From the NCBI GenBank assembly GCA_013214525.1, contig JABSSG010000014.1, positions 33,232-97,231 on the forward strand: a stretch of DNA of 64,000 nucleotides, in the 5' to 3' direction. A program made the translations under genes and the position numbers. This DNA comes from Rickettsiales bacterium. GTDB taxonomy: Bacteria; Pseudomonadota; Alphaproteobacteria; Rickettsiales; JABSSG01. The notes beneath the pieces were generated by a model that worked only from the letters and a program-made list of their open reading frames with translations, made no database searches and was not told where the DNA came from. Of the stretch, positions 1 through 64,000 are shown piece by piece (position 1 is the stretch's first letter; the number at the start of each line of letters is the position of its first letter).

Positions 1-1525
1 AACCTAAAACAACTACTCCTGCTACACTGCATCCTATAATTGTATATTCAGTCCAAGAGCCAGAGCCTGAATTACTATGATGGTGAGTATCATTTGTTGG
101 AGAAATACTAGGATATAATGTGTGTGGTAAATCGGTAGGAGAAATTGTTGGGATTGGTGGCATTGTTGAAGGAGGTGGCGATACAGGTGATGGAGTTGTA
201 TGTTTTGTTGGTGAATGGGTTGTAGAAGAATTAGAGGATGTTTCATTGCCCCAAATAAGATAATCTGCATAACCCGTAGAAGCTCCCATTAACATGTCAT
301 CGTAACCATCTTTATTTGCATCTCCTATACCGCTTAATGATTCACAGTCTAATCCTTGTATTGTAATGCCTTGACTGCTGTTAAATTCACCTAGATCTGT
401 ATTCGCCCAAGAATCCTTTCCTAAAAAAATATATAATGTACTGGTGCCAACAACCCCATCCACAGAAGCACGCATCCCAAAATCATCATATCCATCATTG
501 TTTATATCTTGCAAACCAGTAAGAAGACCTCCACTAACAAGAGAAGCAGAGCTAGTAATTATAGTGGCATTATTAAAATTTGCTAAATTGATATTCGCCC
601 AATTTTCTTTGCCCCAAACGAGATAAGTAATAGAATCATTGGTGCTAATTAGAAAATCATTATATCCATCAGCGTTTACATCACCTGTGCCCCCAATATC
701 CCAACCAACATCATTATAATTATTTGTATCTTGAATGGTGATTCCTTGTGAGATATCGAAGTTTGCTAGATTCATATTTGACCAGCTTGAGTGACCAAAA
801 ATTAAATAACTATACCCAGTTTCAGAAGAGTCCATGTAAAGAGTATTGATCAATATATCATCATAACCATCGCTATTTACATCTTGTAACGCAGTCGCCG
901 CTGTGATGTATGTGCTAGAAAGATATATTGTGATTCCTTGAGAGGAGGCAAGACTAGCAAGGTCTATATTTGTGAGGCTTGTGCCACCAAAAAGGAGATA
1001 TAGTTTACCGGAATCGCTTCCCGTGCCTGTATCAGATGTGCCAATTAAAAAATCATCATAACCATCGTTATTTACATCTCCTGCATTGCTGATGAAATAA
1101 CCAGCTGAATCACCATAATTAGCTCCTGTAATTGTAATGCCTTGAGAGGAATCAAACTTGTCTAAGTCTATATCTTGTAAATTTGATGCACCATAGATAA
1201 TATAACAAACGCCTTGATAATAATCTCCACCTGTAGGCACTCCTATTAAAAAATCATCAAATCCATCGGCGTTTATATCCCCAACTCCTGTAATATGTCC
1301 AATGTTGCCATATATCTTAATTCCTTGAGAAGAGTCCATGTTTGTTGTGTTTATATCTACTAATTTAGTTGTACCCCAAATAAGATAAGCATAACTAGAA
1401 AATTTGATAAAGAAATCAGCAAAGCCATCAGCGTTTACATCACCTGCACTACTTACATAACCACCTGGGTTTATTGTAATTCCTTGTGATGTGGTAATAT
1501 TTGTTACATTTATATTCGTGAGCAT
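1..1525 (-). CDS. FG-GAP (integrin-alpha-like) repeat protein; 5' end complete, 3' end runs off the window start
   Basis: Absent from the ORF track because there is no stop inside the window. My hand translation of the minus strand from ATG 1525..1523 (strong SD agggggaggaga just upstream) stays open to position 1: MLTNINVTNITTSQGITINPGG... It has seven Ca-binding FG-GAP loops (GDVNADGFADF, GDINADGFDDF, GDVNNDGYDDF, QDVNSDGYDDI, GDVNADGYNDF, QDINNDGYDDF, GDANKDGYDDM), most followed a few to about 20 residues later by Y[LI][LIV][FW]G (blade 3 has CYIIYG, blade 7 LYIFLG). Then come an S/T/P-rich linker (PSPVSPPPSTMPPIPTISPT) and a hydrophobic segment WTEYTIIGCSVAGVVVLG. Confidence 0.8.
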   Translation of the reverse strand, partial: MLTNINVTNITTSQGITINPGGYVSSAGDVNADGFADFFIKFSSYAYLIWGTTKLVDINTTNMDSSQGIKIYGNIGHITGVGDINADGFDDFLIGVPTGGDYYQGVCYIIYGASNLQDIDLDKFDSSQGITITGANYGDSAGYFISNAGDVNNDGYDDFLIGTSDTGTGSDSGKLYLLFGGTSLTNIDLASLASSQGITIYLSSTYITAATALQDVNSDGYDDILINTLYMDSSETGYSYLIFGHSSWSNMNLANFDISQGITIQDTNNYNDVGWDIGGTGDVNADGYNDFLISTNDSITYLVWGKENWANINLANFNNATIITSSASLVSGGLLTGLQDINNDGYDDFGMRASVDGVVGTSTLYIFLGKDSWANTDLGEFNSSQGITIQGLDCESLSGIGDANKDGYDDMLMGASTGYADYLIWGNETSSNSSTTHSPTKHTTPSPVSPPPSTMPPIPTISPTDLPHTLYPSISPTNDTHHHSNSGSGSWTEYTIIGCSVAGVVVLG

Positions 1526-1672
1526 GTCTCTCCTCCCCCTTCGTATTTGATTGTGTTTCAACTCTAATCTACACATATTCTGCTTGAAAAATCAATTTTT
1601 GTTTATGGTTAAAGCAAGATTTATTGACCCTTTCTATGGTTAAGTGCGACTATTGAGTTATAAGTATTTTTA

Positions 1673-4204
1673 ATGTCTTACATGAGAAGGTTAATTTTTC
1701 TAATTTTCATCTGTTTTGTAACCTGCAAGATTGCTTTTGCAAGTGATTGTAATAGTGATTGTAATAGCAAGTGTTCAGGAGGGGATGCTTTTAAATACAT
1801 CAAGAAAGATGATAATTCTGATTACAAAGTATGCAATTATTCTACTTATTTTAACTTACAATTTCCTAATAAAACAATAGGCTGGGGTAAAAACTGTGCA
1901 ATCCCAGCAGGAGAACACGATCCCTTGCAATATAGCTGTATTGCAGCTGGTAGCGTTTTTGGTGAAGTTCTTGATACCCTTACGACTGTAGGGATTGCTA
2001 TTGCTATGAGAGAAAACTTTTGTAGTTTCTCGGCAGGAGATCACAAGCTAGAAGGTGCAGTAATCGACAAGGCAATAATTACAAAAAAATGTGGTGGTGC
2101 TAGTGCAAATCAGTCTGCAACTTGTATTAAGTGTCTCTTTAGAGGAATGACCTTTAATGCCAGCACTGGTGACTGCAACCCCCCCTGTGATAGCTCAGAC
2201 TACAATTGTGATACTAAGCTAGATCTAGACAGTTTTATTTCATCAACTGATGATGGAGATACTCCATATTTATGCAACGGAATACCAAACTTGGAAAGAC
2301 CATTGTTAGATGATAGTGGCACACAGGTATACGATCAATATGGTTATCCTGTCTACTGCCCAATCATGAGGTGTAATATTCCCTCAAACGATATCATAGC
2401 GAAATACTACGATGATGTGAATTCCAGAACTGCAATTATGGCTGCTTTTGCTGGAGGAATAGGAGGGGTTGTATCAGAAATTTATGGAAGCTGTTGTGAC
2501 GTAAAAGACTTATATCCAGGTAACGAAAAAGGTGTAGCTTTATGGCAAATTGTAAGACTTAAAGGATCTGCACAAGGTGACCGCACATGTGTAAAAATGT
2601 ATTTTGGAATTGATGGATGGAGTACTATGGCATGTAAGCCAGCAGTCGCAGAAAAACCTACATTTCCTGCTACTGCGTGCTTTATAAGAAATACCCCAAT
2701 TGCTGGTGTAGGAATCAAGTCTCAATGGATAACCCCTATTACGTCGATGTTTATACAAACAGCCACCATGACTTTTGATTCTCTGTTTACAGGAGATTAT
2801 GGAGAAGGAGAAGTTTGTCAAACTGGGTTAACTGATTTTCAAGATAACATGAGAGACATAACAACATTATGTCTTATTCTTTATGTAGTTATTGTTGGCT
2901 ACAAACTAATGTATGGGGCATTACCGCTCAACAAACGCACATTATTTGTTGTCATAGGAAACTTTGTGTTGGTTACGTATTTCTGCTTGGATATGCCAGG
3001 ACAGGACAATAATGGCTTGCTTTGGTTAAGAGATATAACTCAAAGTTTTACACAAACATTTAGCGATCTTATGAGTGAAGCAAGTGCAGGTATTAATTCA
3101 ACTGATAGCTCAAGTGCCCTGTGTGATTTTGGTGATCCGACCATCCCCTCATATGATAGTGGTTTCTCTTACTTGAAAACTTGGGATATTCTTGATTGTA
3201 AAATATTATCTTATTTAAGCTTAGCCTCTCCTACTTATGATAGCTTTTCTGCTATGCAAAATGGTACTCATTTTATGCTAAATGTTTCCCATACAGTGTT
3301 TAATATGATGTGGTCACTATTTTTTAGTGGCAATCTCTTAATACTAGTATTTCTATTTGCTCTTTGGATATTTCTAGTCTCCTTGATCGTTTATTTTGCT
3401 AATTATTATATAGTGGCATTAATCTCTGTGATAATTATGATTTTCTTTGGTCCGATCTTTGTTCCTATGGCATTATTTAAGCCTACAAAACAATATTTCG
3501 ATGCATGGCTTAGAACAATAATAGCTTATACAATTCAACCAGTTGTGGTAGTTGCCATAATTGGCTTTTTCTTAGGCACATTTGATAGTGTAATCTTTTC
3601 TGGGTGTACATTTGAAAAAACGACCTTTTCAGATGGAAAACCTTACTGGACATTCAAAGATTGTGAAGGCAAAGAAGATCAAGAGGATTGTAAAAATTGG
3701 AAATATTGTAAGGAAAGTTATGGATATATTATATCTAATTTAGTGGGAAATAAATACCTCAAAACAAATAATGTTAATGGTGATACAGATAAAATGATGT
3801 ATACCTATAATACCACTGACCACAAACTTTTAGAAGAAATGACAACCTTGCTTGAGGGGTTAATGATAACTACCTTCATGGCGTTTTTGTTTTATTATTT
3901 TATGGAACAGGTAGATGGTTTTGTTTCTGAGTTAACAGGTGCTGCCTCTGTTGGAGCACAGGCTATGAGTCCAAATGCTATTACCGATGCTGCTATAGCG
4001 GTTGCTACTAGAGGAAAATTTGCAAAAGCCAAGCAAGCTATTAAGAAAGCTCGTGCAGAAACAGGAAAAGATCGAAAAAGAGGGAAAAAAGATGGAGTTG
4101 GTGTAAGTGCAAGAAATACGTTAAGATCAGGGGATGTCAGCAATAGTGGTTCTTCCTCTCAATCTAGAGGAGTTGATGTAAATGCATCTGGTGATAAGAA
4201 GTGA
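1673..4204 (+). CDS. virB6: VirB6/TrbL-family type IV secretion membrane protein with large Cys-rich N-terminal domain
   Basis: 843-aa ORF. Signal-like N-terminus (LIFLIFICFVTCKIAFA), then about 380 aa that are Cys-rich (including SDCNSDCNSKC). The polytopic region contains FFGPIFVPMALFKPTKQYFDAWLRTIIAYTIQPVVV, which resembles the conserved VirB6/TrbL block (GPxFxxxxLFxxT+xFFxxW). Basic/Ser-rich C-tail. Size and extensions resemble Rickettsiales RvhB6 paralogues. Confidence 0.65.
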   Translation: MSYMRRLIFLIFICFVTCKIAFASDCNSDCNSKCSGGDAFKYIKKDDNSDYKVCNYSTYFNLQFPNKTIGWGKNCAIPAGEHDPLQYSCIAAGSVFGEVLDTLTTVGIAIAMRENFCSFSAGDHKLEGAVIDKAIITKKCGGASANQSATCIKCLFRGMTFNASTGDCNPPCDSSDYNCDTKLDLDSFISSTDDGDTPYLCNGIPNLERPLLDDSGTQVYDQYGYPVYCPIMRCNIPSNDIIAKYYDDVNSRTAIMAAFAGGIGGVVSEIYGSCCDVKDLYPGNEKGVALWQIVRLKGSAQGDRTCVKMYFGIDGWSTMACKPAVAEKPTFPATACFIRNTPIAGVGIKSQWITPITSMFIQTATMTFDSLFTGDYGEGEVCQTGLTDFQDNMRDITTLCLILYVVIVGYKLMYGALPLNKRTLFVVIGNFVLVTYFCLDMPGQDNNGLLWLRDITQSFTQTFSDLMSEASAGINSTDSSSALCDFGDPTIPSYDSGFSYLKTWDILDCKILSYLSLASPTYDSFSAMQNGTHFMLNVSHTVFNMMWSLFFSGNLLILVFLFALWIFLVSLIVYFANYYIVALISVIIMIFFGPIFVPMALFKPTKQYFDAWLRTIIAYTIQPVVVVAIIGFFLGTFDSVIFSGCTFEKTTFSDGKPYWTFKDCEGKEDQEDCKNWKYCKESYGYIISNLVGNKYLKTNNVNGDTDKMMYTYNTTDHKLLEEMTTLLEGLMITTFMAFLFYYFMEQVDGFVSELTGAASVGAQAMSPNAITDAAIAVATRGKFAKAKQAIKKARAETGKDRKRGKKDGVGVSARNTLRSGDVSNSGSSSQSRGVDVNASGDKK

Positions 4205-4349
4205 TATAAAGCATATGAGTAGCAAATCTAAAACATAGATTATGTGAAGATAATTAAAAATTAATAAAAAGACTTGTTTTACAAAGCAAAAGCAATTATA
4301 GGTTGTTCCGATAGCATCTGCTATAAGTTCAAGTAATAGGGGAGGAAGA

Positions 4350-7103
4350 ATGGTATCTCATATAGATATAGCGATAGTAATTGCTTATATGTTTTTTTGT
4401 TTGGTAGTTGGTTTACTAAATTATGGGAAAATAAAAAATATACGAGATTATACGTTAGGAACAAAATCTTTTCCAACTATTGTATTAATGGTTACTACTC
4501 TCGCAACTACTCTTGGTGCTGAAAAAGTGATAGGCAATGTAGGAAAAATACATAAATTAGGGCTGACCTATATAATACCTCTAATTTTTGTTCCTTTGCC
4601 ATGGTTTATATTAGCAAAAATTATTGCACCTAATTTGCAGACATTTCATAAGCATAAATTTATTTCTTTAAGTGATATTATGGAACATTGGTATGGTGTA
4701 TTAGGGAGATGGTGTACTAATATTATATCTATATTTTTTGCTATTGGTCTTACTGCAATGAGTACGATGGTAATAGGCTACTTACTACATTATTTTCTAG
4801 GTGTTTCAGAAACCATAGGTATGGTTATCGGTCTTGCTGTTGTTACACTTTATTCGGTGTTTGGTGGTATATCCTCGGTCGCTTTTACAGATTTATTTCA
4901 AGCATTAATATTTTTTGTAGCATTACCATTAGCTTGTTTTAAAGGGCTTCAATCTACTGGAGGAATCGAAGCAATATGGAAATCATTGCCCAATAAACAT
5001 ACACAAATACATGATGTTCCTTTATTTGTCAGTTTTATATTGTTTGCATTAATACCTGCTAGTGGAATTCCTTATATACAAAGAGCTTTAATTGCGAAAA
5101 ATGAAAAACAATTCTTGAGAAGTTTTACTGGAGTAGCGATTTTGATTATACCTGTCTTAGTAATAGTGTGCCTAATAGGGTTAATAACTTACGGCAACAA
5201 TCCCAATATAGAATCTGATAAGGTGCTATATTATTTTATAAATAACCATTTGTCGGTGGGTCTAAAAGGGCTAATGATAGCAGGATTACTTGCTTTAATA
5301 ATGTCTACTCAAGATTCATATTTAAATACAGTAAGTGCGTTGCTTGCTCATGACGTTTTTAAACAAAAATGGTCTTCTTTAACTGACAGACAGGAATTAT
5401 TAATTGCCCGTGGTTCTTGTTTAGCTATTTCAATTGCTTCTATTACAATAATTTTTGTAGGCAAAGGTATTATGGAAACTATATGGTTAGTGGTGAGCTT
5501 TGCATATCCGTTAATAACAATACCTTTGATAGCAGGGTTGATTGGTGTACGCATAAGTAAACAATCGTTTGTTGTTTTGATAATATCATCACTTACTACT
5601 ATTATAATCACACGGCTCTTTACAGGTGTATTTGATACAAGAAGTATGTCAGTTGGTATGATAGCTTCAGCAATTGTTTTATATATTTTACACAAAAGAC
5701 ATAAAAGAGAATCTATATTTTCTTTGCCAAAAATTAATGTGACTCAAATGTTTGATAACTTGAGCAAACGAGTTTTAAAGAATTCTTATTCGATCCGCTC
5801 TTTATACACAGTTGGTATGGTTCTTTGTATTAATTTTTTAGTTGGTATATTTTTTGCAAATTTATATTTCTTTAATCCACTTAATGTTTCTTTAGGGGTA
5901 ATGGTGTTTTTACTCCTTATGCTATTATTAAATGAACTTTGGCATTTTTATTTGAAGAGATATTTAATTAATATTTGGAGATTTTGTCTCATTTTAGGTT
6001 TGTTATTTATTCCTTCTTACATATTTTTTGTACATGACTTTCACATTTTTTGGTTATGTAACCTTATATTATCAGCAGTCTTATTTATTGTAGTGAGTGA
6101 TATTATAATTGGTATCGCATTTATAGCAATTGCAGTCCCTCTTGGTTATTTACTGTCTCAAATCTTTTATTCAAATGGTAATTTAATAACGATTGAGTTT
6201 GCCATTATATCATGCCCTGCAATATTAATTGCAATTTCTATGCAGCTGTATGACCGTCATACTATTGCTAAAACTAGCCATAAAGAAATAACGTATGAAT
6301 TAAAAAAAATCATGCAAGAAAAAGTAATGGAATCTCTAAATATTAAAGAAGAATTTCTGAATAAACTTAATCATGAACTAAGAATACCTCTTAGCGTGAT
6401 GATTAATACATCAGATAGTATTTATGAAATGTGGGATAAGTTATCCGACAAAGATAAGAAAAAATATCTTAAAGACGTTGTTGACAACAGGAAAAGGTTT
6501 GAAAGTTATACATTAAACATTCTTGATCTTGCAGATTTAGTACAAAAAAGATTTAAGCTAAATATAAAACCTAATGTTAATTTAGTAAAACTAAGTGAAG
6601 CAGCTATTGATAAAGCAACATCACTTATTGTAGATGCTAACAAGAATCTTAAAATCAAATTAGAAGTAAAAAATGCTAAAATGGCAATTGCTAGCTGTGA
6701 TGAAAAAAGAATACAGCAAGTGCTGAGCAACTTACTATCAAATGCTATTAAATATAGTGATCATGGAATTATAAAAGTACTTATTAAACCTGCTAAAGAT
6801 AAAATAGCAATTTCAGTTTCTGATGAAGGGGTAGGAATACCAAAAAGTGAAAAGTCAAAAATATTTACGCCATTTTTTGAAAGCAGTAGAACTAAAAGCT
6901 CTGCTGAAGGTAAAGGACTTGGTTTATCTATAGCTCAAAAGATAATTACTTTACATCATGGTATTATTAAAGTGAAGGATAATGACAGCAAACATTCAGG
7001 GTCTATATTTACATTTATATTGCCATGTGAGTCTGAGGAAGTAGCAAGTGAGGATGGTTTGGCAACAAAACGTAATCTGGAAGAGTTTAAAAAAGCTGCT
7101 TAA
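4350..7103 (+). CDS. Hybrid sodium:solute symporter (SLC5/SSF) domain - 6 TM - histidine kinase, paralogue 1
   Basis: 917 aa. Residues 1 to about 470 are polytopic and SSF-like (about 13 TM). Residues about 480-640 hold six further hydrophobic helices. Then come the H-box FLNKLNHELRIPL, N-box LLSNAIKYS, G1 SDEGVGIP and G2 GKGLGLSIAQ. SD ggaggaag lies upstream of the ATG. Confidence 0.8.
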   Translation: MVSHIDIAIVIAYMFFCLVVGLLNYGKIKNIRDYTLGTKSFPTIVLMVTTLATTLGAEKVIGNVGKIHKLGLTYIIPLIFVPLPWFILAKIIAPNLQTFHKHKFISLSDIMEHWYGVLGRWCTNIISIFFAIGLTAMSTMVIGYLLHYFLGVSETIGMVIGLAVVTLYSVFGGISSVAFTDLFQALIFFVALPLACFKGLQSTGGIEAIWKSLPNKHTQIHDVPLFVSFILFALIPASGIPYIQRALIAKNEKQFLRSFTGVAILIIPVLVIVCLIGLITYGNNPNIESDKVLYYFINNHLSVGLKGLMIAGLLALIMSTQDSYLNTVSALLAHDVFKQKWSSLTDRQELLIARGSCLAISIASITIIFVGKGIMETIWLVVSFAYPLITIPLIAGLIGVRISKQSFVVLIISSLTTIIITRLFTGVFDTRSMSVGMIASAIVLYILHKRHKRESIFSLPKINVTQMFDNLSKRVLKNSYSIRSLYTVGMVLCINFLVGIFFANLYFFNPLNVSLGVMVFLLLMLLLNELWHFYLKRYLINIWRFCLILGLLFIPSYIFFVHDFHIFWLCNLILSAVLFIVVSDIIIGIAFIAIAVPLGYLLSQIFYSNGNLITIEFAIISCPAILIAISMQLYDRHTIAKTSHKEITYELKKIMQEKVMESLNIKEEFLNKLNHELRIPLSVMINTSDSIYEMWDKLSDKDKKKYLKDVVDNRKRFESYTLNILDLADLVQKRFKLNIKPNVNLVKLSEAAIDKATSLIVDANKNLKIKLEVKNAKMAIASCDEKRIQQVLSNLLSNAIKYSDHGIIKVLIKPAKDKIAISVSDEGVGIPKSEKSKIFTPFFESSRTKSSAEGKGLGLSIAQKIITLHHGIIKVKDNDSKHSGSIFTFILPCESEEVASEDGLATKRNLEEFKKAA

Positions 7104-7133
7104 GATTGCTAATTGCAGTTTAAAAATATAAAA

Positions 7134-7157
7134 TTCTTGTAATCCATTATTTGGGTT
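7134..7157. repeat. Solo copy of family-2 terminal repeat
   Basis: ttcttgtaatccattatttgggtt versus the right end of the full element, ttcttaatccattattggggtt (28201..28222). Confidence 0.45.
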
Positions 7158-7210
7158 AAAAATATCTGCTTTAGAAATAGTTAACATAGATTTTTCTATG
7201 CAAAAAAGTT

Positions 7211-8275
7211 ATGCTAAATAATATATTTATTTTTATAGTAGCTAAAATGACCGTAGAGAATCAAAATTATACGACTGCAGATAAAAATCTTTTCTTGAGC
7301 AAGTCTTTAAATCAAAAAGAATTTTCTAGTCAATCACTTCCTTATGATGCTTCTACTAGAAGATATGAGAGAATAACATCATCTCAAGAAACTTTTATAT
7401 TAATGGATGCTTCTTTAGATAAAAATACTATTAAACCATTCATGTTTATAGCAGACCTCTTATATAAAAATGGTTATTCTGCACCTAAGATATTTACACA
7501 AGATAAAAATCTTGGTTTCTTACTTTTAGAAGATTTAGGCGAGATAAGCTATGCTTCTTTATTGACAAATCCTTCTAAAGAAGATTTAGCAGAAATAGAA
7601 AAAAAACTTTATAAAAAAGCAATTGACCTTTTAATTGATTTACATAAAAAAATAGTCGTCAATAAGATAGAAGTCTCTTCTTATAAAAAAGAATTTCTTA
7701 CTAATGAAGCTGTTTTATTAGTAGATTGGTATATTCCAACATTGACTGGAAGTCCAATTTCAGAGAATTTAAAACAAGAGTATATACAGGCATGGGATAA
7801 AATTTTTAATCATATTTATTATGCTGAATCATGTTTAGTTCTAAGAGATTATCATATTGATAATTTAATGTGGTTAGAAGATAGACAAGGAATAAAAAAA
7901 GTTGGTTTGCTTGATTTCCAAGATGCTGTTAAAGGTTCTTATGCTTATGACGTAGTTTCTCTTCTTGAAGATGCAAGACGTGATGTTAATGAAAAGATGT
8001 CTCAAGAATTGTTGGAGTATTATATAAGTCAAATGGAGATATTGGATAGAAAGAAATTTCTATCTGATTATAAAATACTTGGGACACAACGTAGTTGTAA
8101 AATTGTAGGGATTTTTACTAGAAAAGCAATACGTGATAATGATACAAGATACTTAAAACATTTATCAAGGGTGTGGGGGTATATAAAAAAACATATTAAT
8201 CATCCAATACTTGAGCCTTTAAGGATTTGGTTTCAAAAAGCGAATATTCCTGTTATGAACATTTCTACTTTATAA
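7211..8275 (+). CDS. amgK: Anomeric MurNAc/GlcNAc kinase-like phosphotransferase (APH fold)
   Basis: 354 aa. YDASTRRYERI N-terminal motif, LRDYHIDNLMW catalytic loop and GLLDFQDA. It sits immediately upstream of a MurU-like nucleotidyltransferase, the conserved AmgK-MurU pairing. The true start may be the internal Met (MTVENQ...). Confidence 0.6.
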   Translation: MLNNIFIFIVAKMTVENQNYTTADKNLFLSKSLNQKEFSSQSLPYDASTRRYERITSSQETFILMDASLDKNTIKPFMFIADLLYKNGYSAPKIFTQDKNLGFLLLEDLGEISYASLLTNPSKEDLAEIEKKLYKKAIDLLIDLHKKIVVNKIEVSSYKKEFLTNEAVLLVDWYIPTLTGSPISENLKQEYIQAWDKIFNHIYYAESCLVLRDYHIDNLMWLEDRQGIKKVGLLDFQDAVKGSYAYDVVSLLEDARRDVNEKMSQELLEYYISQMEILDRKKFLSDYKILGTQRSCKIVGIFTRKAIRDNDTRYLKHLSRVWGYIKKHINHPILEPLRIWFQKANIPVMNISTL

Positions 8276-8281
8276 ATTAAA

Positions 8282-9016
8282 ATGATAAAACAAGCATTTA
8301 TTTTAGCAGCAGGTCTTGGCACTAGAATGAGGGAGTTGACTAAAGAAATTCCTAAGCCAATGATTACAGTAATAGGTCAATCTCTTATTACGAGATTAAT
8401 TGATCAACTTATTGCGCATGGAGTAACTAGGATTATTGTAAATACTTTCTATAAAGCTGATTATTTAATAGAGCATGTAAAAAAACATATGGAAAAGAAT
8501 TCCAGTGAAGTAGAAATATTTTTTTCTAAAGAGTCAGAATTACTAGATACTGGAGGAGGTATAGTTAATGCTCTAAAATATCTTAATAACGAACCTTTTT
8601 TTGTTGTAAATAGTGATGCAGTTTTCATAGGAGATGAAAATGTTTTCTCTTTTCTTAATAAGAATTGGGATAGCTCTATGAAAACACTTTTCTTATTAGC
8701 ACCACTAGAAAGAACAATAGGTCATGATGGTAAAGGTGATTTTTTCTTAGGTCCTGAAAAACAATTAATATTACCTAAAGATGATCTTGTTAATCCATCA
8801 CATGTATATATAAGCACTCATATAACTAGACCAGAAATTTTTAAAGATCATAAAGCTGAGCCGATAAAATTGATGGAAATATATAAGAAATTTCTTGATA
8901 ACAATATTTTAGAAAATTCATATGGGATTACTTACCCTGGTCAATGGTTGCATGTAGGGACACCTGAGGCGTTAGATCAAGCTGCTAGCTTTATTACTAA
9001 CCCTGATTGCAAATAA
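8282..9016 (+). CDS. murU: N-acetylmuramate-1-phosphate uridylyltransferase-like nucleotidyltransferase
   Basis: 244 aa. N-terminal FILAAGLGTRMRELTKEIPKPM (the GxGTRxxPxT NTP-transferase signature). It starts 6 nt after the amgK-like gene. Confidence 0.6.
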   Translation: MIKQAFILAAGLGTRMRELTKEIPKPMITVIGQSLITRLIDQLIAHGVTRIIVNTFYKADYLIEHVKKHMEKNSSEVEIFFSKESELLDTGGGIVNALKYLNNEPFFVVNSDAVFIGDENVFSFLNKNWDSSMKTLFLLAPLERTIGHDGKGDFFLGPEKQLILPKDDLVNPSHVYISTHITRPEIFKDHKAEPIKLMEIYKKFLDNNILENSYGITYPGQWLHVGTPEALDQAASFITNPDCK

Positions 9017-9063
9017 AAATTTTCTTAATTCATACTCATTACGCTATAAATCCTAATAATGGA

Positions 9064-9606
9064 TCATCCATAAGGATTTTCTACTGCACCTGGTTCTCCT
9101 ATTAAACCTGCAGGAAATCCTTCTCCCTCCATTGGCAACTGAAATTGTCCTTTTCCTTGAAGACAATGATATGCTAAGACACTAAATATAGTGACTCCCA
9201 CACCAGCACCAAATGAATATATCCAACTATACTGAGAGTTTACATTAGGAATATTTTCAGTGTCAGCTGTTGATTTTGTGATGATATCGGAATCATCTTG
9301 TATAATTTTGGGTGGTGTTTCCTCTGAGTAAGATAATGTAGGTATATGTTGGCTCTGAACTGGTGCAATCTTGTTACAAGTAATGAACCCCTCTTCTTCT
9401 AATGCTTTAACACAAAACTTTGCATTGTAATTTCCAGAGATCTTGAATATATCAACATCTCCTAATTCTTGCCAAGATTCAATTTCTTTACCTTGCTTAT
9501 TGCAGATTTTTATATTTTTTGCTTTGAGTGCTTCAAAACATTTTTCTGTTCTATCATCCTCGTCTTCAACAAGATTATCTATAAAATCAAAAAGATTAAA
9601 GGCCAT
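9064..9606 (-). CDS. Hypothetical protein with C-terminal Gly-zipper TM helix
   Basis: The track ORF is 9064..9618. The second ATG (9606) has a GAGGAG SD 5 nt upstream, so MAFNLFDF... is the likelier start. No signal peptide. There is a single TM near the C-terminus (WIYSFGAGVGVTIFSVLAY), then a Gly/Pro tail GLIGEPGAVENPYG. Confidence 0.5.
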   Translation of the reverse strand: MAFNLFDFIDNLVEDEDDRTEKCFEALKAKNIKICNKQGKEIESWQELGDVDIFKISGNYNAKFCVKALEEEGFITCNKIAPVQSQHIPTLSYSEETPPKIIQDDSDIITKSTADTENIPNVNSQYSWIYSFGAGVGVTIFSVLAYHCLQGKGQFQLPMEGEGFPAGLIGEPGAVENPYG

Positions 9607-9623
9607 AACTCTCCTCATTAATT

Positions 9624-9674
9624 AGTATACTAATCGTACTTAAAAACCGGAGTCTTCAGGTATGATTAGTATAT
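9624..9674. repeat. Family-1 mini-element (two TIRs back to back)
   Basis: agtatactaatcgtacttaaaaaccggagtcttcaggtatgattagtatat. The reverse complement of its 3' part, atatactaatcatacctgaagactccggtttttaag, matches the left end of copy B, atacccattggacttgaaggctccgatttttaag. Confidence 0.6.
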
Positions 9675-9763
9675 TATACTCATAATATTTTAATTCATTA
9701 TTAGAATTTTAAAACTAGGAGTTTTTAAGTATAATAGACTGCATAAAAAAAGCAGTAAGAGTT

Positions 9764-10309
9764 ATGAATGAAATTGAATTTATAAAAGCAAGTTTAAAAT
9801 ATAAGCAAATAATATTCTCATGGCTAGACGAGCCTCATATGATAGAATTTTGGGATAATAGCCAAGAACATAAAGATGATATCTTGAATTTCATTCATAA
9901 TAGAAAACAACATTATTTCTCTGGTACAACACAATATTTTATTGGTCTTATTAATAATGAGCCATTTGCCTTTTTGCTTGCTGACGTTATAAGTCCTGAA
10001 GAAAATTTACCTCTAGTTCAGGAAAATCATATGCCTAAACATGGGCATGCTATATCAATAGATTTTGGTATAGGAAATAAAGACTATCTTGGTAAAGGGT
10101 TAGCAACTTCAACTCTTAAAAAATTTATCTCATATTACCAAGAACAAATAGATAACAAGGCTAATACATTTTTTATTGATCCCTCTGAAAATAATTCACG
10201 TGCAAAGCACGTTTATAAAAAAGCAGGTTTTAAATACATTGGTAAGTTTAATCCAACTGAAGGGGCTTTTATTGATGTTCCACATTTATTGATGGTAAAG
10301 AAATTCTAG
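9764..10309 (+). CDS. GNAT acetyltransferase, AAC(6')-Ib-like (Acetyltransf_8 type)
   Basis: 181 aa. WLDEPHMIEFWDN, LGKGLATSTLKKF and IDPSENNSRAKHVYKKAGF parallel WLNRSHIVEWW, LGKGLGTKLVRAL and TDPSPSNLRAIRCYEKAGF of AAC(6')-Ib as I remember it. Confidence 0.6.
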   Translation: MNEIEFIKASLKYKQIIFSWLDEPHMIEFWDNSQEHKDDILNFIHNRKQHYFSGTTQYFIGLINNEPFAFLLADVISPEENLPLVQENHMPKHGHAISIDFGIGNKDYLGKGLATSTLKKFISYYQEQIDNKANTFFIDPSENNSRAKHVYKKAGFKYIGKFNPTEGAFIDVPHLLMVKKF

Positions 10310-11154
10310 GCAATTAAATTAAATGATAATGATCGAATTTTTCCTAACAGATCTTTTCTAAATTCTTGTAATTTGAAATTATAGTAAGAGGCTATTTTAG
10401 TAACCTCACTAAATTGTCCTGCACCTATCTCAACTATACAAATGCCATCTTCTTTTAGAAAGTTTCCTGCAATTTCAAAAATTTTTCTATAACAATCTAA
10501 TCCATCTTTCCCTCCATCTAAAGCGGTTATAGGTTCATAATTTTTTACATCTTTTTGGAGAGTGACAATATCTTTACTTTCTATATAAGGAGGATTTGAA
10601 ATGATTAAATCAAATTTATTTTCTAATTTCAGGTCAGACCAATTTGATTTTAAAAATTTTGCTCTTTTTACTAAATTTAATAATTCAGCATTTTTTCTTG
10701 CTATTTGTATAGCACCTTCGGAAATATCAACTCCAACACCAGTAGTATGTGGTATAGCACTTAACAATGTTAAAATTAGACACCCAGATCCAGTTCCTAA
10801 ATCAAGAATTGAACCTGCTGCTTGTGTTTGCAAATATGATAGTGCTAATTCAATTAAGGTTTCACTATCAGGTCTAGGAATTAGTACATTCTTATCAACA
10901 ATAAAATCAATATCGTAGAATTCTTTTTTGCCTATTATATAAGCGATAGGTTCATTGTATTGTCGCCTCTTGATAAGTTTAAAAAATTTTGTAGTTAGCT
11001 CAGAAGAAATTTCTTCATTGCTTTTTAATAATAAAGTTTCAGTGTTATATGACGTAATATATGAAAGTATAATCCTAGAGTCTAGAGCTGCAGAATTTAT
11101 ATTATTTTCATTTAATATTTTTGTTCCTTCACGTAATAAATCTGTTATACGCAT
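10306..11154 (-). CDS. prmC: Release-factor glutamine N5-methyltransferase
   Basis: 282 aa. SAM motif ILDLGTGSGC and catalytic IISNPPYI. Confidence 0.85.
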   Translation of the reverse strand: MRITDLLREGTKILNENNINSAALDSRIILSYITSYNTETLLLKSNEEISSELTTKFFKLIKRRQYNEPIAYIIGKKEFYDIDFIVDKNVLIPRPDSETLIELALSYLQTQAAGSILDLGTGSGCLILTLLSAIPHTTGVGVDISEGAIQIARKNAELLNLVKRAKFLKSNWSDLKLENKFDLIISNPPYIESKDIVTLQKDVKNYEPITALDGGKDGLDCYRKIFEIAGNFLKEDGICIVEIGAGQFSEVTKIASYYNFKLQEFRKDLLGKIRSLSFNLIA

Positions 11155-11162
11155 TGGAGTTG

Positions 11163-11846
11163 TTAGGATTTTAAAGAGGAGAAATATCTAATCACTTCGT
11201 CATGATTTGAAAAATGTATTGTAGGTTGGTAATTTGTGTACGCCTCTGATGTATAATCATCTGTTCCAAAAAATACAGGAAGACATTGAGAATTATGTGC
11301 TGCTGCCATATCAGTTGCTGAATCACCAACAAACCATACTTCTTGATTTGGTTCCATACCAATATCTTTAAGAGCTTTAAATACAGGTAAGGGTGATGGT
11401 TTATCTTCTTTTAAATCACCAGAACCTACAATAGATAAAAAGTATTTTTCTGCTCCTAGATCTTTTAGTTCATTTATCAATAATTCTTTAGCTTTATTAC
11501 TTACAATAGCCATTTTTATATCTTTCTTTCCTATTTCTTCCAATGCCTTTTCTGCTTTTGGTAGAAAAGCGATATTTGACTTTGCAAGTTGCTTATATGA
11601 TTCTATAAATACTTTTCTTACCTCGTCATGATTTTGTTTATGAAAACGTTTTTCTATAAAGCTTTTTGCACACATACGCCTATGTTCCATTAACTCTCTT
11701 TCAGACATCGGCGGTGAGTTAAATCTAATAAGAGTATCTTGTATAGAATCACAAATTAAACTCAATGAATCTACAAGAGTATTATCCCAATCAAATATGA
11801 TTAGTTTTGGTTTAGTTAATTCAATATTTTGGACTAAAATTTTCAT
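11163..11846 (-). CDS. HAD-superfamily hydrolase (phosphoglycolate-phosphatase-like)
   Basis: 227 aa. Motif I LIIFDWDNTLVDS, motif II VSNK, motif IV GDSATDMAAA. It abuts the ntrX stop. Confidence 0.65.
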   Translation of the reverse strand: MKILVQNIELTKPKLIIFDWDNTLVDSLSLICDSIQDTLIRFNSPPMSERELMEHRRMCAKSFIEKRFHKQNHDEVRKVFIESYKQLAKSNIAFLPKAEKALEEIGKKDIKMAIVSNKAKELLINELKDLGAEKYFLSIVGSGDLKEDKPSPLPVFKALKDIGMEPNQEVWFVGDSATDMAAAHNSQCLPVFFGTDDYTSEAYTNYQPTIHFSNHDEVIRYFSSLKS

Positions 11847-13253
11847 TTAAGCTGGCTCTTTTACTTTAACAACTGGTTCTATTGGTTCTTTAATTATACT
11901 GTTAGTACCCTCATAAGTGTTTACATTTAAAAGTTTTAATTTTCTATGTAAAGCAGATCTCTCCATCCCTATAAAATTGGAAGCTCTTGAAATATTATTA
12001 CCAAATCTATTCATTTGTTCTTGTAAATATCTTCTTTCAAACATTTCTCTAGCTTTTTTTAGAGGAATAGACATAATCTCTGCGTCCATTTGTAGTACTG
12101 TAGACCTTATCTTATTTAAAAAATATAATGGCAACATACTTGTAGTAACAGTAGTTTTTCCTTGAATTTTAGCTAAAATCATTAACCATTCTAAGGTGTT
12201 TTTAAACTGTTTAACATTGCCTGGCCATTCGTAACTTCTAAATTTCTCCATTACGTCTTCGCTTATAGTTATTTTTCTTAAGTTTGAATTTTTTGCAAAA
12301 TAACTTATAAAATATGTACATAATGCACAAATATCATCTTTTCTTTCTCGTAAGGATGGTGCTGTAATCTGTACGGCACTTAATCTGTAATAAAGATCTT
12401 GAAGAAAATTTCCTTTTTTTACTTCTTTTTTTAGATCAATAGAAGAAGATCCAATTATTCTTACATCCATATTACTCTCGCGTTTCGAACTATGTTTTTT
12501 CAAAAGCTTAAGAATTTTATGTTGTAAATTGAGAGGTAATAGTCCAATTTCACTTATAAATAATGTGCCATTTCTTAATAACTCCAAAAGATTCAATCCA
12601 TTGTTAGTATCACTAAATACTTCTTGTGTTGCTTTCTCATGTAATAAAACAGAAGAATTTATTTTTATGAAGGGAGCACGTCTATTTGACTGTTTATGTA
12701 TGGTTCTTGCCACTAATTCTTTACCAGCGCCAAACTCACCTTCAATTAAAATTTTTGAAGCAGTGTTTGCTACTTTATTTATTGTAGATTTTAAACTAAC
12801 AATGGGTTGACTATTGCCAATTAATTCTGCTTTTTTTGTTATTTTCTTTTTTAGTTCTGCATTCTCCTTTTTTAATATTAAAGTTTCTGCTGCACGTTTT
12901 ACAGTCACTAAGAGTTTACTGGAAGTAAATGGTTTTTCTATATAATCATATGCACCCATCTTAATAGAGTTTACAGCAATTTCAATTGTGCCATGTCCAC
13001 TAATCATAATCACTGGAATTAAAGGATATTTGCGTTTTACTAACTCTAAAATGCCCAATCCATCCAGATTACTATTTTGAAGCCATATATCTAATAATAT
13101 TAAATTTGGCGATAATTTACTTATCTTCTCGAGTGCTTCATCGCTATTTTTAGCTGATGAACAGCAAAATCCTTCATCTTGTAAGATATCTGAAATAAGA
13201 GTGCAGATATCTTCTTCGTCATCTATTATAAGAACGGTGGTACCATACATCAT
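11847..13253 (-). CDS. ntrX: NtrX-type response regulator (REC - degenerate AAA+ - Fis HTH)
   Basis: 468 aa. REC domain (VLIIDDEEDI ... LLDIWL), Walker A GEFGAGKE, WPGNVKQFKN, C-terminal HTH ISRASNFIGMERSALHRKLK. It lies directly downstream of ntrY. Confidence 0.8.
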   Translation of the reverse strand: MMYGTTVLIIDDEEDICTLISDILQDEGFCCSSAKNSDEALEKISKLSPNLILLDIWLQNSNLDGLGILELVKRKYPLIPVIMISGHGTIEIAVNSIKMGAYDYIEKPFTSSKLLVTVKRAAETLILKKENAELKKKITKKAELIGNSQPIVSLKSTINKVANTASKILIEGEFGAGKELVARTIHKQSNRRAPFIKINSSVLLHEKATQEVFSDTNNGLNLLELLRNGTLFISEIGLLPLNLQHKILKLLKKHSSKRESNMDVRIIGSSSIDLKKEVKKGNFLQDLYYRLSAVQITAPSLRERKDDICALCTYFISYFAKNSNLRKITISEDVMEKFRSYEWPGNVKQFKNTLEWLMILAKIQGKTTVTTSMLPLYFLNKIRSTVLQMDAEIMSIPLKKAREMFERRYLQEQMNRFGNNISRASNFIGMERSALHRKLKLLNVNTYEGTNSIIKEPIEPVVKVKEPA

Positions 13254-13266
13254 ATGTTTACAGCTA

Positions 13267-15459
13267 TTAAGTTAACTCTTTTTCTCTCTCTAAATTCAAC
13301 AACATATCTTTATGTTTTAAATTAGTAGGCAGGATAATTTCAACTATTGCATTATCATAATTGCCATTCTTGATTATAAGCTCACCTTCGTGGTCATCAA
13401 CAATTTTTTTTACTATTGCAAGTCCTAACCCTGTTCCTTTTGCTTTAGTAGTAAAATATGGTTCAATAATTTTGTTTATTGAGGATTTTTTAAAACCTTG
13501 GCCACTGTCTTCTACAATAATATGTGCGGCATTAGATTTTTTATATAAAGATACGTTTATAAATTTTTCTTTTTTATGATTTATAATACCTCGTAATGCT
13601 TCCTCTGAATTTTTGATTACGTTTGTTAATAGTTGGCGTATTTGTGTCGAATCGAAACATCCTATTATATTTTTTTCTATATTTGCTTCAAATTTAATAT
13701 CTTTGCCAATAATTTTACGAGAAAAGATTACATCAGTAATTAACCTACTCAAATCTACTCTGTCAAACATAGGAGTAGGCATTCTAGCAAATTTGGAGAA
13801 CTCTTCTATTATTTCTCCTATATCTTGAGAGTGTCTTATAATTGTATTGACATACATGTTAAAATCTTTTTTATCTTTTATATATTTTGAATATTTTTCC
13901 TTAATTCTTTCTGCTCCAAGCTGTATTGGTGTTAAAGGATTTTTCACTTCATGAGCAATTTTTCGTGCAATATCAGACCAAGCTTTATATCTCTGTGCCT
14001 GAATAATCTGTGTCATATCATCAAATGCTATAATATAGCTTATAACATTATTTTGTTTATCAACATCCTTACCTACTTTAACCAGAAAAGTCAGTGCACG
14101 TCCTTTAATTCTAGATTTTACTTCTCCACTAATTTCTTTAGTTTTTGAGTTAGAGATTTTATTTATTAAACCAAGAAATTCAGGTAATAATTGGAATAAA
14201 TCTAAACTCTTTATATCAGATTTTTTCAGACCTAGCAGTTTCATACCAGATTCGTTGATAAGTGTTACTTTACGATTAGAAGAAACTGCGATAATTCCTG
14301 TAGAAACCCCCGATAATACCACCTCCATAAATTTTCTTTTTTGATCTATTTCATTATATGCATGGATCAGTTTTTCTTGTTGTTCTGATATTCTCTCAGT
14401 CATTAGATTAAAAGCTCTGGAAAGATTTGCTATCTCGTCATTTTCTGGTCCTTCAGGTAATTTAACTGCGAATTTTCATTTCTTTACTTTTTCGGTTGCT
14501 AATACAAGCCTTATAATTGGATCAAGTATAGCTTTAGAAAAAGATATGCCAATAATGCCTGCGATTAAAAGCAACACTATGGAGATCATTAAAAACGCAA
14601 AAGAAGACTTTAATTGTAATTCCATTATATTGCTTTTAATGGAATTATATTTAGTTGCAGCATTCTGGGATTGTTTTATATGTTTTACAATAGCATTGTC
14701 TATTTGCTTACCAATAACTAAAAAACTATTTGGCGTGCTATGTAAGGCTGTTATAGCACGAATTTTATTAAGTTTTTTAAATATAACAGTTTCTCCATTT
14801 GCTGCCCTTTTATAATATTCATCAGGTATTCTCTCAAGAGACAATGAAATACCAAATCTACTTCTAAGAACTGGGGCATGTCCATAAAATATAGCGGCCT
14901 CAGACATATCATTTAACTCGACAAAAGAGTTAATTACGTCAAAAAATAATTTAGGTTTAGAGGCTAAATCATGTTTAATTATGTTGTCGTCTAGTTCACT
15001 AGCAATAGATTTAGCTTTCATTTTTATCATCTCTTGATTTTCTTTAAGATATGATTCAGCTACAAGAACTGATTCTTCTAGCACTGTTGTAATTTTTTTA
15101 TCAAACCAAGATTCAACTACATAATAAAGAAAGAAATTAGCAATTATTGCTAAAATTAAAGTTGGGACACCTGAGAGCAAACTAAAAATTAATAGGATTC
15201 TTTTTTGTAATCTTGATCCATAAAGCTTTCGTTTCTTATTTATTCTACTGAAAAATATTTTTCTAAATACGAAAGACATAAGAAAAACAAAGAGGAGCAG
15301 ATCTAAAATCAAAATAAAAACAAGGTAACGATTATACTTTCCTGTGTCCCAATTGCTTTCAAGCAAGAAGAAGGTGCCTGTGAGAGACACAGCTAATAAG
15401 AGTATTAAAAACGTTGCTCTTATTTTTATGAAAGAAAAAAAGTGTTTAACTTTTTGCAT
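13267..15459 (-). pseudogene. ntrY: ntrY sensor kinase reading frame interrupted by one in-frame TGA (14476..14478)
   Basis: Track ORFs 14476..15459 (TM sensor plus start of HAMP) and 13267..14403 (PAS, H-box AHEVKNPLTPI, HATPase) are in the same frame (15459-14403=1056). The 72 nt between them have no stop and encode KFAVKLPEGPENDEIANLSRAFNL, which is the rest of the HAMP domain. Confidence 0.7.
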
Positions 15460-15730
15460 TTGGGTTGATTTTTAGTGCTTTAATTTTTTTACGTAGTGTT
15501 GCTCTACTTAACCCGAGAACTGAAGCAGCCTGTGATTGATTTCCCTTTGTTGCTTTTATAGTTGAACAAAACAAGCTCTTTTCAAATTGAAAAAGCATTT
15601 TTCTATATAAATCAGCACTCCTTAAACTATCTATATTATTAGGAACAAATTCACTAATATAACTGTCTATAAATTCATAAAATGATTTTTGTTTTGTCTT
15701 CATTATTCTATTTACTCTGAAGCTGTTCAT
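15446..15730 (-). CDS. Fis-family small DNA-binding protein
   Basis: 94 aa. The C-terminus KGNQSQAASVLGLSRATLRKKIKAL matches the Fis HTH ([22 protein letters not shown]). It overlaps the ntrY start by 14 nt. Confidence 0.65.
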   Translation of the reverse strand: MNSFRVNRIMKTKQKSFYEFIDSYISEFVPNNIDSLRSADLYRKMLFQFEKSLFCSTIKATKGNQSQAASVLGLSRATLRKKIKALKINPNAKS

Positions 15731-15876
15731 TATAATATATTTATCTAAAATTTCAACTTTAAAAAACTTCTGAGTTTTTGGATGTGATGAATATAAAAAT
15801 TCTTGTTTTATAACTAAAAGAAGTTATAAATCACCCTAATAATATCTACTATAAGTTTAAGTAAAAGGAGAAAAGA

Positions 15877-18588
15877 ATGGTATCTCATATAGATATAGCG
15901 ATAGTAATTGCTTATATGTTTTTTTGTTTGGTAATAGGGTTGCTTAAATATGGTAAGATTAAAAATATACGTGACTATACACTTGGTACTAAACCTTTTC
16001 CAACTATCGTATTAATGGCAACAACTCTTGCTACTGTAATAGGCACAGGGCGTATAATTGGTAATACAGAGAAAGTATATGAATTAGGAATAATTTATAT
16101 GATTTCTTTTATTTTTGTTCCTATATCTTGGCTTATTCTAACAAGAATGCTTCTTCCTAATATTCAAATATTTCGTAAACATAAATTTATTTCATTAAGC
16201 GATATTATGGAATATTGGTATGGTAAGTTAGGCAGATGGGTAACTAATGTCATATCAATATTGATAGCAGTTGCAGTTGCTGCAAGTAGTGCTATAGCTA
16301 TTGGCTATCTCCTGCATCACTTTTTAGGTATCTCAGAAACTATAGGCATAATTATTGGTTTAGGTGTTGTTACAATTTATTCTGCATTTGGAGGTATAAC
16401 TTCTGTTGCTTTTACTGATGTATTTCAATTTTTAATATTTTTTATAGCCCTACCTATCGCTTGTTTTATTAGTTATCAGGACACAGGAGGGCTTGAAAAA
16501 ATATGGCATTCACTACCAGAAACACATACACATATTAAAGTAGATAATATTCCTTTATTTGTTAGTTTCATATTTTATTCATCACTGCCTTATATTGATA
16601 TTTCAAGTATTCAAAGAGTTTTAATAGCGAAGGATAGGGAGCAATTATTGCGGGCTTTTATAGGGGTAGCAATTTTAACAATTCCTCTAATGATGATAGT
16701 GTGTTTTATAGCTTCAGTAACTTACCATGATAATCCTAATATTGAATCTGGTAAAGTATTGTATCATTTTATAGATAATTATTTACCTCCAGTTTTGAAA
16801 GGGTTTATGATAGCTGGGATTTTGGCAGTTATAATGTCTACTCAAGATTCTTACTTAAATACCACAGGTGTATTGATATCACATGATGTTTGCAAGCAAA
16901 TTTGGCCTTCTTTGACGGATAGACAAGAATTATTTATTGCTCGTATTTCTTGTGTTGTTATAGCTTTAATTTCTATCTCAATGATTGTTTTAACAAAGGG
17001 TATTATGGATATGATATGGATTGCTGGTAGTTTTTCAGCACCATTAGTAGCAACTCCATTAATGGCAGGACTGATCGGAGCACGAATTAATAAAAGTTCA
17101 TTTATTGGTGTAGTGATCTTTTCACTTATAGCCATAGTAATTACACGTTTTGTTACAGGAGTATTTGATACAAGAAGTCTTGCGGTTGGTATGGTAACTT
17201 CAGCTATTGTTTTGTATATCTTACACAAAAGAAATAAAGGAGAGTCTGTATTTTCTTTTCCTAGAATTAATGTGAATTTGTTATTTAATAAACTAAATGA
17301 GCAAGTATTAAATAGTTCTTATTCTATTAATTCTTTATATAGGGTTGGTGTAGTTCTTTGTGGTAATTTTTTAGTTGGAGTAGCTTTTGCAAATTTAGAT
17401 TTCTTTACTCCATTTAATGTTACTCTTATTGTTATATCAAGTTTATTGATGTTGCTTTTACTAAATGAATTCTGGAATTATAGATTAAAGAGGTATTCCA
17501 TTGATATTTGGAAGGCTTGTCTCACCATTGGTCTATTATTTGTTCCTTCTTACATATTTTTTGCACATGACTTTCATATGCTTTGGTTATGTAATCTTAT
17601 ACTGTCGACAATTTTATTTATTGTGATGAGTGATATTGTAGTTGGTATTGCATTTGCAGCAATTGCTGGGTCAATTGGCTATCTCCTTTCTCAGATTTTT
17701 TATTTCAATGTAAGTTTAGTATCAAGAGAGTTTGGAAATATTTCATGTGCTGCAATGTTAATTGCAATTGTTATACAAATATATAATCGTCATACTATTA
17801 CTAAGAATACTTATAGGGAAATAATGCGAGAAGTGGATAGAAAAACTGAAGAAAGAGCTGTAGAACTTAAGAAAGCTCTCAATATAAAAAAAGAATTCCT
17901 AAATAAATTAAGCCATGAAATCAAAAATCCTATACATAATATGCTTGCCTTATCAGAAGGCATGTATGATTCGTGGTATGAATGGTCAGAAGAGGAAAGG
18001 CAAACATTTATTAAAGGAGTGATCGATAGTAAAAAAAGTTTGATGGATTATACTTCAAGTATTCTTGACCTTGCTTTATTGGAAGAGGAAAAAATGCCTC
18101 TTGATATAAAAAAAGGAGTAGATCTTATTGATCTTGCTAAAGATGCTATTAATAGAATTTCACCTCTTGTTATAAAACAGAACAAAAATATCGGTGTTGA
18201 GTTAGAAATACAAGCCTCAAAGCCAGCAATTGTTAAATGTGATTCTAAACGAATAAGTCAAGTAATAGATAGTATATTAAAAAATGCTATTACATATACC
18301 CAGTATGGTACAATTAAACTATCTATTGATACTAAAAAAGATTATGTAAGAGTATCTATAGCAGATCCAGGAGTGGGTATACCTGACGATGAAAAGTTAG
18401 AGATATTTACCCCATTTTTTGAAGGTAGTAGAACCAAGAGTTTAGCTAGAGGTAAAGGAGTTGGACTTTCTATTGCACAAAAGATAATGATTTTACACGG
18501 GAGTACTATTCAAGTGAAAGATAATGAAAGTAAACCAACTGGGTCAGTCTTTTCATTTATATTACCATCTAAAGACCTCGAATTTTAA
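15877..18588 (+). CDS. Hybrid SLC5/SSF domain - 6 TM - histidine kinase, paralogue 2
   Basis: 903 aa, collinear with 4350..7103 along its whole length. H-box FLNKLSHEIKNPI, N-box ILKNAITYT, G1 ADPGVGIP, G2 GKGVGLSIAQ. The first 19 codons are nucleotide-identical to paralogue 1. Confidence 0.8.
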   Translation: MVSHIDIAIVIAYMFFCLVIGLLKYGKIKNIRDYTLGTKPFPTIVLMATTLATVIGTGRIIGNTEKVYELGIIYMISFIFVPISWLILTRMLLPNIQIFRKHKFISLSDIMEYWYGKLGRWVTNVISILIAVAVAASSAIAIGYLLHHFLGISETIGIIIGLGVVTIYSAFGGITSVAFTDVFQFLIFFIALPIACFISYQDTGGLEKIWHSLPETHTHIKVDNIPLFVSFIFYSSLPYIDISSIQRVLIAKDREQLLRAFIGVAILTIPLMMIVCFIASVTYHDNPNIESGKVLYHFIDNYLPPVLKGFMIAGILAVIMSTQDSYLNTTGVLISHDVCKQIWPSLTDRQELFIARISCVVIALISISMIVLTKGIMDMIWIAGSFSAPLVATPLMAGLIGARINKSSFIGVVIFSLIAIVITRFVTGVFDTRSLAVGMVTSAIVLYILHKRNKGESVFSFPRINVNLLFNKLNEQVLNSSYSINSLYRVGVVLCGNFLVGVAFANLDFFTPFNVTLIVISSLLMLLLLNEFWNYRLKRYSIDIWKACLTIGLLFVPSYIFFAHDFHMLWLCNLILSTILFIVMSDIVVGIAFAAIAGSIGYLLSQIFYFNVSLVSREFGNISCAAMLIAIVIQIYNRHTITKNTYREIMREVDRKTEERAVELKKALNIKKEFLNKLSHEIKNPIHNMLALSEGMYDSWYEWSEEERQTFIKGVIDSKKSLMDYTSSILDLALLEEEKMPLDIKKGVDLIDLAKDAINRISPLVIKQNKNIGVELEIQASKPAIVKCDSKRISQVIDSILKNAITYTQYGTIKLSIDTKKDYVRVSIADPGVGIPDDEKLEIFTPFFEGSRTKSLARGKGVGLSIAQKIMILHGSTIQVKDNESKPTGSVFSFILPSKDLEF

Positions 18589-18760
18589 GTGTACTAAAAA
18601 TGTAGTCAGTGTATTTAGTGGGGAGGGTGATAGGAAATTACTCTCAAAAACTAAAGAATTTTTAGGTGTAATGAGTATAAACTATCATTCTGAAAGAAAA
18701 GAATATTGTATAACCTGCAAATCAGTTGCTTATGACTACAGGTTATACATTAACATATAA

Positions 18761-19885
18761 TTATTTGTTTAACGCTCTATCTTTTTTTACTAAAGAAACA
18801 GTGCCGTTAACTAAAGAGGTAAATATATCATCTATTGTGATACCTAACCTTCTTGCGTTTGAAATATCATATACTCCATCTAAGGCTTTGCTGTGTTCTC
18901 CATGAGTGCCTCGTACAGCTAGGCTATATTTCTTAGCAATTGATTTAATGGTTTTGATGTCAATATTTTTAAGTTTTATGTGAACACTTACACGCATTCC
19001 TGTACCTATGTTTGTAGAGTCACTGTTGAGATATCCAAGTTTATCATCATGTGCAAATTTTAAATCTTTCTCTAATATATTTAGGGCATGAACAAATTTA
19101 CTATGTATTTTTTCTAAATCAGCAGTTTTTTCTAAATATATAATTCTGAGATGGTCTTCTTCGTTAATCCACACTATAAATTTTTTATCTTTACTAATGT
19201 AAGCACCTCTTCCTACAGGCCAATTATCTGCTATACCTGCGGATTGTAAGTATTTATCCTTATTCATAGGTTTAAAGATCAGATGTTCATTTACCATTTT
19301 TTTGTATTGATCTTCAGATAATGAACCTATGGAATAATATGTGCCTTGGTATTTTTTAGGTAATTCTTTTATTGCAGTAAGCACAAGATCTTTCACCTGT
19401 ATTCTTTGTTTTTTTGTCATAGAAGATGGGAAAGGGAAAGAAGATAAATTCCTTGCAACTCGTATTCTTGTGGAGATTACATTTTTGGAAAGTATTTTTC
19501 GATCTTCTTTTGTGAAATTAAATTTTACTATTTTTGTATTCTTGTTATCCAGAGAGTATGGGTCGTAGTTATGATAGTTTTTTATCGCATGAGAAAAAAT
19601 AGGACTAAACATTGTATAAGATTCTGCATCTCCTGCATAACATCCTATTTTACTGTCTGGGTTTTCTACACCACTTTTTAAAATATGGTCTAATGTGACC
19701 CCAAATTTTGTCTTTTTTTCTTTTAATACATTTCTTTCAGATTCACTTAAAATCTCAAAACCTTCTATACAAAGTGCTTTTGCGTATACCGTGTTACTAA
19801 TAACACCAGACAATAGGGCTATAGACAATAGGGTTAAAGATATATGTTTTAGATATTTAGGGGTGGATTTGAGATTTTGAAACAT
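18761..19885 (-). CDS. Arginine kinase-like phosphagen kinase (ATP:guanido phosphotransferase) with N-terminal signal-peptide-like extension
   Basis: 374 aa. SGVENPDSKIGCYAGDAESY (arginine-specificity loop), STRIRVARN, WINEEDHLRI, GTGMRVSVHIKL and VRGTHGEH..DGVYDISNARRLG parallel arthropod and Limulus arginine kinases. N-terminus: MFQNLKSTPKYLKHISLTLLSIALLSGVISNTVYAKA. Confidence 0.8.
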   Translation of the reverse strand: MFQNLKSTPKYLKHISLTLLSIALLSGVISNTVYAKALCIEGFEILSESERNVLKEKKTKFGVTLDHILKSGVENPDSKIGCYAGDAESYTMFSPIFSHAIKNYHNYDPYSLDNKNTKIVKFNFTKEDRKILSKNVISTRIRVARNLSSFPFPSSMTKKQRIQVKDLVLTAIKELPKKYQGTYYSIGSLSEDQYKKMVNEHLIFKPMNKDKYLQSAGIADNWPVGRGAYISKDKKFIVWINEEDHLRIIYLEKTADLEKIHSKFVHALNILEKDLKFAHDDKLGYLNSDSTNIGTGMRVSVHIKLKNIDIKTIKSIAKKYSLAVRGTHGEHSKALDGVYDISNARRLGITIDDIFTSLVNGTVSLVKKDRALNK

Positions 19886-20091
19886 AAGATTTTATAATAC
19901 GTTAAATTTTTATAGATATAGTCATATCAAAGCTGCGTAGTTTTGTCAATTTGTTTCATGGGTGTTAACTCATATAAACACTAGTTTTGGGTATAAGTTT
20001 AAGTCTTAAGTATGTAAGATGTATAGAACTTATCTAGCAGAATAATATTCTTGACTGATTGTTGAAAACAAAGTAGCATCTAGCTTTTAAT

Positions 20092-20128
20092 TATACTAAC
20101 CAAACTTTTTCAGGTATGCTTAGTATAT
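20092..20128. repeat. Family-1 mini-element (degenerate)
   Basis: tatactaaccaaactttttcaggtatgcttagtatat resembles the 9624..9674 mini-element with a central deletion. Confidence 0.4.
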
Positions 20129-20159
20129 GTTTAGTAATCCATTTTTTAATATTTAAGTT

Positions 20160-22238
20160 ATGTCTCAGATAGAAATTTCAAAAGTAAGGAACATAGGTAT
20201 TTGTGCCCATATAGATGCAGGAAAAACAACTACTACAGAACGCATTCTCTATTATACAGGTAAATCTCATAAGATTGGTGAAGTGCATGAGGGTGCTGCT
20301 ACTATGGATTGGATGGAGCAAGAACAAGAGAGAGGGATTACTATTACTTCTGCTGCAACTACATGTGCATGGAATGATCATCGCATTAATATAATTGATA
20401 CCCCAGGTCACGTTGATTTTACAATTGAAGTTGAAAGATCATTGCGTGTTTTAGATGGTGCCGTTGTAGTATTTGATGGTGTTGCAGGGGTTGAACCACA
20501 ATCTGAAACAGTATGGCGTCAAGCTGACAAATATAGTGTGCCGAGAATTTGTTTTGTAAATAAAATGGATCGTATAGGTGCAGATTTCATGCGTTGTGTA
20601 GAAATGATTAAAGATAGGCTAGGAGCAGTGCCCCTAGTTATGCAGTTGCCAGTTGGTACAGAAGATAAGCTGGTGGGTTTAGTCGACCTAATAAAGATGA
20701 GAGCAATTATTTGGAAAGGAGATGATTTAGGCGTTGGCTTTTCTTATGAAGAAATTCCTGCTGATATGAAATCTCAAGCAGAAGAAATGAGGTTAAAACT
20801 TATTGAAACTGCAGTTGAAGCAAAAGATTCTGCCATGGAAAAATATTTATCAGGGGAGGAAATTTCAGAAGATGAATTAAAAGAATGTATTAGACAGGGT
20901 ACAATTGATAGTAAATTTATTCCTGTTTTATGTGGTAGTGCATTTAAAAATAAAGGAGTTCAACCATTACTTGATGCAGTAATTGATTATCTTCCTTGTC
21001 CAATAGATGTGCCTGCAATTAAGGGAGTAGATGAAAAAGATGAGCCAATAGAAAGAAAATCTGATGCTAATGCTCCACTTTCAATGCTTGCATTTAAAAT
21101 TATGACAGATCCTTTTGTAGGGTCACTTACATTCTGTAGGGTTTACTCTGGAGTATTAAAATCTGGTCAGACTGTTTATAATTCAGTCAAAAAGAATAAG
21201 GAAAGAATAGGGCGTATCCTTCTTATGCATGCAAATGATAGGGAAGATGTAAAAGAAGCAAGGGCTGGTGATATTGTTGCTCTAGCAGGTTTGAAAAATA
21301 CAAATACTGGAGATACCTTATGTGATTTGAACAGTGTAGTTATTTTGGAGAGGATGGAGTTCCCAGAGCCTGTTATAGAGGTTGCTATAGAACCAAAAAC
21401 TCAAGCTGATTACGAGAAAATGGGGGTAGCACTTGGTAGATTAGTTGCTGAAGATCCTTCATTAAGGGTATCAATGGATGAAGAGACAAATCAGACTGTT
21501 TTAAAAGGAATGGGAGAATTGCATCTTGAAATTATTGTTGACAGGCTTAAAAGAGAATTTAAAGTTGAGGCAACTATTGGTGCACCTCAAGTAGCGTATA
21601 GAGAAACAATTACTAAATCAGCTGAGATAGATTACACGCATAAAAAACAATCTGGAGGAGCAGGTCAATTTGCTCGAGTAATAATGACTCTAGAACCTAC
21701 AAAGCCAGGAGAAGGATTTATATTTGAGAGTAAAATCTTTGGTGGTGCTATTCCTAAGGAATATATTCCTGGTGTTGAAAAAGGCTTAAAAGCTTCTATG
21801 GAAAGTGGGGTGGTAGCTGGATATCCTATGATAGATTGGAAAGCAACATTAACTGATGGTGCCTTCCATGATGTGGATTCAAGTGTGCTTGCCTTTGAAA
21901 TAGCAGCAAAAGCTGCATTCAAAGAAGGAGTGCCAAAGGCTGGCCCTAAGTTGCTTGAGCCAATCATGAAAGTTGAAGTCATTACTCCTGAAGAATATAT
22001 GGGTGATGTGATAGGTGATCTAAATAGCAGACGTGGTCAAGTAAGTGGTATGGAAACACGCGGTAATGCTAGAGTAATTAATGGTACGGTTCCTTTGGGG
22101 TCTATGTTTGGATATGTTAATACGCTAAGATCTGTTTCTCAAGGACGTGCTCAATATACAATGATATTTTCTCATTATGAGCAAGTGCCAAATAATGTTG
22201 CAGATGAGATTATTAAAAAAACTACAGGAGCTAGTTAA
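20160..22238 (+). CDS. fusA: Elongation factor G
   Basis: 692 aa. [32 protein letters not shown] and full-length EF-G domain order. Confidence 0.95.
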
Positions 22239-22298
22239 TATTTTATACAGCTTTGCCTGCTGTAGTTATATATCTGTTATTCTTCAAATACGATTAGT

Positions 22299-22464
22299 AT
22301 ATACTCCTCGTACTTGAACATTCCTATTTTTAAGTTTGAAAATAAAGTTGCTATCTTCGCTTAAAAATGCCTCAAATATCGCCAATATTCTCGGATTTTT
22401 AAGCTTGATATCACCTCTATTTTCTTTCTTAAAATATCGTAATCTTCAAGTACAAGGAGTATAT
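22299..22464. repeat. Family-1 palindromic element, full copy A (166 bp)
   Basis: TIRs atatactcctcgtacttgaa (22299..22318) and ttcaagtacaaggagtatat (22445..22464), 19/20 complementary. The internal sequence is collinear with copies B and D (tttaagtttgaaaataaag ... atcgccaatatt ... ttttctttcttaaaat). Confidence 0.8.
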
Positions 22465-22479
22465 TTCTCTAATTTGGTT

Positions 22480-23088
22480 TTAGATAAGACCGATATTTTT
22501 TATAATAATTTTTCCAAAATATCTTTGTGGATCTGGAAGAATAAAAGCAGGTTTTTTATATTCAAAAGTAATTGTTAAAACTGCTTGTATTGTACAGCCG
22601 AGTATTTTTCCTGTGTCGCTATCAATGCCGCTTGGTATGTCTATAGAGATTATTTTCTTTCCATTTGTTGCTTTAATGATTTTTTTATATATTCCTCTAA
22701 CCTCTTTATGTAAGCCTATACCAAATAATGCATCTATTATTAGATCATAATTATCTAAGTTTAGATCTTTAAAATCTATAATTTTGTCTTGCCATTTAGC
22801 TCTGTTAATTGCTGATGCTTCAGACAATTTTTTGATATCAATTGATGTATCTGAGGCAACTTTAACTTTCCAACCATTATTTTTTAAAAGTCTTGCTACA
22901 ACAAATCCATCGCCACCATTATTACCTGGGCCACATAATACTAATATTTTACAGGGTTTGTAATATTTAATTACTTCTTCATATACAGATGTGCCTGCTC
23001 TTTCCATTAATGATGTTATAGAAATTCCTGATTGGATGGCTTTTTCTTCCAAAGCGAATATTTCTTTGCTAGTGAGGATTTTCTCCAT
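22480..23088 (-). CDS. nnrE: NAD(P)H-hydrate epimerase (YjeF N-terminal domain only)
   Basis: 202 aa. ILVLCGPGNNGGDGFVVARLL and IIDALFGIGL motifs. No C-terminal dehydratase domain. Confidence 0.7.
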   Translation of the reverse strand: MEKILTSKEIFALEEKAIQSGISITSLMERAGTSVYEEVIKYYKPCKILVLCGPGNNGGDGFVVARLLKNNGWKVKVASDTSIDIKKLSEASAINRAKWQDKIIDFKDLNLDNYDLIIDALFGIGLHKEVRGIYKKIIKATNGKKIISIDIPSGIDSDTGKILGCTIQAVLTITFEYKKPAFILPDPQRYFGKIIIKNIGLI

Positions 23089-23096
23089 AGTTATTT

Positions 23097-23789
23097 TTAT
23101 AGATCCGGTCTATATTTTTTGGTACGTGTTTTTGCATTTTCTAAACGCCATTTCTTGATTTTTTCATGATTGCCACTTAGAAGTATTTCAGGAGTTTTTA
23201 GTCCTTTCCAACTTGCTGGTTTTGTATATTGGTCGTATTCAACTAAATCTTCATAATCAGTATCAGTACCAAAGCTTTCTTCCTTATTTGAAATGTCCTT
23301 GCCTAATACGCCTGGCATAAGACGGACGCAAGTATCAATTACAACAAAAGCAGCAGTTTCTCCACCAGATAAAATATAGTTACCGATACTTAATTCTTCT
23401 GCTTGATAATAATCTAATACTCGCTGGTCTACTCCTTCAAACCTTCCACAAATTAGGATTATATTTTTCTGGACTAGAATCTTACTAGCAAGCTTTTGTG
23501 TTAGTAATTTTCCTCGTGGAGATAGATATATTACTGTAGCTTTAGGGTTAGTAAAGTTTTTTTGAGCATTCTCTATTGCGTTTCCTAGCACATCTGGTCT
23601 AAAAACCATACCTGCTCCACCGCCAGATGGTGAATCGTCTACAGAGTTATGTTTATCTATTGCAAAATCTCTAATGTTTATTACTTCTAAATTCCAAATT
23701 TTTTTTTCAAGAGCTTTACCGACAACTGATATTCCAAGGGAGCCGGGAAATAGATGGGGAAATATAGTAAGAACCTTAACGTTAAACAT
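23097..23789 (-). CDS. trmD: tRNA (guanine37-N1)-methyltransferase
   Basis: 230 aa. VLTIFPHLFPG, VDDSPSGGGAGMV, ICGRFEGVDQRV. Confidence 0.9.
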   Translation of the reverse strand: MFNVKVLTIFPHLFPGSLGISVVGKALEKKIWNLEVINIRDFAIDKHNSVDDSPSGGGAGMVFRPDVLGNAIENAQKNFTNPKATVIYLSPRGKLLTQKLASKILVQKNIILICGRFEGVDQRVLDYYQAEELSIGNYILSGGETAAFVVIDTCVRLMPGVLGKDISNKEESFGTDTDYEDLVEYDQYTKPASWKGLKTPEILLSGNHEKIKKWRLENAKTRTKKYRPDL

Positions 23790-23805
23790 GATGGAGTGTA
23801 TTAAA

Positions 23806-24891
23806 TTATAGTTTATGACGTTTCTTTGATCGTCTAGCTCTGGTTCTACTCCGCATATTTTGTTTTTTTAAGTTCTTTTTTATTAAAAGATATATAGGAG
23901 AATTTTTGTTTTCGGCTACATAGTCTAAAGCTGAATTGCCTGAGTTATCTAATTTTTTCAGGTTGCAGTTTTTTTTAATTAAAAAATTTGCTACTTCAAA
24001 GTTTTTCATTTTTGCAGCTATCATAATAGGAGTCATTCCCTCTTCGTTTGATAAGTTTACGTTTGCACCTTTGGAAATTAAAAATTTAGCCATATTATTT
24101 CTATTATGTAAAATTGCAGTTATAAGTAAACTATTACCTAATTTGTCTTTAACAGAAAGTAAATGGTAATTATTAACTAAAGCATGTAAAGCATCTCTGT
24201 CCCCAGTTTTAATTGATTGAAAAGCGTTATATGCTAATTGGGATAGATATAAGGGCTTTGGTAAATGGGGATTATCTACATGCACATATGCAGGTAAAGT
24301 TTGTGTTTTATAGTTAATTGCTGAAAATCTGGCTATATCTTGAATAGCTGCTTGTTCTTTAGGAGATTTTTCAATGTCTTTTAGTAATAATATTTTTTTA
24401 TATATGTTAAAACTATTGGATATAAAAGCCTGTTCTGGAATGTTTGGGTTAATGTAGTCATAAAAATAAACACTTGGGTCTTTATCTATAAAATTAGTTA
24501 TTTCTTTAATAAAGTAAGCTAGTTGCACAGTATTATAGGTAGAGTTTTTGATATCTTGCTTTTTAGGGAGAATATTTCTATCAGTAAGGGAAACGAATGA
24601 TGGATTGATTACTTTTGGTGATTTATTTAAAGGGTTTGCACAACAAAATCTATCATAAAATATGGATAGAAATAATATTACAAATAAGGATACCCATTGG
24701 ACTTGAAGGCTCCGATTTTTAAGCATGCCCCTGCGAAGGCAGGGGTTAAAAATAAAGCAACTATTCTCACATGAAAATGTCTTGAATATCGCCAATATTA
24801 TCGAATTTTCATGCTTGATATTGACTTCATTTTCTTTCTTAAAATCTCGGACTTTCCAAGGCCAATGGGTATATTTCCAAAATTTGTGCAT
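23806..24891 (-). CDS. Ankyrin-repeat protein with N-terminal hydrophobic segment and basic C-tail
   Basis: Maximal ORF is 361 aa. ANK repeats: GNSLLITAILHNRNNMAKFLISKGANVN, EGMTPIMIAAKMKNFEVANFLIKKNCNL, SGNSALDYV. The first ~67 codons lie inside repeat copy B. An alternative start, M56 (ATG 24726..24724), gives MLKNRSLQVQWVSLFVILFLSIF... The C-terminus is KKQNMRSRTRARRSKKRHKL. Confidence 0.7.
   Translation of the reverse strand: MHKFWKYTHWPWKVRDFKKENEVNIKHENSIILAIFKTFSCENSCFIFNPCLRRGMLKNRSLQVQWVSLFVILFLSIFYDRFCCANPLNKSPKVINPSFVSLTDRNILPKKQDIKNSTYNTVQLAYFIKEITNFIDKDPSVYFYDYINPNIPEQAFISNSFNIYKKILLLKDIEKSPKEQAAIQDIARFSAINYKTQTLPAYVHVDNPHLPKPLYLSQLAYNAFQSIKTGDRDALHALVNNYHLLSVKDKLGNSLLITAILHNRNNMAKFLISKGANVNLSNEEGMTPIMIAAKMKNFEVANFLIKKNCNLKKLDNSGNSALDYVAENKNSPIYLLIKKNLKKQNMRSRTRARRSKKRHKL
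24690..24872. repeat. Family-1 palindromic element, full copy B (183 bp, with nested GC hairpin)
   Basis: TIRs atacccattggacttgaaggctccga (24690..24715) and tcggactttccaaggccaatgggtat (24847..24872). Collinear with copy A, except for an extra cccctgcgaaggcagggg hairpin at about 24728..24745. Confidence 0.8.
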
Positions 24892-24899
24892 TTATTTTT

Positions 24900-25322
24900 T
24901 TATATAATTTTTTTAAGTATTTTTTTTATTTCTACTTCTAAAACCTCTTTTACTATGCCTTCTAAATTATTATTTAACCATGATTTAAGATAAGGTCGTA
25001 ATGTTTCTTTAAAAATTTCTCTTATTTCTTTTTCTGAGATGTTATGAGTGTTTTTTGTTAAAGTATTTAATCTATGAGTAAATTTTTTGATGTGTTTTGC
25101 TATAGGATCAAAATTCTTTTTTTCAATTATATCTTCTAAGTTATTATCTTCTAGTGTGGAAGAACTTGTAACGACATTAGTAAGTTCCAATATTTCTTGA
25201 TCTTCACAAACTTCATTAGAAGAGGGAAGAGGACTTTGTGTTTTTTTTATATCCTCATTAATGGTTTTTTTTATTTTTTCTAATATTTGGTCTATTGAAT
25301 CTACGTCTGTAGTTTTACTCAT
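24900..25322 (-). CDS. popZ: PopZ-like pole-organizing protein (DUF2497)
   Basis: 140 aa, acidic. N-terminal IDQILEKIKKTINED (compare MEEILASIRRIISED) and C-terminal LRPYLKSWLNNNLEGIVKEVLEVEIKKI (compare LRPxLKEWLDxNLPxIVExxVxxE of Caulobacter PopZ as I recall it). Confidence 0.65.
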   Translation of the reverse strand: MSKTTDVDSIDQILEKIKKTINEDIKKTQSPLPSSNEVCEDQEILELTNVVTSSSTLEDNNLEDIIEKKNFDPIAKHIKKFTHRLNTLTKNTHNISEKEIREIFKETLRPYLKSWLNNNLEGIVKEVLEVEIKKILKKII

Positions 25323-25346
25323 TATTACCTTCCTCTTTTAAGACAT

Positions 25347-25387
25347 AGTAACCATACTTGTCGGTATTCTCATATATGATTAGTATA
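25347..25387. repeat. Family-1 mini-element (degenerate)
   Basis: agtaaccatacttgtcggtattctcatatatgattagtata resembles 9624..9674. It lies between the popZ-like start and the tolC stop. Confidence 0.35.
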
Positions 25388-25389
25388 GG

Positions 25390-26742
25390 TTAGAAAGCTC
25401 CAATTAATTGCCATTTAATTGAGTTATAGTTTTTCAATGGATTATAATATTGGGTGTTTAATTTTAGTCCTGTTGCTGTGCATTCTCCCACTATAGATTT
25501 TAAAGTATAAAGAGACACATAATATTTAGATTGTGCTTGGATAAAATTTATATATGCAGTAAAATAATCATTTTGGTATTGAATTATATCTAAAGTAGAA
25601 ATAAGCCCTGCTTTTTCAGAAGCTTTTGCTCCGTCATAGGCAATTTTTCGTGCTTTATACTCATCTTGTCGTGCTTTTAAACTAGTTTTATCTGCTTGAA
25701 GTGTTGCCCAAGCCTGAGTAGCACGTGATCTTGTAGATTTAATAGTAGCATTCATTTCATTTTGAGCTTGAGCTGCTTTGCGTTTAGTTTCTCTTAATTT
25801 AGACCAGCTACTTGGTTGAAATAATGGCATAGATAGTTCAACTGTTGTGGTAAAGTTTCTTAACCCTCTAGTTGTTGCATACCCTTGTTTAGTGTCATCA
25901 GATATAGAATGTTGCAAGTCAACAGTTGGTAATACATTGCCCTTTTCTACATTAATATTTTGTTTTCCTGCGTCAGCAGAGTTTCTTGCAGATTTTACTT
26001 GAGGATTTTTTGTAGCAGCTATATTTAGTGTTTCGCCTATAGTTTTAGGCAATAAGAGATTATTTTTGGGTAAAGTTAAGTTGCGTGCAGATAAACCTAT
26101 GGTAGATTGAAAATTTGCCTTGGAAGTTTCATAACTAGCTTGAGCAGTGGCTCTTTCTGATTTAGCTTTTGAAAGTTCTGCTTCTGCAAGAGCAACATCT
26201 GTTTTGGAAGCATCTCCAGCTTTAAAACGTTGCCTAGTACCATTTAAAAGTCTTGCATTATCTTTTTCTTTAGTTTGAGTAATCTGAAATATTTCTTTTG
26301 TAGCTAAGGTATTCATATAAGCATCAGTAGCTTTTAAAAAAACTTCTTGTTCTTTATTATCAAGATTAGCTCTTGCTGCTTCTATTGAGAAGCGAGCTGT
26401 TTTTATACTAGCTATATCTGCACCACTTCTAAAAAGATTTTGTGAGATTGTTAAAGAATGTGTTTTTCCATCAGTTGAATTATTTGTTGCTCGCGTTGAA
26501 GTTACAATTTTTTTTTGTTTTGTATATTGTTTGGTAGCTTTTGCAGTTATGTTAGGAAGCCAGCGAGATAATGCTTGCATAATTGCTTCATCTGATGCTT
26601 TTAAACTTTCTCTTTGTGCATTTAATTCAGGATTTGTTTTATAAGTATTAATCAATGCATCTTCTAATGTTACTGCATGTGCAGTTATAGACATTGTGGC
26701 AATTAATAAGGATATGGTAATTTGTTTTATCTTTTGTTGCAT
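25390..26742 (-). CDS. tolC: TolC-family outer-membrane channel
   Basis: 450 aa. Signal peptide (ISLLIATMSITAHA), TLEDALINTYKTNPELNAQRESL, and two OEP repeats rich in Ala, Lys and Gln. Confidence 0.8.
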   Translation of the reverse strand: MQQKIKQITISLLIATMSITAHAVTLEDALINTYKTNPELNAQRESLKASDEAIMQALSRWLPNITAKATKQYTKQKKIVTSTRATNNSTDGKTHSLTISQNLFRSGADIASIKTARFSIEAARANLDNKEQEVFLKATDAYMNTLATKEIFQITQTKEKDNARLLNGTRQRFKAGDASKTDVALAEAELSKAKSERATAQASYETSKANFQSTIGLSARNLTLPKNNLLLPKTIGETLNIAATKNPQVKSARNSADAGKQNINVEKGNVLPTVDLQHSISDDTKQGYATTRGLRNFTTTVELSMPLFQPSSWSKLRETKRKAAQAQNEMNATIKSTRSRATQAWATLQADKTSLKARQDEYKARKIAYDGAKASEKAGLISTLDIIQYQNDYFTAYINFIQAQSKYYVSLYTLKSIVGECTATGLKLNTQYYNPLKNYNSIKWQLIGAF

Positions 26743-26861
26743 ATGAGTTTTTAACTTTTACCCCGATGTTAACATAATTAAAGTATATACAACTATATTG
26801 TAAAAAAAAAGCCTTGATAAGTTTTATCCACAACATTAAATTAAATTGTAAATCCATTGCA

Positions 26862-26897
26862 CTTAAAAATCGGAGTTTTCAAGGAAAGTGGCTATAT
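26862..26897. repeat. Solo family-1 left end abutting tRNA-Cys
   Basis: The reverse complement of cttaaaaatcggagttttcaaggaaagtggctatat is atatagccactttccttgaaaactccgatttttaag, which matches the left end of copy B. Confidence 0.5.
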
Positions 26898-26972
26898 GGC
26901 CGAGTAGCAAAGTGGTAATGCCGTGGACTGCAAATCCACTATACATCGGTTCGATTCCGATCTCGGCCTCCA
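26898..26972 (+). tRNA. tRNA-Cys (GCA), CCA encoded
   Basis: Hand fold: acceptor GGCCGAG/CTCGGCC, anticodon stem GTGGA/TCCAC, loop CTGCAAA, T-arm ATCGG-TTCGATT-CCGAT, discriminator U73 (a Cys identity element), then CCA. Confidence 0.9.
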
Positions 26973-27092
26973 TGATTTCTTAAGGATTTATTCTTATTCA
27001 GATAGCTTACCGTGTTGTTTGCTTTATTTTGGAAAGCTAATTTTATGTTGTGATTATTATGTTATAATCGACAATAGATAGATGATATTGGC

Positions 27093-28043
27093 ATGGTTGA
27101 AAATCAAAATATATTAGAGCAATTTTTAGAAAAAATTATTGTAGAAAGAGGAAGTTCTAACAATACGATAATCGCTTATAAACGTGATATTCAAGACCTT
27201 TTTCAATTTTTATTAAAAACTAACCATGAAGATTTGACGGAAGTTTCTCTTACTGTGTTACGAAATTATATATCTTCTCTTACTGAGAAGAGTTTTTTAC
27301 AACCTAAAACAATTGCTCGTAAAATATCTGCAATAAAACAATTTTTTTTGTTTCTTCATGAAGAAAAATTTATTAAAGCAAATGTTGCTGGTAACTTAGA
27401 GACTCCAAAACTTGCTCAGAATATTCCTACAATATTTGATGAATCTTGTGTAGAGGCACTTCTTGATTCGTGCTATAAGGATACTTCTCCTATTGGGTTA
27501 AGAAATATTGCTATGCTTGAATTGCTTTATGCAACAGGAATGAGAGTATCTGAGCTTATTTCTCTGAGATTATCTCAATTGAATTTGAATGATACAGCAA
27601 ATATTCGTCCTTATATTATTATTAAGGGTAAAGGCAGTAAGGAAAGAGTGGTTGCAATAAATCAAAAGTCAATTGAAGCAATTAATAAATATTTGTCTCG
27701 GATAGGTAGTTTTACAAAAGATAAAAACAATCCGTGGTTATTTCCTTCAAAGCAATCTAAAACTGGGTATATGACTAGACAATATTTTGGTAAAATTCTG
27801 AAAAAAATTGCTTATCAAGCGGGATTAAATTTTCAAAAAATTTCTCCTCATAAAATTCGTCATTCATTTGCAACCCATTTGTTAAATAATGGTGCTAATT
27901 TAAAGGTGATTCAAGAATTGCTAGGGCATAAAGATATTGCCACTACTCAAATTTATACTCATGTAGCAAATGAGAAGTTAAAACAAACAGTTGAAAAATT
28001 TCATCCTTTGTCTAAAAAAGCTATTTTTACTCCTCGCACTTGA
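27093..28043 (+). CDS. xerD: Tyrosine recombinase XerD
   Basis: 316 aa. RGSSNNTIIAYKRDIQDL, ATGMRVSELISL, HKIRHSFATHLL, LLGHKDIATTQIYTHV. Confidence 0.8.
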   Translation: MVENQNILEQFLEKIIVERGSSNNTIIAYKRDIQDLFQFLLKTNHEDLTEVSLTVLRNYISSLTEKSFLQPKTIARKISAIKQFFLFLHEEKFIKANVAGNLETPKLAQNIPTIFDESCVEALLDSCYKDTSPIGLRNIAMLELLYATGMRVSELISLRLSQLNLNDTANIRPYIIIKGKGSKERVVAINQKSIEAINKYLSRIGSFTKDKNNPWLFPSKQSKTGYMTRQYFGKILKKIAYQAGLNFQKISPHKIRHSFATHLLNNGANLKVIQELLGHKDIATTQIYTHVANEKLKQTVEKFHPLSKKAIFTPRT

Positions 28044-28048
28044 ACATT
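28029..28048. repeat. Solo family-1 TIR overlapping the xerD 3' end
   Basis: actcctcgcacttgaacatt versus copy A actcctcgtacttgaacatt (19/20). The xerD stop TGA lies inside it. Confidence 0.6.
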
Positions 28049-28061
28049 TTTGTTAATTTGT

Positions 28062-28222
28062 AACCCCAATAATGGATTAGGAAGATTTTAGATTTTTAGG
28101 ATATTTTTAGTGAAAATTAGCAGTTTTTATGAAGGAATAGCAGGGTTATTTCAAGAAAAAACTGCTGATTTGCAGCAAAAATAGACAAAAATATAGTGTT
28201 TTCTTAATCCATTATTGGGGTT
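28062..28222. repeat. Family-2 palindromic element, full copy (161 bp)
   Basis: TIRs aaccccaataatggattaggaa (28062..28083) and ttcttaatccattattggggtt (28201..28222), 21/22 complementary. There is an internal second inverted repeat, gcagttttt ... aaaaactgc. Confidence 0.75.
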
Positions 28223-28296
28223 TGTAGTTTAGTAAGTAGTTGACTCTTGCCCTGATAAAGGTATTCTTTTTTAAAAATAAAAGACAGGTAATTGTT

Positions 28297-28542
28297 ATGG
28301 GTATGGATATTGCAGATGTAGTTTTAGCAGGTGTTCAATTTTCTGAAGAAGGTCAGCCAACAGGGTTAGCAAATAATGAAGGGAATTTTACTATTGACAG
28401 TGAAGAGGGTCAAGTAGGTGAAACAATGATGGGAATGCCATTTGAAGACATGGCATATATTATTCCTAATAACTATTCTTATCTTTCACATGAAGAAGAA
28501 ATGGAGGGGTATTTGGCAGATGATGAAGCAGAGAAAATATAA
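28297..28542 (+). CDS. Small acidic hypothetical protein
   Basis: The track ORF starts at TTG 28240, close to the repeat. ATG 28297 gives MGMDIADVVLAGVQFSEEGQ...YLADDEAEKI. I recognise no motif and coding status is uncertain. Confidence 0.3.
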   Translation: MGMDIADVVLAGVQFSEEGQPTGLANNEGNFTIDSEEGQVGETMMGMPFEDMAYIIPNNYSYLSHEEEMEGYLADDEAEKI

Positions 28543-28652
28543 AAAACATGGTTTTTACACTTTGAGATAAGGTATTTTTCGTTTGTAATGCTATTTCTGA
28601 TGAGATATAACTTAGGTTACAAATTATTTAACGAAAAATATTAAAAGTTTTG

Positions 28653-30701
28653 ATGCGATATAATGATGTAGAGTTGGAATCTTCAGTTACAAATTTTTCT
28701 AAGGATTTTTTATATAGAAAACTTGCCAATTGTATACGTGTTTTAACAATTGATGCAGTAGAGCAAGCTCAATCTGGTCATCCAGGAATGCCTCTTGGTA
28801 TGGCTGATGTTGCAACAGTTCTTTTTGCAGAGTTCTTAAACTTTCTGCCAAATAATCCTGAATGGTTAAATAGAGACAGATTTATTTTATCAGCTGGTCA
28901 TGGCTCTATGCTTTTATATTCTTTGTTATATTTGACAGGGTATCCAGATATAGAACTTGAAGATATAAAACAATTTCGTCAATTACATAGTAAAACAGCT
29001 GGCCACCCAGAATGTGGTTTTTTAAAAGGAATAGAAACAACTACTGGCCCACTTGGACAAGGTCTTGCTAATGCAGTGGGTATGGAGATTGCTCGCAACC
29101 TAAATAGAGCAAAACTTGGCACAACTGAAATACTCGATCATTATGTTTATACAATTGTTGGTGATGGTTGTTTAATGGAAGGTATTTCGCATGAAGCATG
29201 TTCTCTTGCTGGACATTTACAATTGAGAAATCTAATTGTATTTTACGATAGTAATAATATCACAATTGATGGTGATAAATCTTTATCTGATTCTGAAGAT
29301 ACAAAATTGCGATTTCAAGGGTATAGTTGGTATGTTCAAGAAATAGACGGGCATGATTTTTCTCAAATAAGAAAAGCAATTCAAAATGCACAACTCAGTG
29401 AAAAACCGTCATTGATCATATGTAACACTAAAATAGCTTATGGAGCTCCAACGAAAGAAGGGAAAAGCTGTTCTCATGGTGCACCTCTTGGTGCAGAGGA
29501 AGTAATGAAGGCAAAAATAAATTATGGTTGGTCAGCAGATAAGAAGTTTTTCATTCCAGAGAGGTTATTAAAAATTTGGCGAGAAATTGGTAAAAATAAC
29601 TTAATAAGACACCAAATCTGGCAAGAAAAAATAGAAAATATTTCTGATGAAAAAAAAGAAATTTTAAATCAATTGAAAAGTTTTGAAATACCAGAAGATG
29701 ATCTAAAAAGGGTAATTTTAAATTTGAAGAAGCAATTTATTTTGTCAGATGATTCACAAGCGACTCGCAAAGCATCTGGTGTAATATTGAATTCTTTGTG
29801 GGATGTTATTCCTTTCGTAGGGGGATCAGCAGATCTCACTGAGTCAAATCATACTAACCCTAGGCATGTAGAAAGAATAAGTAAAGATAACTGGCTTGCA
29901 AACTATTTTTGTTATGGTGTAAGGGAGCACGCTATGGGTGCTATTATGAATGGGATTGCTCTATATGGTGGTGTTATTCCTTACGGAGGAAGTTTTTTAG
30001 TATTTATGGATTATATGAAGCCAGCATTGAGGATGGCTGCATTAATGAAGTTGCAAGTTATATATGTCATGACTCATGATTCAATAGGAGTAGGTGAAGA
30101 TGGGCCCACTCATCAGCCAGTTGAGCAACTCAGTTATTTGCGTGCTATACCGAATGTAAATGTTTTTCGTCCTGCTGATAGTGTTGAAACTGCTGAGTGT
30201 TGGGAGTTAGCTCTTAAAAGTAGAACTACGCCATCTGTTCTTTGCTTAACAAGGCAGAAAGTTGCATGTATACGCAAGAAAGATAATAAAAAAAATCAAA
30301 GTGCTTTAGGGGCATATATTATTTCTGAATATAAAGGAAAGCATGAAGTAACAATTTTTGCTACTGGTTCTGAAGTATCAATTGCTATGGAAGCACAGAA
30401 TATTTTGCATGAACAAAAAATAGGGACAAGGGTTATTTCTGTACCTTGTATGGAGTTGTTGGAAAAGCAAGAGGAAGATTATAAAAAAGAATTATTTGGT
30501 AATACAACTGTGAAAATTGTTATAGAAGCAGCACTCCAAGCTGGTTGGGAAAGATATCTTGATAAAGATGGAATTTTTATTGGCATGAGTAATTTTGGAG
30601 CTTCTGCTCCATGTAAAGACTTATATGAATTTTTTAACATTAACTCAAAAACTGTGGTAAGCTCTGTATTTGAGAAATTAAAGGAAGGTGCAAATTTATG
30701 A
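28653..30701 (+). CDS. tkt: Transketolase
   Basis: About 682 aa from ATG 28653 (the track uses TTG 28650). SGHPGMPLGMADV, GDGCLMEGISHEA (ThDP motif), THDSIGVGEDGPTHQP. Confidence 0.95.
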   Translation: MRYNDVELESSVTNFSKDFLYRKLANCIRVLTIDAVEQAQSGHPGMPLGMADVATVLFAEFLNFLPNNPEWLNRDRFILSAGHGSMLLYSLLYLTGYPDIELEDIKQFRQLHSKTAGHPECGFLKGIETTTGPLGQGLANAVGMEIARNLNRAKLGTTEILDHYVYTIVGDGCLMEGISHEACSLAGHLQLRNLIVFYDSNNITIDGDKSLSDSEDTKLRFQGYSWYVQEIDGHDFSQIRKAIQNAQLSEKPSLIICNTKIAYGAPTKEGKSCSHGAPLGAEEVMKAKINYGWSADKKFFIPERLLKIWREIGKNNLIRHQIWQEKIENISDEKKEILNQLKSFEIPEDDLKRVILNLKKQFILSDDSQATRKASGVILNSLWDVIPFVGGSADLTESNHTNPRHVERISKDNWLANYFCYGVREHAMGAIMNGIALYGGVIPYGGSFLVFMDYMKPALRMAALMKLQVIYVMTHDSIGVGEDGPTHQPVEQLSYLRAIPNVNVFRPADSVETAECWELALKSRTTPSVLCLTRQKVACIRKKDNKKNQSALGAYIISEYKGKHEVTIFATGSEVSIAMEAQNILHEQKIGTRVISVPCMELLEKQEEDYKKELFGNTTVKIVIEAALQAGWERYLDKDGIFIGMSNFGASAPCKDLYEFFNINSKTVVSSVFEKLKEGANL

Positions 30702-31717
30702 CTTTAAAGATAGCAGTAAATGGGCTTGGTCGTATAGGGAGATGTGTTGTGCGAGCTGTATGTGAGCAGTCATCAGAACAAATAAAGTTAGTTGCTGTTA
30801 ATGGCACTATGCCTATTGAATCTTATAAAACTTTAATAAAATATGATTCAGTTCATGGAATATTTCCACAAGAAATTAGCACTGATACTGATACGTTGTT
30901 TGTTGGTAAGAATAAAGTTAAGTTTTTTAATGAGCGTTCTTTAGGTAATATTCCGTGGGGGAAAGAAAATGTTGATATAGTGTTTGAGTGTACGGGTAAA
31001 TTTAAGGATAAAGATTCAACTGCCAAGCATTTAAAGGCTGGTGCAAAAAAAGTGATTATATCTGCTCCAGGTAAGGATGTTGATGCCACAATTATATTTG
31101 GTGTGAATAACCATTTGCTTAGAGATAATTACAATGTTATTTCAGTTGGATCTTGTACAACAAATGCATTAGCACCTCTTGTAAAAACACTTCATGACTC
31201 AATTGGTATAGAGCAGGGATATATGACCACTGTGCATTCTTATACCAATGATCAAAAAGTTTTAGATGGTAGTCATAATGATTTAAGGCGTGCACGTGCT
31301 TGCCATCTATCAATGATTCCTACAACCACTGGCGCAGCAAAAATGATAGGTGTAATTATTCCTGAACTTGCAGGAAGAATTGCTGGTTCAGCAATTCGTG
31401 TTCCAACACCAAATGTTTCTTTAATTGATTTTGTTTTTTCAGCTAAACGTGAAACTTCTAAAGAAGAAATTAATAAAATTATGCAACAAGCGTCTGAATC
31501 TTCTATGAAAAATATTGTGGCTGTTGCTAAGCAAAAACTTGTATCGATTGATTTTAATCATTCTGTTTATAGTGCAGTTTTTGATCCATTTGAAACTCAA
31601 GTGGTAGATGAAAAATTGGTTCGTGTAGTAGCATGGTATGATAATGAGTGGGGTTTTACTCATAGAATGATAGATGTTGCGTTGCTCAGTGAAACTTTAG
31701 CGATTGCATCAGTATAA
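30698..31717 (+). CDS. gap: Glyceraldehyde-3-phosphate dehydrogenase
   Basis: 339 aa. INGLGRIGR, SCTTNALAP (catalytic Cys), WYDNEWGF. ATGA overlap with the tkt stop. Confidence 0.95.
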   Translation: MTLKIAVNGLGRIGRCVVRAVCEQSSEQIKLVAVNGTMPIESYKTLIKYDSVHGIFPQEISTDTDTLFVGKNKVKFFNERSLGNIPWGKENVDIVFECTGKFKDKDSTAKHLKAGAKKVIISAPGKDVDATIIFGVNNHLLRDNYNVISVGSCTTNALAPLVKTLHDSIGIEQGYMTTVHSYTNDQKVLDGSHNDLRRARACHLSMIPTTTGAAKMIGVIIPELAGRIAGSAIRVPTPNVSLIDFVFSAKRETSKEEINKIMQQASESSMKNIVAVAKQKLVSIDFNHSVYSAVFDPFETQVVDEKLVRVVAWYDNEWGFTHRMIDVALLSETLAIASV

Positions 31718-31730
31718 GGGTAATCAAAAA

Positions 31731-32945
31731 ATGAAAGGTTTAACAAAAATAACAGAATTAGACGTTAGGAATAAGAAGGTTATTTTGAGATTAGACTTAA
31801 ACCTTCCTATAGTACAAGGAAAGATAACAGATCTATATAGGCTAGAGAGGTCATTACCAACTATCAAATATTTAATTCAGAACGAAGCTAAAGTAATAAT
31901 AATTTCTCATTTTGGAAGACCTGAAGGAAAATTTTGTAGAGAAATGTCTCTTGCTCCTATTGCTGATAGATTAAGTGAAGCACTTGCTGGTAAAGAAGTG
32001 AAGTTTTTATTGAATATTTTAGCTCCTGATGCACAAGAAAAAATCAGTTTTCTTAAACCAGGAGAAATAATTTTGGCGGAGAATCTTAGATTCCATAAGG
32101 AAGAAGAAGCTAATGATTTAGAGTTTGCAAAGAAAATTGCAAGTTTAGGAGAGTTATACATAAATGAGGCTTTTTCTTGTTCTCATAGGTTGCATGCTTC
32201 AATAGTGTCTTTACAGAAATTTTTACCAACTGCATGGGGTTTTTTGTTTGCTGAAGAGATTGAAACTTTAGAAAAATATTTAGGTAAACCACAACATCCA
32301 GTGCTTGCTATCACTGGTGGGTCTAAAATCTCCTCTAAGATTGGTTTATTAAATTCTTTGGTTAATAAAGTAGATATACTTGTTATTGGTGGAGCTATGG
32401 CAAATACTTTTTTAAAAACTCAAGGATATGATGTTGGCAAATCTTTAAGTGAATCAGATCAGATTGAATCAGTACAAAAAATTATCAATAATGCTAAAGC
32501 AAATAATTGTTCAGTGATTGTTCCAAGTGATGTTATAACGGCTTGTGATATTAATGAAAATTCGAGTTGTAAGGTAAAGAATGTATCTGAAATAAAGTCA
32601 AATGAGATGATTTTAGATGTAGGGCCAAATTTTATTTTTAATATTCTAAAATGTTTAAATATAGCAAATACTATTATTTGGAATGGTCCTTTAGGGGCAT
32701 TTGAACATACTCCTTTTGATATAGGTACTTCGACAGTAGCTCGAGCAATTGCAGGAGTCACTTCTCATAAAAATATAGTTAGTATTGCTGGTGGTGGTGA
32801 TGTTGTTTCAGCAATAAATTCTGCTAAGCTTAGCAATAGTTTTACTTATATTTCTACAGGAGGTGGAGCTTTCTTGAAATGGTTAGAAAAAGGTACTTTG
32901 CCAGTATTAAACCAAGTTACAAAGGTGTTAACTGAGACATCTTAA
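31731..32945 (+). CDS. pgk: Phosphoglycerate kinase
   Basis: The track ORF starts at 31704, inside gap. The ATG at 31731 (SD aaggg upstream) gives MKGLTKITELDVRNKKVILRLDLNLP, the usual PGK N-terminus. ISHFGRP, STGGGAFL. Confidence 0.9.
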   Translation: MKGLTKITELDVRNKKVILRLDLNLPIVQGKITDLYRLERSLPTIKYLIQNEAKVIIISHFGRPEGKFCREMSLAPIADRLSEALAGKEVKFLLNILAPDAQEKISFLKPGEIILAENLRFHKEEEANDLEFAKKIASLGELYINEAFSCSHRLHASIVSLQKFLPTAWGFLFAEEIETLEKYLGKPQHPVLAITGGSKISSKIGLLNSLVNKVDILVIGGAMANTFLKTQGYDVGKSLSESDQIESVQKIINNAKANNCSVIVPSDVITACDINENSSCKVKNVSEIKSNEMILDVGPNFIFNILKCLNIANTIIWNGPLGAFEHTPFDIGTSTVARAIAGVTSHKNIVSIAGGGDVVSAINSAKLSNSFTYISTGGGAFLKWLEKGTLPVLNQVTKVLTETS

Positions 32946-33793
32946 TTAACTTGCTCAAGCTCTGGAAGAGGAGATTTTAGCATTTTGTAATCTACGCTCA
33001 ACACTTGTAATTCTCTTTCTTGGCTTTGAAGAGTATTTCGTACTGCTTGGTCTACGGAAGTAACTGTTTTTTGTAATGCTGTAATTGGTTCTTTGCTTGA
33101 TAGATAATATCCTAGATATAATGCTGAAAATAAATCTCCAGTGCCACTAATAGGCATTGAAAAACTATGTTCTTGAGTTTTTATCATGTAGTTTGATTTA
33201 CCATTTGAAATGAATGTGTAAGAGTGGTCTGGAGTATCATTGGTAAATTTTATGCCAGTTATGATAACAATTTTTATACCTAAAGAATGAAATTTTTGAG
33301 CTATTATTTTAATGCTATTTTTGTCGATGATCTTTATCCCAGATAAAATTTCTGCTTCAAATTGGTTAGGGGTAATAATGTCTGCTTTAAGTTTTTTCTT
33401 AAAGAACTCTAATACTTCTGGTCTTACATAACAAGATGTGTTGCCTATTACTGGATCACATAGATAAATCAGATTTTCATTTTTCTTTTTAAATCTGTTC
33501 ACTGTATCTTGTACTTCTTCACATATTTCTGAGCTACCCATATAGCCAGATAGAATAGCTTGACATTTATTGATAACTTCTAATTCTTCTAATCCGAGAA
33601 TTACCTCTTTTATATGTTTTCTTGGGAAGATTTCACCTTGCCATTTTTTATAACCTGTGTGGTTAGAAAATTGTACAGTGTTTACTGGCCATACGTCATA
33701 ACCTAATGCTTGTAATGGGTAGGTAGCGGCCTTATTCCCTACATAGCCATATGCAACATGTGACTGAATCGATAAAATAGCCATTTCTTTCAA
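32942..33793 (-). CDS. pdxY: Pyridoxal kinase
   Basis: 283 aa. ILSIQSHVAYGYVGNKAA and NTVQFSNHTGY match the PdxY N-terminus. GTGDLFSAL near the C-terminus. Confidence 0.8.
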   Translation of the reverse strand: MKEMAILSIQSHVAYGYVGNKAATYPLQALGYDVWPVNTVQFSNHTGYKKWQGEIFPRKHIKEVILGLEELEVINKCQAILSGYMGSSEICEEVQDTVNRFKKKNENLIYLCDPVIGNTSCYVRPEVLEFFKKKLKADIITPNQFEAEILSGIKIIDKNSIKIIAQKFHSLGIKIVIITGIKFTNDTPDHSYTFISNGKSNYMIKTQEHSFSMPISGTGDLFSALYLGYYLSSKEPITALQKTVTSVDQAVRNTLQSQERELQVLSVDYKMLKSPLPELEQVN

Positions 33794-33823
33794 TTTTTTA
33801 CTATAGTAACTTCAGTAATGTTT

Positions 33824-33853
33824 TTCTAATCCATTACTGTGATTATTAGGGTT
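33824..33853. repeat. Solo family-2 TIR-like copy
   Basis: ttctaatccattactgtgattattagggtt resembles ttcttaatccattattggggtt with a small insertion. Confidence 0.4.
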
Positions 33854-33947
33854 AGTATGTAATATCTACTTTGATTTGTAAATAATTTATACGTAACATT
33901 TTTTTTCTAAATGTTGTGCAAGCACTATCAAGATTAAAATATTTTAG

Positions 33948-34985
33948 TTGAAAAAAAATTCTCATATGTTACATTCCAACATGGAACGGACACATATATT
34001 TAATGATCTTATAGACCTACATGTTCATCTAGGTTCATCTTCTACGCCCCATTTTCTATGGGAAGCAGCACATGAGCAAGGAATTAAATTACCAGAGAAA
34101 AACTACAATAAATTTATTAAATCTGCTCTAGTTACAAAAAATCTTTCTTATGATCGATATCTAAATTATTTTCATCTGTCAGAATTAATTCAATCATCTC
34201 TTTGGGCGGTAGAGAAAGCTGTTCATCATGCTATTAGTCTCTCATATAGAAAAGCCAATGTTACTTTGCTAGAAATTAGATTCAATCCAATGTTACGCAA
34301 TAGAAATAATCAGCATGATTTAGATAAAATAATTTTAGCTGCTGCTATTGGTATGAAAAAAGCATGTCTTGAATATCCTGTAAAGGCAGGGTTAATATTA
34401 ATGATGGACAGAAGATTTGATCCAAAGAAAAATTTAATGATTGCCAAAAAAGCTGTTCAGCTTAGAAATGATGGTGTAATAGGCTTGGATACTGGTGGTC
34501 CTATACATGAAGATTTTAAAGTTTCAGATGTTGTGGACGCCTATAATCTAGTAAAAGAATACGGTCTTAAAACTACATTTCATACTGGAGAGGTAACATC
34601 TTCTCAGGAGGTATTAGATGTAATTAATTTAATTAATCCAGATCGTATTGGGCACGGTATTCGGTCGGTAGATGATCCTAAAGTTTTAAAATTACTTGCT
34701 GATAAACAAATAGTTTTGGAGTTATGTCCTACTTCAAATTTTCGAACATCTGTTGTAAAAGATTGGCAAGAATTCAAAAAGATTATTGATGTATTCAGGG
34801 CATACAAGATACCGTTTACTATTAATTCAGATGGGCCAGCTTTTTTGCAGACTAATGTAAAAAAAGAACTTCATAGTCTTTATCAACGAGATATATTATC
34901 TGCAGAGGAGATTGAAAACATAAAAAAACTTTCAAGAAAAGTATCTTTTATTCGAGGAGAGCAAAAGGAATGGCAATATGCTTAG
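33948..34985 (+). CDS. Adenosine/adenine deaminase-family amidohydrolase (COG1816-like), specificity unclear
   Basis: 345 aa (several possible starts). Metal ligands DLHVHLGSS, FHTGE, RIGHGIRS, TINSDGPAF (canonical ADA has TDDP; here it is SDGP). Overlaps the guaB start by 16 nt. Confidence 0.6.
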   Translation: MKKNSHMLHSNMERTHIFNDLIDLHVHLGSSSTPHFLWEAAHEQGIKLPEKNYNKFIKSALVTKNLSYDRYLNYFHLSELIQSSLWAVEKAVHHAISLSYRKANVTLLEIRFNPMLRNRNNQHDLDKIILAAAIGMKKACLEYPVKAGLILMMDRRFDPKKNLMIAKKAVQLRNDGVIGLDTGGPIHEDFKVSDVVDAYNLVKEYGLKTTFHTGEVTSSQEVLDVINLINPDRIGHGIRSVDDPKVLKLLADKQIVLELCPTSNFRTSVVKDWQEFKKIIDVFRAYKIPFTINSDGPAFLQTNVKKELHSLYQRDILSAEEIENIKKLSRKVSFIRGEQKEWQYA

Positions 34986-36055
34986 ATAAAGAAGGGATAA
35001 CATTTAATGATGTTCTTCTTGTGCCTGGATATGTAACTTTTGCGAAAGAAGATGTAGATCTTAAAACGAGATTGCATGATAAAATCACTTTATCAATGCC
35101 TGTAATTTCATCTCCAATGGATCAAGTAACAGAAAAGAATATGGCTATTGCAATGGCTGAAAATGGTGGGTTAGGAATAATACATCGTAATCTTACTATT
35201 GAAAAGCAGGTTGCAATGATTAGTGAAATAAAGGAGTATAATGATACATTATCTGTTGGAGTAGCAATTGGAATAAACCAGAATATAAAACAGCAGTTAC
35301 AAGAATTAGTAAAAGCCAAACCAGATCTGTTTGTAATAGATTCAGCACAAGGGCATTCTTCTTTAATTATTGAAATAATAAAATATATCAAAGGTAAATA
35401 TGATATACCAGTTATGGCTGGTAATGTAGCAACTTTTATTGGTGCAAAAGATCTCATCAAAGCGGGGGCAGATATTTTGCGTGTCGGTATTGGTCCTGGC
35501 AGTATTTGCTCTACTAGAGTTGTTACTGGTGTAGGAGTTCCTCAGCTTACTGCTATCATGGAGGTAGCTAAAGCATGTAAAGATACGCAGGTCACTGTAG
35601 TAGCAGATGGTGGCATACAGCAGATTGGAGATATAGCAAAAGCTCTTGCTGCTGGAGCACATGCTGTTATGTTAGGGTCTTTGCTAGCATGTCGTACAGA
35701 ATCAGCAGGAAAAACTGTTACTATTAATAAAAAGCAATATAAGACATATCGTGGTATGGGTTCTACGGAAGCAGTTTTAAGTGGGTCATCGAGATATGGG
35801 CAAACCAATATTAATAATCCAGCACAAGTAGTTTCAGAGGGAGTGTCAGGTTTAGTAGAGCAGAAGGGATCTGTTAAAGAGTATTTGCAGCAGGTTAAAG
35901 GTAGTTTGAGGTCATCGTTCTTTTATGTAGGAGGTAAAAATTTAAAACAATTCCAAGAAAAGGCGAAATTTATCAGAATTACTACCTCTGTGATGCAGGA
36001 AAATCATCCTCACTCTATAAAGATCAAAGATTACGAAAAAAATTATAATATGTAA
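34970..36055 (+). CDS. guaB: IMP dehydrogenase lacking the CBS/Bateman subdomain
   Basis: 361 aa. [39 protein letters not shown] (catalytic Cys), YRGMGS, flap [30 protein letters not shown] joins the two barrel halves where the ~115-aa CBS pair normally sits. Confidence 0.8.
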
Positions 36056-36058
36056 ATT

Positions 36059-37576
36059 ATGATTGTTATTATAGATTTTGGGTCTCAAACTACGCATCTT
36101 ATAAAAAAACGACTACAAACTTTAGGGTTTGCTGTTAAGTCTATTTCTCACAAAGGAGCATTAGAATATTTACGGGAACATTTACCACTAGGTATTATTT
36201 TATCAGGAGGGCCTTCTTCTGTTTTAGAAGAAAATGCTCCACAAATTGATAAGCAAGTGATTGAATTGGGGATTCCTGTTTTAGGTATTTGTTATGGTTG
36301 GCAATTAATAGCAAAAATTTTGGGGGCACAGGTTAAAAATACTGCTAATGAATATGGTCCAGAAGTATTGAATTGTAAGTCTAATAATAAGATATTTGCT
36401 GACATATCAGAAAGTTTTACAGTATGGATGAGTCATGGTGATACTGTGGTGTCTTTACCTAAAGATTTTGAAATTATAGCTTCAACACAAAAAGTAAAGT
36501 TTGCTGGAGCAGCAAATTTTAAGAAGAAGATTTTTGGGATACAATTTCATCCTGAAGTTAATCATTCTGAATATGGTACAGTGATATTACAGAATTTTGT
36601 TAGCAATATTTGTAAAGCTGTTTCTCGGAAAGAGAAAATTAATCCAAATGAAATGATTCAATCAATAAAAGAAACGGTTGGCAATCATAAAGTTATTTGT
36701 GCTGTTTCTGGAGGAGTAGATTCTACAGTAGCAGCTTTTTTAATAGGTAAAGCTATTGGAAAGAATTTAATTTCTGTTTATGTGGATAATGGTTTAATGA
36801 AAGATGGCACTCAAGAAAATGTTAAAGCTATTTTCACTAAAGTTATTAATTCTCAATTAGTAATAGTAAAAGCCAAAAAAAGATTTTTAGATGCATTAAA
36901 AAATAAGGAAGATCCAGAAGAAAAGCGTCAGATAATAGGCAAGTTATATGTGGATATATTTCAAGAAGAAGCTATCAAGCATAAAGGAGTTAAATTTTTA
37001 GGGCAAGGTACAATTTACTCAGATGTTATTGAATCTAAAGGGTCTAAAGAGGCATCTAAAATCAAGTCTCATCATAATGTAGGAGGCCTCCCAAAAGAAA
37101 TGTCCCTAAAGCTTTTAGAGCCATTGCGTGATTATTATAAGAATGAAGTGAGGGAAATAGGTCAAATGGTAGGGTTGCCTGAAGAGTTTATAATGACACA
37201 ACCTTTTCCTGGACCTGGATATGCTATTAGAATCCGTGGAAAGGTTACACAGGAACGTCTTGAGAAAGTGAAAGCAGCAGATAAAATTATTTCTGACGAG
37301 TTGTATAATCACAATTTGCATACCCATGTTTTTCAAGGTTTTGCGGTTATGACAGGTGCTTACAGCACTGCAGTTAAGGGGGATGCTCGAGCGTTTGATG
37401 AAGTAATAGCACTGCGTATTTATGAATCTAAAGATATTATGACAGCTACTTGGGCAAAAATTCCTTATCAGGTGTTACAAAAGATTTCTTCTAGGATTGT
37501 TAATGAAGTGCCACATATATCGCGAGTAGTTTACGATATTACGACTAAACCTCCTGCAACTATGGAATGGGAATAA
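36059..37576 (+). CDS. guaA: GMP synthase (glutamine-hydrolysing)
   Basis: 505 aa. GATase (GICYGWQL, QFHPE), ATP-PPase SGGVDSTV, C-terminal KPPATMEWE. Confidence 0.95.
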   Translation: MIVIIDFGSQTTHLIKKRLQTLGFAVKSISHKGALEYLREHLPLGIILSGGPSSVLEENAPQIDKQVIELGIPVLGICYGWQLIAKILGAQVKNTANEYGPEVLNCKSNNKIFADISESFTVWMSHGDTVVSLPKDFEIIASTQKVKFAGAANFKKKIFGIQFHPEVNHSEYGTVILQNFVSNICKAVSRKEKINPNEMIQSIKETVGNHKVICAVSGGVDSTVAAFLIGKAIGKNLISVYVDNGLMKDGTQENVKAIFTKVINSQLVIVKAKKRFLDALKNKEDPEEKRQIIGKLYVDIFQEEAIKHKGVKFLGQGTIYSDVIESKGSKEASKIKSHHNVGGLPKEMSLKLLEPLRDYYKNEVREIGQMVGLPEEFIMTQPFPGPGYAIRIRGKVTQERLEKVKAADKIISDELYNHNLHTHVFQGFAVMTGAYSTAVKGDARAFDEVIALRIYESKDIMTATWAKIPYQVLQKISSRIVNEVPHISRVVYDITTKPPATMEWE

Positions 37577-37861
37577 AAATTATATATTCTGATTTTTCAT
37601 TATAAGTTTATAATTTTCATATAACCAAATTATTAATCTAAATAATAGATTTTACATAAAAATTTCTATAAAATAAATATTCTTTAGATATTACAATAAG
37701 CTAACAAGTTATTTGTCTAGGCTTGTTTTGAGACAAAAAATGTCACTTATTTAGCTCAATTTAGATATATTATTTTTAAAGTTTTGTATTATGAAGATTG
37801 ACGGGATGATCTGTTTCTTTTATCCTTAAATAAAGTTCAACAAACCTATTTTATTTCTAAT

Positions 37862-40162
37862 ATGCCCCACAAATATAAGATTATAAAACGTAATGGTCAG
37901 CCAGAAAGTTATGACGTAAAAAAAATTAGAAGAGTAATTGAGTGGGCTACAAAAGATTTTGATTTAAATTCTATAAAATTAGAATCAAATGTTGAAATGA
38001 CATTACAAAATGGCATTACAACTAGAAAAATTCAACAAGCAGTCATCTTGAGTGCGTTATCTCTTACTACAAGTGAAGAGCCAGATTGGAAATATGTTGC
38101 TGGTAGACTGAAACTATTTGATATCTATAAAGATATAGCAATATTGCGTAACTTACATAAGCAGGGATATCCTTTATATAATAATAATAACTCTTTTAAA
38201 GATTATATTGCAGATAGTGTTAATAAAGGAATTTATACAGATGTTTTAATAAAAAAATATACTCCGAAAGAGCTAGATCAAATAGCCTGCTTAATAAAAG
38301 CAGAATATGATTTATTATATGATTATGCAGGAATTAATCTGTTGAATAGAAGATATCTTGCAGAGCATAATGATCAGATATGGGAGTTGCCTCAAGAGAT
38401 GTATATAACTGTAGCAATGATGATTGCTCAAGATATAGATAAATCAAATCGATTAAAGGTCATTAAAGATGTTTATGAAAAGTTAGCAAGCTTTAAGATA
38501 TCTCTTGCAACTCCTCTCTTGATGAATTTGAGGAAACTGGATGGCAATTTAAGTTCATGCTTCATAACAGCAATGGACGATAGTAGAAAATCTATTTTTT
38601 ATACCATTGATCAAATTTCAGCAATTTCTCAACATGGTGGAGGAGTTGGTTGCAATGTGTCTCGTGTTCGTTGTAAAGGAGCACGTATTAGAGATACAAA
38701 AAATGCTTCAGGAGGTGTAATTCCTTGGATTAGAATAATTAATGATACAGCAGTTGCAGTGAATCAACAGGGTAAGCGAAAAGGAGCTGTAACAGTTTCA
38801 TTAGATGTTTGGCATATGGATATTGAAGATTTTCTTGAGTTACAGACGGAAAATGGCGACCAGCGTATGAAAGCATACGATATTTTTCCTCAAGTTGTGA
38901 TTCCTAATATGTTTATGGAGCAGGTTGAAGCTAATGCAAAATGGCTTTTAGTTGATCCTCAAGAAGTAAGAAAGAAATATGCAGTTGAGATAAGTAATTT
39001 ATGGGGAGAAGAATTTACAAAATTTTATAATATATTAACTAATGATGCTAAGGAAGGTAAGTTAGAGCTCTATAAATTTGTATCTGCTAAGGGGCTACTA
39101 AAGAAGATTATGCTTTCTCAAGTAGAAACTGGAATGCCATATATAGCATTTAAGGATACTTTAAATAAATACAACCCTAATAAACATGATGGTCTAATTT
39201 TGGCTACCAATCTTTGCACTGAATCTCATAGTAACACTAAGCCAGCGATGGTACATGATAAATATTTAGATAGGACTGCGGTAAAGCAAGACGCAGAAGG
39301 AGGGTTAGTGCATGTTTGTAATCTCTGCTCTATTAATTTTGCGAATCTTGATATAGAAACTGAATTAGAGAGCGTGTGTAAATCAGCTGTTGAGATTTTA
39401 GATATTGCTATTGACTTAACTGACGTACCTATTCCTGAAGGGAAAGCACATAATGCACGTTACCGTACAATAGGTGTAGGTGTTATGGGTCTAGCAGATT
39501 TACTTGCAAAGAATAATGTTTTATATTCTGAGTCTGCAAATTATATCGATAAAATTTTTGAAAAATTTGCCTTATATAATATTAAAGCAAGTATCGAAAT
39601 TGCTAAAGTAAAAGGTCCTTTTGAAGCATATAAAGGTTCGGATTGGGATAGAGGTATTATATTAGGTCATGATTATAAATGGTTTAAAGAAAATGCTAAG
39701 CATTTTGAAGAATGGCAAGAAGTGTTTGAAAACCTGAAAAAATATGGTATTCGCAATAGTCAACTTAGTGCAATAGCACCTAATACGAGTACATCTTTAT
39801 TACAGGGTTGTACAGCTTCTGTATTGCCTGTATATAGTAAGTTTTTTATAGACACTCATACCAAAGGAAGTATTCCTAATTGCCCACCATTTATTAAGGA
39901 AAAATTTTGGTATTATCAGGAGAATAAAAATCTTGATCAAGGGATAGTGGTAGATGTAATTTCGAGGATTAGCAAGTGGATTGATACAGGAGTATCAATG
40001 GAGTTGATCTATAATCTAAATAAAGGAGTAACTGCTAAAACTATCTATAATTCAATAATAAAAGCTTGGAAACAGGAGGTTAAGACTATTTATTATACTA
40101 GAAGCGTCCAGCAAGATGGGTATGTAACAAGTAAAGAGGAATGTGTCAGTTGTGCATCTTAA
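37862..40162 (+). CDS. nrdA: Class I ribonucleotide reductase alpha subunit
   Basis: 766 aa. N-terminal ATP-cone (IIKRNGQPESYDVKKIRRVI), LSSCF, NLCTE active site, C-terminal Cys pair CVSCAS. Confidence 0.9.
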   Translation: MPHKYKIIKRNGQPESYDVKKIRRVIEWATKDFDLNSIKLESNVEMTLQNGITTRKIQQAVILSALSLTTSEEPDWKYVAGRLKLFDIYKDIAILRNLHKQGYPLYNNNNSFKDYIADSVNKGIYTDVLIKKYTPKELDQIACLIKAEYDLLYDYAGINLLNRRYLAEHNDQIWELPQEMYITVAMMIAQDIDKSNRLKVIKDVYEKLASFKISLATPLLMNLRKLDGNLSSCFITAMDDSRKSIFYTIDQISAISQHGGGVGCNVSRVRCKGARIRDTKNASGGVIPWIRIINDTAVAVNQQGKRKGAVTVSLDVWHMDIEDFLELQTENGDQRMKAYDIFPQVVIPNMFMEQVEANAKWLLVDPQEVRKKYAVEISNLWGEEFTKFYNILTNDAKEGKLELYKFVSAKGLLKKIMLSQVETGMPYIAFKDTLNKYNPNKHDGLILATNLCTESHSNTKPAMVHDKYLDRTAVKQDAEGGLVHVCNLCSINFANLDIETELESVCKSAVEILDIAIDLTDVPIPEGKAHNARYRTIGVGVMGLADLLAKNNVLYSESANYIDKIFEKFALYNIKASIEIAKVKGPFEAYKGSDWDRGIILGHDYKWFKENAKHFEEWQEVFENLKKYGIRNSQLSAIAPNTSTSLLQGCTASVLPVYSKFFIDTHTKGSIPNCPPFIKEKFWYYQENKNLDQGIVVDVISRISKWIDTGVSMELIYNLNKGVTAKTIYNSIIKAWKQEVKTIYYTRSVQQDGYVTSKEECVSCAS

Positions 40163-40175
40163 TTAAGGTTTAACT

Positions 40176-41306
40176 ATGAATACTACTTTAAAAGAAAAAA
40201 ATGTCTTTAATATAAAAAATGATGATTTTGTTTCAGAGAAAGAATCAGTGCTGAAAAATATTAAAAATACTTTTAAGAGAAAAAAAATATTTAATCCAGA
40301 TGGGAATGATACGGTGCAAGAAAGAAGAGTGCTTGCAGGAAATGTTACTAATATTTTTAATTTAAATAATGCTAAATATTCTTGGGCGAACAGACTCTAT
40401 AGAGTAATGATGGAGAATTTTTGGATTCCTGAAAAAATTGGTCTTGCTGACGATGCTAGGCAATATAGTAATTTAACCACACAAGAAAAAAAAGCTTTTG
40501 ATGGGATCTTATCTTTTTTAACTTTTCTAGATAGCATACAAACAAATAATCTTCCTAATATAAGCAATTATATTACTGCTCCAGAGATTTGTTTGTTGCT
40601 AGCAATTCAAACTTATCAAGAAGCTATCCACTCACAAAGTTATGCTTATATGATTGAAAGCATTATTCCTGTAAATAGGCGTAATGAAATCTATGATTTC
40701 TGGCGTAAAGATTCTGTATTATTTGAGCGTAATAAATATATTGCACAGATTTATCAAGATTTTGTTGATAATCAGACTGATAAGAGTTTTGCAAAAGTGT
40801 TGATTGCAAATTTTTTACTTGAAGGACTATATTTTTATAATGGTTTTGCTTTCTTTTATAATTTAGCTTCTAGGGGATTGATGATGGGGTCTGCTGATGA
40901 GATTAAATATATCAATAGAGATGAACTTACACATTGTGTAATTTTTTCAAATATGATTAAAGAAATAAGAAAAGAAAGACCTGATTTCTTTGATGAACAA
41001 GAAATTATATCTATGTTTAAGACTGCTGTAGAACAAGAGATGAAATGGACAAATCATATTATTGGCGATGGTGTGCTTGGGATTAACAAAACAAGCACAG
41101 AAAAATATACTAAGTATTTGGCAAATAAAAGATTAAAAGAGCTTAATATTGAACCTATTTATAAAGAATTTACAGAAAATCCTTATTTGCATTTAGTAAA
41201 TATATCTGATGAAAGAGGGGAGGGCAGTGTTAAAACCAACTTCTTTGAGTCTAATGTGTCAGCCTACAATCAAAGTTCAGTGGTTAAGGGATGGGATAGT
41301 TTTTAA
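40176..41306 (+). CDS. nrdB: Class I ribonucleotide reductase beta subunit
   Basis: 376 aa. Di-iron and tyrosyl motifs QEAIHSQSYAYMIE, FLLEGLYFYNGFAFF, RDELTHCVIF. Confidence 0.9.
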   Translation: MNTTLKEKNVFNIKNDDFVSEKESVLKNIKNTFKRKKIFNPDGNDTVQERRVLAGNVTNIFNLNNAKYSWANRLYRVMMENFWIPEKIGLADDARQYSNLTTQEKKAFDGILSFLTFLDSIQTNNLPNISNYITAPEICLLLAIQTYQEAIHSQSYAYMIESIIPVNRRNEIYDFWRKDSVLFERNKYIAQIYQDFVDNQTDKSFAKVLIANFLLEGLYFYNGFAFFYNLASRGLMMGSADEIKYINRDELTHCVIFSNMIKEIRKERPDFFDEQEIISMFKTAVEQEMKWTNHIIGDGVLGINKTSTEKYTKYLANKRLKELNIEPIYKEFTENPYLHLVNISDERGEGSVKTNFFESNVSAYNQSSVVKGWDSF

Positions 41307-41345
41307 TAAATATCATTAAAAAGATGTGGATCAGTTTCTTTAAAC

Positions 41346-41606
41346 CTAGTTATCTGGAGAGTTGCCGCCAATAATATCTTGTTCTATGTTGTTTTGTTGG
41401 AGCATTGTATTGTAATTTTGACTAGCAATGCTGTAGAAAGATAGTATGGCAAAGGAAGCTATACAACCAAGACCAGCTGCTTTGTTTTGTGTCTCTGCAT
41501 TATAACCTAATGAGTATGATACACCTGCTCCTATTAATATTCCTGTGGCAACACTAAACATCATTATTGTTGGGTGAGGAAGATTATCAAAAAATTGTTT
41601 ATACAT
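41346..41606 (-). CDS. Small Gly-zipper membrane protein
   Basis: 86 aa. Two hydrophobic helices (VATGILIGAGVSYSLG; AAGLGCIASFAILSF) and a polar tail ending NIEQDIIGGNSPDN. Confidence 0.45.
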   Translation of the reverse strand: MYKQFFDNLPHPTIMMFSVATGILIGAGVSYSLGYNAETQNKAAGLGCIASFAILSFYSIASQNYNTMLQQNNIEQDIIGGNSPDN

Positions 41607-41632
41607 TTTTTATATCTTATTAATTGTCAAAT

Positions 41633-42958
41633 TTAATGCAATAAGTTAGACCAATACGCATCCGTTGCATCATGTGGTGTAGTTAATTCTTGTTCTTTTC
41701 TGCTTATAATATCTATTTTATAAAGTTTAGTATGTGTGTATCCATCTTCTCCTATTATTTGTTTCTCAAAGATTATAGCTCTACCATTAGGAGCCCATGC
41801 AGGACCTTCAACTAATTGACCATGTGCAATTATTTTTTCATTAGAACCATCTGGACGCATAATTCCTATATAAAAGTCATTTTTTCCTAGCATCTTTGTA
41901 AAAGCAATTAGATTTCCCTTTGGAGACCATACAGGACTGGTATAGCTTCCTTTGTTGAAGCTTATTCTTTTAGAGGAGTTATTATTAGTGTTCATAATGT
42001 ATAAGTGCTTTCCTCCGCCCATATCAGAGTTGAATACTATTTTTTTTTGATCTGGTGAAAATGATGGAGAGGTGCAGATAGAAGTACAAAAGGTTAGTTG
42101 TTTTATTTTCATTGATTTTAAATTATATAGGTAAATATTGCTTATTCCTCTTTTTTCAACCACAAGAAGAATTGATTTCCCATCAGGAGCATATCTTGGT
42201 GCATATGACATACCTCTGAATGTTCTGAGCAAATTACTTTTATTGGTATTAAGATGAAATAATTTCACCGCAGGGCTTAAAGGGTCTTCGTAAGAGAAGT
42301 ATAACAGATGATTTGTATCTTGAGAAAATCTAGGAGTTAAAACAATTGCATCGCCATTAGTTAAATAAGAGTGATTTTTTCCGTCTTGATCCATAATAGC
42401 AAGTTTTCGAGTTTTATTTTTTCCTTCTCCTTGCACGGATACATAGGCAATTTTTGTATCAAAGTAACCATTTTCTCCTGTTAATCTTTTATAGATTTCA
42501 TCAGAAATTTTGTGGGCAATGCGTCGCCATAATTTTGCTTCTCCCTCTAATTTTTTAAAGATTAAAGGTTTCTGGGAAAAAACGTCCCATATTTTGAAAG
42601 TGATTGATAAATTTTCATCAATGTTTTGTACATCTATCAATATTAAAACGCTTGCTTTAATCTGTCGCCAAGAGATAAAGTTTGGTGTTTTATTTAAATC
42701 ATTCAACGTTTCAATATAGCTTTCTTGATCAATTATTTTGAACAAGCCGCAATTTTCTAAATTATTGTTTATAACTTTATGTATGCTATTTTCATAATAA
42801 TCTCCTCCTCCTGATGTGTCAGAGGAAAATGTTTGAATGGCAATTGGTACTGCTGAAACATTGCTTCTAGTTATATCAATTTTTGTAACTGCATTAGAAA
42901 TTGGCGATATTATGAGAAGAAAAGCAACAAATACAATATGTATGAAATTTAAAATCAT
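41633..42958 (-). CDS. tolB: Tol-Pal system beta-propeller protein TolB
   Basis: 441 aa. Signal peptide, an N-terminal TolB domain (VPIAIQTF), and repeated P.[FW]SPDG blades (YAPRYAPDGKS, SPSFSPDQKK, PVWSPKGN, GPAWAPNGR). Confidence 0.9.
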   Translation of the reverse strand: MILNFIHIVFVAFLLIISPISNAVTKIDITRSNVSAVPIAIQTFSSDTSGGGDYYENSIHKVINNNLENCGLFKIIDQESYIETLNDLNKTPNFISWRQIKASVLILIDVQNIDENLSITFKIWDVFSQKPLIFKKLEGEAKLWRRIAHKISDEIYKRLTGENGYFDTKIAYVSVQGEGKNKTRKLAIMDQDGKNHSYLTNGDAIVLTPRFSQDTNHLLYFSYEDPLSPAVKLFHLNTNKSNLLRTFRGMSYAPRYAPDGKSILLVVEKRGISNIYLYNLKSMKIKQLTFCTSICTSPSFSPDQKKIVFNSDMGGGKHLYIMNTNNNSSKRISFNKGSYTSPVWSPKGNLIAFTKMLGKNDFYIGIMRPDGSNEKIIAHGQLVEGPAWAPNGRAIIFEKQIIGEDGYTHTKLYKIDIISRKEQELTTPHDATDAYWSNLLH

Positions 42959-43044
42959 AAATAATATGTTAAGTGAGATTTAAGTATGTAACCAAGTAAA
43001 AATAATATATTAATCTTATAATTTAAATATATTAGCATGTAAAG

Positions 43045-43773
43045 ATGCAGTCAGCTGTAAAGAAATTCTTTGACCAGGCAATCGAAGTTATTTTTCCGTC
43101 TAAATGTTTAATTTGTGCTTCATGGAGTAATAAAGGAATTTTAATATGTTCAAGTTGTTGGCAGAAGATAGAGTTTATTACTGATCCTAAATGTGAAATA
43201 TGTGGTTATCCATTTGGTTTTGATAGTGGTAAGGGTTCTTTATGTGCTCCATGTCATCAAAATAACCCATATTTTGATAAGGCTTTTACGATTTTTAAAT
43301 ATTCAGCTGTAAGTAAATCTCTAATTTTTAAATTAAAATATAATGATCAATTACACATAGCCTATTTTTTTGCACAATTGATTGCTAATAAATTACAAAA
43401 CTTCTATGAGTATAGATTTATTGTACCAGTGCCTTTACATCCTAGAAGAATTAGAGAAAGGCTATACAATCAGTCAGCTATTCTTGGGTCACATGTTGCA
43501 AAACTTGCTAGATTAGAATTTTTACCGAGTATTTTAAGTAAAAAGAGATATGATGTACCACAAAGTCAATTAAGCAGAGATAGAAGAAAAAAGAATGTTT
43601 TGAATTCTTTTGTAATAGCAGAAGATTACATTAACTGCATTAAAGGTAAAAATATAATTCTGATAGATGATGTATATACAACTGGTTCAACAGTTAATGA
43701 GTGCAGTAAAGTTCTAAAGAAAGCTGGGTGCAATAAAATATTAGTTGTAACAATTGCTAGGACTGTTATTTAA
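43045..43773 (+). CDS. comF: ComF-family phosphoribosyltransferase-like protein
   Basis: 242 aa. N-terminal Cys clusters (CLICASW..CSSCW, CEICGYPF..CAPC), C-terminal PRTase loop IILIDDVYTTGSTV. Confidence 0.8.
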   Translation: MQSAVKKFFDQAIEVIFPSKCLICASWSNKGILICSSCWQKIEFITDPKCEICGYPFGFDSGKGSLCAPCHQNNPYFDKAFTIFKYSAVSKSLIFKLKYNDQLHIAYFFAQLIANKLQNFYEYRFIVPVPLHPRRIRERLYNQSAILGSHVAKLARLEFLPSILSKKRYDVPQSQLSRDRRKKNVLNSFVIAEDYINCIKGKNIILIDDVYTTGSTVNECSKVLKKAGCNKILVVTIARTVI

Positions 43774-43792
43774 TTACACCCAAAAAATACTA

Positions 43793-43816
43793 TACTCGTC
43801 GTACTTACGACGAGTA
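43793..43816. terminator. Bidirectional Rho-independent-type hairpin between convergent genes
   Basis: tactcgtcgt-actt-acgacgagta: perfect 10-bp stem and 4-nt loop, with T-runs on both strands (catatttta on +, gtatttttt on -). It lies between the comF stop (43773) and the stop of the minus-strand ORF at 43823. Confidence 0.55.
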
Positions 43817-43822
43817 CATATT

Positions 43823-44221
43823 TTAAGCAATATCATGTTGATCTTGATGAAACTCAGATTTTGTATCTCCTGCGATATCTTGCTCTGGAATAGGATCACT
43901 GGTTTGATCGTTATATGACTTGATAGCTACAGCTGTAGCTATGCCTATTCCTGCACCAATAATACATCCATTGATTGCCTTAGCAGCAGGTTGAAAAAAT
44001 ATACTTCCTAGGTTATGTTGCATTGCTTGTAGCCCTGCGAGTATTCCATAATGTGAAAAATCACCTGCATGTTTCAATGGTGCATTGGTGTGAATATGCA
44101 TCGCAATTGCTGCTCCTGCTGCACATTCTACTGTACCTCCTGCTAATGCTACATAACCGGTATCAACAACTTTATTGACTGTACTAAAACATAACTCTTT
44201 TGCATCTTTGTAAAACGACAT
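43823..44221 (-). CDS. Small Gly-zipper membrane protein
   Basis: 132 aa. Gly/Ala-rich hydrophobic segments (VALAGGTVECAAGAAIAM; CIIGAGIGIATAVAI) and a polar tail PEQDIAGDTKSEF... Confidence 0.45.
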   Translation of the reverse strand: MSFYKDAKELCFSTVNKVVDTGYVALAGGTVECAAGAAIAMHIHTNAPLKHAGDFSHYGILAGLQAMQHNLGSIFFQPAAKAINGCIIGAGIGIATAVAIKSYNDQTSDPIPEQDIAGDTKSEFHQDQHDIA

Positions 44222-44302
44222 ATCTTTCCTCTCATTAATATTAAATTATCAACTTATAACTGATCATTATATTTATAAGGTAATTTTTACACTTTGTGTA
44301 GT

Positions 44303-44352
44303 CTCTATTTTCTTTCTTAAAATTTCGGAACTTTTGAGTACAATGAGATATA
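44303..44352. repeat. Family-1 element, right-end fragment (copy C)
   Basis: ctctattttctttcttaaaatttcggaacttttgagtacaatgagatata is collinear with the right 50 bp of copies A and B. Confidence 0.65.
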
Positions 44353-44401
44353 TGAATAAGCAGTTTTATTTCATTTAAGGAAAATATTATTATATAAAAT
44401 T

Positions 44402-44872
44402 ATGGTAAAGTCTAAAGCTAATGTAGCCGCAAATTTGTTATTAGTTAAAGATGATAAAATACTCTTATCATTACGGCAAAATACGGGTTATGAAGATAAT
44501 AAGTGGTCACTTGTAGCTGGCCATCAAGAAGTAGGAGAGTCTGTTATGCAGGCTATGGTACGAGAAACTAGAGAGGAAGTTGGTATTGAAATAAAAATAG
44601 AAAATCTTAAAGTTTTACATGTAATGCATCGGAATATTAATCGAGAATATATTGATATATTTTTAGAATGCAGAAATTGGCTAGGGGATATAGAAAATAA
44701 AGAACCTAGTAAATGTGGTGGCTTGAAATTTTACAGTATCGATAAACTTCCAAATAACATTATTTCTTATGTTGGGGAAGCAATAAAAATGGCATTCTCA
44801 GGACAAATTTATAGTGAGGTAGGTTGGGATCAGATACAAACTGTTAAGAAAATGGACATATGTGTGGAGTAA
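44402..44872 (+). CDS. NUDIX hydrolase
   Basis: 156 aa. Nudix box GHQEVGESVMQAMVRETREEVGI (GX5EX7REUXEEXGU). Confidence 0.8.
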   Translation: MVKSKANVAANLLLVKDDKILLSLRQNTGYEDNKWSLVAGHQEVGESVMQAMVRETREEVGIEIKIENLKVLHVMHRNINREYIDIFLECRNWLGDIENKEPSKCGGLKFYSIDKLPNNIISYVGEAIKMAFSGQIYSEVGWDQIQTVKKMDICVE

Positions 44873-44876
44873 TAAA

Positions 44877-44952
44877 TGGTGGAGATGAGCGGAATCGAAC
44901 CGCTGACCTTCTGATTGCAAAACAGATGCTCTACCAACTGAGCTACATCCCC
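44877..44952 (-). tRNA. tRNA-Ala (UGC), CCA encoded
   Basis: The reverse complement is GGGGATGTAGCTCAGTTGGTAGAGCATCTGTTTTGCAATCAGAAGGTCAGCGGTTCGATTCCGCTCATCTCCACCA. G3:U70 identity pair, anticodon loop TTTGCAA, A73. It is not next to any rRNA gene. Confidence 0.9.
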
Positions 44953-45151
44953 TTTACTAATTTATTTTAAAGTAATTCTATATTTATACATAGTTGGCAT
45001 TAAAAATCAATGTCTATATTATAAGGTTTGGTATAGAGTTGTTTAACTTAGTAGCTTTTTATCAAATTTGCTCTTTTTATAAATCTATATTATATTGAAA
45101 ACCAAAGATACAGTGTATTAAACGTTATATATTTATTGTTGAGTACAAATT

Positions 45152-46165
45152 ATGTTAAGAATTTTAGGAATAGAAACAAGTTGTGATGAAAGTTCAGTTG
45201 CTGTTGTTTGTGAAAATAAGGAAGTTTTATTTCATAAAACTATTTCTCAAACAAAGACACATTTAGAATATGGCGGTGTAGTTCCTGAGGTAGCTTCAAG
45301 AAATCATTTGAAAAATTTGGATATTATTTTAGATGATTTGATTGCTTCAGGTTTTGACTTGAAGGATATAGATGCAATTGCTGTTACAGCATGCCCAGGA
45401 TTAATAGGAGGATTAATAGTAGGGGTGATGTATGCTAAAGCACTTGCTGCTACATTGAACAAACCAATATTAGCCGTTAATCATTTAGCAGGTCATGCTT
45501 TAACAATTAGGTTAACAGATGATGTACCATATCCCTTCCTTACATTGCTTGTTTCAGGTGGTAATAGTCAATTCTTGATTGTTAGAGATGTAGATAAATA
45601 TGTAAAGCTTGGGGAAACAGTTGATGATGCTTTAGGTGAGGCATTTGATAAAGTTGCACGGATGCTTGGTCTTAAATATCCAGGTGGGCCAGAGATTGAA
45701 AAAAGAGCAAAATTAGGAAATGAGGATAAATATGATTTTGCAAAACCTATGTGGAATTCTGGGAATTGTAATTTATCTCTTGCAGGATTAAAAACAGATA
45801 TTACTAGAAAAATGCAATCATTAGATAATATTGGAGAAAAAGAGATTAATGATATTTGTGCTTCTTTTCAGAAAACAGTTATAGAGGTTCTCAAAAGAAA
45901 ATTATCTATTGCTTTTGATTTATTTAAATCCAAAACACAACAATCTTGTAAAATTTTTGTGCTTTCAGGTGGAGTAGCAGCTAACAAATATCTTTGTCAA
46001 CATCTTGATATATTTTGTAAAACTCATGATATAAAATTTTTAGTTCCACCTAAGTCATTATGTGGTGACAATGCTGTAATGATAGCGTGGGTTGGTGTTG
46101 AGAGATATAAAAAAGGACTATTTGATAGTTTAGATTTTTGTCCGCAAGCCAAAGCTGAGTTATAA
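45152..46165 (+). CDS. tsaD: tRNA N6-adenosine threonylcarbamoyltransferase
   Basis: 337 aa. ILGIETSCDESSVAV, NHLAGHAL, LSGGVAANKYL. Confidence 0.9.
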   Translation: MLRILGIETSCDESSVAVVCENKEVLFHKTISQTKTHLEYGGVVPEVASRNHLKNLDIILDDLIASGFDLKDIDAIAVTACPGLIGGLIVGVMYAKALAATLNKPILAVNHLAGHALTIRLTDDVPYPFLTLLVSGGNSQFLIVRDVDKYVKLGETVDDALGEAFDKVARMLGLKYPGGPEIEKRAKLGNEDKYDFAKPMWNSGNCNLSLAGLKTDITRKMQSLDNIGEKEINDICASFQKTVIEVLKRKLSIAFDLFKSKTQQSCKIFVLSGGVAANKYLCQHLDIFCKTHDIKFLVPPKSLCGDNAVMIAWVGVERYKKGLFDSLDFCPQAKAEL

Positions 46166-46174
46166 CGCACTCAA

Positions 46175-47905
46175 TTATAGATTAAAATTTTCATCTATAT
46201 GAGGTAGTATATAGTCCTCCCAAAATTTATTCATTTTGCTGCAACTATCGATGATGTCTTGTGGTATATCCATAAATTCATTTTGTGTCGCTAATTCTAT
46301 GCATCTTACAACAGGCTCAGCTTCAAAATCAATACCTTTCCTATGAACTAAATCAGCTGCTCTTGATAAAAAATATGTTTGTGCTTCATTCAAGCCTAAT
46401 TTTTTTATCATTTTTGGCAAATATTTAGTAGTTAAAAGTTCTCTAATGTGATCTAACATGCCAGAAGTAAGCCATTTATCTGTTTCTGTTGTTTGAGCAT
46501 CAACTGTTTCATTAATAGGTTTTGGGTATGCATTAGTATGTTTAAGTTGATTTATTAAATCAGCTTGGTCTTTGATTACTTTATCTTTATGTTTAATTCT
46601 TTCATTCATAGTATCTATTATGCCTATAACCATAATATCATGTGGTAAATCATCTGCAAACTCAGGGAATGTCATAATGCTTGTTATAGTATTGTGCAAG
46701 AATGTATCGTCATCTAGTGGTATGTTAAAGGTTTCTAATTTTCTTGTTGGATCTGCAAATAAAATGCTAATAATTGGATGAGAAGTTGCTATATATGTAG
46801 CCAAATCTTGTGCTATATATGGTTCATATTCTTGTACTTGTTCTGTAATCTGTAAAAGATCTGCTGTTTTAAATAATATATCTTTTGTAGCATCGTTATA
46901 TGCTTTTATGAATTCTGATATTCGCACATCAAAACATCTATTGAGTGTGTAGCTTGTGCAACCATAGAATTCCTCTTTTGATTTTATGTTCTTCCATTCT
47001 CCTACATATTGAAGTTTGGGGTCTTCATCATTCAGGCTATGGCAAATATTATTGGGAAGTGTATAAAAACGAAATATAGTTTGAATTATGTAATGTGCTA
47101 TTTCATGTGCAGTAATTGTTTCTGCAGGTATATATTTATTTGCTAAATTTATTGTAATTGAGTTTTTTTCAATATGAAAATGCGACAATGGTGATTTATT
47201 GTTTATAAAAAATATCATTACATCATCTCCGTCTATAATATTTTTATTTAGCTGTGATATAATGGTTCTACCTATTGTATTTACGTTATAAATTGTTTGG
47301 TATATGTGTAATGCTTGATCAAGATTTATTGTAGTTGAATATGTATGGCTTAAAATAGGTCCAAATTCTCCGGTAGGACATGTATCTTGAGGTAAGAACT
47401 GATTGATATCTTCTTTTACTTCGTTATTGATAAGTTTCAATTCAGTTTTTGAACTAAATGCTTTTAAATTTTCAATCGTATGTTTGTTTAAAAATTTTTT
47501 AATTTCATAGAAAGATAGAAGTTCTATATTATAGGTGTCTCTGTAAGAAAGCGTAAAATTTTTAGATAATTTCCATTCTAAAGTATATAAAACTATATTT
47601 GCTACTTGTTTCTGATCATTGTAATAATTGCAATCATGTCTGTTTCCGTTTGGAAAAAACCATGGTATATGATCAAATGCTGTAAGTTCGCTTTCTGTAT
47701 TTGTGAAATTTGTATTCTGAAATACTATTTTTACGGCTTCTAAATCTAAATGTACTCCCGTGTCTCTTAATCCTATAAATCTAGCGTAAGTATGAGTTTT
47801 ACAAATATCTTTTAAAGTTGGGTAGTCTTGTAATTTGATAGCTTGTGATGCCAATTGTTCTAGAGTTCCTTCTTTATAATATTTGTATAATGTGTTTACA
47901 GTCAT
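46175..47905 (-). CDS. Hypothetical 576-aa protein with a single HExxH motif
   Basis: Long uninterrupted ORF with no signal peptide or TM. The only motif I recognise is TAHEIAHYI (HExxH), with acidic residues downstream (NDEDP, GEW). No family assignment is possible by eye. Confidence 0.5.
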   Translation of the reverse strand: MTVNTLYKYYKEGTLEQLASQAIKLQDYPTLKDICKTHTYARFIGLRDTGVHLDLEAVKIVFQNTNFTNTESELTAFDHIPWFFPNGNRHDCNYYNDQKQVANIVLYTLEWKLSKNFTLSYRDTYNIELLSFYEIKKFLNKHTIENLKAFSSKTELKLINNEVKEDINQFLPQDTCPTGEFGPILSHTYSTTINLDQALHIYQTIYNVNTIGRTIISQLNKNIIDGDDVMIFFINNKSPLSHFHIEKNSITINLANKYIPAETITAHEIAHYIIQTIFRFYTLPNNICHSLNDEDPKLQYVGEWKNIKSKEEFYGCTSYTLNRCFDVRISEFIKAYNDATKDILFKTADLLQITEQVQEYEPYIAQDLATYIATSHPIISILFADPTRKLETFNIPLDDDTFLHNTITSIMTFPEFADDLPHDIMVIGIIDTMNERIKHKDKVIKDQADLINQLKHTNAYPKPINETVDAQTTETDKWLTSGMLDHIRELLTTKYLPKMIKKLGLNEAQTYFLSRAADLVHRKGIDFEAEPVVRCIELATQNEFMDIPQDIIDSCSKMNKFWEDYILPHIDENFNL

Positions 47906-47998
47906 ATTGATTTATTATTAATTTATAGAAACACCATAGAAGAAAAGTTAAACCACTTCAACTGTAAAATGACAAAATAAATAGGTGACTATTTTGAT

Positions 47999-49054
47999 TT
48001 ATAATTCTTCATGAAGATTTAGTTCTATATTTTGACCTGTTAACTCTGATAACTTCATTTCAATAAATTTCGTATTTACTATTTCTCCTTCTTTATTAAA
48101 ATATACGTTGGATTTGTAGTTTTCACATGTAATAGTTAGTACTTCATTCTGTGCTAATGTAAGAGATGGATCAGTATTACAAGCTGTTCTTATCATTTCA
48201 CGCATGGAATTTAATGCACCTCCTAAGTTCTCGCATAAAGTTTTTTGATCCTGATATGTAAAGGATGGATCTGCGTTAGCGAGCATTATATTTGTGCTAT
48301 CTGAGGCACATAGTCTAAAGGAAGATAAATTTATTTGTAGTGACTCTATGATATCTTGTTCTATAAACTTAAAATATTGGTTTGCAATTTCATCAAAGTT
48401 CTTAATATTATGCGGATTATAAGTTAACTCTGGGCAACCCATAGCACCAGAGTTGCGTAGTAGATATGCTACTGTACTCTTAGTTATGATATATACGTTG
48501 TCACCGTGGTCTTCCAGCAGTGGTAGTGTAAAAAAACTATCACCAGTGGTGTTGGTGACCTGCATAATAACATATTTTTTAAAATATTGTTGATATCCTG
48601 TTTCATAGCTATCCTGTCTTGTAAAAACAGATCTATGATCACGTGAAGATGTAGTATCGATTATAGTTTGAAAAACTTCTAAGTATGATATATTGCCTAA
48701 GTTAGACAATCCTGAGTCTGATGCAAAAATACCAATAAATTTCATATTATTGAAATCAAAACTATCATCATGTATTTTATCTAGAATTTTCTCATAAGCT
48801 TCATAATAATTATGGTTTGTTGGCATTAATATACCTTGATTACTATATGCATTGGTGATTCCAAATATATATTCTGCTGGAGGTATTTTAGTGGTAGAAG
48901 TCAGAGGTAAATAAGAGACGGGACATGGAATACAATTTTTATATTTTATAATCACATTATATTTTTTTGCTGCTGGAGCAATAGGAGTATTTGATAAGTC
49001 CATATTTAGGCTATCAGGGGTTGCTAATATAACGTCACATATTATTTTAAACAT
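47999..49054 (-). CDS. Hypothetical 351-aa protein
   Basis: Uninterrupted ORF co-directional with, and 93 nt upstream of, the 576-aa ORF. No signal peptide, TM or recognisable motif. Confidence 0.45.
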   Translation of the reverse strand: MFKIICDVILATPDSLNMDLSNTPIAPAAKKYNVIIKYKNCIPCPVSYLPLTSTTKIPPAEYIFGITNAYSNQGILMPTNHNYYEAYEKILDKIHDDSFDFNNMKFIGIFASDSGLSNLGNISYLEVFQTIIDTTSSRDHRSVFTRQDSYETGYQQYFKKYVIMQVTNTTGDSFFTLPLLEDHGDNVYIITKSTVAYLLRNSGAMGCPELTYNPHNIKNFDEIANQYFKFIEQDIIESLQINLSSFRLCASDSTNIMLANADPSFTYQDQKTLCENLGGALNSMREMIRTACNTDPSLTLAQNEVLTITCENYKSNVYFNKEGEIVNTKFIEMKLSELTGQNIELNLHEEL

Positions 49055-49132
49055 TTTTAAGTTTTCTATTAATAGTTGATAAAATTACACTATAAGGAAA
49101 TTGCACCAGCAGTCAATAGAAAAGCCAGCAGG

Positions 49133-49771
49133 CTATTTTACTACTCTGGTATTGCTTAAAATATCGTAAATTGTTGTTTTATTTTTTGTGAAGAAGACAG
49201 GAATAAACCATAATAAATAACAACTTATATAGCCGATTAAAATGTTAATACATGATTGAGGTATTTTTATTTTAAATTGTAGTAAATGGAAGCTTACATT
49301 TATTATGGTTAAACAGCGTGGATAAATAGCAAAAACGAGGAAATAAAAAAATAAAGCAGGTGTAATAAAGAAAAGAGTTCTTTTGGTGGCTTTTAAAAAT
49401 GATAATCTTTTTTTTGCGATAGTTTTTACTTTTAATCCAAGAAGCTTTTTACCAATAGTTGCTTGTGATTTAGATCTTTCAAAATAAATAAAATATAAAA
49501 GTATTATTATACTATAAATAATAATACCTTCTTTTAGGTGTGTTAAGTAGAAGGCAATTGTTGTGACTAACTTATATAAGTAAGATATTTGATATCTTGG
49601 TAGGAGTTCAGTGGCTGTTTCTAGGAAGGCCTTTGTAGATTCCCATATTATATTTGAAGGGTCTCTAAATAATTGTGTGAATAACAATACTACTATAAAT
49701 GAGAGTATTGTTAAAATTATATAATCTATACAAAAGGCTATGAATCGTTTAAGTAGTGATGCTGGTTTCAT
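49133..49771 (-). CDS. RDD-family-like integral membrane protein
   Basis: 212 aa. N-terminus LLKRFIAFCIDYIILTILSF is typical of the RDD domain. Several TM helices, and YDILSNTRVV near the C-terminus. Confidence 0.5.
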   Translation of the reverse strand: MKPASLLKRFIAFCIDYIILTILSFIVVLLFTQLFRDPSNIIWESTKAFLETATELLPRYQISYLYKLVTTIAFYLTHLKEGIIIYSIIILLYFIYFERSKSQATIGKKLLGLKVKTIAKKRLSFLKATKRTLFFITPALFFYFLVFAIYPRCLTIINVSFHLLQFKIKIPQSCINILIGYISCYLLWFIPVFFTKNKTTIYDILSNTRVVK

Positions 49772-49886
49772 ACATTTTTACTAGTATTTCTAGTTCATAA
49801 TTAGAGTTATAAATAAATCTTACTTTAAATTATAACTTAATCAATTTTCTAGCAAAAGAATGTATTAGAAATTTTATTAGAAAAAA

Positions 49887-50711
49887 CTATTTTTTCTTAG
49901 GAACTATCTCTATTTTTGCATTCCTAGTTAATTCAGAAATGTACTGTTGTATTAGACCTCTTTTTACTTGCTGTTCAATTTCTTTTTTGATTTTATTAAA
50001 AGCTGGGATTTTTCTTTTTCTAGAATCCAATCGTTGAATTATATGCCAGCCAAAATTTGTTTTTACAGGAGCAGAAATTGATCCCTTCTTTAGATTATAT
50101 GCTGTATTTTCAAATTCTGGTACAGTCTGTCCTGGCGAAATAAATCCTAATTCTCCTCCTTTATCTTTACTAGCTGGATCTATAGAATATTTTTTTGCAG
50201 CTTCTCCAAGACTGATTTTACCTGCTTTTATTTCAGCTAATATTTTGTTAGCCTCTGCTTCTGTTTTTAATAAGATATGACTTATTTTTAATTCATCTTT
50301 TTCTTTTAACTGATCAACATATTGATTGTAAGCATCCCTTACCATTAAAGGTGTTGTTTTTTTATTAACATAATTTTCTAAATATGTTTTGACCATAAGT
50401 TGTTTTTTTAGCAAGTTTAACTGCTTTTTATAATTAGAATCTTGGTAAGTTTTTGCAGAGTCTGCAGCATCAGCTAATAATTTTGTTTGTATAAAGCTAT
50501 AAATAAAATGCTCTCTTGCTCTTGCATCATAATCATCGAAATCTTTTTTGTTATCTGGTAGTTTTCCGTAGATTTCCTTAATTTCTCCCACTATTTGTGA
50601 TTTTAAAACATTTTTGTCTTTATATTTTGCTACAATTCTGTCTTTTGCAAAGCATATATTTGAGATAAATACAGGGAGTGCTAGCAGTGCAATAATTCTT
50701 ATTTTAATCAT
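49887..50711 (-). CDS. Parvulin-type peptidyl-prolyl isomerase (SurA/PpiC-like), exported
   Basis: 274 aa. Signal peptide (IIALLALPVFISNICFA); parvulin core ISHILL...GGELGF...FGWHIIQ. It lies next to secA, as the plp gene does in Rickettsia. Confidence 0.8.
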   Translation of the reverse strand: MIKIRIIALLALPVFISNICFAKDRIVAKYKDKNVLKSQIVGEIKEIYGKLPDNKKDFDDYDARAREHFIYSFIQTKLLADAADSAKTYQDSNYKKQLNLLKKQLMVKTYLENYVNKKTTPLMVRDAYNQYVDQLKEKDELKISHILLKTEAEANKILAEIKAGKISLGEAAKKYSIDPASKDKGGELGFISPGQTVPEFENTAYNLKKGSISAPVKTNFGWHIIQRLDSRKRKIPAFNKIKKEIEQQVKRGLIQQYISELTRNAKIEIVPKKK

Positions 50712-50756
50712 TTTTAACCTTTTTACTTTAAATGCCGCTTAAAAAATAATATATAT

Positions 50757-50920
50757 ATATACTTATCATACTTGAAAACTCTGGCTTTTAAGTTTGAAAA
50801 TAAAGCTGTTCTCTTCATTGAGAAGCATCTTAAATACCCCTAATAGTCTTGGGTTTTTAAGTTTGATATCATCTATATTTTCTATCTTAAAATCTCTGAA
50901 TTTTAAAGTACGATAGATAT
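50757..50920. repeat. Family-1 palindromic element, full copy D (164 bp)
   Basis: Ends atatacttatcatacttgaaaa and ttttaaagtacgatagatat. The internal sequence is collinear with copy A (tttaagtttgaaaataaag ... tttttaagtttgatatc ... ttttctatcttaaaat). It sits 41 nt upstream of the secA ATG. Confidence 0.75.
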
Positions 50921-50961
50921 AATATGCACTAACATAAGCTTTAGGTAAAGGAAAAAATAAT

Positions 50962-53670
50962 ATGTTCGGGTTTTTATTAAAGAGATTATTTAGCACTGTA
51001 AATGAGCGTTATATAAAAACTTATTCTAAGGTAGTAGAAGAAATAAATTCTTATGAAGGCAAAATTCAAGTTCTTTCTGACAAGGATTTAAAAAATCAAA
51101 CCAATCTTTTAAAAAAAAGGATAAAGCAGGGTGAGAGTTTAGATGAAATATTACCGGAAGCTTTTGCAACGGTAAGAGAAGTAGCTCATAGAATTCTAGG
51201 TCAACGACATTATGATGTACAACTGCTTGGCGGTATAGTTTTGCATAATAAAATGATTGTGGAGATGAAGACGGGTGAAGGAAAAACGCTAACTTCAACT
51301 TTGCCTATATATTTAAATGCCTTAGAAGGTAAAGGTGTTCACATAGTAACTGTTAATGATTATCTAGCCAAAAGAGATGCAGAATGGATGGGTGCTATTT
51401 ATAAATTTCTTGGTTTAACAGTTGGGTACATAACAAATAGTTCTTCTGAAGAGGAAAGAAGAAACGCATATCATAGTGATATTACGTATTCGACAAATAA
51501 TGAGCTGGGGTTTGATTATTTGCGGGATAATATGAGATATTCTCCAGATCATTTTGTACAAAGACCTTTTAATTATGCAATTATTGATGAAGTTGATTCT
51601 ATTTTAATAGATGAGGCAAGAACTCCTCTTGTAATTTCTGGTCCTGCAGAGGATAAATTGGATCTTTATTACACTATAGATAAAATAATTCCTAAATTAG
51701 TTAGCAAAGATTATGAAATTGATGAAAAATCAAAAAATATTTCTTTAACTGATATAGGTATTACTCATGTTGAGAAGTTACTTGAAGAAATGGAGGTAAT
51801 GGAGAAGGGGTCCAGCTTATTTGATATTAAAAATATTTCTGTGTTGCACCACATTAATCAAGCTTTAAAGGCTCATCATTTATTTAAGAATAACATTGAT
51901 TACATAGTGAAAGACAATCAAGTAATGTTGATTGATGAGTTTACGGGACGTATCATGGATGGTAGAAGATTCTCAGAGGGCTTACATCAGGCATTAGAAG
52001 CAAAAGAAAATATGCCAGTGCAAAATGAGACACAAACGCTCGCTTCTATTACATTTCAAAATTATTTTAGATTATATCCAAAACTTAGCGGTATGACTGG
52101 TACTGCAGCAACAGAAGCGTCTGAATTCAAAGATATTTACAATTTGCAAGTAGTATCAATACCAACAAAAAATCCTGTAATACGTGTAGATGAAAATGAT
52201 ATTATATACCGCACCACAGAAGAAAAATATAGAGCTATTATTAAGGAAATAGAAGAAGCCTATAAAAAGAAGCAGCCAATTTTAGTAGGTACAATAAGTA
52301 TTGAAAACTCTGAATATATTTCTAAATGCCTTAAGAAGAAAAATATTAGACATAAAGTCTTAAATGCAAAATATCATGAAAAGGAAGCACAAATTATTGC
52401 TCAAGCAGGCCAACCTAAAGCTGTAACTATTGCTACTAACATGGCAGGCCGTGGAACAGATATAATGTTAGGTGGTAATCCAGAAATGCTTGCTAAATCA
52501 ATTTTGGATACTTCAGATCTTTCAAAACATGAGAAGGAATATAAAAAAATACGAGAGCAAGTTAAAGAGGATAAAGAAATTGCTTTATCTGCAGGAGGGT
52601 TGCTTGTAATAGGTACTGAACGCCATGAAAGCAGACGTATAGACAATCAGTTGCGTGGAAGATCAGGCAGGCTTGGAGATCCAGGGAGAACCATATTTTA
52701 TATTTCTTTGGAGGATGATTTAATGCGTATTTTTGGTTCTGAGAAAATTTCATCTATTCTGAAAACTTTAGGACTGAAAAAAGATGAAGCAATATTTCAT
52801 CCTATGATAAGCAAAACAATTGCTAAAGCACAACAAAAAGTTGAAGCAAGAAATTTTGAAATTAGAAAGAACTTGCTTAAATTTGATGATGTGATGAATG
52901 ATCAAAGGAAAATAATTTACGAACAAAGAAATGATATAATGACAACAAGCGAAGTGTTGCAAGTTGTTAAAGATTTATGTGCTGATTTAAATAAGGAGTA
53001 TATAGATAGCTGTATTAAAGAAGAAAAATTTAAAGAGGAATGGGATGTAGAAGGTTTCACAGGTAAGTTGATGACTGCTTATGGTGCTGACTTTTCAATA
53101 AAAGACTTCATACATAAGAATGATGGGATAGGTATGAAGGAGATAACAGAATATTTAGATAAGAAATCTGATAAGTTTATTGATGATAAAATAAAAACTT
53201 TTGGGGAAGAGGCTTTTAATACAGTGGCAAGACGCATTTTACTGGTTACTATAGATCAACTTTGGAGAGATCATTTGCTTGTGTTAGATCATCTCCGACA
53301 TGGAATATATTTACGTGCTTATGGTCAGAAAGATCCACTGAATGAATATAAACAAGAAGCTTTTACTCATTTTTCTACTATGCTTTCTAATATTAAAGAG
53401 ACTTATGTGTCAAGAATTAGCAGAGTACAGATTACTAATATTGAAGATGAAGAGGATCTATTAGAAGAACCAGAACAAGATCTACAGGTTTTACGTTATG
53501 ATGTAGCTATGTCTGGTGTTGATGAAGGTAATGATGCTAAGGGAACTATTGTTAACAAAGAATTTGACTTAAAAGACCCTACAAGTTGGGGGCAAATTGG
53601 TAGGAATGAACCTTGCCCTTGTAAATCAGGAAAAAAATATAAACGCTGTCATGGTCAGTTGAAATCTTAA
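50962..53670 (+). CDS. secA: Preprotein translocase ATPase SecA
   Basis: 902 aa. MKTGEGKTL, DEVDSILIDEARTPLIISG-like block, TNMAGRGTDI, C-terminal zinc finger CPCKSGKKYKRCHG. Confidence 0.95.
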   Translation: MFGFLLKRLFSTVNERYIKTYSKVVEEINSYEGKIQVLSDKDLKNQTNLLKKRIKQGESLDEILPEAFATVREVAHRILGQRHYDVQLLGGIVLHNKMIVEMKTGEGKTLTSTLPIYLNALEGKGVHIVTVNDYLAKRDAEWMGAIYKFLGLTVGYITNSSSEEERRNAYHSDITYSTNNELGFDYLRDNMRYSPDHFVQRPFNYAIIDEVDSILIDEARTPLVISGPAEDKLDLYYTIDKIIPKLVSKDYEIDEKSKNISLTDIGITHVEKLLEEMEVMEKGSSLFDIKNISVLHHINQALKAHHLFKNNIDYIVKDNQVMLIDEFTGRIMDGRRFSEGLHQALEAKENMPVQNETQTLASITFQNYFRLYPKLSGMTGTAATEASEFKDIYNLQVVSIPTKNPVIRVDENDIIYRTTEEKYRAIIKEIEEAYKKKQPILVGTISIENSEYISKCLKKKNIRHKVLNAKYHEKEAQIIAQAGQPKAVTIATNMAGRGTDIMLGGNPEMLAKSILDTSDLSKHEKEYKKIREQVKEDKEIALSAGGLLVIGTERHESRRIDNQLRGRSGRLGDPGRTIFYISLEDDLMRIFGSEKISSILKTLGLKKDEAIFHPMISKTIAKAQQKVEARNFEIRKNLLKFDDVMNDQRKIIYEQRNDIMTTSEVLQVVKDLCADLNKEYIDSCIKEEKFKEEWDVEGFTGKLMTAYGADFSIKDFIHKNDGIGMKEITEYLDKKSDKFIDDKIKTFGEEAFNTVARRILLVTIDQLWRDHLLVLDHLRHGIYLRAYGQKDPLNEYKQEAFTHFSTMLSNIKETYVSRISRVQITNIEDEEDLLEEPEQDLQVLRYDVAMSGVDEGNDAKGTIVNKEFDLKDPTSWGQIGRNEPCPCKSGKKYKRCHGQLKS

Positions 53671-53708
53671 TTCTAAAAACCTCAATTAGTAATGTTAAAG
53701 TAGGGCTG

Positions 53709-54758
53709 TTATAATGTTGTAAAATCGTTTATTTCACAGTGAGTACTGTTATAATAGAATATATTATACAGCTTCTGTATTGCACTTAATGGTGATATAG
53801 AGTTAGATCTACTATAATTAACTAACTCTAATATTTTAGAAGAAATGTTATATATTTGTTTTTTTAAATTCTCGTTTTTGAAGTATTGATATGTACAATA
53901 CATTAATCCACCACAGTTAATTATTTCATCAGGAATATAAAGAATTCCTTTTTCGTATAAATATTTATCTAAAGATGTGCATGAGAGTTGATTATTAGCA
54001 GCACCACATATTATTTTACACCTCAAGCGTTTAACTGTTGTATGATTTATTACTTGTCCTAATGCACAAGGCACAAAAAAATCACATGGTAAATCATAAA
54101 TTATATCTGGAGCAACATACTTAATTTGTGGATGCTGCATTAAGATATCAAATGCTACCTCTTTTTTAATGTCAGTAATTGTAATATTGTAATTTTTCTT
54201 TAGCAATTTATGCAATAATATATTGCCTACATTACCTATGCCTTGAATTGCTATGTTAACTTTTTTTGTAGGTATTTGAAGAAAGTTATCAGTTAAAATA
54301 TTAATAGTTCTATATATCCCTTCAGCCGTATATTTAGATGGTTCACCTCCAACGATATCATGATTTGTTACATATGATGTTTCTTCTGCGATATAGTTCA
54401 TGTCTTCTTGGGTGATACCACTATCCATAGCGGCAATATATTCACCACCTAGCTTTTCGATAAACCTACCTAAAGCTTGGAAAAACATTTTTCTATTTAT
54501 TATTGTTTGTGGGGTAGCATTTATTACACATTTAGCTCCACATAAATTGATATTATTAAATTTTGACTTATTGTGCATAGCACTTACTAAAGATATCAAG
54601 TCTTGTTTTGCTAGATCTTCATTTAAATATTTTTTTACTCTGCATCCCCCAATTCCTCTATGAGGGTTCTTATTCACTACTCCTATATAAGCATTTAGTC
54701 CAGTTTTGTTATCAAAACAATGGTAGATATTGAGTGGTAACTTATGATTTGGAGTCAT
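53709..54758 (-). CDS. Glu/Leu/Phe/Val dehydrogenase-family enzyme (Leu/Val dehydrogenase-like)
   Basis: 349 aa. HRGIGGCRVKKY (compare GPALGGTRMW), NLCGAKCVI (catalytic Lys of the GGGK motif), Rossmann IQGIGNVGNIL. Its start overlaps the coaX stop by 17 nt. Confidence 0.7.
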   Translation of the reverse strand: MTPNHKLPLNIYHCFDNKTGLNAYIGVVNKNPHRGIGGCRVKKYLNEDLAKQDLISLVSAMHNKSKFNNINLCGAKCVINATPQTIINRKMFFQALGRFIEKLGGEYIAAMDSGITQEDMNYIAEETSYVTNHDIVGGEPSKYTAEGIYRTINILTDNFLQIPTKKVNIAIQGIGNVGNILLHKLLKKNYNITITDIKKEVAFDILMQHPQIKYVAPDIIYDLPCDFFVPCALGQVINHTTVKRLRCKIICGAANNQLSCTSLDKYLYEKGILYIPDEIINCGGLMYCTYQYFKNENLKKQIYNISSKILELVNYSRSNSISPLSAIQKLYNIFYYNSTHCEINDFTTL

Positions 54759-55536
54759 TATTTTTGTTTTGTATTATTAATAAGCCGTGGAGAGTAAGAT
54801 CTGGTTCAGTAACAGTAAATAAATTTTCTTCTTTGAATAGATATGCATATCCTCCAGTCGCAATAATAATAGGTTTAGACTTGTTAAATACAATATCGAG
54901 AAAATGTGCAATCAGTTCTTTCACTGCTCCCAATTGACAGTAATATAAACCAGATTGAATATTTTCTTCTGTTGATCGTCCAAGAGCTTTTTCAGGTTTT
55001 TTTATACTTACTGGCATAAGTTTTGCTGTATTTTTATGTAATGACTCCATAGAAATCTTATATCCAGGCAAGATACTACCTCCTAGGTATTCTTTGTTTT
55101 TAGAGATGCAACATAGAGTAGTTGCCGTTCCAAAATCAATTAATATGATGTTTTTATTTGGAAAATTATGAAGTGCTGCTACTGCGTTAGCAACTCTGTC
55201 TGCTCCGAGTCCTAAAGGATTTTTTATATTCAATTTCAATCCAGTTTTAAGACCAGATCTTAGTTCTAGTGGTACAATATTAAAATACTTTATACATGCA
55301 GCATTTATAGAGTAATTAACGGAAGGAACTACTGAGCAAATTATAATACTTTCTATGGATTTTGTATCCATATTATTTTCACGTAATGTATTTTTTAAAA
55401 ATACCCCAAACTGATCTGAAGTACAATATGGGTGTGTGGGGTAACGAAATTTTAATTTAATTTTTTTATTAATAAAAACCCCACATACAATATGAGTATT
55501 ACCTACGTCTATGCATAATATCATTTCATTCTCCAT
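54742..55536 (-). CDS. coaX: Type III pantothenate kinase
   Basis: 264 aa. [30 protein letters not shown]. Confidence 0.9.
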
Positions 55537-55861
55537 TTTTTAAATCTATTATTATAGGGTTTATTTTTTCTTCCAGAGGATTAATCAATGCATATGATAT
55601 TATAAAGATTTGATCTTTTAATTCTCCTCTGCGTGCCGTTGCTCCATTTAATCCAAAGATTTTACTATTAGGCTCTCCTTCAATAACATAAGTATCAAAC
55701 CTTTCTCCATTATTAAGATTGACAATTTGCACTTTCTCTCCTGGTACTATATTAGCTTTCTCCATAATATTTTTATCAATTGTAATGCTGCCAGCATAAT
55801 ATAGATTTTTATGAGTAATCGTTGCATAAGAAATCTTAGATTTTAATTTGGTGATTAACAT
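55526..55861 (-). CDS. panD: Aspartate 1-decarboxylase
   Basis: 111 aa. [23 protein letters not shown] contains the self-cleaving Gly-Ser. [17 protein letters not shown]. Confidence 0.9.
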
Positions 55862-55862
55862 T

Positions 55863-56633
55863 TTATGCCTCTATAATTACGTTATCAATTAACCTAGTAT
55901 GACCAATTTTAACGGCAATGAATATTCTGTTATGAACTTTTTGCAGATACTCAATATCTATTCCTGCATCAAATAATTTACTCTGCATTTCTTCAATATT
56001 CATTTTAATATTATTATGAAATACCTGTGCAAACCTTCTTGCTGTCTTTATTTCTGCATTAGAAAGATTATTATTTCTTGAACTTTTAGGTAATTTATAC
56101 TTGTCTCTTATAGTAGAACAAACAATGATTTTTGTGTCTATGAAGTAATGTTTTGCCATTTCTTTTATCAATACATATTGTTGGTAGTCTTTTTCTCCAA
56201 AATATGCATTATTAGGTTTAGTTAGAAGCAATAATTTTAAAACTATTGTTAGCATACCATTAAAATGTCCTCGTCTAAATTTACCTTCCAGAATTTTTGA
56301 TAATGGATGATCTGATACAATATTAAATTGGTTATTGAGATATAGCTCTTTTTCTAAAGGAATAAATACAAAATCAACTTTTAGATTTTTAAGAAGTTCA
56401 ATATCTTTATCTAGTATTCTGGGATAACTTTCATAATCTTTCTGATCGTTAAATTGGATAGGGTTTACAAAGATACTTACTATATTTATATCATTACGTG
56501 CTATCGACTTTTTTATTAAAGATAAATGACCTTTGTGTAAACACCCCATGGTAGGAACAAAACCAATTTGTGCTTTGAAGCTAATATTTCGTCTAATATT
56601 TATCCATTCTTGTATATTACGTATAATTTTCAT
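55863..56633 (-). CDS. panC: Pantoate-beta-alanine ligase
   Basis: 256 aa. [34 protein letters not shown]. Confidence 0.9.
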
Positions 56634-57429
56634 GTTTTGATTGATATATATGTTCTAATTCGGAAGGAAATTTTTTAGAAATTACTTCTGCACTAAATTT
56701 ATTTAATGCTTCAGTTACTAATGTATGTCCAGTTAAGAAATGTTTTAAAAATTTAGGTTTAAATTCAATTTGCATTCCTAGCAAATCTTGCAACACTAAG
56801 ACTTGACCGTTTGTATAAGGTCCTGCACCTATTCCAATAGTTGGAATAGATAATTCACTTGTTATTTGTTTTGCTAATTCGGAAGGTACACATTCAATGA
56901 CAATAGCAAAACAACCGGCTTGTTCTAATAACTTAGCCTGATGTATTAGAGTTAGCCAAGATTCTTTATCTTTCCCTTGTACCTTAAACCCTCCTAGTTT
57001 ATGTACGTGTTGTGGAGTTAATCCTATATGGCCTATTACAGGAACGCCAGATGTTACAATATGATTTATTATTTCTAAATTCCCTTCAGATCCTTCTAAT
57101 TTTATTGCTTGTGCTCCTGATTGTATTAATTTTTGTACATTATTAATAGTGTCCTCTGCAGATTTTCTGTAGCTCATAAATGGCAAGTCTGCAACTAAAA
57201 GCTTTGTGTGTAATCCTCTGGACACAGCTTGAGTATGTTGTGCCATCATTTCCATAGTTGCATATGTGGTGTTAGGGTATCCATGCATTACCATTGCAAC
57301 ACTGTCTCCGACTAATATACAATCTATTTTACTTTGCTCAATTATTTTTGCACTTGTATAATCATAACAAGTTACCATTGTAATTTTTTGATTGTTTTTT
57401 TTACGTTGCAAGAATAAATTTATGTCCAT
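56617..57429 (-). CDS. panB: 3-methyl-2-oxobutanoate hydroxymethyltransferase
   Basis: 270 aa. ITMVTCYDYTSAKI, LVGDSVAMVMHG, KLEGS, GHIGLTPQ. Confidence 0.9.
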   Translation of the reverse strand: MDINLFLQRKKNNQKITMVTCYDYTSAKIIEQSKIDCILVGDSVAMVMHGYPNTTYATMEMMAQHTQAVSRGLHTKLLVADLPFMSYRKSAEDTINNVQKLIQSGAQAIKLEGSEGNLEIINHIVTSGVPVIGHIGLTPQHVHKLGGFKVQGKDKESWLTLIHQAKLLEQAGCFAIVIECVPSELAKQITSELSIPTIGIGAGPYTNGQVLVLQDLLGMQIEFKPKFLKHFLTGHTLVTEALNKFSAEVISKKFPSELEHIYQSKHENYT

Positions 57430-57431
57430 AA

Positions 57432-58154
57432 CTATATACCTTTATAAAAAGTCTCTATAAATACTTTAAAAATATTGTAAAAATTTTCCCCTTGTAAGGC
57501 TTGAAGATCATCATCTAGGGTTTTTTTATCATTTCTTACTAGAGGACCAGTTAATGCGTTGAGATGGTCTTGTTCAAGATTAGCGAAAGTTTGTTTTAAG
57601 AATGGCAATATAGATTGCTTTTTTATTTGAAATTTATTTTCAGCTTCTAAAAAAAATTTTTGCCACAATAACGTAGTGAAATTATTAGCAGCAACACATA
57701 GGGCATGATAATAATGCTTTTCTAACCGCTTAATCCTATAATGTGGATTACTTACTCTAGGTAACAGCTCAGAAAATGTTGGCCCCTCAAGCTCAATAAT
57801 AAAAGGAATTTTTAAGTAATTTTCAAAATCGTATAATGATGAAGAAAACGTTTGTAATGGATGAGCAGTAAAAGCATATTTAGACAGTAAATTCCCAGAG
57901 CAATGGAGTAACACCCTATTCTTTTGAATACTATGTGGAACATATCTCTCAATAAAAGAATCGATTTGAGAATCTGTGATTAAAAGGATAATATGAGAGG
58001 ATCTATTGAGTAATGACTTTAATAATTGTAGATTATTCTTATCTTTATTACGATACCAATTGCTGTAAGATAAGTTAAGATAATCAAAGTAATAACAAAG
58101 ATGCTTTGCAACTCTGCCATTACCTATTATCAGGTAATGTGGTACCTGTCTCAT
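57432..58154 (-). CDS. panG: Rossmann/DUF2520-type putative ketopantoate reductase (PanG-like)
   Basis: 240 aa. N-terminal IIGNGRVAKHL dinucleotide fold; C-terminal ALTGPLVRNDKKTLDDDLQAL resembles the DUF2520 TGPxxRGD block. First gene of the pan cluster, ending 2 nt before panB. Confidence 0.5.
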   Translation of the reverse strand: MRQVPHYLIIGNGRVAKHLCYYFDYLNLSYSNWYRNKDKNNLQLLKSLLNRSSHIILLITDSQIDSFIERYVPHSIQKNRVLLHCSGNLLSKYAFTAHPLQTFSSSLYDFENYLKIPFIIELEGPTFSELLPRVSNPHYRIKRLEKHYYHALCVAANNFTTLLWQKFFLEAENKFQIKKQSILPFLKQTFANLEQDHLNALTGPLVRNDKKTLDDDLQALQGENFYNIFKVFIETFYKGI

Positions 58155-58257
58155 AGATCAAGTCCTAAAGTTAATTTTTATGTATTTAGTCATCTCCTTA
58201 AGGTAGATGCATCACCATATAAATAACAATGTTTATTTTATAGGTCAAGTCCTAAAA

Positions 58258-58281
58258 TTTTCCTAATTCATTATTAGGGTT
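58258..58281. repeat. Solo family-2 TIR-like copy
   Basis: ttttcctaattcattattagggtt versus ttcttaatccattattggggtt. Confidence 0.4.
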
Positions 58282-58382
58282 ATAAATGTAAATAATTTTT
58301 TGAATCACATTAAAAATCTGTTTCCTTTTGAAATAAACTGGTACAATTTTAATAAATGAAATGATTTAAAGATTAATATTCT

Positions 58383-59075
58383 ATGGATGAGAGGGCTAAG
58401 GAAATAGCAAAAGCTGTAGACACTGGGGAGTATTTTTCTGAGGCAATGAATTGGTATAACAGAGTATTTGTTTACCCACTTAGAGATTCTGTGATAATGC
58501 GTTTAATAGGGTATGTTGCTATTGGCATTTTAGCATTCATGCTGATAAATATTTACAGAATGTTTCCATTAACGGAGAAAGTGGAGGTGCTTGCACATCT
58601 TAGCGATACAATAAATTTTTTCCCACGAATAATTAGAGCAGATGATTCAAAAACAACTAGACAATTTGTAACCGAGGAGCTTGCGGCAAGATATGTGAAT
58701 GGTAGAGAAAGCTATGATTCTAGGAGATTTAAAAATGACTATGTATTTATTCTAAAAAGTTCCTCTAAGAAAGTATTTGATAAATACTATAAGTATATAA
58801 GCTCAAAAGATCTAGGTAGTCCATTGAGTCTTAGTATTGATAATAAGATCACAAAAGTAAAGATTTTAAGTAAAGAATCTGTTTCTGATGCTAATAAAGT
58901 AACAGTAACTTTTGAGAAAACTATATTTGATATCTTTGGAGCATTTCAATCTAGCTCTAAATGGAAAGCTGATATAGAATTTTATTTATCAAATTATGAT
59001 TTTAGCGAATCAACTAATGCTAAGTTAGATTTTATTGTTACTAAATATACAGTTAGTGAAATGAAGAAATCATGA
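58383..59075 (+). CDS. virB8: Type IV secretion protein VirB8
   Basis: 230 aa. A cytoplasmic N-terminus with EAMNWYN, a single TM (LIGYVAIGILAFMLINIY), and a periplasmic NTF2-like-sized domain. Overlaps the virB9 start (ATGA). Confidence 0.75.
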   Translation: MDERAKEIAKAVDTGEYFSEAMNWYNRVFVYPLRDSVIMRLIGYVAIGILAFMLINIYRMFPLTEKVEVLAHLSDTINFFPRIIRADDSKTTRQFVTEELAARYVNGRESYDSRRFKNDYVFILKSSSKKVFDKYYKYISSKDLGSPLSLSIDNKITKVKILSKESVSDANKVTVTFEKTIFDIFGAFQSSSKWKADIEFYLSNYDFSESTNAKLDFIVTKYTVSEMKKS

Positions 59076-59839
59076 AAAAAATTTTAAATATTGCTCAGTC
59101 ACTTTTTTTAAAAAGTTTTATTTTGTGTTTAGCAATTATTTGGATAACTTTACCTAGTTTTGCAGTTAAAGAACCAAGAGCTACTGCGGTTGATAGCCGT
59201 CTTAGAGTTATGACATATAACCCAAATGATATATTCAAATATACAGGGTATTTTGGCTATCAAAGTAATATAGAATTTGATACTGATGAAACGATAGAAA
59301 CTATCTCAATGGGTGATACGACCGCTTGGCAAATAGTGCCATCTGGGAATAGAATGTTTTTGAAACCTATTGAAGAAGATGCAACTACTAATATGACTGT
59401 TATAACAAATAGGCGGTTATATTTTTTTGAATTACATGCTCAAGATGCAAGTGGTCCTGATGATCCAGGGTTAGTTTTTGCTGTGAAGTTTTTATATCCA
59501 GATAGTGATACAAATTCTGTTTATTCTTATCATTCATCTTATGTAGTTCCTGATCTTTCTAAACCAAATAAATATAATTTTAATTATACTGTAAGTGGTT
59601 CAGATGCCATTGCACCTATAAGAATATTTGATGATGGTCTTTTTACTTATTTTGAATTTAGCGATAAAAACATGCCAGTGCCTGCGATTTTTGAGGTTGA
59701 TAGAGATAGAAATGAATCTGTTATTAACTACCAAGTAGTGGGGCCATACATCGCTGTAGAAATGGTTGCATCTCAATTTACTTTGCGATATGGTAGTGAT
59801 ATCACTTGTGTGTTTAATGAAAATAGACCATTTAAATAG
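59072..59839 (+). CDS. virB9: Type IV secretion protein VirB9
   Basis: 255 aa. Signal peptide (CLAIIWITLPSFA), and YNPNDIFKYTGYFGYQSNIEF..ETIETISMGDTTAWQIVPSGNRMFLKP..TNMTVITNRRLYFFEL, typical of VirB9/TrbG/CagX. Confidence 0.85.
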   Translation: MKKILNIAQSLFLKSFILCLAIIWITLPSFAVKEPRATAVDSRLRVMTYNPNDIFKYTGYFGYQSNIEFDTDETIETISMGDTTAWQIVPSGNRMFLKPIEEDATTNMTVITNRRLYFFELHAQDASGPDDPGLVFAVKFLYPDSDTNSVYSYHSSYVVPDLSKPNKYNFNYTVSGSDAIAPIRIFDDGLFTYFEFSDKNMPVPAIFEVDRDRNESVINYQVVGPYIAVEMVASQFTLRYGSDITCVFNENRPFK

Positions 59840-59920
59840 TGGTTATCTTTCCTTTAGTACACATTTAAAATTGATGTAGGTTACATCAATAATCTTAAAA
59901 GTTGATTATAAAAAATAGAT

Positions 59921-60610
59921 ATGACTCAAAAAACTAATTTATTTAGGTTGCATAAAGATGGCTATCTTTTTATAGGGATATTTGTAGCTATAACTGCATT
60001 GGCAGGTATGTTCCAAACTACATTAGGGTGGATATGTGGTATACTTACATTATGGTGTGTTGCTTTCTTTCGAGATCCAGATAGAGTTACTCCAGAGAAT
60101 GAAAATTATATAATTAGCCCAGCTGATGGCGTTGTACAAAAAATAGAGAAAGTGGAAGTTCCTCCAGAGCTTGCCATGAAGGAACAAGGTGAAAGAGTAC
60201 GTATTAGTATTTTCCTTGGACTTTTGGATGTGCATGTAAATCGTGTACCTGTTTCTGGTACAATTACAAAAATAAAATATGTTAATGGTAGATTTTTCTA
60301 TGCTGCTCTTGATAAAGCAAGTGAACATAATGAAAGAAATTATGTAGTGGTAAGTATGAAAAATGGCAAAAATGTTATTTTTACTCAGATAGCTGGAGTT
60401 GTTGCAAGAAGAATTTTATGTGAGGTTAAAAAAGGAAAAGAGGTGTCTGCTGGTGAGAGATATGGCTTAATTAGATTTGGAAGTCGTATGGATATTTATT
60501 TACCTAAAGGAGAAGTTCCTAAAGTAGTTGAAGAACAAAGAGTAATAGCGGGTGAAACAATATTATCCGTTATGGGAGATAAAAATACTATTAGCGGAGT
60601 AATAAGATAA
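59921..60610 (+). CDS. psd: Phosphatidylserine decarboxylase proenzyme (short type)
   Basis: 229 aa. FFRDPDR, LDVHVNRVP, and self-cleavage region IRFGSRMDIYLP. Confidence 0.85.
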   Translation: MTQKTNLFRLHKDGYLFIGIFVAITALAGMFQTTLGWICGILTLWCVAFFRDPDRVTPENENYIISPADGVVQKIEKVEVPPELAMKEQGERVRISIFLGLLDVHVNRVPVSGTITKIKYVNGRFFYAALDKASEHNERNYVVVSMKNGKNVIFTQIAGVVARRILCEVKKGKEVSAGERYGLIRFGSRMDIYLPKGEVPKVVEEQRVIAGETILSVMGDKNTISGVIR

Positions 60611-60614
60611 AAAA

Positions 60615-61403
60615 TTGGTTACTTATAATAATACGAAGCTCAAGAAAAAAAATATTAGAAATTCATTTCCTTTTTATAAGCTTGTTCCTAACATAATTAC
60701 TATAGTTGCATTATGTTTTGGATTAACCGCGATTAAATATGCATTAAATAGCAATTGGGAAAAGAGTTTATTATTCTTAGTTATATCTGCTTTTCTTGAT
60801 GCTATGGATGGTAGAATTGCTCGATATTTAAATGCCACTACTCCTTTTGGAGCGAATTTAGATTCTTTAGCTGATTTTGTAGATTTTGGCATTGCACCAG
60901 TATTGATAATGTATATGTGGACACTTGCTGATTTACAAGTGAAGGCTCTAGGATGGGGAGGAGTTTTGATTTTTGCAATATGTGGTGCCATTAGATTAGC
61001 TCGTTTCAATGTAAGCACAAATACTTCAAGATCTTCTGTAGAGAAGCAATTTTTTACAGGTGTACCAATAACCGTTGGAGCAATACTTGCTATATTACCA
61101 ATGATGATTTCTTTTGAATTCCCTAATATTGATTTTGTTAAGTTGCCAGCATTTAATATAATTTACTTGTTAGCAATAGCTTTTGTCATGGCAAGTAAGA
61201 CACCAACTTTTTCAATAAAGAATATTCATGTTTCAAAAGAAAATATAAAGCTGCTATTAGTGCTAATTGGCACGTTAATTGTATTGTTAATTGTAAAGCC
61301 TTGGATCACCCTAATAATTCTTTGTGTGTGTTATATAACTTCTATTCCTATAAGTATTATTGTTTTTTACAGAAAACTCAAAGAAGAGTCACAATGTACT
61401 TAA
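60615..61403 (+). CDS. pssA: CDP-diacylglycerol-serine O-phosphatidyltransferase
   Basis: 262 aa (TTG start in the track). CDP-alcohol motif DAMDGRIARYLNATTPFGANLDSLADFVD. Confidence 0.85.
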   Translation: MVTYNNTKLKKKNIRNSFPFYKLVPNIITIVALCFGLTAIKYALNSNWEKSLLFLVISAFLDAMDGRIARYLNATTPFGANLDSLADFVDFGIAPVLIMYMWTLADLQVKALGWGGVLIFAICGAIRLARFNVSTNTSRSSVEKQFFTGVPITVGAILAILPMMISFEFPNIDFVKLPAFNIIYLLAIAFVMASKTPTFSIKNIHVSKENIKLLLVLIGTLIVLLIVKPWITLIILCVCYITSIPISIIVFYRKLKEESQCT

Positions 61404-61456
61404 CAATTTCCTAATTATTTAAAATCCCAAAAATGGTTTAGAGATTCTAAGTGTAA

Positions 61457-62128
61457 TTAATGTATTTGACAGCTATTATCGAATTGCAATACACCATCTA
61501 AAAATATGTTTAGTAATTTACTAGCTTTACGTGCTGCGGCTATGCTTTCTTCTTTTTTATCTTCAGGAAGTTTATCTATTAATTGTTCACATTCTTTAGA
61601 GTGCCATTGATCTGCAGAAAGATGTACTGAAAAAAATGATAAGGCGTCTTCAGAGTTTATATTATAGTGTTTTTTTAGAGTCTCAATTTTCTTTTCAGCA
61701 ACTTCAGGCACTTGAGTTTCGTAAGCATACATTGCTGCTACAGCAGAATGATAAGAGCTAGTGGATAGTTTCCAGAATTCTTCTAATAATTCTTGTGTAT
61801 GAGTGTTAGGTTTGTGACTATTAAATTCTTTTGGGTCTATACCTAGCTCTTGTGCGAAATTTACCCATAAATCTAGATGAGTTTTAGGAGTTGATAATTC
61901 ATCTTTTAAATTTTCAAATAAAATATTTCTATCTTTTAAGTTGTTGCATTGACTATAAGCTAAAGCAACGCATCTGGGAAAGAGTTCTTCAAAATGGTAA
62001 TATTCTTTGGCATAATACTTGAGTACCTCTGGAGATAATTCACCACGATTCCATTTTTGATAAAGTTCATGTTCTAACATTGGCGTTTCATATATCGCTT
62101 CTTTAATTCTTTCGAGATGAGTTGTCAT
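61457..62128 (-). CDS. CADD/CT610-family di-iron protein (PqqC/heme-oxygenase-like fold)
   Basis: 223 aa. MLEHELYQKWNRGELSPEVLKYYAKEYYHFEELFP, THLDLWVNFAQELGI and YAYETQVP parallel Chlamydia CT610 as I recall it. Ligand spacing is kept: E-x6-H (DELSTPKTH) and H-x3-D-x2-H (HLSADQWH). Confidence 0.7.
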   Translation of the reverse strand: MTTHLERIKEAIYETPMLEHELYQKWNRGELSPEVLKYYAKEYYHFEELFPRCVALAYSQCNNLKDRNILFENLKDELSTPKTHLDLWVNFAQELGIDPKEFNSHKPNTHTQELLEEFWKLSTSSYHSAVAAMYAYETQVPEVAEKKIETLKKHYNINSEDALSFFSVHLSADQWHSKECEQLIDKLPEDKKEESIAAARKASKLLNIFLDGVLQFDNSCQIH

Positions 62129-62161
62129 AATTTATTACATATTTATTTTAATCGTGTTTCG

Positions 62162-62186
62162 AAAACCAATTGGTACGAGGAGTATA
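62162..62186. repeat. Solo family-1 TIR
   Basis: The reverse complement of aaaaccaattggtacgaggagtata contains tatactcctcgtacc, identical to the copy A left TIR core. Confidence 0.45.
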
Positions 62187-62223
62187 ACATAGCTAGTTAT
62201 GGATAACAAATATCTTTATATAT

Positions 62224-64000
62224 TTAGCTATAGAGAACCACTTCTGACTGCAAGTAAGGGGATAGATATTTTCCAGTAATGCTTTTTTTGTTTTTGGCTA
62301 TTACTTGGGGAGGTCCAAAAGCTACTACTTCTCCGCCACGATCCCCACCTTCTGGACCAATATCTATTATATAATCTGCAGTTTTTATGACATGTAGATT
62401 ATGTTCAATTACCATAACTGTATTTTTCAGATCAACAAGGCGGTGTAATACTTTCAGTAATTTTTTTATATCATCAATATGCAAGCCAGTTGTTGGTTCG
62501 TCTAAAATATATAAAGTCTTGCCAGTAGATTTTTTTGATAGCTCTTTTGCTAATTTTACTCGTTGTGCCTCTCCACCAGATAAGGAAGGAGCAGATTGAC
62601 CAATCTTCATATAACCTAATCCCACTTCTACTAATGCATTTAGTTTGTCTTTTATAGCAGGAATTTTTTCAAAAAATTTTAAGGCATCCTCTGCTGTCAT
62701 GTTCAATACATCAGCAATTGATTTATCTTTATATTTTATCTCTAAAGTCTCTTTATTATATCTTTTCCCCTTGCATTCTTCGCAGTTTACATAGACATCT
62801 GGTAAGAAATGCATTTCTATTTTTATAACCCCATCTCCTTGGCAAGTTTCACATCTTCCTCCTTTCACATTGAATGAGAAGCGAGAAATATTATATCCTC
62901 GTAATTTTGATTCAGGAAGGTTTGCAAACCATTCTCTGATTGGTGAAAATGCTCCAATATAGGTTGCAGGATTTGATCTTGGTGTGCGTCCTATTGGTGA
63001 TTGATTGATGTTAATTATTTTGTCAATGTACTCTATACCTGAGATACTGTCGTGTTTTCCAGGAGTAACTGAAGATTGTTTATTTAGTTTTTTCTCTATT
63101 GCTTTATAGAGTGTATCTAAAATTAAGCTAGATTTTCCACTGCCAGATACTCCTGTTACAGCTACAAAAGTTTCAAGAGGAACTTCAATGGAAACATCTT
63201 TCAAATTATTTGTTGTAGCTTTGTTTAATTTTATTTTTTTCTTATAGTTGCCTTTTCTCCATATCTTAGGGATAGCAATTGTTTTATGTCCGCTTAAATA
63301 TTGCCCAGTCAAACTTCCTTTAGATGATAGGATTTCTTTTACTGATCCTTGAGCGGTAATTTCTCCGCCGTGTATGCCAGCACCTGGTCCAATATCAACA
63401 ACATGATCTGCTGATAAAATTGTTTCTTCATCATGTTCTACTACTATTACTGTGTTTCCTAAGTTAACCAGATTTCTTAATGTTGCAATAAGTCTCATAT
63501 TGTCTCGTTGGTGGAGACCGATAGATGGTTCATCTAATGCATATAAAACACCACTTAACCCTGATCCTATTTGTGATGCAAGTCTAATTCTTTGCCCTTC
63601 ACCGCCAGAAATGGAGTCTGTTTTTCTGGAGAGTGTTAAATATTCTAGACCAACATTTAATAAAAATTTTAGCCTATTAGTAATTTCTTGTATTACTTTT
63701 TCACCTATTTTGTTGTGTTTTTCACTCAAATTGTTTGGTAGTGTTTCAAACCAGTCTAGGGCTTGTTTTATTGTTAGGTTAGAAACTTCTCCAATGTTCT
63801 TATCTAAAATTTTAACACATAATGATTCCTGTTTTAATCTATAGCCATGACATGCTTTACATGGTCTGGAGCTTTGAAATTTGGCTATTGCTTCTTGTAT
63901 TCTATTGTCCATAGCATTTTCCATCTTGTTTTCTAAATCGTAAATAATTCCCTTGAAATCTTTATGGGTTGTTTTAGTTACGATACCATCATGGTAAGTG
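62224..64000 (-). CDS. uvrA: Excinuclease ABC subunit A, C-terminal about 590 codons (N-terminus beyond window end)
   Basis: The track ORF starts at M 63924, but the frame stays open to 64000 ([25 protein letters not shown]). Zinc finger CKACHGYRL and [51 protein letters not shown]. Confidence 0.95.

Follow-up and report, generated by a model that had tools for sequence, protein, structure and literature searches.

Textbooks present phosphagen kinases as energy buffers of the cytosol or of mitochondria, and the role of the reactive cysteine in their active site has been debated for decades. Engineered substitutions at this position (C271A/S/N/D in Limulus arginine kinase and C278G/S/A/N/D in chicken mitochondrial creatine kinase) are reported to reduce activity strongly, and the C283S version of CK-B, which recurs in cell-biology papers, serves there as an inactive control. 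The engineered C271D version of the Limulus enzyme is reported to have retained only a small fraction of its activity. The cysteine belongs to the pattern C-P-x(0,1)-[ST]-N-[ILV]-G-T, the PROSITE PS00112 active-site signature of the family. It has been characterized as a thiolate that hydrogen-bonds the substrate Nη1 and donates negative charge (PMC11075012), and a chloride ion is present in the crystal structure of the C271A arginine kinase (1SD0).

Described relatives of the protein considered here include the arthropod arginine kinases (Limulus polyphemus, 1M15/1BG0; crustacean, 8YX0 and 4BG4), the cytosolic bacterial arginine kinases of Desulfotalea psychrophila, Myxococcus xanthus and Desulfobacterium (Suzuki 2013 "cluster B"; PMC11492440), and McsB, whose PF00217 catalytic domain and CPTN(x)GT motif are also those of phosphagen kinases. 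A search of the literature found no work on exported bacterial arginine kinases. One protein of this kind, Deia_00864 (QED23651.1) of Ca. Deianiraea vastatrix, is merely tabulated as a "putative arginine kinase" in the study of that organism, in whose main text the word "arginine" is absent. Here, we report a previously undescribed clade of bacterial arginine kinases with predicted export signals and, within it, a member with an aspartate in place of the reactive cysteine.

An arginine kinase homolog in a Rickettsiales-like genome

The gene lies in a window of 64,000 nucleotides (contig JABSSG010000014.1 of assembly GCA_013214525.1, positions 33,232 to 97,231) from a marine, Rickettsiales-like bacterium whose EF-G has no named relative above ~78% identity. 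Its NCBI label as Rickettsiales, together with the T4SS genes and an ankyrin protein encoded in the window, makes it plausible that the source organism is an intracellular symbiont. The window further encodes SecA and glycolytic, purine and pantothenate enzymes, and no ATP/ADP translocase gene was found in the ~90 kb of the genome that we examined. The kinase gene is a complete minus-strand ORF of 374 codons, whose product is identical to NRA73498.1, annotated as "arginine kinase [Rickettsiales bacterium]" (Table 1). An in-frame stop is located three codons 5′ of its ATG, and other start-type codons are limited to TTG20 and TTG25, which fall in the hydrophobic core of the N-terminal extension, and ATG92, inside the conserved domain. 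The start codon is thus secure and a usable alternative is absent, as the initial annotation had supposed in noting no other methionine ahead of the domain. No obvious Shine-Dalgarno sequence was seen before this ATG in the divergent intergenic region, and downstream a likely terminator separates the gene from a convergent sensor-kinase gene.

Both domains of the phosphagen kinase family are present, namely the N-terminal helical domain (PF02807: E=3.8e-18, 66.1 bits against a cut-off of 25.7) and the C-terminal catalytic domain (PF00217: E=1.5e-59, 201.2 bits against a cut-off of 22.4). Arginine kinases in the PDB match at E=1e-72 to 1e-74, and Limulus arginine kinase at E=8e-72. The AF2 model (pLDDT 90.6) likewise retrieves arginine kinases as its top Foldseek matches (TM 0.76–0.80), the first being the chloride-containing C271A structure. 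NRA73498.1 is hence a canonical two-domain arginine kinase homolog, with homology far beyond chance. It has the same fold as the arthropod enzymes at ~35–43% identity and shares with them the specificity-loop length along with D62, S63, Y68, E225, E314, R126, R229, R280, R309, R330 and N274 (Limulus numbering). The motifs on which the initial annotation relied were all recovered: SGVENPDSKIGCYAGDAESY (71–90), NEEDHLR (241–247), LGYLNSDSTNIGTG (283–296) and RGTHGEH..GVYDISNARRLG (325–348). The specificity loop SGVENPDSKIGCYAGD aligns gap-free to SGVENLDSGVGIYAPD, and it shows the length and the D62, S63 and Y68 residues that mark arginine kinases. Identity as McsB is ruled out: the NCBIfam McsB models reach only 71–154 bits against cut-offs of 381–679 (best 153.7 against 385), and McsB, which phosphorylates proteins, differs from NRA73498.1 in having no N-terminal guanidino domain. 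The database search returned 2052 proteins at E<=1e-20, and many of the matches listed come from bacterial MAGs; phosphagen kinases are accordingly not as rare in bacteria as had been presumed. Searching a representative library mostly returned multi-domain eukaryotic kinases.

Table 1. Features of the kinase gene and its flanks (positions are those of the window)
Feature	Position	Strand	Basis or remark
Exported arginine kinase homolog (predicted), whole ORF	18761..19885	-	ORF listing, homology, identity to NRA73498.1
Predicted Sec/SPase I signal peptide, aa 1–35	19781..19885	-	Architecture, clade conservation, AF2, SignalP-positive ortholog Deia_00864
Cys39 (CysA), 4 residues past the predicted cleavage site	19769..19771	-	Kept in 21/23 signal-bearing clade members
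N-terminal guanidino-substrate domain, PF02807, aa 54–101	19583..19726	-	Pfam match
Specificity loop of arginine kinase length, SGVENPDSKIGCYAGDAESY, aa 71–90	19616..19675	-	D62, S63 and Y68 (Limulus numbering) kept; holds clade-specific Cys82 (CysB, at I67)
C-terminal catalytic domain, PF00217, aa 164–370	18776..19396	-	Pfam match
NEEDHLR, aa 241–247	19145..19165	-	Catalytic Glu225 and phosphate-binding Arg229 (E243, R247 of the protein)
D-S-T-N-I-G-T replacing signature C-P-[ST]-N-[ILV]-G-T	19001..19021	-	Asp289 (GAC) at Cys271, Ser290 (TCT) at Pro272
RGTHGEH	18893..18913	-	Arg309 and catalytic Glu314 (R325, E330 of the protein)
Likely terminator	18708..18748		Perfect 10-bp inverted repeat (GTATAACCTG/CAGGTTATAC) then T-run, just past the kinase stop codon
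Divergent intergenic region common to the kinase gene and fusA	19886..20159		TTGACA-17 nt-TATGAC upstream of the kinase ATG

A bacterial clade of arginine kinases with predicted export signals

In phylogenetic analysis NRA73498.1 groups with animal, trypanosome and Desulfobacterium-type bacterial kinases (bootstrap 0.85), a grouping that corresponds to Suzuki's "cluster B" (PMC11492440). It is 41–44% identical to the cytosolic bacterial arginine kinases on the same side of the tree, which are also single-domain enzymes; however, these have neither a signal peptide nor the IGC cysteine, and they keep the C-P motif. Its nearest relatives are all bacterial, and the earlier description of the protein as "eukaryote-type" therefore holds for the architecture only. 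These relatives constitute a clade of about 25–28 bacterial sequences (bootstrap 0.74–0.87), about 22–23 of which carry a signal peptide. Among named organisms, members occur in Rickettsiales (Ca. Deianiraea, Ca. Bandiella and several MAGs) and in one MAG of the Waddliaceae (Chlamydiota). The Deia_00864, Bandiella and Waddliaceae copies, 41–61% identical to NRA73498.1, display the same architecture of a signal followed by a cysteine but keep Cys-Pro, and all exported clade members other than NRA73498.1 keep the cysteine. One exported subgroup (P0012–P0020) is GC-rich, with a contig GC of 0.61 and a large hybrid sensor kinase on the contig; it is probably not from Rickettsiales, and export is thus not tied to known intracellular bacteria. 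We found no conserved neighbors or shared synteny among the loci of NRA73498.1, its same-genome paralog P0004, Waddliaceae, Bandiella, Deianiraea and P0014.

The N-terminal extension occupies the place of the first helix of the cytosolic arthropod enzymes. On heuristic inspection it shows the features of a Sec/SPase I signal: a charged n-region (K6, K10, K13), an h-region (I15–I29) in keeping with the expected 10–15 residues, and a c-region (SNTVYA↓KA) with small residues at -3 and -1, giving a predicted V-Y-A↓K cleavage before K36 and an alternative site at AKA↓L38. This n-h-c architecture matches that of the TolB, TolC-like, VirB9 and rotamase signals encoded by the same genome within the window, and the hydrophobicity measure is 2.4 as against <1.5 for cytosolic controls. 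In the AF2 model residues 10–30 form a separate helix (pLDDT ~71). Across the homologs the signal co-occurs with two cysteines, CysA and CysB: all three are found together in 21 sequences, and none of them in 80. New clade members from genome and metagenome scans all have signals, and in the published supplement Deia_00864 is SignalP-positive and TMHMM-negative. By its secure start, its match to same-genome signals and its conservation, the predicted Sec-type signal peptide proposed in the initial annotation is real on every test applied; it is also an ancestral trait of the bacterial clade rather than a peculiarity of this protein. Lipobox-like signals occur in the clade only in P0011, P0030, P0075 and P0093. 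NRA73498.1 itself was rejected as an SPase II lipoprotein, as it reads K-A-L-C with Leu at -1, and as a Tat substrate, as it has no twin-arginine motif and no Arg in residues 1–50.

At 35 residues the segment is rather long, and P0004 works, if at all, without one, which might favor an uncleaved anchor or an annotation artefact that leaves the catalytic domain in the cytoplasm. Against this, the positive charges preceding the h-region imply an N-in orientation with the domain outside, helix-breaking residues (G27, S30, N31) and the V-Y-A site follow the core, and members of the clade share the cleavage-site pattern (A/V)-x-A↓[KRQE]-P-x-C. The TMHMM-negative ortholog and the lack of an alternative start point the same way, making a cytoplasmic catalytic domain most improbable.

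The conservation of CysA and CysB raises the faint possibility of a C39–C82 disulfide. Many cytosolic kinases (35/81) have a cysteine in an adjacent column. An even-cysteine rule for exported proteins was discarded, with signal-bearing members having 2 (n=2), 3 (n=13) or 4 (n=8) cysteines and a mean cysteine content equal to that of their cytosolic relatives.

Replacement of the reactive cysteine by aspartate

An ungapped HMMER alignment to 8yx0 places D289 and S290 on C271 and P272. When 113 single-domain homologs are aligned with MAFFT, the Cys271 column has 111 Cys, one Asp (NRA73498.1) and one Gly (its paralog), and the Pro272 column has 112 Pro and a single Ser, again that of NRA73498.1. 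The signature therefore reads D-S-T-N-I-G-T, without the reactive cysteine, confirming what had been read from the sequence at the outset. The aspartate is unique among the 113, and no further Asp variants surfaced in GTDB and metagenome scans. Asp also occupies this column in four large, eukaryote-like proteins of several domains, but these were dismissed as natural precedents because the domains concerned have lost E314, R229, R309 and others as well.

The remaining catalytic set (D62, S63, Y68, R124, R126, E224, E225, R229, N274, R280, R309, E314 and R330) is kept in full, with C271D and P272S the only departures. The columns of Glu225, Glu314 and Arg126/229/280/309/330 are invariant or nearly so across the 113 homologs, and NRA73498.1 departs from the consensus at 3/46 near-invariant columns. 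It further differs from the arthropod enzymes in I67, which is Cys, and in R193, which is Lys clade-wide. The changes unique to it at residues 289, 290, 296 and 299 cluster in the 11-residue Cys loop (P ~0.002, post hoc), a pattern that suggests compensation. While the engineered mutants sample the same position, including the Asp and Gly that occur here naturally, they are single laboratory substitutions, whereas the natural changes come with neighboring ones (P272S, A296G and A299V, or G313E in the paralog). Since the substrate-binding and catalytic residues all remain, we predict that the protein binds Mg-nucleotide together with arginine or phosphoarginine, and that it catalyzes a thiol-free phosphate transfer that is probably slower; in other words, it is probably still a catalytic arginine kinase.

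The signal-less paralog P0004 has C271G and a unique G313E adjoining the catalytic Glu314. Because this cytosolic copy has lost the cysteine too, adaptation to an oxidizing periplasm does not by itself explain the loss. The codons permit passage from Cys (TGY) through Gly (GGN) to Asp (GAC) by single steps. P0001, the Cys-bearing sister P0002 and P0004 form a trichotomy, in which the shared derived states number 3, 2 and 1 and the bootstraps are 0.37, 0.14 and 0.11, such that the cysteine may have been lost once or twice. Comparisons of distances and autapomorphies with sister sequences gave no sign of accelerated evolution in the Cys-less copies: NRA73498.1 is as distant from outgroups as its sisters are, and its 16 autapomorphies compare with 15 in the Waddliaceae sister, which retains the cysteine.

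The initial annotation had offered a catalytically altered binder as one option. The protein would then be a pseudoenzyme that lost catalysis with the cysteine, its periplasmic task being to bind a nucleotide, arginine or phosphoarginine, for instance as a sensor or capture protein. Such a reading draws on the near-invariance of the cysteine and the adjacent proline (111/113 and 112/113 homologs), on its absence from both paralogs of the genome, and on engineered cysteine mutants of phosphagen kinases, which are reportedly strongly impaired. Yet mere binding needs neither E225 and E314 nor the full arginine set, and the protein keeps the five phosphate-binding arginines, the two catalytic glutamates, N274 and the specificity-loop residues with no excess divergence. 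By comparison, the kinase domains that carry Asp in the Cys column and are genuinely degenerate have lost several of these residues, and no transporter or signaling partner is conserved beside the gene in any relative. We hence consider a binder unlikely.

A relic of duplication, in which selection was relaxed and loss of the cysteine was the first step to a pseudogene, would fit the presence of two paralogs both changed at active-site columns that do not vary elsewhere (C271D/P272S/E149K in one, C271G/G313E in the other). It would also fit the position beside fusA, which is not common to a sister genome whose EF-G is 90% identical, where we found neither the kinase nor a remnant beside fusA. 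However, in a genome of 31% GC, where stops arise easily, the gene has kept an uninterrupted ORF of 374 codons and an intact signal peptide; it does not differ from the genome in GC content, and no rate acceleration relative to sisters is seen. Moreover, the substitutions are chemically coherent rather than random, with both paralogs gaining a carboxylate. These observations render a relic highly unlikely.

Predicted function of the exported kinases

Taking these strands together, we propose, with a probability of about 0.5, that NRA73498.1 is a Sec-exported, thiol-free periplasmic kinase that may convert host phosphoarginine and ADP to ATP and arginine. The Sec pathway would deliver the kinase to the periplasm, the signal being cut after VYA35, and the carboxylate of Asp289 would stand in for the Cys271 thiolate within a Cys loop remodeled by P272S and two further changes. 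Host phosphagen may pass through the outer membrane into the periplasm, where, in a host-associated cell, the kinase would run phosphoarginine + ADP to ATP + arginine; phosphoarginine is abundant in ciliate cilia. The ATP made there could feed an ATP/ADP translocase of the inner membrane, and the arginine could be taken up. ATP/ADP translocases are classically found in Rickettsiales and Chlamydiae, and Deianiraea encodes the tlc translocase along with DsbB. The arrangement would be a mirror image of mitochondrial creatine kinase and the adenine-nucleotide carrier in the intermembrane space. That enzyme is a structural homolog (TM ~0.78) likewise lodged between two membranes near an adenine-nucleotide antiporter and porins; however, it uses creatine, is an octamer, is imported by a presequence and runs from ATP to phosphocreatine, so the likeness is one of functional analogy only.

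The initial annotation had envisaged an exported copy acting on the host's own pool. This is not implied, because a Sec signal by itself delivers only to the Gram-negative periplasm, and a secreted effector would have to leave the cell afterwards via TolC, outer-membrane vesicles or another route. It might then drain or buffer ATP or phosphoarginine in the host cytosol, the vacuole or the medium, resembling the nucleoside-diphosphate kinases secreted by some pathogens. In favor of this, the authors of the Deianiraea study labeled the ortholog a "putative secreted effector", a TolC-like OEP gene lies 5.5 kb from the kinase gene, T4SS and ankyrin genes occur in the window, and the gene is mobile among host-associated bacteria, with the Bandiella and Waddliaceae copies flanked by transposase genes. 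In that supplement, however, all proteins scored SignalP-positive and TMHMM-negative received the label, Skp, LptD, DegP, LolA and VirB9 among them. Furthermore, the four clade members with lipobox-like signals would be membrane-anchored lipoproteins, and in a host with its own arginine kinase a second one would do no more than catalyze the same equilibrium. A secreted effector is accordingly distinctly unlikely.

Extending the proposal of a periplasmic kinase to the entire clade, we tentatively consider a form of phosphagen piracy: in energy-parasitic Rickettsiales and Chlamydiota, the exported kinases might generate ATP and arginine in the periplasm from host phosphoarginine and the ADP expelled by translocases. 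In the same doubtful but possible scenario, both paralogs of the present genome would have independently exchanged the thiolate for a carboxylate, either through C271D or through C271G with G313E.

Annotation pipelines currently call the proteins of this clade "arginine kinase", "protein-arginine kinase" or "hypothetical protein", leaving the signal and the altered active site unflagged. The Asp variant and its Gly/Glu paralog constitute a natural experiment on the cysteine with the active site otherwise intact. If the piracy scenario holds, their carboxylates would settle the old question of what the cysteine contributes in favor of charge rather than the thiol. The exported clade would likewise mean that lineages known for stealing host ATP also exploit host phosphoarginine, and it would give symbionts and parasites of protists and invertebrates a new way of obtaining energy and arginine, with a topology recalling that of mitochondrial creatine kinase.

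A phosphagen-kinase homologue

Sequence comparison shows the query (P0001; listed in the table of features) to be a homologue of arginine kinase over its full length; it has a conserved Sec signal, and Asp occupies the position of the reactive thiolate. That it belongs to the phosphagen-kinase family by descent is beyond doubt: it matches both phosphagen-kinase domains in Pfam (PF02807, 3.8e-18; PF00217, 1.5e-59), and arginine kinases of known structure, with E-values of 1e-72 to 1e-74 or, for the two-domain Anthopleura enzyme, of 2e-145. The AlphaFold2 model, computed from a 24-sequence alignment of the clade (mean pLDDT 90.6, pTM 0.84), has arginine kinases as its best Foldseek matches (TM 0.76–0.80), with the Limulus C271A mutant (1SD0) at the top. 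Thus, the collinearity with animal-type arginine kinases described in the initial annotation is borne out. McsB was rejected as an identity, the query scoring far under every NCBIfam McsB cut-off. An identical protein is deposited under the accession NRA73498.1 (“MAG: arginine kinase [Rickettsiales bacterium]”); the scaffold encoding it is 238 kb long and comes from a marine metagenome assembly. As an active EC 2.7.3.3 enzyme the protein is only putative, since it departs from the active-site signature of the family.

An aspartate in place of the reactive cysteine

An ungapped HMMER alignment with the crayfish arginine kinase 8YX0 equates D289 and S290 of the query with C271 and P272, and R298, R325, E330, E243, R247, R142 and D77/S78/Y83 with R280, R309, E314, E225, R229, R126 and D62/S63/Y68, respectively. 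When 113 single-domain homologues are aligned with MAFFT, the Cys column contains 111 Cys, the Asp of the query and one Gly, and the Pro column 112 Pro and the Ser of the query; the remaining catalytic columns are invariant or nearly so, with the query showing the consensus at each. The replacement of the reactive Cys by Asp, recognized at first reading, is thereby confirmed. Overall, the query is off consensus at only three of the 46 columns conserved at ≥95% (E165K, C289D and P290S). These losses might be read as those of a decaying duplicate; however, the query is as distant from the outgroups as its sisters are and has 16 unique substitutions as compared to 15 in the Cys-keeping Waddliaceae sister, which argues against general decay and renders that reading very improbable. 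Four query-specific changes (289, 290, 296 and 299) lie inside the 11-residue Cys loop (binomial P ~0.002 for a window picked post hoc), a clustering that looks like local compensation.

Asp also occupies the Cys column in one domain each of four very large, probably eukaryotic, multi-domain phosphagen-kinase-like proteins (P0128, P0130, P0142 and P0144; 1447–1816 aa). These domains, which look like pseudokinase domains, additionally lack several catalytic Arg/Glu residues (E314, R229, R309 or others) and hence offer no precedent for an otherwise intact site.

The single Gly belongs to P0004 (NRA74217.1; L003 10001-11026), which shares 67% identity with the query and is encoded on scaffold_20 of the same assembly. 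The tetranucleotide correlation of its scaffold with the window is 0.94, as compared to 0.85 between the halves of the window and 0.31–0.84 for the loci of other relatives, and its GC content is 0.30 versus 0.31; accordingly, one genome almost certainly holds both as paralogues. P0004 lacks a signal, since its start lies just ahead of the conserved Cys and directly downstream of stop codons. Its reactive Cys is replaced by Gly (GGG), and it alone among the 113 sequences has a Glu at the otherwise invariant Gly313, adjoining the catalytic Glu314. Thus, in each copy a carboxylate close by has replaced the thiolate, though not by the same route. The codons permit single-step changes along Cys(TGY)->Gly(GGN)->Asp(GAC). 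The Cys is kept in P0002, a TARA Oceans sequence; the tree does not settle the branching order of these three proteins and is hence compatible with one Cys loss or two.

A clade of bacterial homologues with predicted export signals

The N-terminus of the query reads MFQNLKSTPKYLKH-ISLTLLSIALLSGVI-SNTVYA|KALC. An in-frame stop lies three codons 5′ of its ATG, and alternative start-type codons are limited to TTG 20 and TTG 25, within the hydrophobic core, and ATG 92; as claimed initially, there is no other Met until deep in the conserved domain. Its hydrophobicity measure of 2.4 falls within the range of the genome's own exported proteins (2.3–3.7; six cytosolic proteins are below 1.5), whose signals have a comparable architecture: TolB (...ISPISNA|VTK), a TolC-like protein (...SITAHA|VTL), VirB9 (...LPSFA|VKE) and a rotamase (...NICFA|KDR). 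The AlphaFold2 model shows residues 10–30 as a helix of their own, modelled with lower confidence, and has the mature domain beginning at ~38. The extension is consequently predicted, as originally suggested, to be an export signal, and a non-exported protein is hardly credible with such signals being carried clade-wide.

A hydrophobic N-terminus, a Cys 3–4 residues past a site of the A-x-A type and, in IGCYAGD, a Cys specific to the clade are combined in 21 homologues, while 80 have none of the three traits. In a bootstrapped NJ tree the sequences with these traits fall in a clade of 25–28 members (support 0.74–0.87), 22–23 of them with signals, and the five-member subclade holding the query has 100% support. 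Four members (P0011, P0030, P0075 and P0093) have lipobox-like [LIV]-x-S-C signals in place of the Sec/SPase I type, which gives the clade two independent kinds of export signal. P0011 (520 aa) also displays a ~150-residue low-complexity insertion rich in Ser/Thr/Asn/Glu between its N-terminal and catalytic domains. Signals and Cys-Pro are present in every further member obtained from GTDB genomes and JGI metagenomes. Members with a named source come from Ca. Deianiraea vastatrix, Ca. Bandiella euplotis/woodruffii and a Waddliaceae MAG, along with two lake MAGs mislabelled “Rickettsia typhi”; a GC-rich exported subgroup is probably not from Rickettsiales. The SignalP/TMHMM supplement of the Deianiraea genome paper records the “putative arginine kinase” Deia_00864, whose coordinates are those of our P0029, as SignalP-positive and TMHMM-negative; the kinase is absent from the main text. 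Our literature search yielded no publication dealing with bacterial arginine kinases that are exported, and a 2024 review of the family (PMC11492440) lists bacterial enzymes and nowhere mentions signals. The predicted export signal thus belongs to a whole unrecognized bacterial clade rather than to the query alone.

Placement and mobility of the gene

The exported clade lies inside a 49-sequence group (support 0.85) that also includes trypanosome, krill and tardigrade kinases and Desulfobacterium- and Bacteriovoracaceae-type bacterial kinases; the Oceanithermus/Nitratifractor kinases form a separate group. In the scheme of Suzuki 2013 summarized in PMC11492440, the two groups correspond to clusters B and A, respectively. 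The description of the kinase as animal- or eukaryote-type thus holds for its architecture and broad cluster, but its closest relatives in the tree are all bacterial.

No conserved neighbors of the kinase gene were found across the loci of the query and the relatives compared. In Ca. Bandiella euplotis (CP110821.1, a 72.6-kb replicon also encoding Fic and TraT; L007 8001-9098) IS/transposase genes surround it, and DDE transposases adjoin it in the Waddliaceae MAG (L005 8001-9170), suggesting horizontal spread among protist-associated bacteria. The EF-G of the source genome has no named relative above ~78% identity. A sister genome with a 90% identical EF-G (L177, ctg6668_2x_l, ERZ25068685) has no kinase beside fusA: its nucleotide homology to the window runs from ~116 bp upstream of fusA to the fusA stop codon, and the flanks are wholly different, pointing to a fluid genome order in the lineage. 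The kinase gene is, on these comparisons of loci, mobile.

In the window, one of the CbrA-like sensor kinases is convergent with the kinase gene and ends 173 bp from it. The inverted repeat between them is likely a bidirectional terminator, which a simple terminator scan missed because of its long loop. Glycolytic, purine and pantothenate genes occur together with T4SS and ankyrin genes; the former predict a metabolism richer than that of the classical reduced Rickettsiales.

Features of the window
Feature	Position	Strand	Remarks
Arginine-kinase homologue (query), 374 codons	18761-19885	-	ORF
Two large paralogous sensor kinases	4350-7103, 15877-18588	+	Sodium:solute-symporter domain fused to HisKA/HATPase (CbrA-like)
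NtrY/NtrX two-component pair	11847-15459	-	Between the two sensor kinases
Inverted repeat, perfect, 10 bp (GTATAACCTG...CAGGTTATAC)	18708-18748		Followed by T-run; between two convergent genes
TrbL/VirB6-like protein (843 aa)	1673-4204		Host interaction
VirB8	58383-59075		Host interaction
VirB9/CagX	59072-59839		Host interaction
Ankyrin-repeat protein (361 aa)	23806-24891		Host interaction
TolC-like outer-membrane factor	25390-26742		Host interaction
Transketolase, GAPDH, PGK, IMPDH-like, GMP synthase, ribonucleotide reductase	28650-41306
Pantothenate/CoA cluster	54742-57429	-	panB, panC, panD, type III pantothenate kinase

Proposed mechanism and role

Cys->Asp and Cys->Gly mutants of Limulus arginine kinase (Gattis 2004) and chicken mitochondrial creatine kinase (Furter 1993) reportedly have low but real activity, and what matters in them is said to be a negative charge, be it Asp or bound chloride. 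Cys271 is a thiolate that accepts a hydrogen bond from Neta1 of the substrate guanidinium, polarizing the group with Glu225 and Glu314 (PMC11075012), and the C271A crystal structure contains a chloride ion (PMC11492440). In the query, Asp289 may supply the negative charge of the lost thiolate, and the neighboring changes would re-fit the Cys loop such that the enzyme still turns over. A non-catalytic binder, in keeping with the loss of the thiolate and at odds with the consensus residues at the other catalytic positions, is unlikely.

In a Gram-negative cell the end point of a Sec signal is the periplasm, which is thus the likely location of the query; the lipoprotein variants argue likewise. 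An effector released past the outer membrane would share the export signal while going beyond this end point, and is quite unlikely. From the initial proposal of an exported protein acting on host arginine/phosphoarginine, the signal and the Cys-to-Asp change stand, but the signal is a trait of the clade and the probable destination is the periplasm. A periplasmic kinase would be sensible only where nucleotides and phosphagen occur outside the inner membrane, the setting of bacteria that live in or on eukaryotic cells and import ATP via Tlc/NTT antiporters. The classic owners of such carriers are Rickettsiales and Chlamydiae. No ATP/ADP translocase gene was found in the ~90 kb of the genome read; the Deianiraea genome paper reports tlc in that bacterium, and the ciliates that host Deianiraea and Bandiella make heavy use of phosphoarginine in their cilia. 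We propose that the kinase, acting at the translocase of a symbiont and drawing on host pools, would catalyze phosphoarginine + ADP -> ATP + arginine, opposite to the direction in which mitochondrial creatine kinase runs beside the adenine-nucleotide carrier.

Follow-up and report, generated by a model that had tools for sequence, protein, structure and literature searches.

The textbook example of selfish DNA able to enter protein-coding genes without ruining them is provided by the Rickettsia palindromic elements (RPEs). To our knowledge, descriptions of them are confined to Rickettsia, apart from a counterpart in Wolbachia. RPEs are palindromes of 100-150 bp which lie in frame inside genes of Rickettsia, and a counterpart is known from Wolbachia (PMC3767692, PMC10969869). 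The bacterial MITEs tabulated by Delihas are 100-200 bp long, with terminal inverted repeats, a terminal TA, a long stem-loop and sometimes an ORF (PMC2229807). We analyzed a 64-kb stretch of DNA from a Rickettsiales bacterium (the window) and found in it a set of dispersed repeats which probably constitute a family of mobile palindromic repeats, lineage-restricted and non-autonomous, and akin in type to the bacterial MITEs that the RPEs of Rickettsia exemplify. The repeats combine the features by which MITEs are recognized, namely small size, dispersed copies, terminal repeats with a stem-loop, the lack of a transposase, and insertion polymorphism. As far as sequence allows a judgement, the family is a previously uncatalogued example of a known phenomenon, which resembles the RPEs in behavior and departs from them in sequence and host.

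[quoted passage not shown] 2000, 2002), the new elements belong to a class of 100-185-bp palindromes that extend over the whole length of the unit and carry terminal inverted repeats (summarized in PMC3767692, PMC10969869 and PMC2229807). Both are dispersed, lack a transposase, have an open frame, can be placed in frame within genes, and reside in the order Rickettsiales. They differ in showing no detectable similarity at the level of peptide models, where the comparison was made. The host here is a deep-branching marine MAG and not Rickettsia, the termini of the new elements read ATATAC...GTATAT, and their one in-frame case lies in a signal peptide rather than in an enzyme surface loop. With the WPE of Wolbachia (TIGR02697; Ogata, Suhre & Claverie 2005, cited in PMC3767692) they share the condition of a protein-coding-compatible palindromic repeat in Rickettsiales other than Rickettsia, but the element peptides do not match TIGR02697. 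The Correia/NEMIS elements of Neisseria are likewise small (~105-155 bp), with terminal inverted repeats of ~24 bp, a terminal TA, a long stem-loop, internally deleted shorter forms and a location at gene boundaries (PMC2229807), but they are unrelated in sequence and host; moreover, a TA target duplication, IHF sites and functions involving promoters or RNase III have been demonstrated for them, and are not claimed for the new family. The ERIC/IRU elements of enterobacteria are also imperfect palindromes (~127 bp) with ORFs and occasional intragenic copies (PMC2229807; PMC10969869), but have 7-bp terminal repeats, another sequence and other hosts. Finally, the REP/RAYT systems comprise palindromes of 20-40 nt and a RAYT Y1 transposase, against which the shortest forms (minis) of the present family measure 29-50 nt and no Y1 domain was found in ~78 kb.

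Anatomy and copies of the family

The earlier note, made by inspection of the window, had reported three full copies, and these were recovered at the same coordinates by a family profile built from them (copies A, B and D) and searched against the 64-kb window with nhmmer, with E values from 2.5e-47 to 4.9e-44. Copy A (22299..22464; 166 nt; E 2.5e-47, own reverse strand 4.9e-15) is situated between the convergent fusA and yjeF_N genes. Copy B (24690..24872; E 7.6e-46) is 183 nt, or 61 codons, in length, and copy D (50757..50920; 164 nt; E 4.9e-44), which is more decayed, separates a divergent rotamase-like gene and secA. In the alignment of the three the mean column identity is 78%, and the internal blocks listed in the earlier note, tttaagtttgaaaataaag, atcgccaatatt and ttttctWtcttaaaat, are all found. 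The reverse strand of each copy also matches the profile (E 4.9e-15 to 8.2e-8), from which it follows that the elements are palindromic over their full length and not at the ends alone. As single strands A, B and D each adopt one long hairpin in RNA folding (A, -52.2 kcal/mol, z -11.3; B, -63.9 kcal/mol, z -6.8; D, z -3.3), and the 33-nt arms of copy A (22299-22331 and 22432-22464) are 85% complementary. The unit is of ~162-166 nt (183 nt in B), bounded by the termini ATATAC...GTATAT and by terminal inverted repeats of ~20-35 nt. Copy B alone contains a nested GC-rich hairpin of 21 nt, atgcccctgcgaaggcagggg (24725..24745), which is unique in the window and corresponds to a gap in A, D and the full copy of a relative, L029, described below. 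The sites occupied by the copies are AT-rich and are located between genes, at gene ends, and once within a coding region.

The host window has ~30% GC and encodes the type IV secretion components VirB6, VirB8 and VirB9 of the Rickettsiales type. The SecA of the nearest named Rickettsiales is only ~58% identical to that of the window, which, together with the marine source, indicates a host that is marine, uncultured and deep-branching within the Rickettsiales. Identical TrmD, SecA and ankyrin proteins in NCBI carry the label 'MAG: ... [Rickettsiales bacterium]', and the sequencing run behind the scaffold is named in a list of marine metagenomes (PMC8831587). A 566-aa ORF at the window edge is uvrA running off the window.

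The XerD of the window is encoded on ENA scaffold BOEU19-1_SAMN09765703_METAG-scaffold_2, of 237,995 bp, on which window position 1 falls at about position 33,229. The portion of the host scaffold examined is ~78 kb, comprising the window, 8 kb to its right and 5.6 kb to its left. Two more copies were found on this scaffold, less than 4 kb beyond the right edge of the window. One (L039 6264-6396, scaffold 98,961-99,093; E 6.9e-11) is internally deleted and lies between convergent genes, and the other (L039 4577-4704, scaffold 100,653-100,780; E 4.5e-20) has its right part deleted and keeps the terminal gattagtatat. The profile search returned no copy in the 5.6 kb to the left. This brings the total to about five long copies and about eight fragments in 78 kb. 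Relatives were chosen by TrmD or SecA proteins 67-81% identical to those of the window, and regions of 15-23 kb each, ~120 kb in total, were searched. Among them only L029, the closest found (TrmD 81% identical, 31% GC), has the family, as a full copy (7859-8020; E 7e-25) between genes absent from the window; the regions of 15-23 kb examined in the GC-richer relatives (38-44% GC) had no copy. The internal 100 nt are conserved among the long copies of the two genomes. Pairwise identity among the four full copies (A, B, D and that of L029) is 64-76%; the copies are old, with no sign of present activity.

For shorter members we used two further probes, an end pattern (TATACTNNTCGTACTTGAA, up to 3 mismatches allowed, with the shuffle expectation as baseline) and an end profile made from ten element ends. 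The pattern had 10 matches in the window against 0.36 expected, so that the resemblance proposed in the earlier note exceeds that of shuffled AT-rich sequence. The end profile recovers 9639-9674 (E 8.7e-6), 26862-26897 (9.7e-6), 44318-44350 (3.3e-4) and 28028-28048 (0.055). The first of these matches belongs to mini m1 (9624..9674; nhmmer E 4e-5; pattern on both strands), in which one complete 36-nt end and the other terminus form a 50-nt hairpin. Mini m2 (20092..20128) consists of two termini back to back, with a 3-mismatch pattern match at 20109-20127 on the minus strand. On the plus strand, the right-half fragment F (44284..44352) matches the family profile over positions 98-161 with nhmmer E 9.4e-7. 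A solo 36-nt end (26861..26897, minus strand) adjoins the 5' end of tRNA-Cys (26898-26972), as had been noticed before; it is 79% complementary to the left end of B, and L029 has an unrelated sequence at the corresponding position. Another solo end (28026..28061, plus strand; pattern with 2 mismatches) is found at the end of xerD, and is directly followed by a palindrome of a second family. The terminal 14-mer TATACTCCTCGTAC, identical to the left end of A, recurs exactly at 62173..62186 on the minus strand, with 0.00 occurrences expected in shuffles. Two members go beyond the list of the earlier note: an inverted solo end, tatactaatcgtatttgaa (22281..22302, minus strand; pattern with 1 mismatch), which reaches the left end of A, and a mini hairpin of 29 nt formed by two termini (43790..43818; pattern match; 14-mer with 1 mismatch), which lies between convergent genes with a run of six T after it on the minus strand. 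The truncated forms of that list were otherwise recovered (44303-44352, now extended to 44284, 9624-9674, 20092-20128, 26861-26897, 28026-28048 and 62173-62186), except for the doubtful mini at 25347..25387. It has only the gattagtata motif in common with the family, falls below every threshold (nhmmer profile, end profile, and pattern at up to 3 mismatches), and is not supported.

Filled and empty sites, and the coding frames

Comparison with the relatives provides evidence for insertion. The TolC-DUF2497-Ank-TrmD-YjeF_N block is syntenic in L029, L030 and L032, and the site of copy B is empty in all three. Their ankyrin protein is of 279-287 aa, as against 361 aa for the window ORF, and its start is located at the DUF2497 stop or no more than 60 bp from it. 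In the protein alignment the window ORF has an extra 57-61 residues, which directly follow the initial few codons and precede the hydrophobic core of its signal peptide, and in the DNA alignment the extra block of the window gene is element B. With B taken out, the ankyrin protein begins with MHKFWK followed directly by SLFVILFLSIFYDRFCCA, which is a normal signal peptide and resembles those found in the relatives. Similarly, the site of copy D is empty in L034, whose rotamase-secA spacer is 92 bp as opposed to 250 bp in the window, the difference being element D; the right junction, ...ATAT followed by AATATGCAC, is common to the two. As the orthologous sites are empty in relatives, B and D are insertions, and the search for empty sites which the earlier note had recommended thus yielded them for both copies. 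Every copy has AT or ATAT on both flanks, and in L034 a single ATAT occupies the empty D site. A short duplication of an AT-type target would agree with this, but the motif is self-complementary and inseparable from the ends of the terminal repeats.

The four full copies each have one open frame per strand, of 45-60 codons, and symmetry makes it the same frame for the two strands. In the consensus, the sole interruption of this frame is a TGA located in the 5' terminal repeat (...Y-T-P-R-T-stop). Copy B is inserted in frame in the ankyrin gene (23806-24891, minus strand), within the 5' part that encodes the signal peptide. Its minus-strand frame has no stop, and it carries TGG in place of TGA on the ankyrin strand. 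Given its length of 61 codons and the TGG, the ankyrin ORF runs from the ancestral ATG at 24891 through B into the gene. The view that all copies are intergenic or at gene termini consequently holds for A and D but has to be given up for B, and the RPE-like behavior suspected from the window alone is borne out by the same copy. The ankyrin protein is annotated with 361 aa in ENA versus 306 aa in NCBI (NRA73502.1). The NCBI start is the ATG at 24726, which is on the reverse strand of the GC hairpin nested in B; a start at this point would give a canonical signal peptide, MLKNRSLQVQWVSLFVILFLSIFYDRFCCA.

At xerD the XerD C-terminus reads ...HPLSKKAIFTPRT before the stop, versus ...HPLSKKVDSDDLE in L030, and from this difference it follows that the solo end (28026-28048) supplies its final codons (FTPRT) as well as the TGA stop. 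The use of TGA as a sense codon was considered and rejected, in that xerD and other genes end with TGA and an internal TGA occurs in a single gene (ntrY-like). In a rough simulation of neutral divergence, with 15-25% change, no more than 4-13% of cases kept both frames open. The frames are open in 4 of 6 long copies, and the two copies beyond the window, both internally deleted, contain stops, so that openness may, but need not, be under selection.

Searches for known families and for a transposase

The element is too short to encode its own transposase. The earlier statement that none is present was upheld by Pfam, which has no transposase match among window ORFs of at least 90 aa, nor among the called genes of the flanks (~78 kb). 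At the gathering threshold Rfam matched only two tRNAs in the window, and in E-value mode over 22200-24960 it returned nothing that overlaps the elements. Ten element peptides, covering all informative frames, had no Pfam or NCBIfam match at E<=10. An RPE1-like peptide used as a control matched TIGR01045 (RPE1) at 4.9e-22, and weaker control matches showed that the RPE4 (TIGR03777) and WPE (TIGR02697) models are also present in the library. The NCBIfam negative is therefore meaningful.

An exhaustive HMMER profile search of 1.84 billion representative proteins had no match in Rickettsia or Wolbachia. Its sole match, P0121, is a tandem-repeat ORF (KLKSKSFQIQWVY x5) aligned over 15 residues, which partly belong to the alignment flank, and is probably spurious. 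When the element peptide alignment was used in a word-indexed protein search, nothing was returned at E<=10, not even the source ORF; the latter was missed because its cluster is represented by the 306-aa NCBI version, from which most of the element is absent. In blastn searches against plasmids (Rickettsia plasmids included) and phages we obtained only chance matches of 29-36 nt at E 0.5, and the R. felis plasmid pRF has no copy. An exact-pattern scan with the best-conserved 24-nt block (CTNNATTTTCTWTCTTAAAATNTC), which diverged relatives could escape, gave 10 matches among 185,579 species genomes and 16 among JGI metagenomes, with none in viral contigs. The 26 matches were all rejected as chance, being single, in unrelated taxa, and with a profile match to the block alone. 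Scans for consensus promoters and terminators found nothing in the elements above shuffle expectation. The impression that this is not a described family is hence sustained across the RPE1, RPE4 and WPE models, Rfam, plasmids and phages.

Maintenance and origin of the repeats

The hairpin was analyzed for covariation using the four full copies, whose consensus structure has 63 pairs. In this structure 92.8% of cells are paired. Both sides have changed in 20 of the 63 pairs, a value reached by 0 of 500 column shuffles, and sliding the partner by 1-3 columns leaves only 1-4 pairs of this kind. The same can be seen in the terminal repeats, which differ among copies and match within each copy (A, CTCCTCGTAC/GTACAAGGAG; B, CCCATTGGAC/GGCCAATGGG; L029, CCTATCACAAC/GCTGCGATAAG). 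There are 10 G-U cells and 9 A-C cells on the plus strand, that is, no strand bias, and because the two are equally common a strand-specific RNA is disfavored. We infer from these alignments that the complementarity of the arms is kept by a cause acting at the level of DNA, and not by a strand-specific RNA function. Template-switch correction in quasi-palindromes is a known mutational process, and may be at work here; alternatively, a folded single strand could be required in mobilization, or the copies might derive from separate palindromic master copies.

Based on these observations we propose that the copies spread by transposition, with the enzyme supplied in trans from elsewhere, and that they then decayed into internally deleted minis and solo ends. 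Insertion in a gene would either end the protein at the TGA or, once the TGA is lost, be read through. Both outcomes are observed, with a stop supplied at xerD and a read-through ORF at the ankyrin gene with copy B.

A different explanation would be that the repeats are structured RNA or DNA signals selected by the host (terminators, attenuators, mRNA stabilizers or small RNAs), whose copy number reflects recruitment and not selfish spread. The strong compensatory change that preserves the hairpin could be read in this way, as could the location of copy A, the 43790-43818 mini and the L039 6264-6396 copy between convergent genes, where bidirectional terminators would be expected, and the T-run after the 43790 mini on the minus strand. 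Nevertheless, the contexts are mixed (convergent, divergent, tandem, intra-coding and tRNA-adjoining), there is no Rfam match, the promoter and terminator scans are at shuffle level, the 10 G-U against 9 A-C cells favor no transcribed strand, and the orthologous sites of the relatives work without the element, all of which make a host signal an unlikely explanation. We also consider it improbable, to a similar degree, that the basic unit is a REP-like terminal hairpin of 28-50 nt mobilized by a RAYT or an IS200/IS605-type Y1 enzyme, with the 165-nt forms as composites. Such a unit would account for the bare terminal hairpins (9624-9674, 20092-20128 and 43790-43818), and covariation over the whole length of the arms fits a mechanism which needs a folded single strand. 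Yet no Y1 or RAYT transposase was found in ~78 kb, and the internal 100 nt conserved in two genomes are better accommodated if the short forms are deletion derivatives of the long element; on an informal look, the GTAG/CGTC tags of the REP superfamilies (PMC3733652) were not noticed at the termini.

It is less probable still that the family is a diverged member of the catalogued RPE-1 to RPE-8/10 of Rickettsia or of the WPE of Wolbachia. The same order, size class, palindromic form, open frames and in-frame insertion in a gene would speak for such an affinity (PMC3767692, PMC10969869). Against it, the element peptides have no NCBIfam match at E<=10 under conditions in which the control peptide matched RPE1, none of the 1.84 billion proteins yielded a Rickettsia or Wolbachia match, and nothing was found on Rickettsia plasmids, pRF among them. 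As for a fortuitous resemblance of AT-rich intergenic DNA, the genome has ~30% GC and short AT-rich blocks do recur by chance (26 of 26 block matches), but E values to 1e-47 over 164 positions, end matches far above shuffles and the L029 copy at E 7e-25 refute this, and we give it practically no credence. A mobile palindromic family of the MITE type is thus the explanation which we favor.

If so, the presence of a sequence-unrelated family with RPE-like behavior in a marine lineage of the Rickettsiales would widen the phylogenetic range of the phenomenon. Copy B represents a clean filled-versus-empty example inside a signal peptide, and the diverged copies with their heavy arm covariation offer a small data set on how palindromes stay palindromic. 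At a practical level, the element misleads gene callers (361 versus 306 aa for the ankyrin protein), and masking or modelling it is advisable in the annotation of these MAGs. More tentatively, and as a possibility to which we would assign less than even weight by a wide measure, protein-invading palindromic repeats, instead of being peculiar to Rickettsia and Wolbachia, may be a trait that is old in the Rickettsiales or has evolved there repeatedly, as in this deep-branching marine lineage. Under the same conjecture B might have been co-opted, with its nested GC hairpin providing the start codon and n-region for the signal peptide of a secreted ankyrin effector, and the arms of every copy may be kept complementary by hairpin-templated (quasi-palindrome) correction and not by selection.

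Palindromic repeats in and beyond the window

The family-1 elements, RPE-like palindromes of about 165 bp, continue to the right of the window, where two internally deleted copies were found at positions 4577-4704 and 6264-6396 of L039, the 8 kb beyond that edge (scaffold 100,653-100,780 and 98,961-99,093, respectively). Both lie less than 4 kb from the right edge of the window, and the gene between them shows a weak match to the toxin domain Ntox11.

A second palindromic repeat family, unrelated to family 1, has its main copy at 28056-28228 and related pieces at 7086-7163, 33816-33849 and 58246-58286. The arms of the main copy (28062-28097 and 28187-28222) are complementary at 83% of positions, and its termini read aaccccaataatggattagg...cttaatccattattggggtt. 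At xerD the truncated family-1 end is followed immediately by this palindrome, an arrangement that would fit either insertion of the palindrome into the family-1 copy or replacement of the rest of that copy by it.

Nested in family-1 copy B, and in no other copy, is a GC-rich hairpin of 21 nt (24725-24745) with the core ccccTGCgaagGCAgggg, which has no second occurrence in the window; the ATG taken by NCBI as the start of the ankyrin gene lies within it. Small GC hairpins are also carried by the Rickettsia elements RPE-4, -6 and -7, and the hairpin in copy B appears similar to these in style.

The sole match of the exhaustive peptide search, P0121, probably a spurious one, is a 281-aa ORF that consists of five tandem repeats of 58 aa. 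Each repeat contains KLKSKSFQIQWVY, which is similar to LKNRSLQVQWV, the peptide read across the 3' end of a family-1 element.

An ntrY-like gene with an internal TGA

The ntrY-like sensor kinase gene at 13267-15459 contains an in-frame TGA at 14476-14478 (minus strand), which divides it into ORFs of 327 and 378 aa, despite which the public gene call gives a single 730-aa product. The protein around the stop reads KVKK*KFAVKLPEG, and the position looks like a HAMP linker where Gly would be expected. The gene may be a pseudogene, the internal TGA may be recoded, or the sequence may contain an error here; in other genes, including xerD, TGA is a stop.

Other genes of the window

Two paralogous genes encoding SSF-transporter/histidine-kinase fusions (4350-7103 and 15877-18588) lie 11.5 kb apart and share 69-86% DNA identity across long stretches. 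Tandem coding repeats with a unit of about 160-200 nt occupy 479-1516, inside a minus-strand gene whose 532-aa product shows weak FG-GAP matches. The minus-strand gene at 18761-19885 encodes an arginine-kinase-type phosphagen kinase with ATP-gua_PtransN and ATP-gua_Ptrans domains. Its N-terminus, MFQNLKSTPKYLKHISLTLLSIALLSGVISNTVYAKA, resembles a signal peptide, and this kinase may be a secreted effector.

Follow-up and report, generated by a model that had tools for sequence, protein, structure and literature searches.

Locus and gene layout

Six minus-strand open reading frames (ORFs), the first five assigned to pantothenate synthesis and phosphorylation and the sixth to an amino-acid dehydrogenase family, lie at positions 53709-58154 of the DNA studied here (Table 1). 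This DNA, called the window below, comprises 64,000 nucleotides from the forward strand of contig JABSSG010000014.1 (positions 33,232 to 97,231) of Rickettsiales bacterium assembly GCA_013214525.1. Both the backbone and flanking genes and the NCBI label point to Rickettsiales. An assembly chimera at the six-gene block is unlikely, since the contig is 237,995 bp long and three contigs from public collections (ENA, Logan, and NCBI) carry the locus.

Table 1. Features of the six-gene block and its margins (coordinates refer to the window)
Feature	Position	Strand	Evidence or remark
Gene 1, PanG-like ketopantoate reductase candidate, DUF2520, 240 aa	57432..58154	-	Pfam DUF2520 (PF10728), E=2.3e-15
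Gene 2, PanB, 3-methyl-2-oxobutanoate hydroxymethyltransferase, 270 aa	56617..57429	-	TIGR00222; Pfam Pantoate_transf, E=2.5e-105
Gene 3, PanC, pantoate--beta-alanine ligase, 256 aa	55863..56633	-	TIGR00018
Gene 4, PanD, aspartate 1-decarboxylase, 111 aa	55526..55861	-	Pfam Asp_decarbox, E=6.4e-38
Gene 5, CoaX, type III pantothenate kinase, longest ORF 264 aa	54742..55536	-	NF009855
Gene 6, NAD-type Glu/Leu/Phe/Val-family (ELFV) dehydrogenase, leucine dehydrogenase branch, 349 aa	53709..54758	-	Both ELFV Pfam domains; PDB matches; NCBI protein NRA73527.1
Divergent intergenic region, panG/virB8, 228 bp	58155..58382		Presumed operon promoter region; only sizeable noncoding gap adjoining the block
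Spacer between convergent 3′ ends of secA and the dehydrogenase gene, 38 bp	53671..53708		Operon end

The ORF list and the computed spacings (+2, -17, +1, -11, and -17 nt from gene 1 to gene 6) agree with the layout and junctions of the original prediction, with one amendment. The 11-nt overlap that it gave for panD and coaX holds for the longest ORF. Because alignments to the NCBIfam models for CoaX begin at residue 5 and the public annotation has a 260-aa protein that starts 1 nt past the panD stop, the true CoaX start is likely Met5 at 55524 (260 aa), which replaces the overlap with a 1-nt gap; the junction is tight either way. The close packing of the block is nontrivial for this genome, since among the 31 same-strand neighbor pairs in the window, overlaps outside the block occur at only four, tkt/gap (-4), gap/pgk (-14), adenosine deaminase/GMP-reductase-like (-16), and virB8/virB9 (-4), all of which join functionally linked genes.

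The start of gene 6 overlaps the coaX stop with no space for a terminator, and the six genes are presumably co-transcribed. No Rfam element was found in the panG/virB8 intergenic region, and no terminator-like hairpin was detected in the 38-bp spacer. A promoter scan gave 33 sites against 32 expected and is uninformative in AT-rich DNA.

Pantothenate genes

The five pantothenate and kinase assignments made earlier are borne out by Pfam and NCBIfam profile scores. PanB (309 bits; cutoff, 207.55), PanC (237 bits; cutoff, 212.75), and CoaX (307 bits; cutoff, 233) exceed the curated equivalog cutoffs. PanD falls marginally under the cutoff of TIGR00223 (104 bits; cutoff, 106) and passes that of Pfam Asp_decarbox (130 bits; cutoff, 25), and its translation retains the self-processing site Gly24-Ser25, numbered as in Escherichia coli PanD. 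Gene 1 scores 57 bits with PF10728 (cutoff, 25) and carries the N-terminal dinucleotide-binding motif GNGRVA at residues 11-16, with G11 and G13 invariant in an alignment of 16 homologs. It has 618 homologs, which in some sources are named 2-dehydropantoate 2-reductase. We regard gene 1 as a PanG-like candidate, predicted to reduce 2-dehydropantoate to pantoate.

Gene order and origin

PanG was defined by Miller et al. (2013, J Bacteriol 195:965, as cited in PMC4684696 and PMC5449765). The order panG-panB-panC-panD-coaX, which had been attributed to Francisella, is present exactly in Francisella sp. GCA_036281735.1 (L050) and in the Coxiella sp. NORP135 MAG (L011/L012). Across about 232 aa, gene 1 shares 42% identity with the DUF2520 gene of Francisella L050 that precedes panB-panC-panD-coaX and is presumably the ortholog of FTT1388; it shares 53% with its positional counterpart in Coxiella sp. 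L011, also a DUF2520 gene. These operons resemble the locus here in their five genes, order, and tight packing, with protein identities of 42-66%, but they end at coaX with no downstream ELFV dehydrogenase, and their hosts are gammaproteobacterial, whereas the host here is labeled Rickettsiales.

PanG-like matches at 49-56% identity are labeled Gammaproteobacteria, Coxiella, or Legionellales. PanB is 61% identical to its Legionella adelaidensis counterpart, and none of the 349 Rhizobium/Sinorhizobium plasmid records exceeds about 50%. With gammaproteobacterial labels on the closest homologs of genes 1-5 and a Rickettsiales backbone, the gammaproteobacterial origin hinted at earlier gains support, and the five-gene operon, of Francisella/Coxiella type, was probably acquired horizontally.

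Transfer of panG-type pantothenate genes into Rickettsiales has already been reported for Wolbachia (PMC9903615), and strains wCfeT, wCori, and wMeur1 carry laterally acquired pantothenate genes (PMC9903615, PMC10438800). There too, panG-type genes were gained by Rickettsiales and have their closest homologs in distant symbiotic bacteria. The Wolbachia sets, however, comprise 3-4 genes (panB, panG, and panC, with or without panD) without coaX, and the host is taken to perform the keto-acid step, whereas the operon here includes both coaX and a candidate keto-acid-forming enzyme.

The sixth gene

Gene 6 had been described as a Leu/Val dehydrogenase of the Glu/Leu/Phe/Val family with its catalytic Lys kept, and the ranking of PDB matches and the residue alignment place it in the Leu/Val dehydrogenase branch with that Lys retained. 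The best matches are leucine dehydrogenases (1LEH, E=1.6e-52, then 7VID, 8HPE, and 6ACF), followed by weaker matches to tryptophan dehydrogenase (5.6e-45), phenylalanine dehydrogenase (4e-26), and glutamate dehydrogenase (1e-11 or weaker). In 1LEH numbering, K68, K80, D115, N262, N287, and G289-G290 are kept; K64, K76, D112, and N256 of gene 6 align to Lys68, Lys80, Asp115, and Asn262. A GIGNVG motif and the Asp of ITITD represent the NAD-binding site. These features mark gene 6 as an intact enzyme of the leucine dehydrogenase branch.

Gene 6 shares fold family, catalytic residues, and apparently a hydrophobic pocket with Bacillus sphaericus LeuDH (1LEH) and with Bcd of the Bacillus bkd operon; the partner of those enzymes is the set of keto-acid dehydrogenase complex genes, whereas that of gene 6 is the pantothenate operon. 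Its side-chain pocket appears aliphatic (I36, A110, L285, and C288), with I, A, L, and C at the positions of 1LEH L40, A113, V291, and V294. All four are uncharged, and Cys at 294 is rare. The pocket thus differs from that of 1LEH by L40I, V291L, and V294C, and the GGGK motif reads CGAK. The I/A/L pattern is common to relatives adjoining the keto-acid dehydrogenase complex, and Leu at 291 is also the phenylalanine dehydrogenase state. Characterized leucine dehydrogenases accept valine well, and the equilibrium of the family favors amination. The substrate specificity of gene 6 cannot be read from its sequence, because identity to any characterized enzyme is only 34-40% and two unusual cysteines, C73 and C288, lie near the active site.

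The nearest relative of gene 6 in a set of about 15 billion proteins is 47-48% identical and is the only one above 40%; gene 6 forms a singleton lineage of its own. This closest homolog (48%) is part of a conserved five-gene cluster that also encodes an aminotransferase, a hydroxylase-like protein, and an isopropylmalate-synthase-like enzyme. The canonical substrate of the isopropylmalate synthase family is the same keto-acid, 3-methyl-2-oxobutanoate. An annotated bcd gene matches gene 6 at 34% identity, and an amino-acid dehydrogenase of Legionella does so at 36%. The 64-kb window contains neither ilv or ilvE genes nor genes for keto-acid dehydrogenases, including the branched-chain E1/E2 genes that are the usual, contextual rather than defining, genomic partner of the family. 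No ELFV homolog was found within 7 kb of about 36 other distinct panG loci. The arrangement with gene 6 is seen in one genome only, and the sixth-gene dehydrogenase is unique among the operons sampled. Conservation of the six-gene arrangement is not demonstrable from the one close relative of the operon (L008), since its contig ends inside panD.

Proposed role of gene 6

The best explanation of gene 6, judged from gene coupling and family chemistry, is that it would convert valine to 3-methyl-2-oxobutanoate. Imported L-valine would be oxidatively deaminated with NAD+ to this keto-acid, which PanB would hydroxymethylate to ketopantoate and PanG would reduce to pantoate. PanD would form beta-alanine from aspartate, PanC would ligate it to pantoate, and CoaX would phosphorylate the product. 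If other keto-acid sources are lacking, as we suppose, the locus would lead from two host amino acids to 4'-phosphopantothenate without the ilv pathway or the IlvE transaminase, and the unfavorable deamination would be pulled forward by the irreversible PanC and CoaX steps. We consider the chances evenly balanced that the locus is an acquired Francisella/Coxiella-type operon to which a Leu/Val-type dehydrogenase was added as a translationally coupled sixth gene, feeding PanB from valine. Tentatively, we suggest that a symbiont unable to make branched-chain amino acids may have recruited a divergent valine dehydrogenase, giving a self-contained six-gene module from host valine and aspartate to 4'-phosphopantothenate.

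The need for a valine-to-keto-acid step is recognized for Rickettsiales with acquired pan genes, and Wolbachia with acquired panB/panG/panC needs an ilvE-type step for the PanB substrate (PMC9903615). Also counted in favor are the 17-nt coaX/gene 6 overlap, with other window overlaps joining related genes; the leucine dehydrogenase matches, retained catalytic and nucleotide-binding residues, and apparently aliphatic pocket with the I/A/L pattern of relatives adjoining keto-acid dehydrogenase genes; the ready use of valine by characterized leucine dehydrogenases; the coaBC gene at the sixth position of a related operon (L047); the isopropylmalate-synthase-like neighbor of the closest homolog; and the window's lack of ilv, ilvE, and keto-acid dehydrogenase genes. 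Counted against it are the occurrence in a single genome, with about 36 distinct panG loci free of an ELFV homolog within 7 kb, the distance from characterized enzymes together with C73 and C288, the equilibrium of the family, and the settings of the nearest relatives, which lie in catabolism or the five-gene cluster rather than in pantothenate synthesis.

Gene 6 may instead be a general branched-chain amino-acid catabolic enzyme, supplying NADH and keto-acids for a complex encoded elsewhere, that landed at or was co-transferred to the operon end with no dedicated pantothenate role. Relatives P0003 and P0012 (34-39% identity), whose pocket pattern gene 6 matches, lie directly upstream of branched-chain keto-acid dehydrogenase E1a/E1b/E2 genes on Legionellales-type contigs, and every other pan locus examined lacks the arrangement. 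We nevertheless consider this unlikely: the complex genes are absent from the window, gene 6 is a separate lineage just 34-39% identical to these catabolic relatives, and the coaX overlap implies translational coupling of long standing, not a recent chance meeting of the two genes.

It is rather improbable that gene 6 acts on another substrate or in the other direction, aminating host keto-acids to Leu/Val/Ile or using Phe, Trp, norvaline, or 2-aminobutyrate, with an incidental link to pantothenate. The best NCBIfam model, tryptophan dehydrogenase ScyB, scores 198 bits, far under its cutoff of 600, and Leu rather than Val at 291, the equilibrium, and the unusual amino-acid chemistry suggested by the hydroxylase-like protein and aminotransferase near the closest homolog point the same way. 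In the PDB comparison, however, leucine dehydrogenases (182 bits) beat tryptophan (157) and phenylalanine (95) dehydrogenases, position 113 has the Ala of leucine dehydrogenases, and relatives linked to the keto-acid dehydrogenase complex commonly combine A and L. Producing valine would also be counterproductive in an operon whose first committed enzyme uses up the keto-acid.

That gene 6 is a decaying passenger is very improbable: it is a singleton lineage in which Cys is unusually substituted both around the GGGK motif and in the pocket, but it has a full-length ORF that can be aligned from one end to the other (residues 12-340) with leucine dehydrogenases of solved structure, all catalytic and cofactor residues are intact, relatives that are clearly functional commonly have GGAK and Leu291, and the gene-dense window with its short gaps argues against keeping dead genes.

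Relation to known systems

In reduced intracellular bacteria, panBC(G) is often retained or gained without the valine pathway that makes the PanB substrate, and the gap is assumed to be filled by the host or by the IlvE transaminase (PMC9903615, PMC4684696). Valine supply by gene 6 is an increment rather than a new concept, because this gap has already been discussed for Wolbachia (PMC9903615). As had been supposed, our literature search found no published description of an amino-acid dehydrogenase coupled to a pantothenate operon. With a dehydrogenase built into the operon, the gap would have a concrete and testable answer, symbiont metabolic reconstructions would gain a third candidate for the keto-acid step, and the locus would be a compact cassette of six genes that makes phosphopantothenate out of two amino acids. 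If the valine role is true, gene 6 would be the first case in nature in which an amino-acid dehydrogenase takes the place of IlvE or the ilv pathway as a dedicated vitamin B5 entry step, and the module could be redox balanced, with NADH from the valine step offsetting ketopantoate reduction. Its importance is limited, because it concerns a single genome and the chemistry is unsurprising.

A metagenome contig (L047) carries a panG operon with the same five genes at 51-64% identity and, as here, a sixth gene that overlaps coaX. That gene is coaBC (phosphopantothenoylcysteine synthetase/decarboxylase), which extends the pathway downstream, whereas the sixth gene here would extend it upstream by substrate supply. 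The coaBC gene of L047 indicates that functionally linked genes do get added at this position.

The six minus-strand genes of the block comprise a five-gene pantothenate (pan) operon of a known type, whose transfer is documented in this host class; what is new is the dehydrogenase appended to it, for which a candidate role is plausible. PanB, PanC, and CoaX score above the NCBI equivalog cutoffs. PanD falls 2 bits below the TIGRFAM cutoff, easily exceeds that of Pfam, and retains the Gly24-Ser25 self-cleavage site, while gene 1 (panG-like) encodes a DUF2520 protein. The order DUF2520-panB-panC-panD-coaX, which the original prediction associated with Francisella, was found tightly packed in Francisella assembly GCA_036281735.1 (locus L050), and the same order and tight packing occur in a marine Coxiella sp. 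MAG; the window proteins share 42 to 66% identity with these counterparts. When GTDB species representatives were scanned with a PanG alignment, 32 loci emerged, none of them from the source MAG; they belong to Coxiella, Legionellales, Francisellaceae (Cysteiniphilum, Fangia, Facilibium, and Caedibacter), and a scattering of other phyla. In almost all of them, panG-panB-panC is followed by panD and/or coaX, so genes 1 to 5 belong to an already known operon type. Three distant panG loci (L027, L030, and L042) have ~1.2 kb between panC and coaX, room that could be taken up by a birA-like gene or by a BirA-CoaX fusion.

The predicted coordinates of the six open reading frames (ORFs) agreed exactly with the ORF listing, and the spacings of +2, −17, +1, −11, and −17 nt were reproduced, except that the panD/coaX junction is probably a 1-nt gap rather than an 11-nt overlap, since NCBIfam type III pantothenate kinase models begin to align at residue 5 of the longest CoaX ORF and in the public annotation of the contig a 260-aa CoaX begins at that methionine, 1 nt past the panD stop. 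The ATG of the dehydrogenase lies within the final coaX codons (…AAT AAT GAC TCC AAA TCA TAA), and this 17-nt overlap leaves no space for a terminator or intergenic promoter. Elsewhere among the 31 same-strand neighbor pairs of the window, overlaps are limited to tkt/gap, gap/pgk, adenosine deaminase/GMP-reductase-like, and virB8/virB9; in this small sample, gene overlap goes with shared function. A promoter scan gave 33 promoter-like sites versus 32 expected, a weak test in DNA of 30% GC, and a terminator scan of the same DNA returned no minus-strand terminator. The Rfam scan of the window yielded two tRNAs and nothing else.

Gene 6 encodes a 349-aa protein (NRA73527.1, on contig BOEU19-1_SAMN09765703 scaffold_2) with both ELFV (Glu/Leu/Phe/Val) dehydrogenase domains. 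Its best PDB matches are leucine dehydrogenases (1LEH from B. sphaericus, E = 1.6e-52, then 7VID, 8HPE, and 6ACF), whereas tryptophan dehydrogenase (5.6e-45), phenylalanine dehydrogenase (4e-26), and glutamate dehydrogenases (1e-11 or weaker) match less well; full-length matches to solved leucine dehydrogenases at E values of ~1e-52 settle the predicted fold as that of a leucine dehydrogenase. In 1LEH numbering, K68, K80, D115, N262, N287, and G289-G290 are all retained, as are the GxGxxG motif and the NAD-specifying acidic residue. The pocket reads I/A/L/C at L40/A113/V291/V294 of 1LEH, and the GGGK motif is CGAK. An I-A/S-L pocket pattern and GGAK are frequent in relatives of 34 to 39% identity, at least two of which (P0003 and P0012, the latter from a Legionellales MAG) directly precede the E1a/E1b/E2 genes of a branched-chain keto-acid dehydrogenase, the classical catabolic setting of Leu/Val/Ile dehydrogenases. 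From the retained residues, the pocket, and these relatives, gene 6 very likely encodes an active dehydrogenase of aliphatic amino acids; its assignment to the Leu/Val dehydrogenase branch is borne out by the PDB ranking and the catalytic residues.

Homologs of gene 6 were sought in 5.8 billion clusters by a word-indexed search and, exhaustively, in 1.84 billion representatives with HMMER. Both searches found one cluster (P0002/P0440) 47 to 48% identical to gene 6, with all others at ≤40%. The P0002/P0440 gene lies in a conserved, tightly overlapping five-gene cluster on contigs of 27% GC (L001, L002, L051, and L052), which encodes a clavaminate-synthase-like Fe/2-oxoglutarate hydroxylase, the dehydrogenase (48% identical to gene 6), a PRK08637-type aminotransferase, a D-2-hydroxyacid dehydrogenase, and an isopropylmalate-synthase-like enzyme. 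As 3-methyl-2-oxobutanoate is the canonical substrate of isopropylmalate synthase and also that of PanB, the last of these neighbors offers a weak but suggestive parallel to the PanB neighbor of gene 6.

We fetched 40 panG loci (~36 distinct), 32 of which extend 4.4 kb or more past panG, and tblastn detected no ELFV homolog in them, nor a co-occurring dehydrogenase around the nearest homologs of PanG and CoaX. The position after coaX varies: it is empty in Francisella, Coxiella, and fetched locus L049 and is occupied by coaBC in metagenome contig L047, so pathway-related genes do get added there. In L047, coaBC overlaps coaX, and the block spans six consecutive CoA-ward steps. Full-text literature searches found no natural operon joining a leucine/valine dehydrogenase to pantothenate genes, in keeping with the earlier remark that the coupling is undescribed; the two are treated together only in metabolic-engineering reviews, where they meet at the keto-acid node.

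In NCBI the source is classed as a Rickettsiales MAG (contig of 237,995 bp), an assignment that the gene content of the window fits: a large VirB6-like protein, VirB8/VirB9, NtrY/NtrX, a DUF2497 protein, an ankyrin-repeat protein, and psd-pssA. GC content is ~30% across the whole window, and the operon shows no compositional break. The pan proteins, in contrast, suggest another source: PanG-like matches at 49 to 56% identity carry Gammaproteobacteria, Coxiella, or Legionellales labels, CoaX matches at 56 to 65% include Francisella and Coxiella, and PanB is 61% identical to that of Legionella adelaidensis, with several hundred Rhizobium/Sinorhizobium plasmid copies all at or below ~50%. These identities and labels support lateral acquisition from a gammaproteobacterial lineage, at which the original prediction had hinted. 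Wolbachia has likewise gained panB/panG/panC laterally, with or without panD (PMC9903615; PMC10438800), and the authors note that the ilvE step is also required and attribute it to the host (PMC9903615).

Two candidates relating to the transfer were rejected. The first is co-transfer of secA, which in the window runs convergently up to the 3′ end of the pan operon; an unrelated gammaproteobacterial MAG (L009) shows this arrangement too, with a mutT-like NUDIX gene separating secA from the operon. The two SecA proteins are only 50% identical, which speaks against co-transfer, and the adjacency appears to reflect chance or an insertion preference that both share. Legionella adelaidensis "plasmid 28," considered as a mobile pan locus, carries sdhCD, feoAB, and zapE and is probably a piece of chromosome; no dehydrogenase adjoins its panB-panC.

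A sister organism (L008; contig ctg5808, ERZ25068685) shares 70 to 77% NtrY identity with the window and 73 to 83% for PanG, PanB, PanC, and PanD, but its operon sits in another gene neighborhood, so the operon either predates the split and moved or is mobile. The L008 contig stops within panD, before any coaX or gene 6 position, and the databases searched contained neither a CoaX nor a dehydrogenase close to 70% identity with those of the window. About 1.3 kb upstream of the L008 operon lie genes for an Asp-Al_Ex (aspartate:alanine exchanger-type) transporter and for a 530-aa class I/II aminotransferase resembling aspartate 4-decarboxylase; the panC of the operon is apparently frameshifted (214 aa plus 46 aa) at a contig coverage of 2×.

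The most economical reading, held with moderate confidence, is that of the original prediction: gene 6 would deaminate valine to 3-methyl-2-oxobutanoate, the substrate for PanB. It is favored by the translational coupling to coaX, by family chemistry, as characterized leucine dehydrogenases accept valine well, by the recognized need of Rickettsiales with acquired pan genes for such a keto-acid step, and by the visible 64 kb, which has no annotated ilv or ilvE genes and none for a keto-acid dehydrogenase complex. Against it stand the single instance and the service of gene 6 relatives in other pathways. The catabolic setting of some relatives would suit a general catabolic enzyme hitch-hiking on the operon, a rather unlikely explanation given that coupling and the lack of complex genes in the window. 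Another substrate or direction, which the pocket Leu at position 291 and the five-gene cluster of the closest homolog might accommodate, is unlikely, set against the better PDB matches to leucine dehydrogenases and the Ala at position 113. A dead gene is very improbable, with every catalytic residue listed retained.

Other window genes include a eukaryote-type phosphagen (arginine) kinase with its N-terminal domain, which matches animal arginine kinases best in the PDB (E = 1e-74 to 1e-145, versus 1e-24 for bacterial McsB protein-arginine kinases) and was probably acquired from a eukaryotic host. NtrY is split into two ORFs 72 nt apart and is a single intact 731-aa protein in L008; the split could be a pseudogene, genuine, or a sequencing error. 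In two large paralogs, a sodium:solute symporter domain is joined to a histidine kinase of HisKA/HATPase type, an arrangement like that of CbrA-type sensor-transporters. An APH-family kinase and an NTP-transferase, encoded 6 nt apart, presumably resemble the AmgK/MurU cell-wall sugar recycling pair.

Coordinates of features in the window and in fetched loci
Source	Coordinates	Strand	Feature
Window	4350-7103	+	Symporter-histidine kinase paralog
Window	7211-9016	+	APH-family kinase and NTP-transferase
Window	13267-14403	−	NtrY ORF, NtrY_N
Window	14476-15459	−	NtrY ORF, PAS-HisKA-HATPase
Window	15877-18588	+	Symporter-histidine kinase paralog
Window	18761-19885	−	Arginine kinase, 374 aa
Window	50962-53670	+	secA
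Window	53709-58154	−	Six-gene block
Window	53709-54758	−	Gene 6 (dehydrogenase)
L001	1439-7314		Five-gene cluster of closest homolog
L008	5446-8742		pan operon region
L009	10758-13481		secA
L027	7663-8860		panC-coaX gap
L030	9290-10537		panC-coaX gap
L042	9193-10380		panC-coaX gap
L047	378-4943		panG-panB-panC-panD-coaX-coaBC
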